Shown here: positions 1 through 42,587 of the stretch, piece after piece
Layout of the letters: each line of letters starts with the position of its first letter
Numbering within the stretch: position 1 is the stretch's first letter
Assembly: GCA_016182565.1 (NCBI GenBank)
Contig: JACPGI010000002.1
Location: 1 to 42,587, forward strand
Reading direction: 5' to 3'
DNA: 42,587 nucleotides
Origin: a candidate division WWE3 bacterium
Lineage (GTDB): Bacteria; Patescibacteriota; WWE3; UBA101185; UBA10185
Notes under the pieces: model-generated
The model's database searches: none
What the model saw: only the letters and a program-made list of their open reading frames with translations
What the model was told of the DNA's origin: nothing
Translations under genes and position numbers: made by a program

Positions 1-184
1 TTTCAATTAAATTTCTTATCTATTCTCTAAACTAAATTGAATAAATTTCATTTAAACAGCTTAATATTTTGTTGCTGATCCACTATCTCTACACAGCTTT
101 TCTTGTTTTATTAATCTCTTTAAGCTATATTTTTACTAGTTTACATTTTCTATTGTATTTAAAAATTTAATTGGAGGTTTAAAT

Positions 185-409
185 ATGGCACAAGCCGGTG
201 AAGGAGACTTAACTTTTGCACAGATGATGGAGCAAGGTGCAGCTATGAGTGATGCTGAAAAGCAAGAAGAAGCAGCAGCAATGGACGGGGGTGCGTTTGG
301 AGAGTTTCATAGATCTCAGAATAAAGCCGCCGAAGACAATGCTCTGGCGGACCCTCAGCGTAAAGGTGAAGTTTACAAAAAAGAGGCAGTTCCCTCTAAC
401 CAGAATTAA
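185..409 (+). CDS. Small acidic hypothetical protein (74 aa)
   Basis: ATG preceded by GGAGG at 173-177; Ala/Glu/Gln-rich ORF; no recognisable family. Confidence 0.6.
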   Translation: MAQAGEGDLTFAQMMEQGAAMSDAEKQEEAAAMDGGAFGEFHRSQNKAAEDNALADPQRKGEVYKKEAVPSNQN

Positions 410-452
410 TTTTTATAGCCTCAATTGGCGACATAGAAGTCCAATCAAACCC

Positions 453-481
453 TTGCCAACGCGTCTTTCCTAAAATATAAT
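453..481 (+). promoter_or_regulatory. sigma70-type promoter of rpsA
   Basis: TTGCCA (453-458), 17 nt spacer, TATAAT (476-481). Confidence 0.7.
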
Positions 482-595
482 CCCCCAGCTCATACAAAAG
501 CTTGCCAATTGTTGTGTTGCTTTGTTTTGGCATTGCTTAAAGTAATTAATTAACCAAAGCAAGGTTTGCCGCTAGGTAAACTAGAACAGTTTTCT

Positions 596-1702
596 ATGTC
601 AAAAGCTCGTAAAATATTTAAAAAAGATTCAGTAATGAACAGACTTCTTGGTGATTCCGTTATTGAAGTAAAACAATTTGCCCAAGGCGATGTTGTTGAG
701 GGTATTGTTGTTAGTGTCACTGCTAAAGAAGTTCTTCTAGACGTTGGCGCTAAGTCAGAGGGTGTTATTTTAAGTGATGAGATTGGTTCCGATGACTACG
801 TTAAAAATTTAGTTCCCGGTACTAGGGCTTTGGCTTACGTAGTTCAAGCCGAAAACGACCAAGGATACATAGTTCTTTCATTCAAAAGAGCTCAAAAAGA
901 GAGATCTTGGAGAGATGCTGAAGTTTCTTTTAAAGATGATGCTATTTTGGAAGTTGAGGTTATCGAATACAACAAAGGCGGTCTTTTGGTTGATTGTATG
1001 GGCCTTAGAGGTTTTGTACCCCTTTCCCATCTTGATAGAGTTCATTTCACAGAAGATGTGGGCAAATTTGCAGCCGGAAGCGAAGCTGAGCTTAAGGAAT
1101 CTTTAGAAGTACTTTCCGGTAAAAAACTCAAAGTAAAAGTCATAGAAATTGATCAAGAAAAAAATAGATTAGTTCTATCCGAAAAAGATGCAGTTTCAAC
1201 CTACAGCGAAGATGTACGCCAAGAAAGATTTGAAAGTGTTAAGATGGGTGATCTTCTAAATGGTGTTGTCACAGGAGTTATGCCGTTTGGTCTTTTTGTT
1301 GATATGGAAGGTCTTGAAGGTTTAGTACACATTAGTGAAATTGCTTGGGAAAAAGTAAGTCATCCAGGAAATTATTTTCAAGTCGGGTCTTCTATCCAAG
1401 TGAAAGTGATAGGAAAAGATGACATTTCTAAAAAACTCGCCCTTAGTGTAAAGCAACTTATGAATAATCCGTGGGAAACAGCCGAGGCAAAATATCCAGT
1501 CGGAACTGTAGTCAAAGGTAAAGTAAGTAAAATTGTCCCATTTGGAGCATTTGTAAATCTTGAGAAAGGGCTTGACGGTTTGATTCACGTATCTGAGGCA
1601 ACAAGACCACTTATTGACGGTGAGGAAGTGGAAGCCACAGTTACAAATGTTGACGGAGCAAATCAAAAACTGGCACTAAGCATGAGAACTGCAGAAAAAT
1701 AA
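596..1702 (+). CDS. rpsA: 30S ribosomal protein S1, short form with about 4 S1 domains
   Basis: Repeated S1 motifs (LRGFVPLSHL, PFGLFVDMEGLEGLVHISEI, PFGAFVNLEKGLDGLIHVSE); ATG 596 preferred over TTG 566. Confidence 0.93.
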   Translation: MSKARKIFKKDSVMNRLLGDSVIEVKQFAQGDVVEGIVVSVTAKEVLLDVGAKSEGVILSDEIGSDDYVKNLVPGTRALAYVVQAENDQGYIVLSFKRAQKERSWRDAEVSFKDDAILEVEVIEYNKGGLLVDCMGLRGFVPLSHLDRVHFTEDVGKFAAGSEAELKESLEVLSGKKLKVKVIEIDQEKNRLVLSEKDAVSTYSEDVRQERFESVKMGDLLNGVVTGVMPFGLFVDMEGLEGLVHISEIAWEKVSHPGNYFQVGSSIQVKVIGKDDISKKLALSVKQLMNNPWETAEAKYPVGTVVKGKVSKIVPFGAFVNLEKGLDGLIHVSEATRPLIDGEEVEATVTNVDGANQKLALSMRTAEK

Positions 1703-1757
1703 AGGCGATTTAGTAATTTTGATGGAAAAAAGATTTTAAAAAAAAGGACAGACTAGT

Positions 1758-4064
1758 ATGACCATTGAGCGCCTTACAGATAGAGCAAAGTCTGTGATAC
1801 AAAGTGTAATTAGTGATAAAACCAACAATATTTCGGAAAGTAATTTGCCGAAGGCTAAAGGTGTGATGGATCTTTTACTAAAGGTTGGTGGGGTAGGTAG
1901 CCTTATTATTAAAAACAATCCCGAGCTTAAATTTAACCAAGCGATGTCAATAAAGATAGGTGACTTGGTAGAAAAGGCTTATTTTTTCTCCGCAAAGTTT
2001 AATCATCTATATGTTGGTACCGAACATTTGCTTTTAGCTCTTCTTGACCTAACAAGTTCGCCAAACCTGGAACATATCAAAAAACAACTTCAAAAAATAA
2101 ATATTTTTCCAAATACTCCTGTCCTAAACGAAAATGAAACCAATACCCCTTTTATGGAAGCATTTGGGGTTAACTTGAACAAGAAAATAGTTCAGAATAA
2201 GAGTTTATTGCCGGTTCATCGTAGTGAACTTAACTCCTTGATTGCTGTTTTACTAAAAAAAGAAAGTTCCAATGCATTGATAGTGGGAGAAGTGGGGGTT
2301 GGAAGAAAAACTTTGGTGGAGCTTTTAGTTCACAAAATAAATTCACTTGATACCCCCTCAGCACTAGCCGGTTATCAAATAGTAGAATTTGATGCTATGG
2401 CGTTTATAGCAAACGTATCAGCCAGGGAGGGGTTTGAGTCTGCTATTACAGCACTCCTTGAGGATTTGGATAAGATGGGGGATATCATTTTATACATTAA
2501 AGACTTGCAAACACTCTTTGTAGGTACAAGTGGGGGTATTGCAGTTCCTTTTGTTTTCTCTATGCTTAGATCTTATCTTCTGGAGTCCGGTATAAGTATA
2601 ATTGGTGTTTTAAGTACCGATTTTTATACAAGACTTGAGACTGAAAACTCAAATTTTCTTGATGGTTTTGACATAATAAAACTGACTGAGCCTACAGAGA
2701 GTGAAACAATTGCTATTCTTAGAGCAAAGCTTGCAAGTTTAAGTCAATATCACAGCATCAATATATCAGATCAATTGCTTAAATATACTTTCGATAAAGC
2801 AAAAAATGGTATAAAGAACACTAATTTTCCCCAAAAGGCTATTTCACTCCTTGACCATGCCTGTGCAATGTTACTTATTAAAAAAGATATCATTCCGGCC
2901 ACCTATAAGACACTTATAGATAAGAAGGCTTTTCTTACAGAAGAGTTAAACACTTCCATGGAAGCAGGCGATTTTGTTAAGGGACATAGTAACAAGAAAA
3001 AACTTTTAAGTATTGAAAATTCCCTAAAAAGCTTTAGAGATAAGATTAAGGTGGAAAAAAAGTTTAATTTAACAACTTTAGAGATTGATGAGGCTATGGA
3101 GGATTTAGGGTTTAATGACTTTTTATTTGATTCAAAAGCCGATCTTAAGCAGTTAAGTGGGCTTTCAGCAAAAATAAAACAAAAAATAATTGGACAAGGT
3201 ATAGCGGTTGATACTGTAGCAAGAGCACTTATTAGGTCAAAGCTTGGTTTAAGATCAAAAAAAAGACCACTCGGCAATTTCTTATTTTTGGGACCAACTG
3301 GTGTAGGAAAGACCGAACTTGCAAAAGTATTATCCGAGTCAGTTTTTAACGAAAACGGTTTAATTCGTCTTGATATGAGTGATTTTGGCGAAAAGCATAC
3401 TGTAGCAAGACTTGTTGGCGCACCTCCGGGTTATGTTGGTTACGGCGAAGGTGGAGAATTAACCTCAAAAATTGAGGAAAATCCAAATTCCGTAGTTTTA
3501 TTTGATGAAATAGAAAAAGCTCATCCTGATGTGCTAAATATACTCCTTCAGATTATGGAGGAAGGAGAATTAAGTGATGCTAAAGGTAATAGATTTGATT
3601 TTTCCAAGTCGGTTGTGATTTTGACAAGTAATATTGGTTCAGAGCTAATTTTTAAAAAAGACATTGGGTTTATAGAGGGGGTTGCAAGTGAAAACAGGGT
3701 AGAGGATAGGCTAAAAGATAATCTCAAAAAAATCATGAAGCCAGAGCTTATCAACAGATTTGACGAGGTTATTATATTTAAAAAACTTGGTGCGCAGGAT
3801 CAAAAACAGATTTTAGATCTACTTCTTGCCGAAATTGACACTACCTTAAAGAAGCAAAATGTTCACATAAAACTAAGCCAATCAGCAAAAAGAAACTTAC
3901 TCAAAACTGGTTATAGTAATGAATATGGGGCTAGAGGACTTCGTAGAACTCTAGAAGTAGAATTGCTGGACTCTATTGCAGAATTCTTGCTAAAAACTCC
4001 AGCAAGACCCTTAAAGCTTAAAATGGATCTAAACAAAAAGGGCAAAATAATTCCCACCACTTAA
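1758..4064 (+). CDS. clpC: ClpC-like Hsp100 AAA+ ATPase with degenerate first nucleotide-binding domain
   Basis: Clp N-domain motif (YVGTEHLLLALL); intact D2 (GPTGVGKT, VVLFDEIEKAHPDV, GYVG pore loop); IGF loop; upstream of radA. Confidence 0.85.
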   Translation: MTIERLTDRAKSVIQSVISDKTNNISESNLPKAKGVMDLLLKVGGVGSLIIKNNPELKFNQAMSIKIGDLVEKAYFFSAKFNHLYVGTEHLLLALLDLTSSPNLEHIKKQLQKINIFPNTPVLNENETNTPFMEAFGVNLNKKIVQNKSLLPVHRSELNSLIAVLLKKESSNALIVGEVGVGRKTLVELLVHKINSLDTPSALAGYQIVEFDAMAFIANVSAREGFESAITALLEDLDKMGDIILYIKDLQTLFVGTSGGIAVPFVFSMLRSYLLESGISIIGVLSTDFYTRLETENSNFLDGFDIIKLTEPTESETIAILRAKLASLSQYHSINISDQLLKYTFDKAKNGIKNTNFPQKAISLLDHACAMLLIKKDIIPATYKTLIDKKAFLTEELNTSMEAGDFVKGHSNKKKLLSIENSLKSFRDKIKVEKKFNLTTLEIDEAMEDLGFNDFLFDSKADLKQLSGLSAKIKQKIIGQGIAVDTVARALIRSKLGLRSKKRPLGNFLFLGPTGVGKTELAKVLSESVFNENGLIRLDMSDFGEKHTVARLVGAPPGYVGYGEGGELTSKIEENPNSVVLFDEIEKAHPDVLNILLQIMEEGELSDAKGNRFDFSKSVVILTSNIGSELIFKKDIGFIEGVASENRVEDRLKDNLKKIMKPELINRFDEVIIFKKLGAQDQKQILDLLLAEIDTTLKKQNVHIKLSQSAKRNLLKTGYSNEYGARGLRRTLEVELLDSIAEFLLKTPARPLKLKMDLNKKGKIIPTT

Positions 4065-4126
4065 TTTTCCAGTAGTCTAGAATTTTGGATATTCTTCGGT
4101 AATAAATTTCCTGCTACACTCTTAGT

Positions 4127-5464
4127 ATGGCAACACGTTTTGTATGTCAATCATGTGAATATCAAACTCCGAATTGGCTAGGCCAGTGCCCAAAATGCCT
4201 TGAATGGAATACTTTGGTTGAAACTGAGGTATTAATTTCTAAAAGCTCAACTCGCGGTGGTGGAAGTTTTGGTTCCAAAGGTTTTTCAGGGAGCAGTGGA
4301 AAAAAGCCAATTTTATTAAGTGATGTTAAAGCAACCGATACTAAAAGAGTTTCTTCTGGGTCAAGAGAGTTTGATAGAGTACTTGGTGGGGGGTTTGTAC
4401 CTGGGCAGGTAGTACTTCTTGCGGGGGATCCTGGAGTTGGTAAGAGTACATTACTTACTCAAGTGGCTAAGAATATGCCAAGCAAAAGGATATTGTATAT
4501 ATGTGGTGAAGAGAGTGTAAGTCAGGTTAAAGTACGTGCTAATCGTATGGGCTATGACGGGAAGAACTTACTTGTCGTTTCAGAGACCGATACAGAAGCC
4601 ATAGCTTTTCTTATCGAAAGTGAGGCTTCCAAAATTGGTCTTGTGATAGTTGACTCTATACAAACTCTAACTTCTCAAGATTTTGTAGGTACGGCAGGAT
4701 CTGTTGGGCAAATCAAAAGTGGTACGCAAAAGCTCTCCTACTGCGCAAAAACTACTCATACTCCATTAATTCTTGTAGGTCATGTGACAAAGGAGGGCTC
4801 GGTTGCAGGTCCAAAAGTATTAGAGCATATTGTTGATACCGTTCTTTATCTAGAAGGTGATGCCCAGCATATGTTTCGCATTTTAAAAACAACAAAGAAT
4901 AGATTTGGTGCCGTATCTGAAACCGGTATTTTTGAGATGATAGAAGAGGGGATGCGAGAAGTTGATAATCCATCAGAACTTTTCTTAAGCGAAAGACTAA
5001 AGTCAGAATCTGGTTCGTGTGTTACAGTTGTTATGGAAGGTTATAGACCAATACTTTTTGAAATTCAGGCTCTTACATCAAAAACAAGCTTTGGGTATCC
5101 AAGACGCACATCTACCGGATTTAATGTGAATAGACTCCAAGTTTTGATTGCAGTGCTTGAAAAGCATTGCGGATTAGATTTAAGTCAACACGACGTATAT
5201 ATAAATGTGGCGGGAGGATTTAAAGTTGCAGAGTATGCATCAGATCTTGCTGTATGCAGCGCAATTGCCTCTTCCTTGAAGAATAAACCGGTAAGTGGTA
5301 AAACTGTCGCCTTTGGTGAAGTGGGGCTTTCTGGGGAGATAAGGCGTGTTACTTATGAAGATAAAAGAGTAAAAGAAGCTAAGAAGTTGGGTTATACTAA
5401 TGTTGTAAGCCCTCTAAAGACAAAATCTGTTAGAGATGCCCTAAAACAAATTTTAACTGCCTAA
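4127..5464 (+). CDS. radA: DNA repair protein RadA/Sms
   Basis: N-terminal C4 zinc finger, Walker A GDPGVGKST, KNRFG motif, Lon-like C-terminus. Confidence 0.97.
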   Translation: MATRFVCQSCEYQTPNWLGQCPKCLEWNTLVETEVLISKSSTRGGGSFGSKGFSGSSGKKPILLSDVKATDTKRVSSGSREFDRVLGGGFVPGQVVLLAGDPGVGKSTLLTQVAKNMPSKRILYICGEESVSQVKVRANRMGYDGKNLLVVSETDTEAIAFLIESEASKIGLVIVDSIQTLTSQDFVGTAGSVGQIKSGTQKLSYCAKTTHTPLILVGHVTKEGSVAGPKVLEHIVDTVLYLEGDAQHMFRILKTTKNRFGAVSETGIFEMIEEGMREVDNPSELFLSERLKSESGSCVTVVMEGYRPILFEIQALTSKTSFGYPRRTSTGFNVNRLQVLIAVLEKHCGLDLSQHDVYINVAGGFKVAEYASDLAVCSAIASSLKNKPVSGKTVAFGEVGLSGEIRRVTYEDKRVKEAKKLGYTNVVSPLKTKSVRDALKQILTA

Positions 5465-5488
5465 CTATGATATATAGAATGAACTGTC

Positions 5489-6511
5489 ATGATGGTAACA
5501 AAGAAAAAAACGAATACAGCAAAAACGTCAAGTGTAGAAAAGAAAAAGAATGTAATTATAAAAACTTTAGAAAAGCCCCCAATTTGGCAGTTTCTTGTTA
5601 AAGCAGTACTAGGAGCACTCCTTTTTATTTTTGGTTTTTCCATTTCGTACTCAAAATTTTTTTTTGATAATCCTATTTTTGGAGTTAGGTTTCTTGCTGA
5701 AACTTTGATAGGTCTTGCAGCGGGTGTGTTTGGCTACCATACAATTCCTTTGATAGCGGCAAAAATTAAAGAATGGATCGAATATTTCTTGTCTGATACT
5801 GTAAGTCGAATTGTAAACGAATTTTGGGATCAACAAAGTAGGAAAATTCAAAATGCTAGGCGCGAGAAGCAAAAGCAAAAAAATAAAGAACTTGAAACCA
5901 AAAACAAAGAAATTTTGAGGAGCTCACTTCTTATTGACACTTCAGTTTTGATAGACGGTAGGGTGCTGGATGTTGCAAAGACAGGTTTTTTTGATTTTGA
6001 GGTATGTATTCCTCAGTCTGTTGTAGATGAAATGCATTTGGTTTCAGATAGTGCTGATGATTTGAAGCGTCAAAGGGGAAGACGCGGCCTTGATATGCTA
6101 AATGGTATGCGAAAACTTGGTAAAGCTAAAATTTTTACAGATCCTGGAGACATTTCCAAAAAAGATGGGGTAGATAAAGAACTTATTCGTCTTGCAAAAA
6201 AATACAAAATGAAGCTTATGACGATGGACTTTAATTTAAACAAAGTTGCAAAGGCTACGGGTATTGAAGTTTTAAATCTAAATGAGCTTGTGAATGCCTT
6301 AAAAGTAAATGCACTGCCTGGGGAAGTAATTGAAGTAAAGATTGTTCAAAAGGGAAAAGAAGCAGGGCAGGGAGTAGGGTATTTTCAAGACGGAACCATG
6401 ATTGTCGTTGAGGGGGCGGGGGATATGCAGGGCAAAAAGATAAGTGCTACCGTGTCACGTATCATACAAACTGATGCGGGTAAGATGGTGTTTTGTGTGT
6501 TGGGGGGTTAA
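5489..6511 (+). CDS. yacL: Membrane-anchored PIN/TRAM domain protein (YacL-like)
   Basis: Two N-terminal TM segments; PIN motifs (IDTSVLIDGR, RGRRGLDML, TMDFNLNKVA); TRAM motif (QGVGYFQDGTMIVVE); position after radA. Confidence 0.9.
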   Translation: MMVTKKKTNTAKTSSVEKKKNVIIKTLEKPPIWQFLVKAVLGALLFIFGFSISYSKFFFDNPIFGVRFLAETLIGLAAGVFGYHTIPLIAAKIKEWIEYFLSDTVSRIVNEFWDQQSRKIQNARREKQKQKNKELETKNKEILRSSLLIDTSVLIDGRVLDVAKTGFFDFEVCIPQSVVDEMHLVSDSADDLKRQRGRRGLDMLNGMRKLGKAKIFTDPGDISKKDGVDKELIRLAKKYKMKLMTMDFNLNKVAKATGIEVLNLNELVNALKVNALPGEVIEVKIVQKGKEAGQGVGYFQDGTMIVVEGAGDMQGKKISATVSRIIQTDAGKMVFCVLGG

Positions 6512-6627
6512 ATTTTTCCTATTCTCAATAGAATATAGTTACTTTTTGTTTCCTTTGCACTGGTATCTAATTTCATTTAATTCCGGAAGTTACTTAATAA
6601 GTTTATATAGTTGACTATGTAGTTAAA

Positions 6628-6637
6628 TGTATATACA
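6628..6637. promoter_or_regulatory. Candidate brnTA operator
   Basis: Perfect palindrome TGTATATACA directly before the ATG; near-palindrome TATATAGT-TG-ACTATGTA just upstream. Confidence 0.45.
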
Positions 6638-6826
6638 ATGATTACAGAAAATAAAGATATAGTACTACCCGCACCTCTTGATTTCGACTGGGATATAGGT
6701 ATAGGGAATACAGGTATTGGAAGATTGCTGTTTATTGTCTTCACGTTAAGAGGCCGAAAAGTCAGAGTTATTTCAGCTAGAGATAGCAATAAAAAAGAAA
6801 GAAAATTGTATGAAAAAATACCTTAA
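6638..6826 (+). pseudogene. brnT: BrnT-family toxin with in-frame internal deletion (62 aa)
   Basis: FDWD N-terminal motif joined almost directly to GRLLFIVFTLRGRKVRVISARD; the central N..KH..E segment is missing; overlaps the antitoxin gene. Confidence 0.75.
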
Positions 6827-7073
6827 ATTACCAAAATTTAAAAATGAGGATGAAGAGAGAGATTTTTGGGCAAATATAGATCTAACTGATTATTTTGAGC
6901 CTAGTGATTTTGCGAGGGTTTCTTTCCCAAATTTAAAAATACCTTCTAGACCTATTTCTATAAGATTACCTGAGGGGATGTTAGATAAGTTAAGGCAGAA
7001 AGCGTCTTCAATAGGTGTGCCGTATCAGACCTTAATTAAAAAATACATTGCCAAAGGGCTTAATTTAAAATAA
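6810..7073 (+). CDS. brnA: BrnA/CopG-family ribbon-helix-helix antitoxin
   Basis: PKFKNEDEERDFW N-terminus; ISIRLP...GVPYQTLIK RHH motif; overlaps brnT. Confidence 0.85.
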   Translation: MKKYLKLPKFKNEDEERDFWANIDLTDYFEPSDFARVSFPNLKIPSRPISIRLPEGMLDKLRQKASSIGVPYQTLIKKYIAKGLNLK

Positions 7074-7079
7074 ACCCAT

Positions 7080-7487
7080 CTATATCTCGCTTGGATCACA
7101 ATAATCAATAAAATCTAACTTCTTAATTTCCTTATCAAAAGTGCAAATTTTACATCCTTGGGGGACCTGTTGTGCTATTAATATGTCTGTGAACTTTACA
7201 TTATATTTTTCAAGAAGGAGCAATGCTTTCTTGAAGTTAGTTTTTTCTATTAGAGTGAGATTTTTTATATCAAGAATCTCTTTTATAAAATTCACTGCTT
7301 CTTGCTTTGGCACTTTATAAAATTTTGTTAATGTATGAAAGATTTCTAAAAGTACAATGGTAGAGGAGTAGGGTCTTATTAATCCATTTTCTATTTGTGT
7401 GAGAATCTTTGTGACTTGTGCATGCTTTTTTAAGTCTTCTTTTACTATTATGCGTAAAAATAAATTTGTATCAAGAAATAATTTCAT
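7080..7487 (-). CDS. vapC: PIN-domain (VapC-like) toxin
   Basis: FLDTN motif plus E48, D101 and TFD acidic residues; 4-nt overlap with the upstream antitoxin. Confidence 0.88.
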   Translation of the reverse strand: MKLFLDTNLFLRIIVKEDLKKHAQVTKILTQIENGLIRPYSSTIVLLEIFHTLTKFYKVPKQEAVNFIKEILDIKNLTLIEKTNFKKALLLLEKYNVKFTDILIAQQVPQGCKICTFDKEIKKLDFIDYCDPSEI

Positions 7488-7726
7488 AAATCCGAATAAT
7501 CAATTAGATCTCTTATGTTATCAATATCAATATCTTTTCCTTTTGTATATTTCTCGAGTTTCTTAGCTAGGTCTAGTAGAGAGGTTTTTGTGACTGGCTC
7601 AATTATAATTTTACCTTCCATAGCTGTTATTTTAGCCTTTCCTGGCTTTGTGAGCATAAGCTGTTTCCTAATTTCCTTAGGAATATGTATTTGGTACTTT
7701 GATGTTATTGCAGAATACGTAGACAT
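7484..7726 (-). CDS. AbrB/MazE-family antitoxin
   Basis: ITSKYQIHIPKEIRKQL swapped-hairpin motif; coupled to the PIN toxin. Confidence 0.88.
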   Translation of the reverse strand: MSTYSAITSKYQIHIPKEIRKQLMLTKPGKAKITAMEGKIIIEPVTKTSLLDLAKKLEKYTKGKDIDIDNIRDLIDYSDL

Positions 7727-7728
7727 AT

Positions 7729-7750
7729 TATTGACAATAACATGTCAATA
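7729..7750 (-). promoter_or_regulatory. Inverted-repeat operator over the extended -10 box of the antitoxin gene
   Basis: TATTGACA-N6-TGTCAATA; the minus strand reads TG-T-TATTGT, 7 nt, ATG. Confidence 0.6.
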
Positions 7751-7834
7751 GAGATATGTAAAATATAAACATAGGGATTTTGTACGTGAAGTTTTTTTAT
7801 ATATTTTACGATTTGAATGGTCGAAAAATGCCTA

Positions 7835-7893
7835 CAAAAAAAACGTCCCGATGGAAGCGACTAAGAGCGGCAACCCCAGTAACGTTTTTTTTG
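7835..7893 (-). terminator. Long hairpin with A8/T8 arms, probable intrinsic terminator
   Basis: 12-bp perfect stem CAAAAAAAACGT / ACGTTTTTTTTG around a 35-nt GC-rich core. Confidence 0.55.
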
Positions 7894-7931
7894 ATAAAGT
7901 CATATTCAATAAAGAATATAACGATAAGACC

Positions 7932-7960
7932 TTAGTGCTTCTGGACAGAGGAAGCACTAA
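7932..7960. other. Perfect 10-bp stem-loop
   Basis: TTAGTGCTTC-N9-GAAGCACTAA. Confidence 0.6.
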
Positions 7961-8104
7961 TTGATCTCAACTTAGAACAATTAGTAATGTATAACAAGCT
8001 ATGTATATTGGAGAGTTTGGAAAATTAATTTTTCATAGCAACAAAAAACACCAAACATTACAACACACGTTGCTTTGTATTTTTAACCAATCTGTAACTC
8101 TTTC

Positions 8105-9637
8105 TTAATCAATCCGTAATTCTTTTCTGATGTGGACTTTTGCTTTGTCCGACTTCACAAACTTAAGCCAATCATGGTTTGGTTTTCTTTTTGACAAAGA
8201 AGTTTTTATTTCTACAACATCACCGGTTTTAAGTACGTAGTTTAGTTTTTGTATAACTCCATTTACTAAGCCTCCTACACAACTATTTCCTATTTTTGTG
8301 TGTACACCATAGGCAAAATCCACAATACATCCACCATTTGGTATTTCTATGATGTCTCCTTTTGGAGTAAACACATAAACTTTATTTTCAAAATGTTTTA
8401 TTTTGGTAATTCCTTCGTTGGTTTCTAGTTCTTTGCTCCAACCTGATACATCTTTTAAAAAATTTGGATTTTCTTGCATGTTTTTCTTGAACTTATCTCC
8501 AAGTTTGTATGCCAAATGACTTGCCTTACCAAACTTGTTAAGTTCATTCATTTCGTGAGTTCTTACTTGAATTTCTACAAAACTTCCATCTTCTGTTTTG
8601 TAAACATTGTGCAGTGACTGATATCCCGATGGCTTTGGACTCAATATGTAATCATCTCTTAATTTATCTTGTCTTTCCCAGAGTTTGTTTAAGATGTCCT
8701 CGGTTTTGTAGCAAAGTTCTGTAGTGTCTACTATTATTCTCATTGCCGAAATGTCATAAATTTCTGAAAGATTTTTTGATGTTGCAAGTCCGCTTGAGAT
8801 ATATTTTTGAGATTTTTTATGAATACTATATATATGTTTTATTCGGTAGGTGATTTCGCAGTTTATACCACTTTCTAATAAAATTTCTTTGATGACTGGG
8901 ATATTTTTATTAAGAAATTCCTCGAGGTGTGGGAGTTTTTCTTTGATTTCTTGTTCTATTTCATAAAATCTACTTGGATAAAGTATCTTAAAACCCCCAT
9001 TTTCAAGTTCTTTTGTAATAGTGTTAAGTTGTAAAAGCCTTGCGATAGGAGAATACACATACAAAGATCTTTGGGCTACTTGAATTCCAAGCTCGCGAGG
9101 TAGTGCATAGGCTGTTTCTATATTATCGGCTCTATCAGCAAGACGAATAAGAAGAACTCTTATATCTTTGGCAAGATTCATATACGTTTGGATGATTAGT
9201 TTTTCGTTTAAGCCTTGAGTTCCTTCATGAGCAACTTTTATGCTGTGAAGTTCATTATAAATTTGAATAATTTGTAAAATATCTTCCCCAAACGCTTCTT
9301 TTAATTGTGAAGTCAGTTCTTTTTTATTTATATTTGGTGTTTCAAATGCAAGATGAAGTAGGGAAGCCACAAGCACATTTTCATCGGTGATGTTGGAATC
9401 AATAAGCTTTCGTGTAACCCTTAAAGCGTGTTCATAAGCGTTTTCTCCGGAAAGGCGAGTGAAGTCTTTGTAGAGTTTTTTGGCAAAAAGGCTTGCTGTT
9501 TTGAGCTTTGGGGTTGTTGCCTCAACGTCATCTAATATTTTATCTATTGGTGTTTTAGCCCGTTCCTGCCTTGTTTGGTAAGGTGGTGGGGTTGGTTTAT
9601 TGGGCTTTTTCTGTGTTTGTTTAGTAGTTCCAGACAT
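8105..9637 (-). CDS. RelA/SpoT homologue: degenerate HD domain, (p)ppGpp synthetase, TGS; no ZFD/ACT
   Basis: RIKHIYSIHKK, DISAMRII, GYQSLH, EIQVRT and TGS (VYVFTPKGD, DFAYGVHT) motifs; start moved to ATG 9637 because a TGCTATAAT promoter lies inside the longer ORF. Confidence 0.9.
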   Translation of the reverse strand: MSGTTKQTQKKPNKPTPPPYQTRQERAKTPIDKILDDVEATTPKLKTASLFAKKLYKDFTRLSGENAYEHALRVTRKLIDSNITDENVLVASLLHLAFETPNINKKELTSQLKEAFGEDILQIIQIYNELHSIKVAHEGTQGLNEKLIIQTYMNLAKDIRVLLIRLADRADNIETAYALPRELGIQVAQRSLYVYSPIARLLQLNTITKELENGGFKILYPSRFYEIEQEIKEKLPHLEEFLNKNIPVIKEILLESGINCEITYRIKHIYSIHKKSQKYISSGLATSKNLSEIYDISAMRIIVDTTELCYKTEDILNKLWERQDKLRDDYILSPKPSGYQSLHNVYKTEDGSFVEIQVRTHEMNELNKFGKASHLAYKLGDKFKKNMQENPNFLKDVSGWSKELETNEGITKIKHFENKVYVFTPKGDIIEIPNGGCIVDFAYGVHTKIGNSCVGGLVNGVIQKLNYVLKTGDVVEIKTSLSKRKPNHDWLKFVKSDKAKVHIRKELRID

Positions 9638-9680
9638 GGTGGTTGTGGCTTTTATATATTGTAGATATTTGTTTGGGGGA

Positions 9681-9689
9681 ATTATAGCA
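9681..9689 (-). promoter_or_regulatory. Extended -10 promoter of the RSH gene
   Basis: TGCTATAAT on the minus strand. Confidence 0.6.
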
Positions 9690-9729
9690 GGAGGTGGTGG
9701 TTCTGGGCCTAACATCTGGATACTATGGG

Positions 9730-9758
9730 TTGACAGAATGCAATTTTAGACCTATAAT
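9730..9758 (+). promoter_or_regulatory. Consensus sigma70 promoter, divergent from the RSH gene
   Basis: TTGACA (9730-9735), 17 nt spacer, TATAAT (9753-9758). Confidence 0.8.
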
Positions 9759-9801
9759 AGCAACAGGAATTAATCTATACCAAAATCAAGGAGATGATAA
9801 C

Positions 9802-10323
9802 ATGATCAAAATTACGAAAGATTTAAAGCAGGCCATTCTTGATGTGGTTGCAGGCAGGTCATTTGGAAACGTCGCAGTGCACATACCTGCTTCGGTTACC
9901 ACATCTGATGAAATCGCCGCTGTGCTTGCTGATGTTGACACTCAAAAAACGACTGTTGACAACACCGCCAAGCAATTGCGCGAGATCGAACTCAAGGCTA
10001 AGGAAGCGGATGTTACTTCGGCTGAAGAGACTCTCAAGGACGCCAAGAAGGCATTGGCTGATGTCAACCAGCAAATCGTGGCGGCCGATGATGAGTCACT
10101 GACTCTCAAACAGCTGGCTGTGATTTTGAAGAATCAGGCACGGACATGCCTTCGGCTTGAAATCCACGCCCGACAGGAAGAGGAAGATAGGGCTCTTCTG
10201 GAAGAAATCGCCGCAGGTGATGAACAGCCCTTGGATCTTACCGCGACGACTGTGACTCCCGCGCCAAAACCGGCCAAAGAAAAGTTTTGGGAAAGGATCG
10301 TGAAGGCTGCAAAAAGCAATTAA
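9802..10323 (+). CDS. Hypothetical coiled-coil protein (173 aa)
   Basis: AAGGAG at 9788-9793 before ATG 9802; heptad-like Ala/Glu/Lys-rich centre; GC-richer codons. Confidence 0.75.
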   Translation: MIKITKDLKQAILDVVAGRSFGNVAVHIPASVTTSDEIAAVLADVDTQKTTVDNTAKQLREIELKAKEADVTSAEETLKDAKKALADVNQQIVAADDESLTLKQLAVILKNQARTCLRLEIHARQEEEDRALLEEIAAGDEQPLDLTATTVTPAPKPAKEKFWERIVKAAKSN

Positions 10324-10352
10324 TGCCGCGGCCCATATTGTGCAATTAAACT

Positions 10353-10397
10353 TCGTGGCAGGCATCAACTACAAACCGTAGATGATGCCTGCCTCGA
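10353..10397 (+). terminator. GC-rich hairpin, terminator-like or REP-like
   Basis: GGCAGGCATCA / TGATGCCTGCC arms plus an inner CTAC/GTAG stem; weak U-tract. Confidence 0.55.
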
Positions 10398-10551
10398 TTT
10401 ACTTATAGGTGTATAATAGATATATACCCTAGATAATTATTTATTAGGTTGTAATATTAGAAGAATCTTAGACCTAATAAGCAATTATCGAAATCTGATA
10501 TTGCAAAAAATTTCAAATCAAAAAACAGTATTCAAATCAAAGGAGTTAAAT

Positions 10552-11439
10552 ATGACACCGATTTTACGTACGATTTTCTTTACAGTGGTGGCAGTGTTTT
10601 GCCTACTGCTTGGGGTATTTGAAGCGTTTTTTCCGTTTGGTGGGCTTGTGATCAACCGCCTGTTGGGAGCGTTTCTCGTGTTTGCGGGAGTGCTTCATCT
10701 CATCTTTACCTGGCTGAGCAGTACCCCTATGTCGAAGGCAAAATTCTGGTGGCCATTGGCGCCGGCAATTATTCTCTTCGTGATGAGTTTCTGCTATTCG
10801 GTATCGACTTCGGTTCTTGATGCAAGTCGTGCAGAAATGTCAGCAGGCCCAACGCTCCAGAGCGCGTTGGCAACGCAGGGTATTCCCACGATGGAGCCAT
10901 TACCCACGTCTACATTACTTCCCGAGGAATTCGCACCAAACATTGGTGGCGGTGCAGAATTACCTCCGGCAGTTGATTCTGGCAACCTGCTTTTGCAAGG
11001 CGCCCTGCCTGAGTTTACCCCGCCCAATACCACCCGTTTTGCGGTTGTGGAAATTGTTCTTCCTAATGCCACTTGGGCGCAGCCGGGCTTCAATATTCCT
11101 TGGCCCAAGCACGAAATTCAGGACAACACCCGCCAGGACTCCCCGCCAGCGAATGGTGTGGAGATTTGGTATGCGTTCCAGGTCCGCCCCGGCGATATTA
11201 TCCTGGGCAATGGGACCGGTGTTGCAACGGCCAGCGGTTGGTACGACGAGGGGTGCAGTTTTTGGTATGAAAACACCACTGCATTCCAGCAGACCGTCTT
11301 TGTTCGAAACGGCGAAATCATGGTGATGAACCAGCCGAACGACGAGGCAACCATGGACGAAATGGCGCTTGTGCTGCTCAAATTCGTTATATCCACGAAC
11401 GGTATGCCTTCCGCGGCCTTCCTCGGCAAGATCCAATAA
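10552..11439 (+). CDS. Hypothetical membrane protein: 3 N-terminal TM helices, Pro/Thr linker, soluble domain
   Basis: AAGGAG at 10540-10545 before ATG 10552; three hydrophobic segments followed by a PTMEPLPTSTLLP linker. Confidence 0.78.
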   Translation: MTPILRTIFFTVVAVFCLLLGVFEAFFPFGGLVINRLLGAFLVFAGVLHLIFTWLSSTPMSKAKFWWPLAPAIILFVMSFCYSVSTSVLDASRAEMSAGPTLQSALATQGIPTMEPLPTSTLLPEEFAPNIGGGAELPPAVDSGNLLLQGALPEFTPPNTTRFAVVEIVLPNATWAQPGFNIPWPKHEIQDNTRQDSPPANGVEIWYAFQVRPGDIILGNGTGVATASGWYDEGCSFWYENTTAFQQTVFVRNGEIMVMNQPNDEATMDEMALVLLKFVISTNGMPSAAFLGKIQ

Positions 11440-11469
11440 GCCAAGGAAAAAGGTCAAGTTTTAAACAAT

Positions 11470-11508
11470 CTGGGCAATGATATGAGGATTTTCTCTATCG
11501 TTGCCCGG
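11470..11508 (+). terminator. Hairpin downstream of the orphan gene
   Basis: GGGCAATGATA / TATCGTTGCCC with one G-U pair, plus inner GAG/CTC. Confidence 0.5.
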
Positions 11509-11566
11509 AACACCGAGAGTATAATTTCCCTCAATTGTACTTTCAGTGTTCTTAGAACATTTAAAG

Positions 11567-11604
11567 AAAGAGCCCTAATTTATTAGGGCTCTTTTCTGTT
11601 TTTT
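11567..11604 (+). terminator. Intrinsic terminator, potentially bidirectional
   Basis: AAAGAGCCCTAAT / ATTAGGGCTCTTT followed by a T-rich tract. Confidence 0.75.
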
Positions 11605-11618
11605 GCTAGAATTACATA

Positions 11619-12500
11619 GTGCAGGAAAAACTTTTAAACCTTTTAAATAAAATTGCCTCACCGTTTGTTGGTAGGGGAATCATTCATAAAAATCTCCCAT
11701 TCTTAATGCATTTATACGAATTTTTTTACTTTCACTTACAAAAAAATGAAGATACTGTGTTTGAACTTCCATTACAGGCTAAACTTAAGGCACCTTTGAA
11801 GGATACTCACACTAGTTTTTTTCTGTCTACAAAAGGTGAATTTGAACCGGTTCAAACTAAGCTACTAATTTCACTACTGCAGCTTGATTCAATTGTATTA
11901 GATATAGGTGCTAATTTTGGTTACTACTCTGTTATTACGGCTAAAAAGTGTGATAGGGGGATGGTTTATGCTTTTGAGCCTGACAATAGAAACTTCAATT
12001 ACTTAAAAGCTAATTTTGAACTAAATAAGTTACAAAATATGCAGGTTTTCCCACTAGCCTTGGGTGATAAAACTGGTAAGGTTAAGTTTAGTCAGGGAAA
12101 GAGACATATGGGAAGTTCTCACATAAGTACAAGTTCAGAGTTTGATTATCAGGTTGATATGATGACTCTTGATACCTTTGCTACTCAAAATAATATAAAC
12201 CTTGTGAATGTAATACTTATTGATGTAGAGGGCTTTGAGCTATTAATACTAAAAAATGCTACCGAGCTTATCTCCAGATCTCCGAATCTGTACGTGTTTA
12301 TTGAATATAACCCAATTACTCTTGAAGAATTTAGCTTTAACTCTTCTGATTTTTTCTCAACGATGGAAAGTTTAAATTTACAGCCCATCAAAATAATAAA
12401 TGAACAAAAAGGCGCTTTACTTGATTACAGTAGTGAATCTTTACAGGAAGTAATGAAAAACTCCACTTATACTAATCTGTTATTTAAGAAAAAAACATGA
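11619..12500 (+). CDS. FkbM-family SAM-dependent methyltransferase
   Basis: VLDIGANFGYYS, YAFEP and IDVEGFE motifs. Confidence 0.9.
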   Translation: MQEKLLNLLNKIASPFVGRGIIHKNLPFLMHLYEFFYFHLQKNEDTVFELPLQAKLKAPLKDTHTSFFLSTKGEFEPVQTKLLISLLQLDSIVLDIGANFGYYSVITAKKCDRGMVYAFEPDNRNFNYLKANFELNKLQNMQVFPLALGDKTGKVKFSQGKRHMGSSHISTSSEFDYQVDMMTLDTFATQNNINLVNVILIDVEGFELLILKNATELISRSPNLYVFIEYNPITLEEFSFNSSDFFSTMESLNLQPIKIINEQKGALLDYSSESLQEVMKNSTYTNLLFKKKT

Positions 12501-13792
12501 ATTTAAGAACTGCCCAATCAGACTTTAACCAGGAGGAAAATGTAATTGTAGTAACAAGCTATCCTGAAGTAGTGGGTAAAAGCTTGTCTAATATTTCTGG
12601 AGTCGCAACTTATAGTTTTCATATGTTGCCATCATTCACAGCTTTGTTAAATAAATCTGACCGCAACTTAATTATCATTGCTGACAAAATAGGTGGAAAA
12701 AATAGCCATAGGTTGGAAAATGAGAACTCGCTTCTTCTGAGAGTTTGGCAAAGAAAGTCGCTTGGTGTGTTTAGAGAAATTTTGAATGCGATCGGGAAAT
12801 TTACTAAAGTAAAGAAGATCCTGTTTCATTTTGAGTTCAATATGTTTGCAGATGCCTATGTCACAGGGCTATTGCCTTGGTACCTATTCATTCTAAAGCT
12901 GAGGGGGAAGGAAGTTACTATACTAATGCATCAAGTAGTAGAGGATTTATCGAACCTTTCAGGCCATTTAAATATTAAGCGAGGTTCTCTAAGAATGTTA
13001 ACCCTCTCTTTTTTGCTTAATACCTATACAAAGCTTCTATGTTTATCTTCCTCAAAGATCATAGTTCATGACGAAGTGCTGAAACAAAGGTTAAAAAAAA
13101 TTGTAAAGAAAGAGGTTTTTGTGGTTCCACATGGTTTAGGAGAATATACTCACGTTGCAGACCAAAATACATCCCGTGAACACTTAGAAATTAAAAAGAG
13201 TAAGTTCGTTGTACTATGTTTTGGCTTTTTAACTTGGTACAAGGGAAGCGATTGGATTGTAGATGAATTTATAAACTACTTTAAAAGAACAAAGGACACG
13301 TCGGTACAGCTAATTCTGGCTGGTGGCAAGAGCGCTACACTTAGTGGTCATTCTAATTATGATGCATATTATGATAGTTTAGTTAACAAGGTTTTGGCAT
13401 ATCCCACTATAAAAATTACAGGTTATATACCGGAATCTGAAGTCAAATACTATTATGGGGCATCTGACATTGTTGTACTGCCCTACAGATTTCAGATGAG
13501 TGCTAGTGGGCCTTTTTCGATAGGGCTTTCTATGGAGAGGCCATTTCTACTTTCCGAAAATCTAAAGGGGGTCTTGTACACTGAGGATATTAAATATGCC
13601 ATGGAAGAATTTAATCTAAACGAAAGAGACTTATTATTTAAACTGGAGGACAGAAGCTTTTTTGCAAAGATAATTAAACTAATAAACAATAAGAGGGAAA
13701 TAACCACATTAAAAAAACTTTCTACGCAGATTTCAAAAGAGAGGCAATGGAAAAAAGTAGTTAATAAATTTTTGTATATATTAGATGCTTAA
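12497..13792 (+). CDS. GT-B (GT4-like) glycosyltransferase
   Basis: VVPHG, FGFLTWYKG, ASDIVVLPY..SASGP motifs. Confidence 0.85.
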   Translation: MNLRTAQSDFNQEENVIVVTSYPEVVGKSLSNISGVATYSFHMLPSFTALLNKSDRNLIIIADKIGGKNSHRLENENSLLLRVWQRKSLGVFREILNAIGKFTKVKKILFHFEFNMFADAYVTGLLPWYLFILKLRGKEVTILMHQVVEDLSNLSGHLNIKRGSLRMLTLSFLLNTYTKLLCLSSSKIIVHDEVLKQRLKKIVKKEVFVVPHGLGEYTHVADQNTSREHLEIKKSKFVVLCFGFLTWYKGSDWIVDEFINYFKRTKDTSVQLILAGGKSATLSGHSNYDAYYDSLVNKVLAYPTIKITGYIPESEVKYYYGASDIVVLPYRFQMSASGPFSIGLSMERPFLLSENLKGVLYTEDIKYAMEEFNLNERDLLFKLEDRSFFAKIIKLINNKREITTLKKLSTQISKERQWKKVVNKFLYILDA

Positions 13793-16736
13793 ATCAATTT
13801 GGCAAGATAAAATATACCTTCCCATTCTTTTAGTAGTTGTGCTTATTGTATTTGCAATGAATTACAGCTATGGGACTACACTTTCCGGTTGGGACAATCT
13901 TCAAACTGAGTTGAACCCCACTTTAAACATTTCGCGTGGTTTTTGGGGAGTTTGGCAAGATTTTCAAAGTTTTGGTAATACCAGTGGTATGGCCTACCCA
14001 GCTACGTTTGTTTATTCTGTAATGACCTACTTATTAAGTATGTTATTGCCAGTAAGCCTCATACGATATTTTTTGGTTTTTTGTTTTATATTTATTGGTG
14101 ATATAGGTGTTTACTATCTATTAAAGTTTCTTGGATTTGACGAAGAAAAGAGGCCCCTTTCGCTTATTGGTGCTCTTGTTTATATTTTTTCATTGCCTAA
14201 TCTTCAGTTAATTGCACTCCCAACTGAGAGTTTCATTTCTTTTATGGCTCTTTTGCCTTTTGAAGTTCTACTTTCATTGCGTATTTTCCATGCAACTACA
14301 AAGAAAGATACATTTAAATATAGTCTGCTCTTATTTTTAGTAATGTTTTTTGGGGCAATTCAGTTTTTAACACAGACCATGTTTGTGGTACTAGTTTTTG
14401 TTATATTTTCCTTTGGTTTCGAGCTTTTTTTCCATTTATCTTTCAAAAGAGCGCTAGGTAGAAATATAACTATATTTTATATATTACTTGCTAGTAGCTT
14501 GTTTTGGATTTTACCTCAGATATATTTTTTAGCTAATAATTACTCAATTGTTGGATCTTCAAAAATTAATCAAATTGCTACGGAAAACGTTATTTTACAA
14601 AACTTGAGCAGGGGAAACGTTTGGGATTTTATGGTCGGTAAAGGTATATATTTTGATTTGTTTAGTGCAAACGGAGATCGTATTTTTAGTAATTGGGAAA
14701 AACACTTTAGTCACCCTATTACCAAAGTTGCAACAGTAGTTTTAGTATCTTGTTTTTTTCTTGGTATTTTTAAAAAAAGTAAATATCATCTTGGGTTTGT
14801 TCTTCTATATTTTGACGTAGCTCTGGTACTCTTGAATGTGTTTCCTCTAAACTTTATAGGGCAGCTATTGAGAGAAGTTCCATTGGTTAGTCAGATTTTT
14901 AGGTCACCGTTCACTAAGTTTGCTAGTGTCTACGCACTTTTGTTTGCATATTTTATTGTCTCAGGATTAGATTCAATTAGTACCTTTATATTTAATAGGA
15001 CCAAGTACAACAGTGTAAGTTTACGTGCCAACTTTTTAAGTTTTATTTCGATTACGTTCCTTTTTGTTTTTGCATTCCCTATATTTCAAGGTGAGTTATT
15101 CCCTAAATTTTTAAAGGTAAATTTCCCAAGTAGTTACACAGAAATTCAAACTTTTTTTAGTGCAATACCAAAGACAGAACGTATAGTTATTGCGCCTGAT
15201 GCATCGTTTTGGGGCTGGTATAAGCATTCTTGGGGTTATGAGGGGTCGGGTTTTTTGTGGTACGGTTTAGATCACCCTATTATTGCTCGTACGTTTGATG
15301 TTTGGGGGCAGGCAAGCGAAAGTTTTTATTGGGAGGAAAAGTATGCATTCGAGTCTAAAAATCCAGCATTATTAGCAAACGTTTTAGATAAGTATTCTAT
15401 AGATTGGCTGTTATTTGATAATTCCCTTTTACCTATTACTCCTGGCACTGGTGGCATAAAGTATCCTATATATAAAGAAGTTTTGAATGCTACACCAGGT
15501 ATAACGCAAGTTAAAGCAATAGGTGACCTTGAAATATATAAGTTTGATAAAAAAGAGGTCACCTCATCCTATATAAGTGTTTCAGATAGCTTACCTCCCG
15601 TTATTGGCCCAGAAGTTAGCTTAACCGATTTAGATACAGCCTACGTACAGGTGGGGGATTATTTAAGTGGTTTAAATCCACAGGTTATATACCCATTTTT
15701 AGATTTAACTACAAAAACCCGAATTTCCAATAAGGGTTGGAAAATCTATGAGGGGCCAAACTATACCACCCTAATATTTGAGTCTACTGATGATCTAGAG
15801 AGCAAATACAATTTAATACTTCCTGAAGTACCCCTAACATCAGGTAAGATATTTAATGGTACTAGTGTTGAAGTTTTGAAGCCATCCTTCGAGGCCACTC
15901 TAAAAGGTAATAAACTTGAACTTACAATTGAGAAACGTCTTATAAACGACTTCAAAATTAGTGCTGCTAATGTCAAAAATTGTGGACTAAGTACAGGAAC
16001 TATATCAAGTGAGGTAAAAGGTACTGATTTAGTGCTCAAGAGTGGGGGTGGTGGCATTGCTTGTTTTGGGTTCGATTTGCCATTTTTACCCCACTGGAAT
16101 GGGTATTTTGTAAGTACTTTATCAAAGAATGTTGAGAATAACGCATTATATCTGTATATTCTTGGTGGTAAATCCGATAGATTTTCCCGATTTGAAGACA
16201 AGCTAAGCCATGGGGTTTCTAGTATAATTTTACCTGAGGGTTTTTACTTTGATGATGGTTATTCTTTTGTTTTTCAAAACCAAGCCTTCGGAAATATAAC
16301 TTCAGAAAATATATTAGAGAGTTTAGCGGTGTATATTTTTCCGTTTAACTATATCAAAAATATAACTTTAGTCTCAAAAGACTACCAAATGGTCCAGGAT
16401 CCAGCAATAAATGTTGAAGTTTCTTCCAATGCAATTGCCACGAAAATATTACCTATCCTTTATAAAGTTGAGGGTTTAGGCCAAGAAGTAAAAGTAGTAA
16501 AATTTTGGCAAAGTTATGATAGAGGTTGGATAGCAGTGTGTGGTCTCAAATTGTGTAATGTGGATCATGTAAGGGTTAATAATTGGGCAAATGCATGGGT
16601 TTCAGGAACTGGGTTTGACAGCCAAACTGTCTATATATTTTTCTGGCCAGCCATTTTACAGCATTTAGGTTGGATTTTTGGAGTAATCTACGCTACGCAT
16701 TTATTTAAACTTTATCGGAAAGACAACATATCGTAG
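13785..16736 (+). CDS. Large multi-pass membrane protein, putative GT-C glycosyltransferase (YfhO/AftD-like)
   Basis: Many TM segments in the N-terminal half, GWDN acidic loop, FRSPFTKF motif, large soluble C-terminal part with a terminal TM; coupled to the GT gene. Confidence 0.7.
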   Translation: MLKSIWQDKIYLPILLVVVLIVFAMNYSYGTTLSGWDNLQTELNPTLNISRGFWGVWQDFQSFGNTSGMAYPATFVYSVMTYLLSMLLPVSLIRYFLVFCFIFIGDIGVYYLLKFLGFDEEKRPLSLIGALVYIFSLPNLQLIALPTESFISFMALLPFEVLLSLRIFHATTKKDTFKYSLLLFLVMFFGAIQFLTQTMFVVLVFVIFSFGFELFFHLSFKRALGRNITIFYILLASSLFWILPQIYFLANNYSIVGSSKINQIATENVILQNLSRGNVWDFMVGKGIYFDLFSANGDRIFSNWEKHFSHPITKVATVVLVSCFFLGIFKKSKYHLGFVLLYFDVALVLLNVFPLNFIGQLLREVPLVSQIFRSPFTKFASVYALLFAYFIVSGLDSISTFIFNRTKYNSVSLRANFLSFISITFLFVFAFPIFQGELFPKFLKVNFPSSYTEIQTFFSAIPKTERIVIAPDASFWGWYKHSWGYEGSGFLWYGLDHPIIARTFDVWGQASESFYWEEKYAFESKNPALLANVLDKYSIDWLLFDNSLLPITPGTGGIKYPIYKEVLNATPGITQVKAIGDLEIYKFDKKEVTSSYISVSDSLPPVIGPEVSLTDLDTAYVQVGDYLSGLNPQVIYPFLDLTTKTRISNKGWKIYEGPNYTTLIFESTDDLESKYNLILPEVPLTSGKIFNGTSVEVLKPSFEATLKGNKLELTIEKRLINDFKISAANVKNCGLSTGTISSEVKGTDLVLKSGGGGIACFGFDLPFLPHWNGYFVSTLSKNVENNALYLYILGGKSDRFSRFEDKLSHGVSSIILPEGFYFDDGYSFVFQNQAFGNITSENILESLAVYIFPFNYIKNITLVSKDYQMVQDPAINVEVSSNAIATKILPILYKVEGLGQEVKVVKFWQSYDRGWIAVCGLKLCNVDHVRVNNWANAWVSGTGFDSQTVYIFFWPAILQHLGWIFGVIYATHLFKLYRKDNIS

Positions 16737-16810
16737 CTACCCAATTAGTTACAAGGCTTATAGAACAGTATTGATAGTGTAGCCACCTAGACACATACTC
16801 TATTCGCCAT

Positions 16811-16839
16811 TTGACCCCTATTAACCTATAGGGTATAAT
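16811..16839 (+). promoter_or_regulatory. sigma70 promoter with internal inverted repeat
   Basis: TTGACC, 17 nt spacer, TATAAT; CCCTAT-N6-ATAGGG in the spacer region. Confidence 0.65.
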
Positions 16840-17061
16840 GAGCCTATAGAAATGCATCTATTTGATTTCTCCCGTAAAGACGCCAAAAGCGCCTATCTTT
16901 TTAATCTAGGGTATATATTGCTCTGGGTTGAATAATACGTGGATATCTATAGTCATTCTAAGTAAGCCGGTTAGCTTCACTACAGTTTAATTACAGCTAT
17001 AGGGCACAAAAAGTATTCAATTTTAGGTTTCTAGTATAAAACACAAGAGTAATTAGAAAAT

Positions 17062-17715
17062 ATGACTAATAAACTAAATGAAAATAAAATAAGTTCTTCA
17101 AAAATGCTTTCAAAAGGCATTGGTTTTGCATCAGCCTTAACCATTCTAGCTTTGTCTTTTAACGGTTTAGCTTTTGCTGACTGTGAACCAGATGGAGCAT
17201 ACGGTCAAATCTGTACTTATACAAAGGAGTTTGAAATCGATAAACAAGTAAGATTTGTAGGCGATGATGACTGGAAAGATAAAATTGTTGGTGTTAAAGA
17301 AGGCCAAAAGTTTGAATTTAAGGTGTCTATCAAAAATAACGGCGAGGTAGACGTAGATAGTATGAAGATGATTGATTTCTTGCCAGACGAAATTGAAAGA
17401 ATTAGTGGAGATGAGTTAGTAGAGTACTGGGAGAACTTTGAATCTGGCGAAAGAAAGAACTTTGTCTTTGAGGCTAAGGTAAGAGATGTTGAATATGATA
17501 AGAAAAACTTTGAAAAGTGTGTTGTAAACAAAGCCGAAGCTTACTACTCAGATAATGAGATAGGTTCTGCTACAGCTGTTGTCTGTTATGGTGATTCACA
17601 ACCAAAAGAACTTCCAAAGACCGGCCCAATTGATAACGGTTTGTTAGGTATCTTAGGACTTGTTTCTACCGGTTTAGGTCTTTCTTTGAAATCACTTCTT
17701 AAAAGAGCCAAGTAA
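17062..17715 (+). CDS. Secreted LPXTG sortase substrate with DUF11-like Ig domain
   Basis: Signal peptide (..LAFA|D), FKVSIKNNG..DFLP motif, C-terminal LPKTG + TM + basic tail. Confidence 0.85.
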   Translation: MTNKLNENKISSSKMLSKGIGFASALTILALSFNGLAFADCEPDGAYGQICTYTKEFEIDKQVRFVGDDDWKDKIVGVKEGQKFEFKVSIKNNGEVDVDSMKMIDFLPDEIERISGDELVEYWENFESGERKNFVFEAKVRDVEYDKKNFEKCVVNKAEAYYSDNEIGSATAVVCYGDSQPKELPKTGPIDNGLLGILGLVSTGLGLSLKSLLKRAK

Positions 17716-17780
17716 ATAAGATTTTGCACCTGATTTGTCTTGTACATTTAATCTTTACCTTTGCGCCTTAGGGCCTAAGG

Positions 17781-17824
17781 TAGAGTAGCTGGGTTTGCCT
17801 TGTCTTACGCGGCTACTCTATTTT
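17781..17824 (+). terminator. Hairpin with T-tract after the LPXTG gene
   Basis: TAGAGTAGC / GCTACTCTA followed by TTTT; preceded by the small hairpin CCTTAG-GGC-CTAAGG. Confidence 0.5.
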
Positions 17825-17909
17825 GGGTCTTAATGTTTTTTTAGCGAGACCCAATATTCCAGATGTGCACTCTACAAGGTTACAAAAGGTTTATTATGAA
17901 AGAACGTAT

Positions 17910-18581
17910 ATGAAAACATATAATCTAGCCCTATTTGTGGTTTCAGGGGTTACAATAGCTTCTACAATTTTTGCCGTTAAACAAGGCATATTACCTGATT
18001 CCAAAATGTTCTTACCAGACTACTTAACTAAAAAAGGTGCTACTTTGGGTGTAGAAGATGCTTCTAATATTTTAATTGATGAGGAATTTAACGCTAAGAC
18101 CCTAGCTTTTTCAGACCTTTCAAAGCCTATTTACTATACCCCAAAGAAATTAGAGTTTTTAGGTGCCACAATAGATATAGAGGAAGTAAACTTAACTCCC
18201 GATGAAACCTTAGAAGCTCCAGAAAGTTGGTTTACAGCTGGTTGGTATACACAAAGCTCTAAGACAGGGGAGGCAGGTAACTTAATAATAGACGGCCACT
18301 ATGATACAAACACAGGTACCCCTGCAGCTTTTTGGGGATTGAAAAACTTAAAAGTAAATGATACAGTCACTTTGAAAGATTCGATGGACAAAGACTTCGT
18401 GTATAAAGTCCGTAGTGTTTTTTACGTTGACATTCAAGATCCCGATCGAACACTTATATTCGAGGAAACTCACAAGAAAGAATTGACTCTTATTACTTGT
18501 GGTGGGGTATGGGATACCGCTAAGCATACTTACGATAAAAGACTTATTGTAAAAGCAGACCTTGTTTCTGATCAGATTTAA
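17910..18581 (+). CDS. Class F sortase
   Basis: N-terminal TM, IDGHYD (His), LTLITCGG (Cys), KRLIV (Arg); ATG 17910 preferred as start. Confidence 0.9.
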   Translation: MKTYNLALFVVSGVTIASTIFAVKQGILPDSKMFLPDYLTKKGATLGVEDASNILIDEEFNAKTLAFSDLSKPIYYTPKKLEFLGATIDIEEVNLTPDETLEAPESWFTAGWYTQSSKTGEAGNLIIDGHYDTNTGTPAAFWGLKNLKVNDTVTLKDSMDKDFVYKVRSVFYVDIQDPDRTLIFEETHKKELTLITCGGVWDTAKHTYDKRLIVKADLVSDQI

Positions 18582-18599
18582 GGAAACGAGAGCTCTAGC

Positions 18600-18632
18600 G
18601 GGGAGGTAACTCGGGGCAGTGGTTATCTCCCC
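18600..18632 (+). terminator. Hairpin between sortase and rho
   Basis: GGGGAGGTAAC / GTTATCTCCCC with one G-U pair; T-rich sequence shortly after. Confidence 0.5.
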
Positions 18633-18710
18633 ACTTGAGTTTTTCAAACATGTTTTCTCAACAAAAATGAAAAAACAAAATATTTATTTATTTCATCAAT
18701 TTTAAAGCAT

Positions 18711-20351
18711 ATGCCAAGACTTTCATCCGCCTTAACCAAGGCAAAAAAAGACGATGTGGCTGACAAAAGCCAAGATACGACCAGTTTAAATAATTTAGTT
18801 CCTACAGAAGCAGTAGCTCCTGTTGATAGCATAAGTATTCCTACTATCGATATAGCAGATGTTGTGACTCCAATTCCCGGAGATTTACCTGTAGTCCCAA
18901 CACCCACAAATACAACTACAGATTTTGGAGCTATGCCCCAAAGAAGTAGATCTTCAAACTCTTATTCAAATAGCAACTCAAATTCTTCAAGATCCTTCGG
19001 AAGAAATCAGCCAAGTTTTAACAGTGGGGGAAATTCTCACAATAACAGTAGGTCATATGGAAACAATAACAACGACTCCGGAAGATTTGGTAATAGATCC
19101 ACAAGTTTTTCCCAGAATACTCAAACTCAAGCCCAGGGCTATCAAGCAGCCAATTATGGATCTGGTGGGTACACCCCTAGTTCAAACTATGGCAGTAACT
19201 ATGGTGGCGATGATTTAGTAGGTACTTTCTCCGGAGATACCGTTCCGGTTCAAGGTATGCTTGAAATTTTGCCTGATTACGGAGTTGTTAGACAACCTGA
19301 ACAACTCGATGAAACTTTACCAAAAGACGTATACACAAGCCTTTCTCAGATAAGAAGATTTGGGTTAAGAACAGGCGACATTGTAACAGGACAGGCAAGG
19401 CCTCCAAAAGACAACGAAAGATGGCTTTCTTTATTAAAAGTAGAAAAAGTAAATGGTCTTGATCCTGACCAAGCTAAGGCTAGACCTCATTTTAGTAAAC
19501 TTACCCCAATATTTCCTGACGAATGGTTGAAACTTGAAACTAAATCTGAAGTACTATCCACAAGACTTATTGATCTTGTTGCGCCTATTGGTAAGGGCCA
19601 AAGAGCTATGATTGTAGCTCCACCAAAAGCCGGTAAGACATGGCTTTTACAAGATATTGCAGCAGGAATTGCCGAAAACCATCCAGATATAACTTTGATG
19701 GTATGTCTTATTGGTGAGCGTCCGGAAGAGGTGACTGACATGCGAAGAAAAGTAAAAGGTGAGGTGTTTGCCAGTAATTTTGACGAGCCGTCAGAAGTCC
19801 AGACCCGTATAGCAGAGTTAACTCTCGAAAAAGCCAAAAGACTTGTCGAAAAAGGTGAGGACGTTGTCATATTAATGGATTCTTTAACCCGTCTTGCCAG
19901 AGCATACAATTTGGTTGTAGAGCCATCAGGTAGGACTTTATCAGGCGGATTTGATCCTTCAGCACTTTATCCACCAAAACACTTCTTTGGTGCCGCACGA
20001 AACGTAGAATTTGGCGGATCTCTTACAATCATTGCAACAGCACTTGTAGAAACTGGCTCTAGAATGGATGATGTTATTTTTGAAGAATTTAAGGGTACAG
20101 GTAACTCAGAACTTCGTCTTGATAGGTCATTAGCTGAAAGACGCGTATATCCTTCTATTGATATCAAAGCCTCTTCTACCCGAAATGAGGACAAGCTTTA
20201 TTCAAAAGAGGACTATACATCTGTAATTCTTTTACATCGCATGATCGACTTACTAAATGATAATGAGGTTACTGAGATGGTTACCAATAGAATGAAGAAA
20301 TCAAAGACAAATGCTGAGTTTTTAAAGAGTCTGCGTGACGGTGGAAAATAA
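18711..20351 (+). CDS. rho: Transcription termination factor Rho with long low-complexity N-terminus
   Basis: [49 protein letters not shown] motifs. Confidence 0.97.
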
Positions 20352-20392
20352 GGCTGTGGCCTGTTAAAATAGCAAAGTCTTTTAAGACATCT

Positions 20393-21628
20393 ATGGCTAT
20401 TTCCTTTAAACGCTTTACGCCTAAAGATTGGCTTACTTTTCTTACCTCACGTTTTTCTTCCAGAAAAGTTTCCCAATTAACCCTAAAGGGTTTTAGGCCT
20501 ACAGCGCGCGATTATCTTAATAAACTTTTTACACCTATTACTTTTTTTGTAAGTTTTGTATTCAAATACTTCTTCAAAAAGATTGTAAAAATGGGGTTTG
20601 GGGTTGGTAGGACCAGCAATTCAATTAAATCTCTATTGGTTTGGTCAAAAGAATCTTTAATTAAAAAGCTTATTTGGTCAAGGGGCCGTCTAGGTAGACC
20701 AATTGCGAATATCATAGTACTTGGGGTAGCACTTGTGGTTTTTGTTTTCGGTGAAATATTAAATAGTAGTAAGTTTGTAAATAGCCAAGAACTTGATGCC
20801 GATTACCTTTCAAATGTAAGTGACATTATCGCAAATACAAATACTGCATTAACAACAATTCCTGAAAATAGAAAACAAACCGAGTCTTTTAACTATACTG
20901 TTGAGGGAGGGGATACCCTTTCTGGTATTGGGCAAAAGTTTAAAATATCAATTGATGCCCTAGAGTATGTAAATGGACTTACTGATTCCTCTGTGTTGAC
21001 TGTGGGTAAGGTTATTGTGATTCCACCTGCATCAGGTCTTATTCACAAAGTTGAATCTGGTGATACCCTTGCATCTATTGCTAAAAAATACGAAGTTGCT
21101 CAACAGGCAATAGCTGATTTTAACTATCTTTTGGATACTAAACTTGCGATAGGCACAGAGCTTGTTATTCCGGGAGCAAAAGTACCTCAGCCTGTTTATA
21201 TACCACCAATCCCAACATTTATAGATCAGCCATCTTTTACCAGTATTCCAAATCTTGCTGATGGGTTTATGTGGCCGACTTCAGTTCGAATTATTACTCA
21301 ATACTTCTCTTGGTATCACAATGGAATTGATATTGCAGTGCCTTGGGGATGGGGTATGCCACCTCTTTGGGCAAGTTCTAGTGGCACCGTTACAAGAGCG
21401 GGTTGGGATCCATGGGGGCTTGGGCTTCATGTTGTGATAGACCATGGCGATGGTTATCAGAGCACATACGGACATATGAGTAGACTTGATGTTAAGTACG
21501 GTCAAAGAGTAGGTAAAGGTGATCAAATTGGACTTATGGGTAATACAGGCCGCTCCACTGGGCCACACGTCCACTTTATTATAAAATATGGCGGAGTTGC
21601 AAGAGATCCTCTGAAATATGTAAATTAG
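20393..21628 (+). CDS. Membrane-anchored LysM-LysM-M23 peptidoglycan endopeptidase
   Basis: Two LysM repeats (YTVEGGDTLSGIG, HKVESGDTLASIA); HNGID and HVH zinc motifs. Confidence 0.9.
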   Translation: MAISFKRFTPKDWLTFLTSRFSSRKVSQLTLKGFRPTARDYLNKLFTPITFFVSFVFKYFFKKIVKMGFGVGRTSNSIKSLLVWSKESLIKKLIWSRGRLGRPIANIIVLGVALVVFVFGEILNSSKFVNSQELDADYLSNVSDIIANTNTALTTIPENRKQTESFNYTVEGGDTLSGIGQKFKISIDALEYVNGLTDSSVLTVGKVIVIPPASGLIHKVESGDTLASIAKKYEVAQQAIADFNYLLDTKLAIGTELVIPGAKVPQPVYIPPIPTFIDQPSFTSIPNLADGFMWPTSVRIITQYFSWYHNGIDIAVPWGWGMPPLWASSSGTVTRAGWDPWGLGLHVVIDHGDGYQSTYGHMSRLDVKYGQRVGKGDQIGLMGNTGRSTGPHVHFIIKYGGVARDPLKYVN

Positions 21629-21655
21629 ACGGCATCTGTTAGAATTCCCCTGCAT

Positions 21656-22822
21656 ATGAACAAAAACCTATTTATAGACACAGCAAAAATTACCATAAAA
21701 GCGGGAAACGGCGGTGATGGCAGTGTTTCTTTTAGGCGTGAGAAATTTGTTCCTAAGGGTGGTCCAGACGGTGGTGATGGGGGATATGGCGGAAGTGTTT
21801 ATTTTGAAGCCATTTCCAATATGGCAACACTTATGGACTTTAGGGCAAAATCCAAATACGCTGCCCAACCAGGTCAAGGTGGCACAGGCAAGAAAATGTA
21901 TGGCTTACATGGCGAGGATTTAATTATCAAAGTTCCAAGGGGAACAATGATTTATCAGGTCACAAAAACCGATACCACAGGGGTTTTATCTGAGGTTTTG
22001 GTTGCAGACATGGTTTCAGAAGGGGAGCGAGTTTTACTTGCTCAAGGTGGACGCGGTGGAAAGGGTAATGAAAAATTTAAAAGCTCTACAAATCAAACTC
22101 CACTACAATATACAAAAGGTACACCGGGTGAAGAAAAGGACTTAAGACTTGAAATCAAACTTATTGCCGATGTTGGTCTTGTTGGTAAGCCAAATGCCGG
22201 CAAAAGTACTTTACTAAATAGACTTACTGGAACCAACGCAAAGGTAGCAAACTATCCTTTCACCACACTTATTCCAAATCTTGGGGTATGTCTTTTAAAA
22301 AGTGGTAAAACTTTAATCATAGCCGATGTTCCAGGTCTTATTGAGGGTGCTGCGGAAGGCCGAGGTCTTGGGGATGATTTCTTGCGTCATGTCGAAAGAA
22401 CAAAACTTATAGTCCACCTGGTTGACCCATTTGTATTTGATAAAGATAAGGACTTTGCAGAACAGGCGGTAGAGTCATATGACGCCATAAGAAATGAACT
22501 TTCACTGTATAGTGACAAGATAGCCAAAAAAAGAGAGATTGTAGTTATTACAAAGCTTGATATATTTGAAGTCAAAGAGAAGTTTGAAGATATAAAAAAG
22601 GCTTTTAAGAAAAAAAAGATAGATGTACAAGGTATATCAGCTGTGACTGGGGAGGGTATCTCTGAATTTTTGCAAAAACTTATGGTTGAATTTAGTAAAA
22701 TTACATCAGCTGACTTGGATGTCCCCCAAATTACAACTAAAGTGTACGGAATAACTGACTTACCAAACAGAAGATTGGTATTTAACGATAATGTTGCCGA
22801 GTACGATCATTTGTGGGAATAA
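21656..22822 (+). CDS. obgE: GTPase ObgE/CgtA
   Basis: Gly-rich Obg fold (GGNGGDG), GKPNAGKST, YPFTT, DVPG, TKLD motifs. Confidence 0.97.
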   Translation: MNKNLFIDTAKITIKAGNGGDGSVSFRREKFVPKGGPDGGDGGYGGSVYFEAISNMATLMDFRAKSKYAAQPGQGGTGKKMYGLHGEDLIIKVPRGTMIYQVTKTDTTGVLSEVLVADMVSEGERVLLAQGGRGGKGNEKFKSSTNQTPLQYTKGTPGEEKDLRLEIKLIADVGLVGKPNAGKSTLLNRLTGTNAKVANYPFTTLIPNLGVCLLKSGKTLIIADVPGLIEGAAEGRGLGDDFLRHVERTKLIVHLVDPFVFDKDKDFAEQAVESYDAIRNELSLYSDKIAKKREIVVITKLDIFEVKEKFEDIKKAFKKKKIDVQGISAVTGEGISEFLQKLMVEFSKITSADLDVPQITTKVYGITDLPNRRLVFNDNVAEYDHLWE

Positions 22823-22909
22823 CCCGTCTTATTTGGTAAAATGTTTGAAGCATTTGGCAGGTGGTATAGGTAATAGGGTTATATACCCATTTAATTTTTT
22901 CTTGGATAT

Positions 22910-22985
22910 GGGCCGTTAGCTTAGTTGGTAGAGCGCTTCCATGGCATGGAAGAGGTCAGCGGTTCGACTCCGCTACGGTCCACCA
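22910..22985 (+). tRNA. tRNA-Ala(GGC)
   Basis: 76-nt cloverleaf, G3:U70 pair, anticodon loop ATGGCAT (A32-U38), TTCGA loop, encoded CCA. Confidence 0.97.
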
Positions 22986-23104
22986 GATTACTTAACGAGC
23001 AGTGCGAGTTTAGTAAGATGGGATGCAATAGGAGCGCAGCGACGAATTGCCACCAAATACCTTATTTTAACTCGTACAATAATCACCTGTTTGATTCCCT
23101 AGGT

Positions 23105-25303
23105 TTAGTTTGATATCTCAAGTGGGTTATTGCTACCCGCATCCTCCAAAGGCGCTTGATTTACCGGAGCTTGGGTATTTATGTTGTTTGTTCCTTCAAT
23201 GTCAGCAACACTTGGTTGTGAAGTAGCTCCAGCAACATTTGGCATTTTAGATAAGTTTTCTATTTCTGCTGCTACTCTTGTGTAGTCTTCACTTTTTTCA
23301 TCAACTAGTTTCTTTGTAAATTCAAGTTCTTGAATAGCTTCTGGGTACTTTTTAAGCTCTCTTAATGATTGTGCAAGGTTGTAGTGAGCGTTTGCGTAAT
23401 CATTTTTTAACGTTACCGCCTGGCTAAATAAATTTGCAGCAGATAAGAAGTCACTTTGTGCATAGTATATTCCCCCTAAAGCTAGCCTTAATCTTGGATT
23501 TACTGGATCAAGTTGTATTGCTGCGTTTAATGATTTAATTGCCCAATCATTGGCGTCTTTTGCAACCCCTTGAAGTGATCTATAGACAAGTGCCCTTGTT
23601 TCCCAATTTGCTGCATTTAGAGGATTTAGTACTTCAGTTGTTACTTTTGTACTTCTTATAGCCTGTGCTATCAAAGTTTGAATGGTGTTTTTTTCCTCAT
23701 CAGATAAAGTTTCTTTAGAGGCAAGGGAATTTGCAAGTGCAATATTTGTATTTGCATAAGAATTATGATAGCTATCTCGCATTGGAAAAGCTTCAATTGC
23801 TTTCTGTTGCAATTGATAAGTAAGTGACCCATTGTTTTCCTGTGCAGCTGCAATTGCGCTTCGAGTATAGAATTCCCCCTCGTACTGTCTAAACATATAG
23901 TAAGATCCCGCTAACGCTACAAGAGTTATAGGTACAGCCATGATGTATTGAAACACCTCCTTGTCAGTATTTATAAGTGACATTTTGTTCCCCTTACTTA
24001 TGGAAGAAAGGCTTAAGTTTACGTTCTCTGTATCATTAGTTCCATCAATCCTGTATTTGGCTACAAGAGCTGCTAGAAGTAGTACTAACAAAAACCCAGT
24101 TGTGACAGAGGCGTATGTAAAACCAAAGGCTACAACCATTGCAATAATCGCAGTACCAATCCCGACTGTAAGTTCCTTTTCATCAAAACTGCTTTTGGCA
24201 GCCATACAGTATTTTAGTACCTTGAAAGTAAGTGCTAGGGTAGCAACAAGTCCTACAATACCCATACTTGCAATTATAGAAAACAGCTCGCTAAACGGTT
24301 TATCAAATCTCACTTCCCAATAATTTCTATCATTTACGGATACCGGTTTATATCTATTGTAATTGATTACAAAAGTAGATGGTCCTGTACCTAAGATAGG
24401 GAAGTCTCTAAGAACTGAAGAGGTTACAATCCAAGATTCTTTTGCAGAGATTCTAATTTCAGACGGATAGTTTTCATTTATAAGTATGTTTCTTGTTGCA
24501 GGAACAGTAAGGACAGTTACAACAAGTAGACAAAATCCAAGAAGAGTAAAAAGTACCCCTTTATTTTGCATGTAAACTTTTATATCGGATAGAAATGCTA
24601 GCACTATAAGGCCAACTCCAAGTGTAATCCAAACCGCAACTGTTCCCATTAGAACAATAGCAACAAAATTTATCATTATGGTAGGTATTAGGGCCACCTT
24701 TTTTGTTGTCTTGGTTTGTGACGAGGCGTTACTAAGAGCAAGTATTAGACCAATTACAGCGAGCAGCGCTACAACTTCAGAAGAGCCTGTTGTTGTGAAG
24801 TTTGGTATTTGAAAAAATGCGGAAGTTCCAAAAATAACACCAAAATAGCTAAGTATGGCGATAAAACTAACAAAAGTAGTACTTAGTACTATTCCATTAA
24901 TAACCCCCCTTATTGCTTTTGTGCTAGATAAATTGGAGGAAGTCACATAGTAAAAGAAGGCCAGTACCAATGTACTAAATAGGCTTGGAAACCAGCGGCC
25001 GAGACTCCCAAAAATGCTAGATACTTTGTGTAGTGAAAATACTGTTGCGAGTATTGTTACAATAAGAAACATCAAAAAAGGTAAATCAAGGGGTGATTTT
25101 GTAATTTCCACCTTTTTGTTTGTAATCATCTTTGCAAGCCAGACAATAAGCATGAATATTGTGGCTACGGTAATAAGGGCCAGCTTATTAAATTCAAAAA
25201 ACTCAGATGTTATTGGTAGAAAAAAAATTGGTACTAAAAATGCTAAAAATTTTGGGAACACATCCAATAAGGATTCTATAATAGTTGTCTTTTTGTCTTG
25301 CAT
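23105..25303 (-). CDS. O-antigen-ligase-like polytopic membrane protein with C-terminal TPR repeats
   Basis: Many TM segments; PILGTGPSTF loop motif; TPR-like helices (AIQLDPVN, YANAHYNLA). Confidence 0.8.
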   Translation of the reverse strand: MQDKKTTIIESLLDVFPKFLAFLVPIFFLPITSEFFEFNKLALITVATIFMLIVWLAKMITNKKVEITKSPLDLPFLMFLIVTILATVFSLHKVSSIFGSLGRWFPSLFSTLVLAFFYYVTSSNLSSTKAIRGVINGIVLSTTFVSFIAILSYFGVIFGTSAFFQIPNFTTTGSSEVVALLAVIGLILALSNASSQTKTTKKVALIPTIMINFVAIVLMGTVAVWITLGVGLIVLAFLSDIKVYMQNKGVLFTLLGFCLLVVTVLTVPATRNILINENYPSEIRISAKESWIVTSSVLRDFPILGTGPSTFVINYNRYKPVSVNDRNYWEVRFDKPFSELFSIIASMGIVGLVATLALTFKVLKYCMAAKSSFDEKELTVGIGTAIIAMVVAFGFTYASVTTGFLLVLLLAALVAKYRIDGTNDTENVNLSLSSISKGNKMSLINTDKEVFQYIMAVPITLVALAGSYYMFRQYEGEFYTRSAIAAAQENNGSLTYQLQQKAIEAFPMRDSYHNSYANTNIALANSLASKETLSDEEKNTIQTLIAQAIRSTKVTTEVLNPLNAANWETRALVYRSLQGVAKDANDWAIKSLNAAIQLDPVNPRLRLALGGIYYAQSDFLSAANLFSQAVTLKNDYANAHYNLAQSLRELKKYPEAIQELEFTKKLVDEKSEDYTRVAAEIENLSKMPNVAGATSQPSVADIEGTNNINTQAPVNQAPLEDAGSNNPLEISN

Positions 25304-25403
25304 TGCTTTCCTTTAATAAATTTTTAAGTAACTACGATTACAATATAATGAAGCACAATTTATTTAAGGTCAATAAGATATTTCTCGTAATGGGAAAGTA
25401 ACA

Positions 25404-26081
25404 CTACTGAGCTATAAACCAGTTAAAAGTTGCATCTTGAGATGTAGCCGCATCCAGCTCTAAATAAAATCCTTGGTTGTCAATTTTTTTGCTAACCCAA
25501 TATTTTGAGGCTGGTGTAAAACTACTTTCAAAGGTAACGCTAATTCTTGACTCTTGGGTAACGATAGAGGAGGGTATAAAAAATGTTTTCTGACGCGCTG
25601 GAATAAAACTTGTACCAGTCTCAAGAATCCTAGCCGGAAGACTCTGGGATCGAATTTGATTTAATAGGTTTTGTTTTGCATTCAAGCCCCCAGAAAAGAT
25701 TCCAAGCTCCAAAAGGATAGTGCCAAGTATTAGAAAAAACGTCAAATATACTACTGTACTTGTCCTTTTCTCGGGTGTATCGAGAAACGAGAAGATTTTT
25801 CTGATGTTTTGTTTTGCCTCCACAGATTTAAGTGCTTTTTCTATTTGTTCATTTGTTTTTCCTGATGCTTTAAGACTTTCTATAAGCTCAAGTCTATTAA
25901 TCGACCAGTTTGGGTAATGGCCTACGACCTCACTATTTTCATTTTTCATTCTTTCCATATGAGGAAGCCATCCAATTTTTGTGTAATATCTTAATCTGTT
26001 GTACGGATTACCCTTACCCAAATTAATACCATTACTTTTTGCTGTTTCTATAAGTTTCTCAGCTGAAATGTATAAAGACAT
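25404..26081 (-). CDS. MerR-like HTH, single TM and C-terminal beta domain
   Basis: RLRYYTKIGWLP HTH wing motif; one hydrophobic helix; C-terminal YWVSKK..GFYLEL..FNWFI segment. Confidence 0.75.
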   Translation of the reverse strand: MSLYISAEKLIETAKSNGINLGKGNPYNRLRYYTKIGWLPHMERMKNENSEVVGHYPNWSINRLELIESLKASGKTNEQIEKALKSVEAKQNIRKIFSFLDTPEKRTSTVVYLTFFLILGTILLELGIFSGGLNAKQNLLNQIRSQSLPARILETGTSFIPARQKTFFIPSSIVTQESRISVTFESSFTPASKYWVSKKIDNQGFYLELDAATSQDATFNWFIAQ

Positions 26082-26106
26082 GATTCGATTATAGCATGGG
26101 GTATTT

Positions 26107-26121
26107 TCTAGTATTACTAGA
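26107..26121. promoter_or_regulatory. Palindromic candidate operator in the divergent merR-like/dprA region
   Basis: TCTAGTA-T-TACTAGA. Confidence 0.5.
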
Positions 26122-26170
26122 TACCTATGGGTTTCTTTAGAGTTTGTATTTTGCTAGTTTTGATTTTGGT

Positions 26171-27127
26171 ATGCAAGGCTTTAATTCTGATTATATCTGT
26201 ATAAAAGATCCAAGATTTCCCCCAAGTCTAGCTTTGACACCAGATTGTCCCGTAGGTGTATATTTTAAGGGTAATTTGGATTTAGGTAAGTTACAAAAGT
26301 CTCTGGCTATAGTGGGAACAAGGCGTTGCTCTAGGTATTGTACTGAGGTGTTAAAGCTTTTTATGCCCGAACTTACCCTAAATAAAGTTACTATAGTATC
26401 CGGGTTTATGTATGGGGTTGATTACGAGGCTCATTCCATTTGTTTAGATTTTGATGGATACACTGTTGCAGTACTACCGTTTGGCATTGATTTTTGTCCC
26501 ACATCCTATATGACAAGTTTATACAATCGAATTCTTACTCACGGGGGCTTAATTATATCGGAGTATCCGGAAAAACATCCTCCGGAGAAATGGACATTTA
26601 TTGCAAGAAACCGTATTGTTGCCGGATTATCAGCGGGAGTGGTTATTGTAGAGGCTGCACTAAAAAGTGGTTCCATCATAACTGCTCGTAAAACTTTAGA
26701 ATATGGTGGTAAAGTATGTGCCATACCTGGCTCAATTACAGCAGATACTTCAAAAGGTACAAATGAGCTTATAAAGATGGGCTTAGATGGCAATGCAGTT
26801 ATTCCAGTAAATCAAGTTTCAGATATTTTTGACACCTTTTCTTTCAAATGGGGTTTAAAAGAAGAAAGACTAAGTGATGAAATTGTCTTTAGACATAAGA
26901 ATTTAAGTGGCTTAATCACCAACAAGGGTCCAAACGACTTACATGTTTCACAAGTTGAAAGAAATCTTTTACAAAGCATCAAATTAAACTCCGGGTTGAC
27001 TTTTGAGGAAATATTAGAGCAGCACTTTAATGACAATAATTCTGAACTAAGCCTGATTTACTATCTTACCAAGTTACAAATACAGGGTTTTATAGAAGAG
27101 GGTGGGGGAAGGTACTATGCTTGTTAG
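26171..27127 (+). CDS. dprA: DNA-processing protein DprA, lacking the N-terminal SAM domain
   Basis: LAIVGTRR, IVSGFMYGVD, FIARNRIVAGLS, VVIVEAALKSGS motifs; start uncertain (TTG 26144 or ATG 26171). Confidence 0.93.
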   Translation: MQGFNSDYICIKDPRFPPSLALTPDCPVGVYFKGNLDLGKLQKSLAIVGTRRCSRYCTEVLKLFMPELTLNKVTIVSGFMYGVDYEAHSICLDFDGYTVAVLPFGIDFCPTSYMTSLYNRILTHGGLIISEYPEKHPPEKWTFIARNRIVAGLSAGVVIVEAALKSGSIITARKTLEYGGKVCAIPGSITADTSKGTNELIKMGLDGNAVIPVNQVSDIFDTFSFKWGLKEERLSDEIVFRHKNLSGLITNKGPNDLHVSQVERNLLQSIKLNSGLTFEEILEQHFNDNNSELSLIYYLTKLQIQGFIEEGGGRYYAC

Positions 27128-28763
27128 AGTAAACTCTATTATATTAAATGGTATTGACCCGGTGCGGGTAATTGTGGAAGTAAATATTACAGGCCGGGGA
27201 TTTCCAAGTTTTGACATTGTTGGTATGGCCGGTAAAAGTGTTCAAGAGAGTAAAGAAAGGGTTCGAAGTGCTTTAATAGCATCCGGATATGATTTTCCTC
27301 AGAAAAAAGTATTAGTTAATTTAATGCCCGCCGACTTGCCCAAAGATGGCACCTGCTTAGACTTCCCAATTGCAGCTGGGATTTTGGCTTGCGTTTACGG
27401 ATATAAACTTCCAAAGAACGCTTTGTTTTATGGTGAATTAGCATTAGGTGGGGAGTTAAACTATACAAAAGGCTGCTTTAATCTGGGTTTGATGCTTTTG
27501 ACTCAAGGCGAAGTAACTACAGTAGCTTTTATTCCTACCAAATCTGTAAAGGAAATGGAACATTTAGATGGGGTTTTATTTTTTCCTACCTCTAATCTAA
27601 AGGAATTAGGTGATTTTCTTGAAGGTAAGACTACTTTTTCATCTAGAGTGGGTAAGTTAAAAGGGAGTTCATTAACAAACACATTGCAAGATAAAAAAAT
27701 TTGTGGTCAAGGCAAAGTAATGAACTTGACCAAGGAGATTAAGTCTGATTTTGAAATTGACATAGCTAGTATCAAAGGTCAAAAAAGAGCAAAAAGAGCG
27801 CTTCTAATAAGCTTATCCGGTAAACACAACATTCTTTTTATAGGAAGCCCCGGATGCGGAAAAACTATGCTTGCAAGAAGCATCCCACCCTTACTACCTA
27901 AGCTTTCTTATACTGATAGTTTAGAAGTTACACGCATTTATTCCGGCAGTGGATTTATGGACGGTAAGTATGGTCTGGTAGAAATTCCTCCTTTTAGAAG
28001 CCCACACCATACAAGCTCAGTAGCAGGTATTATTGGTGGTGGTAACAGGTTTAAAGTGGGCGAAATTAGCCTCGCCCATAAGGGAATTCTTTTTTTAGAT
28101 GAATTACCGGAATTTAGTTTACAAGTGCTTGATGCTTTAAGGCAGCCTCTTGAGACAAAGACAATTAGTCTAATTAAATCAGGATATAGTGTTTTGGTTC
28201 CCACAGATTTTGTTTTAGTAGCAACAGCAAATCCGTGCCCTTGTGGTTATTTTGGAGACCGGTCTCATAAGTGTATTTGTGGGTTACCCCAACGCCAAAG
28301 GTATTTTAGTAGGATTTCAGGTCCATTACTTGATCGTATTGATATCGTTGTTCCTATTTTTTCTTCAAATGAGGCGGACTTTGTTAATAATTTTTCTAGC
28401 CCAATTGCCCCGACATCTAACCAAGAGTTAGATACCACACTGAAATTACAAGAAGTTATAGCAAAAGTGCAAAGTTTACAACGCGATAGAATGTTAGGTG
28501 CTGAAAAACATATCCTTGGAATCACCGTTGGAATAGATAATAATAAAAACAAGAGTAAATATTATACTCTAAACAAAAATATTATAAAACTTTTGGAACA
28601 AGCTTCCACTAAATTCAACCTATCTATAAGATCACAAACAAAAGTAATAAAATTAGCAAGAACTATTGCCGACGTCGAGGAGAAAGTTGAAATAGAGGTA
28701 AGTCACATTTTAGAAGCTATAAGTTATCAGACATCATATTTGTCATTTTTTCCAAATTCTTAG
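27117..28763 (+). CDS. comM: ComM/YifB Mg-chelatase-like AAA+ helicase
   Basis: Lon-like N-domain (FDIVGM..ESKERVRSA), GSPGCGKT, FRSPHHTSS, LFLDELPEF, NPCPCG; ATG 27117 overlaps the dprA end. Confidence 0.93.
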   Translation: MLVRVNSIILNGIDPVRVIVEVNITGRGFPSFDIVGMAGKSVQESKERVRSALIASGYDFPQKKVLVNLMPADLPKDGTCLDFPIAAGILACVYGYKLPKNALFYGELALGGELNYTKGCFNLGLMLLTQGEVTTVAFIPTKSVKEMEHLDGVLFFPTSNLKELGDFLEGKTTFSSRVGKLKGSSLTNTLQDKKICGQGKVMNLTKEIKSDFEIDIASIKGQKRAKRALLISLSGKHNILFIGSPGCGKTMLARSIPPLLPKLSYTDSLEVTRIYSGSGFMDGKYGLVEIPPFRSPHHTSSVAGIIGGGNRFKVGEISLAHKGILFLDELPEFSLQVLDALRQPLETKTISLIKSGYSVLVPTDFVLVATANPCPCGYFGDRSHKCICGLPQRQRYFSRISGPLLDRIDIVVPIFSSNEADFVNNFSSPIAPTSNQELDTTLKLQEVIAKVQSLQRDRMLGAEKHILGITVGIDNNKNKSKYYTLNKNIIKLLEQASTKFNLSIRSQTKVIKLARTIADVEEKVEIEVSHILEAISYQTSYLSFFPNS

Positions 28764-28848
28764 TGTTTTATATTTTAAAAGTTTACTAAGGCATAATCAG
28801 AACCAAACCAAAGTTTCTTCAAATCCTGTACCATTTTTAGTAAGGGAT

Positions 28849-29732
<884 letters not shown>

Positions 29733-29760
29733 TTTTTAATAGGTATGGGAAAATGTTTAC

Positions 29761-30507
29761 ATGCACTTACTGCCCCCCGATTCGGTGTTTAATTTAACAA
29801 TTCTTTTTATATTCATAATCTTTTTGTTAGGTTTTGCAGTTTTACTAGCTTCGATCTATGGTTTTTTATCAAAATGGCTCAGACTTTTAAAAGAAGATGA
29901 AATTTCAGGTGCCACAGCAATAAAGCAGAATTCGTATAAACAGGCTGCTGAGATACTTGATAAGGCGAGAAAAGAATCGCTAAAAATAATTGCTGAAACA
30001 AATATGAGATCTCGTGATGTTCTTGGCCTAATTGACAATTTGGCTAAAGAGTCTAAAAGAAGCCTTAACCTTTCACTTGATACATTGGCAGCAAAACACG
30101 AGGAAGCACTCCAAAAAACTTCAAATGAACTTCTTTCCAACTACCAAGACATTATTGAAAAACAAAAACAAGAGAGCATTTCTGTTTTGGATAAAGTTTC
30201 TTCTAATATTGAAAAAAATGCGGATTTACAGGTAGATGAGTTTGAGGATGCTCTTGAAAGAAAAACAATAGAGGTGGAGAAGTTGGTTGAAGATAAGTTA
30301 GATGCTTCCTATAAGAAGGTTGAAGGTGAAATTGCAGTATTTAGGGATGCACAGCTCAAAAAAGCTACTGAGTCAATCTATGACATACTTCACCAGGTTT
30401 CTATAAAAGTTTTTGGGAAAGTTCTAAGTGTGGAGGATCACGAGGATATTGTTATGCAAGCTTTAAACGACGCTAAGAACGGTAATTTTTTTAAACCTAC
30501 TAATTAA
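29761..30507 (+). CDS. atpF: F-type ATPase subunit b-like, elongated (248 aa)
   Basis: N-terminal TM, long coiled coil, b-like C-terminus (VSIKVFGKVLSVEDHEDIV); operon position. Confidence 0.72.
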   Translation: MHLLPPDSVFNLTILFIFIIFLLGFAVLLASIYGFLSKWLRLLKEDEISGATAIKQNSYKQAAEILDKARKESLKIIAETNMRSRDVLGLIDNLAKESKRSLNLSLDTLAAKHEEALQKTSNELLSNYQDIIEKQKQESISVLDKVSSNIEKNADLQVDEFEDALERKTIEVEKLVEDKLDASYKKVEGEIAVFRDAQLKKATESIYDILHQVSIKVFGKVLSVEDHEDIVMQALNDAKNGNFFKPTN

Positions 30508-30513
30508 AATCGC

Positions 30514-31023
30514 ATGAACTTAGCTATTAAAATTCAAAACACCCAAAATTTGCAGAGATTAAAGATGCTTGCTTCAGGTTTAAAAAGTAAGTTAGTGGGG
30601 GACAGTTTAGCAAGAAATAAAGTCACCCTTGAAAAAAATCTCGGTGAATTTTTCCCTATTTTTGAAGATTTTGTTTCTTCCGACGCGTTGAATACACCAA
30701 AGGATCTAAATCAACCTAGTATTTCTGCTATTAATAAGCTATACGCAAGTAATAGCCTGGCCATAATAGATAATTTTCTGTTATACCTTAATTCTATTAG
30801 TGTATTAGATTTAACGCTGGCTTTTAATCCCACTCCCAAGTTTTTACAGGAGGTACTGTTTTGGCTTAACAAGAACGTATCAAATAATATAGTTTTAAAG
30901 GTAAATTACCAGGAAGATATAGTAGCTGGCGCACTTATTACTTACAATGGCAAATATGGAGATTTTTCAACGAGGAACAAATTAGATGCCTTATTTAATC
31001 ACACTCAGGAACTAAAGATATGA
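30514..31023 (+). CDS. atpH: F-type ATPase subunit delta-like
   Basis: C-terminal EDIVAGALITYNGKYGDFS resembles the delta motif (LIGG..I..GD..ID.S); operon position. Confidence 0.75.
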   Translation: MNLAIKIQNTQNLQRLKMLASGLKSKLVGDSLARNKVTLEKNLGEFFPIFEDFVSSDALNTPKDLNQPSISAINKLYASNSLAIIDNFLLYLNSISVLDLTLAFNPTPKFLQEVLFWLNKNVSNNIVLKVNYQEDIVAGALITYNGKYGDFSTRNKLDALFNHTQELKI

Positions 31024-32582
31024 CAAGTTTATATGCTCCACACAGATTTAATGAGTATTTAGAAAAAACTGGTGAGATAGGTAGCGTTACTATGTTAGCC
31101 TATCCGTTGGTGTATGTTGACGGTTTACCTTCAGCCTTTCCTCAAGAGGTAGTTATGTTTGAAACTGGCGAGATAGGTCAGGTAGTTTCTAGTAGCCCAT
31201 CATATGTTGAAGTGCTAGTTTTTTCTTCTGAGGCTGTAAGGACAGGAACAAAAGTCACTAGAACAGGAAGGAGTCTTGAAATACCAGTAGGAGATGCTCT
31301 TCTTGGAAAATTGGTTGATCCACTTGGCAAGTCATTGCATAAATTAAAACCAATAGGCTTAATTAAAGATTTTAGGCAGGTTGAAATAGCACCTCCCGGT
31401 ATTGAGGTTAGAGCAAAAATTACTGAAACCTTAGAGACCGGCGTAACAATTGTTGATATGATGGTGCCACTTGGAAAAGGCCAAAGAGAGCTTGTTATAG
31501 GAGACAGAAAAACCGGCAAAACAAATTTTCTTCTTCAAACAGTTTTAAATCAAGCAAAGAAAGGCACAATTTGTGTTTATGCTGCAATTGGAAAGAAGAA
31601 AACAGATATTAAGCACGTTGAGGCGTTTTTCGAGAAAAACAATCTAACTGACAAGACATTGATTGTAGCTTCCTCATCCACCGATTCCGCGGGTATTATC
31701 TACATGACGCCATACTCAGCTATGACAATTGCTGAATATTTTAGAGATCAGGGAAAAGAGGTGCTTATAATTTTGGATGATCTTTCCACCCACGCTAAAT
31801 TTTATAGGGAGATATCGCTTTTGGGTAAGAATTTTCCTGGTCGTAGTTCCTATCCGGGGGATATCTTTTATACCCATAGTAGACTTATAGAGAGAGCGGG
31901 GAATTTCAAAACTGCCAATGGAACTGTTGCTATAACTTGCCTTCCGGTTGCAGAAACGGTAGAGGGTGATATTTCCGGTTATATTTCAACAAACCTTATG
32001 TCAATGACTGACGGACACATTTATTTTGATAGAGATTTATTTGCTCAAGGACGTCGTCCGGCGATAAATATATTTGCATCAGTGACAAGGGTAGGTAGGC
32101 AAACTCAAACAACAACTCGTTCTGGTATTTTTAGAGAATTAAATAGCTTTCTTTCCCTCCACGAAAAGACTCAAAGCTTTATCCATTTTGGTGCAGAGCT
32201 TAGTGAAGGTGTAAAAACAACGCTAACGATGGGTGAGAGAGTCTTAGACTTTTTTAATCAATCACCGGATAGGATTTTAACTATAGAGCTACAAATCATG
32301 TTATTTTGTTTAATTTGGATAGGTACTTGGAACAAGTACGGTAAAGAACAGGTAAGAGTAGAACTAGAGAAGATAATATCAACTTATAAGCGAAGCAAAA
32401 CAACCCAAGACCTATTTTCAAAGTATGTTTGGGAGGCTTCGGATTTTAACTCTCTTTTGGGAAAGTTAAGTGTAGACGGTAATAAGATTATGGATACTTT
32501 GGAGGCAGCGTTTATTGCTAGTGGTTCTGATAGTAGTAATGTGACAGATATTCAAATTATTCCTGGATTAATAGATAGGTAG
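31020..32582 (+). CDS. atpA: F1 subunit alpha
   Basis: GKGQRELVIGDRKTGKT, PGRSSYPGDIFYTHSRLIERAG, TDGHIY, SVTRVG (arginine finger). Confidence 0.95.
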   Translation: MTSLYAPHRFNEYLEKTGEIGSVTMLAYPLVYVDGLPSAFPQEVVMFETGEIGQVVSSSPSYVEVLVFSSEAVRTGTKVTRTGRSLEIPVGDALLGKLVDPLGKSLHKLKPIGLIKDFRQVEIAPPGIEVRAKITETLETGVTIVDMMVPLGKGQRELVIGDRKTGKTNFLLQTVLNQAKKGTICVYAAIGKKKTDIKHVEAFFEKNNLTDKTLIVASSSTDSAGIIYMTPYSAMTIAEYFRDQGKEVLIILDDLSTHAKFYREISLLGKNFPGRSSYPGDIFYTHSRLIERAGNFKTANGTVAITCLPVAETVEGDISGYISTNLMSMTDGHIYFDRDLFAQGRRPAINIFASVTRVGRQTQTTTRSGIFRELNSFLSLHEKTQSFIHFGAELSEGVKTTLTMGERVLDFFNQSPDRILTIELQIMLFCLIWIGTWNKYGKEQVRVELEKIISTYKRSKTTQDLFSKYVWEASDFNSLLGKLSVDGNKIMDTLEAAFIASGSDSSNVTDIQIIPGLIDR

Positions 32583-32586
32583 TTGT

Positions 32587-33456
32587 ATGGCGGCAACAAA
32601 GAACATATTGGAAGAAATTCAAAACTTAAAAAATGTTAGAAACATGGTATTAACTTACGAAGAGATTGCCGCCACAAGGATGCAACGTGTTAAAACCTCG
32701 GTTCTTATTAACCGCGAATTCTTAGCCAGTCTTTATTCTATATATCAGCATGTTAAGTACTCCTACGATAGGGAAGTTAAAGTGCCAAAGTATTTTAAAA
32801 AGACGCTATCTTCGAAGATAATCCCAAGAAACGGCAAGACTGTATCTGTTTTTCTATCTTCGAATACAGGCCTTTATGGGGATATTATAAAAGACACCTT
32901 TGACCTTTTTGTAAAATCAATTCAAGATAAAAAGACGGATATTGTGGTTGTGGGTAGGGTGGGGCAGAGGTTATTTGACCACGTAAAGAAAGCTCTAAAT
33001 ATGACAAACTATCAGTATTTTGAGCTATCAGACAGTTCATCAAACCCAGAGGATTTCATTGATATTATTTCCTATGTTGTAGATTATGAGCAGGTGATTG
33101 TTTATCACGGTCAATTTCAAAGTATTTTATCCCAAATACCCAAGGAGGAGTACTTAACAGGAGATCTCCCAAAATCCGAACTTAAATTTGTGGAGAATGC
33201 CCACTATATATTTGAGCCTTCGTTGGAAAAGATACTCAGTTTCTTTGAATCCGAAATTATGGCTTCAATTTTTGAGCATAGTTTACATGAGTCAAGTCTT
33301 AGCAAATACGCATCTAGAATGATAAATTTGGATCACGCGGTCTCTAACATAAGCGAAAAACTTAAACGAGCAAAATTTATTGAACAAAGTTCGCGACATA
33401 GGGTAGTAAATAAAAAGCAAGCCGAGCTCCTTTCTGGTATGTCACTTTGGGGCTAG
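32587..33456 (+). CDS. atpG: F1 subunit gamma
   Basis: N- and C-terminal helices, SSNTGLYG, SKYASRMINLDHA, KKQAELL; position between alpha and beta. Confidence 0.9.
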   Translation: MAATKNILEEIQNLKNVRNMVLTYEEIAATRMQRVKTSVLINREFLASLYSIYQHVKYSYDREVKVPKYFKKTLSSKIIPRNGKTVSVFLSSNTGLYGDIIKDTFDLFVKSIQDKKTDIVVVGRVGQRLFDHVKKALNMTNYQYFELSDSSSNPEDFIDIISYVVDYEQVIVYHGQFQSILSQIPKEEYLTGDLPKSELKFVENAHYIFEPSLEKILSFFESEIMASIFEHSLHESSLSKYASRMINLDHAVSNISEKLKRAKFIEQSSRHRVVNKKQAELLSGMSLWG

Positions 33457-33459
33457 TAA

Positions 33460-34959
<1,500 letters not shown>

Positions 34960-34974
34960 AAGGTCTAATAACCT

Positions 34975-35250
34975 ATGATTCCTAACATTCTTAGAGAGAC
35001 TAATAAAAATATATCTGTAGTAATAAAAAGTCGAAAAAGAACTTATTATGAAGGGCAAGCGTTATCCTTAAGCTCAGTAAATGAAAGTGGGCCTTTTGAT
35101 GTTTTGCCATCTCATGCTAATTTTATTACTACAATTAGGGACTATATAAAGCTAATTATCGATGAAAACAATGCCCAAGATTTTGCAATTAAAGAGGGAG
35201 TATTACGGGCATATGAGGATGAGGTAAGTGTGTATTTAACTGTAGCATAG
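34975..35250 (+). CDS. atpC: F1 subunit epsilon, N-terminal beta-sandwich only
   Basis: GPFDVLPSHANFIT motif; ends without the C-terminal helical hairpin. Confidence 0.85.
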   Translation: MIPNILRETNKNISVVIKSRKRTYYEGQALSLSSVNESGPFDVLPSHANFITTIRDYIKLIIDENNAQDFAIKEGVLRAYEDEVSVYLTVA

Positions 35251-35352
35251 AGTATTTGTATCCATTTCTTCCCCCTACCAACCTATATGTTTTGTAGAAT
35301 ATAACAACGTACATTAGTTGAATTATTCCAATTTACATTGTATATTCCAAGC

Positions 35353-35652
35353 ATGGTTAATATTTTAAACGTTTCGAAGGCAATGTCTGATAAAAATAGA
35401 ATAAAGATCATGCAGATGCTAAGTGAAGGTGAGAACAATGTTAGTGATGTTGCTGACAATTTAAACGTTGAGGAAAATTTAGCCTCGCATCACTTAAGAG
35501 TTTTATCGGGTTTGGGTTTTTTGAAGAGTAACAAGAAGGGTAGGGAGGTTTTTTATAAATTAAACAAGGCAAAGCTTGTTACATTAGTCAAAGATTTAAA
35601 AAGAAACCCGGCTTTTCTTGAGATTCTAAAAGAAGCAGTTTCCGGCGACTAA
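35353..35652 (+). CDS. ArsR/SmtB-family regulator
   Basis: KAMSDKNRIKIMQML..NVSDVA..ASHHLRVL..GREVFY; ATG 35353 follows TTGAAT-17-TATATT by 6 nt. Confidence 0.88.
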   Translation: MVNILNVSKAMSDKNRIKIMQMLSEGENNVSDVADNLNVEENLASHHLRVLSGLGFLKSNKKGREVFYKLNKAKLVTLVKDLKRNPAFLEILKEAVSGD

Positions 35653-35825
35653 AATCGTTTAGTTTTTTTGTAGTATTAGCACAATTTAGAACATAATATA
35701 TCCAATTTTCTCAAATTAGTATCAATATCAACTTAAAGATGCTACCTGATTTTATTTCCTGTACCCACAGTTTTAGTAGATTTAGCATTGTAATTCATTG
35801 TAAATCAGTGTTTTATACCAATTAA

Positions 35826-35908
35826 GTTAATATGCGGTAAATATTTTATAGGAGCTGCTGTGGTAGCAAATAGCAATAGTGTATTTCTGGTTAATATGCG
35901 TTAAATAT
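35826..35908. repeat. 19-bp direct repeat pair upstream of comEA
   Basis: GTTAATATGCG(G/T)TAAATAT at 35826-35844 and 35890-35908. Confidence 0.7.
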
Positions 35909-35980
35909 CCAAAAGGTTTTTCTATTGCTACTAGAAGTTAATACGAAAATACAAACCTGTAACCGGCTTAAAATACCCTT

Positions 35981-36733
35981 ATGCTCGAAGACTTAGTTTT
36001 TAAAATAAAGGAGAGAAGACCCAATCTTTTTACTATATTGTCTTGTGTGCTCTTATTAGCTATTTTTTTAGCTTATTATTTTGTTATTAAGGATGATACT
36101 TTGTTGGGTAAGGTGATAGGCAGTAAAGTCGATGATCTAGGACAAAACACTACCCCAAGTGCCAACGAAACTACTGTTACCAAAAATGAGGCAGAGAAAA
36201 TTTATTGTGAGATTACTGGAGCTGTAAATGAACCTGGCATGTGTTCATTGGATTCTGGTAGTAGAGTATTTGATTTACTCAATTGTGGTAAGGGGTTTAG
36301 TAAGTTTGCAAACCATACTTGGATAGCGCAGAACCTTAATATGTCTCAAAAAATTAAAGATGAATGTAAGGTTTATGTACCATTCACATGGGATAGTATT
36401 CAGGAACCTAGCAAGGTTGCCCATTTCATGAATATAGATGAAACTAATGTTAAAGTAGTTTCAAATAGCACTCCGGATAAAAAACCCACTGAAAGTTATA
36501 AATCTACTCAAGCTATATCAATAACACCCATACCAGCTAATAGTACACCTTCAACTCCTATTAACGTTAATAACTGTAGTAAAGATGCCCTTCTATCTTT
36601 AAAAGGTATAGGTAATATCTATGCCACTCGAATTATTGATAATAGACCATATATAGATATTGAGGAGCTAAAGACCAAGGCTAAATTATCTGAGAGCCTT
36701 GTTTCTAGTATAAAGAGTTTAATAACCTTCTAA
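35981..36733 (+). CDS. comEA: ComEA DNA receptor (TM, SLBB, HhH)
   Basis: CEITGAVNEPG SLBB motif; ININNCSKDALLSLKGIG..ATRIIDNRPY HhH motif. Confidence 0.9.
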   Translation: MLEDLVFKIKERRPNLFTILSCVLLLAIFLAYYFVIKDDTLLGKVIGSKVDDLGQNTTPSANETTVTKNEAEKIYCEITGAVNEPGMCSLDSGSRVFDLLNCGKGFSKFANHTWIAQNLNMSQKIKDECKVYVPFTWDSIQEPSKVAHFMNIDETNVKVVSNSTPDKKPTESYKSTQAISITPIPANSTPSTPINVNNCSKDALLSLKGIGNIYATRIIDNRPYIDIEELKTKAKLSESLVSSIKSLITF

Positions 36734-36737
36734 GTAC

Positions 36738-37766
36738 ATGCTAGGTCTTGCTTCTAAGTTTAATATCACCACCGTACTAAGATATAAAAGTCTTTGTATA
36801 TTGTGTTTTATTTGGATACTGCTATTAAACTTAAATATAGACCCAGCTCAAAAAATAGGGGATTGGAGTAAGGCTAGCTATCTAATTGACACCTTCAGTA
36901 ATGTACAACAGAATCGATTTTATACTATTTTTGAAAGATATTTACCTAGTCCTCAGTTAGAATTTTTCTTAGGTATTGTTTTAGGGTCAGATACAATCAA
37001 ATTCTTTTCTAGATTTAACGACGTCACTCTTTCAGCAGGCATGATGCACGCAATTGTGGCCTCTGGCTACAATATTAACTTAGTATTTACTTTTTTATTT
37101 AAAATACTTGGGACTAAATATAATCTTTATTTTTTAATTATCGCTCAGGTAGTTGCATTAATTTACGCATTTTTAACCGGGTTTAACGTGCCAATAATCA
37201 GAGCCATTCTGATGGTGTCTGTCATACATTGGACTACATACTTGGGGTATAGAAGTTCGGGGCTAGCCTTGATTCTTAAGGTAGCTTTACTGATGCTAGT
37301 ATTGTCCCCCAAGCTGTATAAAAACTTAAGCTTTCTTTACACAGTATTTGCCACAACTGGCTTAGTACTGGCATCGAAACTGCCAAAAGCTCCCAGTGTG
37401 TTGTTTGAGCTTTTTCAGGTATCTCTTATGGCGCAGCTTTTAATACTGCCAGTTGGTTTTGTGAAATTCGGAACATTAAACATAGTTGGTTTGCTAAGCA
37501 CGGTCTTACTTAGTTTTGTTGTATCTTTAATCACTGTTTCTGGGTTCATTAGTGTATTGATTAGTTATTTGTGTCCAAAGATAGTAAAATTCATTCTTAT
37601 TCCCATAAATTTATTACTAACTTTATTCGCTTATACATGTGAAATAATAGGAAGATATAACACTATAAGTGTATCTATAAGTATTTATATACTTTGTATC
37701 TTAATTATTGTATTAATTGTGTCTCCAATTTTAAAATTTAGAAAACAACAGATTTATGATAAATAA
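36738..37766 (+). CDS. comEC: ComEC/Rec2 competence membrane domain
   Basis: GIVLG, MMHAIVASGYNI, PIIRAILM motifs; many TM helices; follows comEA. Confidence 0.85.
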   Translation: MLGLASKFNITTVLRYKSLCILCFIWILLLNLNIDPAQKIGDWSKASYLIDTFSNVQQNRFYTIFERYLPSPQLEFFLGIVLGSDTIKFFSRFNDVTLSAGMMHAIVASGYNINLVFTFLFKILGTKYNLYFLIIAQVVALIYAFLTGFNVPIIRAILMVSVIHWTTYLGYRSSGLALILKVALLMLVLSPKLYKNLSFLYTVFATTGLVLASKLPKAPSVLFELFQVSLMAQLLILPVGFVKFGTLNIVGLLSTVLLSFVVSLITVSGFISVLISYLCPKIVKFILIPINLLLTLFAYTCEIIGRYNTISVSISIYILCILIIVLIVSPILKFRKQQIYDK

Positions 37767-38616
37767 AATGTATGTCCTTTTAACTACCGGAGCCTTCTTA
37801 GTGTTAGGTAGTTTTTATTTTCCCGCCTTGTCGCAAAAAACCGGTTTAATCTTGCACTTTTTAGATGTGGGCAATGGTGATGCCATAGCGATCACGCAGG
37901 AAGCTAATGTCCTTGCTGTGGTAGATGGCGGTCCTGATTATTATTCTGATTATTTTTTGTCGCGCTACTTTCCCCTTCTTAACTGTAATATTAAATATAT
38001 GTTTTTGACCCACCCCCACGCAGATCATTTGAAAGGTTTGACTAGAATGCTTAGTCATTGTGAAGTTGAAAATGTGTATGAAAATAAAATTGGCTATACT
38101 TCAAAACTCTACGGATTTTGGCATAGTTTGTTAGATGGCAAAATAAGCTCTATTTCTAATCTTGTTTATAATACCGAATTTACATCTGGCAGCGTTGTTA
38201 GGCTAGATAATTTAAAAATCATTTCTTTATATCCAACAAAAGACATTGTTAAAGGCTTAGATACACGTGTAGCTAGTGCAAATGACGTATCTATGGTGTT
38301 ACTTATTGACTATCTGGACTTTGAAGCTCTTCTGATGGCAGACATAGAAGCAAAAAATCAAGAACTTATTGATTTTGATCTTTTAGATGTTTATCTGGAT
38401 GGGTCACTTGAGGTACTAAAAGTACCTCATCACGGTTCCAAAAATGCGTTAAACACATCTTTTTTTGATAAGTTGACAATAGATAAAGCTATTGTCACAA
38501 CGGGCCCAAATGATTACGGCCACCCATCCCCTACCGTACTTGACTATTTCACAAAACGTGGTGTTACCCTACTTCGTACAGATGTTGAAGGTGACATAGC
38601 AATATCCGTCCGTTAA
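37756..38616 (+). CDS. ComEC-type metallo-beta-lactamase nuclease domain, encoded separately
   Basis: LDVGNGDAI, THPHADH, NDVSMV, LKVPHHGS, YGHP, RTDVEG motifs. Confidence 0.88.
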   Translation: MINKMYVLLTTGAFLVLGSFYFPALSQKTGLILHFLDVGNGDAIAITQEANVLAVVDGGPDYYSDYFLSRYFPLLNCNIKYMFLTHPHADHLKGLTRMLSHCEVENVYENKIGYTSKLYGFWHSLLDGKISSISNLVYNTEFTSGSVVRLDNLKIISLYPTKDIVKGLDTRVASANDVSMVLLIDYLDFEALLMADIEAKNQELIDFDLLDVYLDGSLEVLKVPHHGSKNALNTSFFDKLTIDKAIVTTGPNDYGHPSPTVLDYFTKRGVTLLRTDVEGDIAISVR

Positions 38617-38668
38617 GACGGTGTTTTCTTATGTTGTCTAGTTGGATTGGTTGAGATATAGTTGCAGA

Positions 38669-40564
38669 ATGGATATTAAAGAGATCATAACTACAAATTT
38701 AAAGCAAATCATTAATGATATCTATAAGATTGATATTGCTAAAGAGGAAATTCAGCTAGAGCATCCGAACGATGATAAGTGGGGCGATTTATCGTGTAAT
38801 GTGTCTTTTAAAGTGGCAAAAGTTACTAAGCAGTCCACAATTGAAGTTGCCAAAAATCTAGCCTATGGGTTATTAAAAAATGATATTGTAGTAAAATTGA
38901 ACTCCGAGGAGGTTTCAGTATTTAAAAAAATAGATTTTCAAGCCCCTGGATTTGTTAATTTTACATATTCAGACTATTTCTTACTGTACAAGGCTTTGAA
39001 TGTAGATGAAAATTTAAAAAAAGATTCTCCAGAAAATAATATAGGGCTATTTAGAGGACAAAAAGTACTCTTTGAGTATACCGACCCAAATCCGTTTAAG
39101 GTGTTTCATATAGGTCATTTAATGAGTAATGCAATTGGGGAATCCTTAAGTCGCATCTATGAATATTTGGGTGCAGATGTGAAGCGAGTTAATTATCAGG
39201 GAGATGTTGGATTACACGTAGCAAAATCTATTTGGGGTATTTTAAAGATTTTTGATAGTGAAAAGGTCTTACTTACCGACTTAAAAAACAAGAGTCTTAA
39301 AGAGCGGGTGACTTTTCTTGGCCGCGCTTACGCTCTTGGAGCTTCGGCATATGGGGACGAGTTACAACCGGAAGCCAAAACACAAATGCATGAGCTTAAT
39401 TACCTTATCTATATTGCGGCTCAGGAAAGATTAGTTGAAGAGGAGAGTTGGATACCGGTGGTAGATTATAAAAAGTATTTACAGGACAGTAAAACATTTG
39501 ATTACCAGGTAGTGAAAGAACTTTATCATTTAGGTAGGCAGTGGAGCCTAGAGGATTTTGAACAGTTATACCAAGAACTTGGCACCAAGTTTGATTCCTA
39601 CTACTTTGAAAGTAAAGTTGGTGAATATGGTCTTGATATTGTGAATGCTCATATATCAGATGGGGTTTTCGAAAAGGACAATGGGGCGGTCATATTTAGA
39701 GGTGAAAAAGTAGGACTTCATAGTAGGGTGTTTATCAATTCAAAAGGACTTCCCACCTACGAAGCAAAAGATTTAGGACTCGCCTTCCTTAAATACGAGT
39801 TATTTAAGTATGACAAATCATTTATTGTCACTGCAAATGAGATAAATGAGTATTTTAAGGTCGTACTTAAAGCAATGGGTATGTTTAGCCTGGAACTTAC
39901 AAAAAAGACAACCCATATCGGGCACGGAGTACTACGCTTAACCACCGGTAAGATGTCATCAAGAACTGGTGAGGTACTTACGGGAGTAGGTTTGATTAGG
40001 GAAACTAAAGAAGAGATAATGCGGATAATGCAAGAAGTTGGAAGCGATCTTGACACTGATAAAAGAGAAGAAATAGCCACTCAACTTTCAGTTGGAGCTA
40101 TAAAATACAGTATATTAAAACAAGGTTTAGGAAAAGATATTATTTATGACAAAGATAGGGCAATAGCTATAACAGGGGATACGGGTCCTTATTTGCAATA
40201 TACCCATGCTAGGGCAAATTCACTTATTGAAAAAGCCGGTACCTGGGATTTTGATTTACAATCTATCAAATATGAACTTTCTGAGGGCAAGTTTACTGTT
40301 TCAGAGTTAGAGAGAAAAATACTTCGTTTCCTACTTCAGTTTGATGAAAAAGTTGTATATGCCATGAACAATTTGTCACCAAATCTTGTCTGTGATTATC
40401 TTTTTGAGTTGGCTCAAAGATTTAACACCTTCTATAATGAGATTCCAATACTGGCTTCTTTAAATAATGAAAGAAATTTCAGACTTTTGCTTACTAAAAG
40501 GTTACGAGACTCTCTAAAGACCGGCCTTTGGCTTTTGGGTATCGTTGCACCGGATAAAGTTTAG
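38669..40564 (+). CDS. argS: Arginine--tRNA ligase
   Basis: PNPFKVFHIGH (HIGH), GKMSSR, GPYLQYTHARA; ATG 38669 preferred. Confidence 0.97.
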   Translation: MDIKEIITTNLKQIINDIYKIDIAKEEIQLEHPNDDKWGDLSCNVSFKVAKVTKQSTIEVAKNLAYGLLKNDIVVKLNSEEVSVFKKIDFQAPGFVNFTYSDYFLLYKALNVDENLKKDSPENNIGLFRGQKVLFEYTDPNPFKVFHIGHLMSNAIGESLSRIYEYLGADVKRVNYQGDVGLHVAKSIWGILKIFDSEKVLLTDLKNKSLKERVTFLGRAYALGASAYGDELQPEAKTQMHELNYLIYIAAQERLVEEESWIPVVDYKKYLQDSKTFDYQVVKELYHLGRQWSLEDFEQLYQELGTKFDSYYFESKVGEYGLDIVNAHISDGVFEKDNGAVIFRGEKVGLHSRVFINSKGLPTYEAKDLGLAFLKYELFKYDKSFIVTANEINEYFKVVLKAMGMFSLELTKKTTHIGHGVLRLTTGKMSSRTGEVLTGVGLIRETKEEIMRIMQEVGSDLDTDKREEIATQLSVGAIKYSILKQGLGKDIIYDKDRAIAITGDTGPYLQYTHARANSLIEKAGTWDFDLQSIKYELSEGKFTVSELERKILRFLLQFDEKVVYAMNNLSPNLVCDYLFELAQRFNTFYNEIPILASLNNERNFRLLLTKRLRDSLKTGLWLLGIVAPDKV

Positions 40565-40607
40565 CATTTGGTAATATATTAAGGCTTTTTAGTTTATAAT
40601 TAGATTG

Positions 40608-41777
40608 ATGACCAAGATTTCAGATATTACAAATGACACCTCTTCAGCTAGAAGACCAAGGCCTACCGGGCTTGGTTTTATTAGAGCTGTATTTTCTGTA
40701 ATTGTTATCTCTATTTTTATATTAGCTCTAGTTTTTTTTGTTAAACAGGCAACTTTGGTTGATACTTCAAATCTAAATACCTTGATAAACACCGTTTTTA
40801 GTCAATTTGGGTATGAGAACTCACGAATCGGTAAGGTCGCGGGGGATATTATTGAAAGGGTGGGCGATGTAGGTTTAGAAAACGAGCACGAATTAAATAT
40901 TAATTCAAATGATAACGGGGGGAATTTGCCAGGTACAAATGACATACCAGGAGATATAACTTCCGCCTCAACTTCCCGAAAAGAAGTAAGCAATATAGAT
41001 AATATAGTGCTAAGAGTCGCTATTGCCTCTGATGTCCACCTGAGTAAATCCGAAAGTATTTATGGGCCAAACAAAGGTTATCTTGCGTCTTTGTTTGACA
41101 TAATAAAAACTAAGAATATTGACACCCTTTTATTTCTTGGGGACCTTACAAACTATGGAGACTTGGAGTCTTTGCAGCTGGGTAAAGAGATGCTTCAAGA
41201 TGCTGGATTAAAATACAAAGTAATACCGGGGGATAGAGATCTTGCCGCATCTGTAGGTATAGCCAACTTTACGAATGTTTTTAACTCCCATAATTATGTT
41301 TTTGAATCAGATGGTTACAAATTTGTGATGCTTGACAACAGTGCAAACTATACATTAATCCCGCAAGAAACACTTGATTGGTTTGATAAGCAGTTGAACG
41401 GGGCTGATTTTGTCCTTTTATCCCAACCTTTATATACGGAAGGGTTAACAATGTTTAGTAACGTGTATATGGGAAGTACATTAAGTTCTCCGGAAGATAC
41501 AAATTTAATCGCAAAGCAGGAAGAGGTAAAAACCCAAAGGAACTTAATCCTGTCGTTAATAAGGGCTTCAGAAGTAAAGGCTGTTATTGCCGGAGATCAT
41601 CACAAATCAAGTAAAGTTATTGATAAAATAAAACCTAGTTTGACACATTTTGTCGTTGGTGCAGTCGGTGGAAATGTTAATGAATACTCTCAGAAGTCTT
41701 TACAATCTCAGAGATTTTCTATACTCGAGGTGTATAAAGATGGTAGTTTTGCGCTTATCGACACCTTAATAAATTAA
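40608..41777 (+). CDS. Membrane-anchored calcineurin-like metallophosphoesterase
   Basis: N-terminal TM; SDVH, GDLT, GDRD (GNH variant) and GDHH motifs. Confidence 0.8.
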   Translation: MTKISDITNDTSSARRPRPTGLGFIRAVFSVIVISIFILALVFFVKQATLVDTSNLNTLINTVFSQFGYENSRIGKVAGDIIERVGDVGLENEHELNINSNDNGGNLPGTNDIPGDITSASTSRKEVSNIDNIVLRVAIASDVHLSKSESIYGPNKGYLASLFDIIKTKNIDTLLFLGDLTNYGDLESLQLGKEMLQDAGLKYKVIPGDRDLAASVGIANFTNVFNSHNYVFESDGYKFVMLDNSANYTLIPQETLDWFDKQLNGADFVLLSQPLYTEGLTMFSNVYMGSTLSSPEDTNLIAKQEEVKTQRNLILSLIRASEVKAVIAGDHHKSSKVIDKIKPSLTHFVVGAVGGNVNEYSQKSLQSQRFSILEVYKDGSFALIDTLIN

Positions 41778-41830
41778 AGTAAAAGCAAAGTTCTATAGAC
41801 TGCCTTTTATCTTTCTGCTAAGATCCAATA

Positions 41831-42412
41831 ATGATAGAAAGATCTTTAGTTTTAATGAAGCCCGACGCAGTAAAAAGGGGTATTGTTGGGGAAATTTTAC
41901 AACGTTTTGAGCGCATGGGTTTAAAAATTGTTGGTATGAAAATGCTTCACCCCGAAAAATCTTTTGTAGAAAAACACTATTCGACTTCAGACGAAAACTT
42001 AACTGTAATGGGTAATAAGTCTATTGAAGATGCAAAAGAAAACAATATAGACTTAATGAGGACTCTTGGGACAACTGATCCCTTGGTTATAGGGAAAAAT
42101 ATCTGGAGTTGGTCGGTTGAGTTTTTATCATCGGGGCCAGTCATTGCTGTCGTTTTTGAAGGGCCTCACGCTATAGCTAACATAAGATCACAAGTAGGAC
42201 ATACACTGCCATTAAAATCTGTTCCGGGTACAATAAGGGGTGATTATGGTATGGACTCGTCATACAGCGGTAACAGTAGGGGACGAACAATTTACAATTT
42301 AGTACATGCATCTGGTACTAAGGCAGAAGCCGAGTTTGAAATAAACCTTTGGTTTAAACCAGATGAAATTTTGGTTTATAAACGAGTTCATGATGATCTT
42401 TATGGTTACTAG
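41831..42412 (+). CDS. ndk: Nucleoside diphosphate kinase, long form
   Basis: LMKPDAVKRG, PGTIRGD, NLVHAS (catalytic His). Confidence 0.95.
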   Translation: MIERSLVLMKPDAVKRGIVGEILQRFERMGLKIVGMKMLHPEKSFVEKHYSTSDENLTVMGNKSIEDAKENNIDLMRTLGTTDPLVIGKNIWSWSVEFLSSGPVIAVVFEGPHAIANIRSQVGHTLPLKSVPGTIRGDYGMDSSYSGNSRGRTIYNLVHASGTKAEAEFEINLWFKPDEILVYKRVHDDLYGY

Positions 42413-42511
42413 TTAAAGCTGCTAGTTAAAAAATTAAGCTCTTGTTTTCTTATTTACTAATTTATCTTATATTTACCCACTTAAAGATTTAATGTTAATA
42501 TTGGAAAGCCT

Positions 42512-42587
42512 GGAGGGGTCGCATAGTGGCCTAGTGCGTCAGTCTTGAAAACTGATATAGCCTTTGGCTATCGTGGGTTCGACTCCC
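42512..42587 (+). tRNA. tRNA-Ser(TGA), cut by the window end
   Basis: GGAGGGG acceptor start, TCAGT-CTTGAAA-ACTGA anticodon arm, long variable arm ATAGCC/GGCTAT, GTGGGTTCGACTCCC T-arm. Confidence 0.92.

Follow-up and report, generated by a model that had tools for sequence, protein, structure and literature searches.

In the genome of a candidate division WWE3 bacterium, a seven-gene F1-like ATPase operon lies amongst genes for DNA uptake, with dprA and comM on one side and arsR, comEA and comEC on the other, which raises the question of whether a rotary ATPase takes part in the acquisition of DNA or is an incidental neighbour of the genes that do. A preliminary description of this stretch of DNA (the window, 42,587 nucleotides in length) suggested that the ATPase might power DNA capture or import. 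The organism is a small groundwater bacterium, represented by a metagenome-assembled draft in 10 contigs that is 96% complete. Comparison with relatives makes it probable that the order of ATPase and com genes is the inherited synteny of three separate units, without functional meaning.

Gene content of the window

Open reading frames (ORFs), with Pfam and NCBIfam matches, place dprA-comM, the ATPase operon and arsR-comEA-comEC(split)-argS successively on the forward strand, and all the genes named in the preliminary description were found in the order it gave. Its starting point, 25404, belongs instead to a minus-strand gene for a MerR-type helix-turn-helix (HTH) protein rather than to dprA. 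The features of the locus are as follows.

4127..5464 (+) radA/sms (TIGR00416, E 1.6e-162; Pfam)
25404..26081 (-) MerR-type HTH membrane protein gene, 225 aa (Pfam MerR_1, E 1.6e-5)
26144..27127 (+) dprA (PF02481, E 3e-62; TIGR00732, 198 bits against a cut-off of 191)
27102..28763 (+) comM/yifB, Mg-chelatase-like AAA+ helicase of transformation (PF01078, PF13541, PF13335; TIGR00368, 411 bits against 362)
28764..28967 (+) comM-X spacer, with a TATAAT box at 28889-28894
28968..29732 (+) X, with a signal peptide, an outer domain of ~180 aa and a c-like C-terminal hairpin (no Pfam match)
29761..30507 (+) b-like stalk protein, N-terminal transmembrane helix plus coiled coil
30514..31023 (+) delta/OSCP-like protein (weak OSCP match, E 0.002; OSCP called in relatives)
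31020..32582 (+) alpha (Pfam, NCBIfam)
32587..33456 (+) gamma (Pfam, NCBIfam)
33499..34959 (+) beta (Pfam; atpD, 472 bits against a cut-off of 463)
34975..35250 (+) epsilon (Pfam, NCBIfam)
35251..35337 (+) eps-arsR spacer, with the putative arsR promoter TTGAAT-N17-TATATT at 35318-35346
35338..35652 (+) arsR/smtB-family regulator (HTH_5; NF033788 above cut-off)
35653..35980 (+) arsR-comEA spacer, with two copies of TTAATATGCG(G/T)TAAATAT at 35827 and 35891
35981..36733 (+) comEA, membrane-anchored DNA receptor (HHH_3, PF12836, 34.7 bits against 27)
36738..37766 (+) split comEC, Competence channel domain ORF (PF03772, TIGR00360)
37756..38616 (+) split comEC, metallo-beta-lactamase (MBL) ORF (PF00753; TIGR00361 positions 420-663)
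38642..42412 (+) argS, a metallophosphoesterase gene (mphos) and ndk, the remainder of the conserved comEA-comEC block (Pfam)

The competence gene set is recognisable, comprising DprA, the loader of RecA onto incoming single-stranded DNA, ComM, ComEA (which also has weak SLBB and TIGR01259 matches) and the ComEC channel plus MBL. The two comEC ORFs overlap by 11 nt and are split in the same manner in relatives; what had been called an MBL nuclease is the C-terminal domain of this split ComEC. The radA gene, correctly reported as lying elsewhere in the window, sits 23 kb upstream in an unrelated neighbourhood of clpB and a PIN-TRAM gene, and ComFC, PilB and PilT are encoded elsewhere in the genome. 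The lack of ComFA noted for the window extends to the whole 96%-complete genome, where a Helicase_C scan found no ComFA-like helicase, returning only a DEAD-box RNA helicase, UvrB, RecG and SecA. The premise that import is missing a motor is nevertheless weak, because the core com system of these bacteria consists of ComEC, DprA, ComFC and type IV pili, in a paper whose text never names ComFA (Cell 2023, PMC10633639), and this genome has ComFC, PilB and PilT. In a cultured member of the phylum, transformation depends on comEC, and growth does not require the com genes (PMC10633639).

The ATPase operon consists of genes for X, b-like, delta, alpha, gamma, beta and epsilon proteins and ends at 35250. 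Translation of X most likely begins at the ATG at 28968, which yields a signal peptide as in all homologues, making the TTG at 28869 an unlikely start. The C-terminal hairpin of X matches a profile HMM of 12 canonical c subunits from the phylum (E 3e-8; hhalign probability 96%), and on this profile similarity the C-terminus is homologous to ATP synthase subunit c, minus the ion-binding carboxylate, as none of 41 X homologues has Glu or Asp at the canonical ion-binding position. The b-like and delta genes hold the same operon position in 28-30 of 41 loci. The F1 alpha, beta, gamma and epsilon subunits of a canonical F1Fo enzyme are present together with b and delta, but the a subunit and a carboxylate-bearing c are not. 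The operon had already been described as a-less, and PF00119, the ion channel, is absent from the entire 96%-complete genome. Amongst 48 X-bearing genomes, 22 have no a subunit at E <= 0.01 (23 have no match above the Pfam cut-off) and 25 have a canonical a subunit elsewhere, with full canonical atp operons at all 12 loci fetched from these 25. The alpha and beta subunits of X-type operons form a clade (support 100/100) separate from those of canonical operons in this phylum.

Gene order in relatives

On an alpha+beta tree of 45 X-type operons, the com layout occurs in 12, at five places on the tree, and is absent from 33. In the clade containing the window's ATPase, all eight members keep the order eps-arsR-comEA-comEC-MBL-argS, the junction eps-arsR-comEA being as stable as those inside the com block. 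ArsR is the best conserved protein of this block (60-78% identity in relatives) and is encoded upstream of comEA or leuS-comEA in every locus compared. The upstream side of the operon varies more: comM precedes X in the window and its two nearest relatives (P0003 and P0006), the metagenomic relative P0017 has dprA directly upstream of X and com genes on both sides of the operon, and dprA or comM directly precedes X in at least three or four lineages. Four distant lineages have the operon adjoining leuS-comEA-comEC (P0036, G260 and G081; inverted in G200).

Elsewhere the association is loose. The com layout is found in none of the 12 further species sampled from this GTDB family; their arsR adjoins comM or another gene, and in all 12 the ATPase operon is about 35-50 kb away or on another contig. 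In 19 other families, represented by 40 X loci, neither dprA nor comM ever adjoins the operon, and comEA or comEC falls within the fetched 20 kb stretch (from 6 kb before X to 14 kb after it) at five loci. Across GTDB species, comEA lies within two genes of the operon in 4 of 45, and the only one of 43 sampled genomes with dprA within 10 kb of X is the window's own. By comparison, comEC and argS stay together far more consistently than do the X operon and comEA: 16 of 18 loci retrieved around comEC (families f1, f2, f3 and f39) have the two side by side, 12 with an MBL ORF detected before argS and four with argS following comEC directly, and most of these loci preserve the order comEC-MBL-argS(-mphos-ndk). 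The rearrangement breakpoints are located between the units. Conservation of the com adjacency across operon carriers, which had been put forward as the check on a functional link, holds on the downstream side in the window's clade and four other lineages, but fails in 33 of the 45 operons, those of all 12 other sampled family species included; the accompanying caution that adjacency may be incidental was well founded.

These distributions point to three units, dprA-comM, the X-type ATPase operon and arsR-comEA-comEC(split)-argS-mphos-ndk, of which the second would combine an F1 head and stalk with a c-like rotor protein that lacks the carboxylate and carries an outer domain. We infer that in an old layout of this part of the Patescibacteria the ATPase operon immediately preceded the arsR/leuS-comEA block; the window's clade would have kept this order and most other lineages broken it at the unit borders, with dprA-comM forming the variable upstream side. 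DNA uptake itself would most likely follow the route proposed for the phylum, through type IV pili (PilB, PilT), ComEA, the split ComEC and ComFC, and then DprA, ComM, RadA and RecA.

Promoters, linkage and alternative explanations

The spacers are consistent with separate transcription of these units. A motif, TCGACA-N17-TATAAT, is conserved just before the X start codon in relatives whether a giant gene, dprA or another gene lies upstream, and TTGAAT-N17-TGnTATATT is kept directly 5' of arsR in seven clade relatives and in 12 family members, in which comM, a MerR-like gene or obg, not eps, is found upstream. These sigma-70-like motifs are likely to act as promoters of X and arsR, the latter probably leaderless, on evidence of motif matches backed by conservation, as distinct from mapped transcription starts; consensus scanning by itself, although it listed the arsR site, performed at chance level for both promoters (40 promoter-like sites against 45.6 expected) and terminators (7 against 8.1). 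The separate transcripts anticipated in the preliminary description are thereby favoured, while the hairpin it placed after comM corresponds to a weak, A+T-rich hairpin that covers the stop codon of comM and lacks a U-tract, and the consensus scan detected no terminator in either the comM-X or the eps-arsR spacer. Paired TGCGG(T/G)AA repeats related to those in the window occupy the same arsR-comEA spacer in seven clade relatives; elsewhere in the genome the motif is found almost only within ORFs.

The ATPase and com genes might alternatively be coupled in regulation without sharing a mechanism, through read-through from eps into arsR-comEA-comEC or through ArsR controlling both, such that they are co-expressed in the clade. 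The eps-arsR spacers, at just 53-108 nt and with no terminator-like sites, make read-through co-expression possible; the junction is intact in the whole clade, and a GAATnATTC palindrome, possibly an operator, overlies the -35 box of the arsR promoter. Such coupling is still unlikely, given that arsR retains the same promoter where the operon is not upstream, that the TGCGG-type motif of the comEA spacer was not found upstream of X, and that family members in which the units are separated still hold both. A more intimate version, in which the retained position upstream of arsR/leuS-comEA-comEC reflects both read-through and a crown of X acting at the ComEA/ComEC envelope site, we consider quite improbable; were it true, the X-ring crown might clear or handle surface fibres or DNA before uptake, and a rotary motor would be in the service of DNA acquisition.

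That the X-type ATPase itself drives DNA capture or import in place of ComFA, working with ComEA and ComEC, for example in nucleotide scavenging, appears very improbable. This proposal draws on the genome's lack of ComFA, on the com genes flanking both sides of the operon in the window and P0017, and at least its upstream side in P0003 and P0006, and on the extracellular domain of X, placed where DNA would be encountered. The loose linkage of X to comEC also exceeds chance: comEC is within 25 kb of X in 12 of 45 genomes, from eight families, against ~5.5% expected (binomial p ~4e-6, a significance inflated by the kinship of the genomes), and a control, recA, is within 50 kb of X in none of 48. 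However, ndk is linked equally often (within 25 kb in 10 of 38 genomes, from nine families), argS and leuS are beside the operon about as often as comEC in the stretches fetched around X, and a wzy/TPR gene also recurs in X-locus neighbourhoods. ComEC is encoded by 379 of 401 genomes of the phylum and full-length X by ~48; the 45 of these 48 with ComEC match the background rate, and the operon is missing from ~88% of the sampled genomes that encode ComEC. Neither a conserved neighbourhood, nor co-occurrence, nor partner specificity unites ATPase and com genes as one module. With com genes not adjacent to most of the operons, conserved promoters separate for each unit, a core uptake system listed in a paper that never names ComFA and a more consistent neighbour in the giant surface gene, the idea that the ATPase powers DNA import finds no support.

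The giant gene, divergently transcribed and immediately upstream of X in 22 of 40 loci (nine families) and in five metagenomic relatives, is the steadiest neighbour of the ATPase operon, and the outer domain of X recurs in giant surface proteins. The ATPase therefore most likely serves the cell surface together with these proteins. In the window, the 225 aa MerR-type protein, which has an N-terminal HTH, one transmembrane helix and a short outer part, is encoded divergently from dprA, an order kept within the family. Over residues 5-80 it shares 34-46% identity with the N-termini of giant surface proteins encoded beside X-type operons (families f116, f33 and f3).

From the GTDB sample alone, the ATPase operon would seem to have been inserted recently, and in this lineage only, into an unbroken dprA-comM-arsR-comEA array: dprA-comM-arsR is contiguous in nine of the 12 other family species, where the operon lies between a giant gene and rplA, and in genome G000 contig C2 carries this giant gene and rplA-rplK-nusG but no operon. 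Such an insertion is most improbable, being contradicted by the order shared amongst metagenomic relatives and by the alpha+beta tree: closer relatives, with X 55-78% identical, have the same eps-arsR-comEA order, the nearest two also share comM upstream of X, the window's clade is uniform and well supported, and no flanking repeats were found around the operon. A chimeric contig fusing ATPase and com genes, conceivable in a metagenome-assembled draft with a small variant bubble at 35242-35358, can practically be dismissed, since independent Logan contigs from two groundwater samples cover both operon junctions at even depth (~20x and ~7.4x), a single 12.3 kb contig spanning 26000-35271 with further contigs overlapping onward, and at least nine independent contigs from other studies carry the same gene order.

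Comparison with known systems

In the Bacillus comE operon, comEA precedes comEC, as it does in the window. Like the com sets of naturally transformable bacteria, the one described for Patescibacteria/Saccharibacteria (PMC10633639) included, the genome encodes DprA, ComM, ComEA, ComEC, RadA, ComFC and type IV pilus ATPases. It differs in that ComEC is split into channel and MBL ORFs, ComFA is missing, the block begins with the gene of an ArsR-family regulator and its conserved promoter and continues after comEC, in fixed order, with argS, the phosphoesterase gene and ndk, and, in the window's clade, an unrelated seven-gene ATPase operon is found between comM and arsR.

The operon resembles the Type 2 and 3 F1-like ATPases of Mycoplasma (PMC3369863), which include a gliding motor, the M. 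mobile enzyme being thought to do mechanical work and not ATP synthesis (PMC8406192, PMC11864180), in being an additional alpha, beta, gamma and epsilon cluster with lineage-specific partners, in small genomes and often beside a canonical F1Fo operon. In contrast to these, it has kept b and delta, together with a c-like membrane hairpin that is joined to an outer domain, and its alpha and beta form their own clade next to those of canonical Patescibacteria operons; against the NCBIfam models MSC_0618/0619 and MMOB1660/1670, the window's proteins score 377-383 bits, below the cut-offs of 520-850. As with N-type ATPases (PMC5376962), this is a second, divergent F-type operon, the main one being co-present in about half of carriers, but N-ATPases retain an a subunit and an ion-binding c ring (PMC5376962), neither of which is found here, and scores against the alternate F1F0 NCBIfam models are also below cut-offs.

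The surroundings are reminiscent of 'uber-operons', the block rho-M23 peptidase-obg-wzy/TPR-...-comEA-comEC-argS-ndk being ordered across families despite the unrelated functions of its genes; unlike in these, the ATPase operon is attached in some lineages only, at the comEA, mphos or ndk end. ComFA, the DEAD-box ATPase with which Bacillus and Streptococcus import DNA, is an SF2 helicase-like motor that works on single-stranded DNA in the cytoplasm. Powering import is the role that the preliminary description offered to the rotary ATPase, which nothing ties to DNA.

A rotary ATPase driving DNA through ComEC without ComFA would be striking if true, and gene order alone gives it no support. The comparison points instead to giant surface proteins, in place of com genes, as the likely partner of the ATPase. 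In the window's clade, the arsR promoter and the TGCGG repeats before comEA are candidate elements for the control of competence.

Gene order of the window

The window is contig C7 of genome G000, a 0.80 Mb Patescibacteria genome in 10 contigs, 96% complete, assembled from groundwater metagenomes. Its gene order, from ORF calling and protein family scans, is listed below, with strand marked for minus-strand genes and radA given last.

First in order: rho, M23 peptidase gene, obg, tRNA-Ala
After tRNA-Ala, minus strand: Wzy/TPR membrane protein
25404-26081, minus strand: MerR-HTH membrane protein, 225 aa
26144-27127: dprA
27102-28763: comM
28968-35250: ATPase operon (X, b-like gene, delta, alpha, gamma, beta, epsilon)
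35338-35652: arsR
35981-36733: comEA
36738-37766: comEC, Competence-domain ORF
37756-38616: comEC, MBL domain as its own ORF
3' of the MBL ORF, closing the order: argS, metallophosphoesterase gene (mphos), ndk
4127-5464: radA

This order is real, since Logan contigs from two samples span both operon junctions at even depth. The scans recovered the genes named in the preliminary description, with two corrections: the start coordinate given for the cluster belongs to the minus-strand MerR-HTH gene (25404-26081), and the ORF read as an MBL nuclease encodes the C-terminal third of ComEC. This protein is split between a Competence-domain ORF of ~340 aa, in which no N-terminal OB domain is recognisable, and the separate MBL ORF (36738-38616), an arrangement kept across the GTDB family and the window's clade.

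The tRNA-Ala at 22910 and a tRNA cut at the window's end are the sole Rfam or tRNA-scan matches in the window. The Pfam model of NDK aligns to the window's protein (41831-42412) as two segments, model positions 1-53 and about 58-135, indicating a 30-40 aa insertion common to many lineages of the phylum. Elsewhere, an ORF of 983 aa without a family match is followed, after a gap of ~300 bp, by a small LPXTG-anchored protein and a sortase (13785-16736, 17062-18581).

Conservation of the neighbourhood

Among 401 genomes drawn evenly from the phylum, about 48 encode a full-length X, and 20 kb around this gene (6 kb upstream to 14 kb downstream) was fetched in 40 of them. Neither dprA nor comM adjoins the operon at any of these 40 loci, and comEA or comEC lies inside the fetched stretch in five. 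Across the 12 other species of the same family, the characteristic order is M23-obg-wzy<merR<dprA>comM>arsR>comEA>comEC>MBL>argS>mphos>ndk, with ATPase genes absent inside; it is whole in eight (the MBL ORF being undetected in one of these), in a ninth, arsR and comEA are separated by 3.8 kb, and in three dprA-comM is missing from this site. In these 12 species the operon sits on a different contig or at a distance of about 35-50 kb, flanked by a divergent giant gene and rplA-rplK-nusG.

This sample, taken alone, had suggested that the operon was a recent arrival, peculiar to this genome, in a previously intact com cluster, a reading overturned by closer metagenomic relatives and by a tree of alpha and beta. 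A search over 5.8 billion proteins found X homologues 55-78% identical to that of the window, versus 40-49% in the sampled family members. Five of the relatives' contigs (P0009, P0010, P0014, P0017 and P0023) carry epsilon-arsR-comEA-comEC-MBL-argS, two more (P0008, P0011) follow the same epsilon-arsR-comEA order as far as they reach (comEA or comEC), P0036 has arsR-leuS-comEA, and the rplA layout is seen only in P0029. Directly 5' of X are comM in the two nearest relatives (P0003, P0006), dprA in P0017, and a giant gene with a MerR-type N-terminus in P0008, P0014, P0023, P0029 and P0036. On the tree, the window belongs to a clade of eight (support 100/100), and all eight have the com layout, in which the operon adjoins arsR-comEA-comEC (with leuS in between in some other lineages); the layout is thus inherited within the clade. 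The conservation proposed as a check on the original observation therefore holds in the window's clade and fails more widely, the layout being missing from 33 of the 45 operons on the tree, including those of the 12 other family species.

Outside the clade the layout recurs in P0036 and in the sampled genomes G081, G260 and G200 (inverted in the last), and its distribution needs at least five changes on the tree. That separate lineages agree in this order, down to the leuS in between, suggests an old layout repeatedly broken; several independent gains are a possible alternative. A tree of com-block proteins conflicts with taxonomy and places G000 on a long branch, and was not used for direction. 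Searching genome and metagenome contig collections with ComM found no close relatives, just matches at 37-38% identity, and those with a name belonged to other phyla.

The giant gene and rplA-rplK-nusG, which flank the operon in other family members, are separated by 4.4 kb on contig C2 of G000, where a clean empty site was ruled out by the GH57-like, glgA-like and rplJ-rplL genes between them. The GH57-like and glycogen-synthase-like genes (C2:1220-4004), between the giant gene and the rplL-rplJ-rplA cluster, also adjoin X as a pair in families f3 and f2 and in genome G164. No direct or inverted repeats of at least 8 nt are common to the operon's two border spacers; within about 400 bp of the borders there are one 10-nt direct and one 11-nt inverted match.

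Linkage of comEC to X is above chance, at 25 kb or less in 12 of 45 genomes (8 families) with ~5.5% expected, and in a control recA was never seen within 50 kb of X. This linkage is not specific to com genes: ndk is as close in 10 of 38 genomes (9 families), and the operon adjoins differing ends of one mixed block (arsR-comEA-split comEC-argS-mphos-ndk) depending on family, namely the comEA or leuS end (G260, G081, G200), the mphos end (G030), or the ndk or argS end (G380, G315, G128). The step from comEC to argS holds in 16 of the 18 loci fetched and is much stabler than that from the operon to comEA; judged by adjacency, argS would have a stronger claim than the ATPase to be the 'partner' of ComEC.

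Transcription units

Single-sequence promoter and terminator scans of the window performed at chance level, and comparison between relatives was more informative. The motif TTGAAT-N17-TGnTATATT stands ~10 nt before the arsR start codon in the window, seven clade relatives and 12 family members, being kept in the last whether comM, a MerR-like gene or obg is upstream. Overall, this sigma-70-like motif (window 35300-35352; fetched loci L113-L122, L071-L082) occurs in more than 19 lineages with any upstream gene. Similarly, clade relatives share TCGACA-N17-TATAAT immediately ahead of the X start codon, even though the genes upstream of it differ widely. As these conserved motifs suggest that X and arsR each head their own unit, they support the separate transcripts already suspected. 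The predicted arsR promoter ends so close to the start codon as to suggest a leaderless mRNA, and a GAATnATTC palindrome over its -35 box could be an ArsR operator. In sample X1, the epsilon-arsR spacer containing this promoter (35242-35358) has a minor variant (depth 5.4 vs 20.4) with four substitutions and a 1-nt deletion at 35273, which is strain variation within a regulatory region.

Upstream of comEA, paired TGCGG(T/G)AA(A/T) repeats (window 35827-35844, 35891-35908) are kept across the clade, often as two half-sites ~11 nt apart at two places (arsR-comEA spacers of L113-L122, L073 and L075), and are candidate sites for a regulator of comEA-comEC. A genome-wide competence regulon defined by TGCGG(T/G)AA was rejected, as nearly all of 37 loose matches lie inside ORFs; the intergenic copies in G000 are those in the comEA spacer and at one Fic-like gene.

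The foremost mechanistic alternative to synteny alone is co-expression of the ATPase and com genes, through ArsR or read-through. The latter is possible, no terminator having been found after epsilon and the epsilon-arsR spacers being just 53-108 nt; given the motif before arsR, we nevertheless regard co-expression as unlikely. A search for RNA runs containing the window or G260 found none.

The ATPase and DNA uptake

The operon encodes an unusual ATPase. X consists of a signal peptide, an outer domain (~180 aa) and a hairpin at the C-terminus. When 12 canonical c subunits from this phylum were made into an HMM, the model matched the hairpin in 34 of 39 homologues (E 3e-8 in G000), and hhalign pairs it with subunit c at 96% probability, yet in 41 homologues the ion-binding position is never acidic. 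The operon's alpha and beta form their own clade beside canonical ones (support 100/100). Genome G000 was found to have no a subunit and no Pfam-recognisable c subunit. A canonical a subunit is encoded elsewhere in 25 of the 48 X-bearing genomes, and all 12 such loci fetched (L091-L102) are full canonical atp operons whose c subunits retain a Glu or Asp for ion binding. An a subunit is missing altogether from the other 22-23 X-bearing genomes, and some of these bacteria therefore seem to be without any ion-coupled ATP synthase. The X-b-delta-alpha-gamma-beta-epsilon order is intact in about 35 of 40 fetched loci; at five (L041 in G164, L045 in G148, L051 in G170, L064 in G030, L067 in G277) X lacks adjacent F1 genes, although a b-like gene accompanies it in G164, and these may be decayed or split versions.

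When all ORFs flanking X were clustered without bias, the top recurring non-ATPase neighbour was a divergent giant surface-protein gene immediately upstream of X (22 of 40 loci, 9 families). Such proteins also contain X's outer domain, and they are the ATPase's likely partner. In G000 the homologous gene (C2:2-904) and the operon are on separate contigs. Over its first 80 aa, the window's MerR-HTH protein is 34-46% identical to the cytoplasmic N-termini of giant surface proteins (400 to over 2500 aa) flanking X-type operons in other families (L055, L052, L058, L059, L062, L047); BLAST against one cluster-6 giant protein gave no match. It is unusual for a predicted DNA-binding HTH to be anchored to a giant extracellular protein.

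The preliminary description had proposed that the ATPase powers DNA import in place of a missing ComFA. No ComFA-like helicase was found in G000, which encodes PilB, PilT and a ComFC-like protein; ComFA occurs mainly in Firmicutes. A published account of the com system in these bacteria lists ComEC, DprA, ComFC and type IV pili as its core (Cell 2023, PMC10633639). For a cultured member of the phylum, the same paper shows comEC-dependent transformation and finds the com genes dispensable for growth; this dispensability speaks against nucleotide scavenging as an essential function there. ComEC is present in 379 of 401 genomes, including 45 of the 48 with X, so the uptake system is independent of the ATPase operon, and a role for the ATPase in DNA uptake is very improbable.

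The embedding of the operon among com genes is a real gene order, inherited within the clade, of probably separately promoted units in a larger block of mixed function, and it probably represents synteny without shared mechanism.
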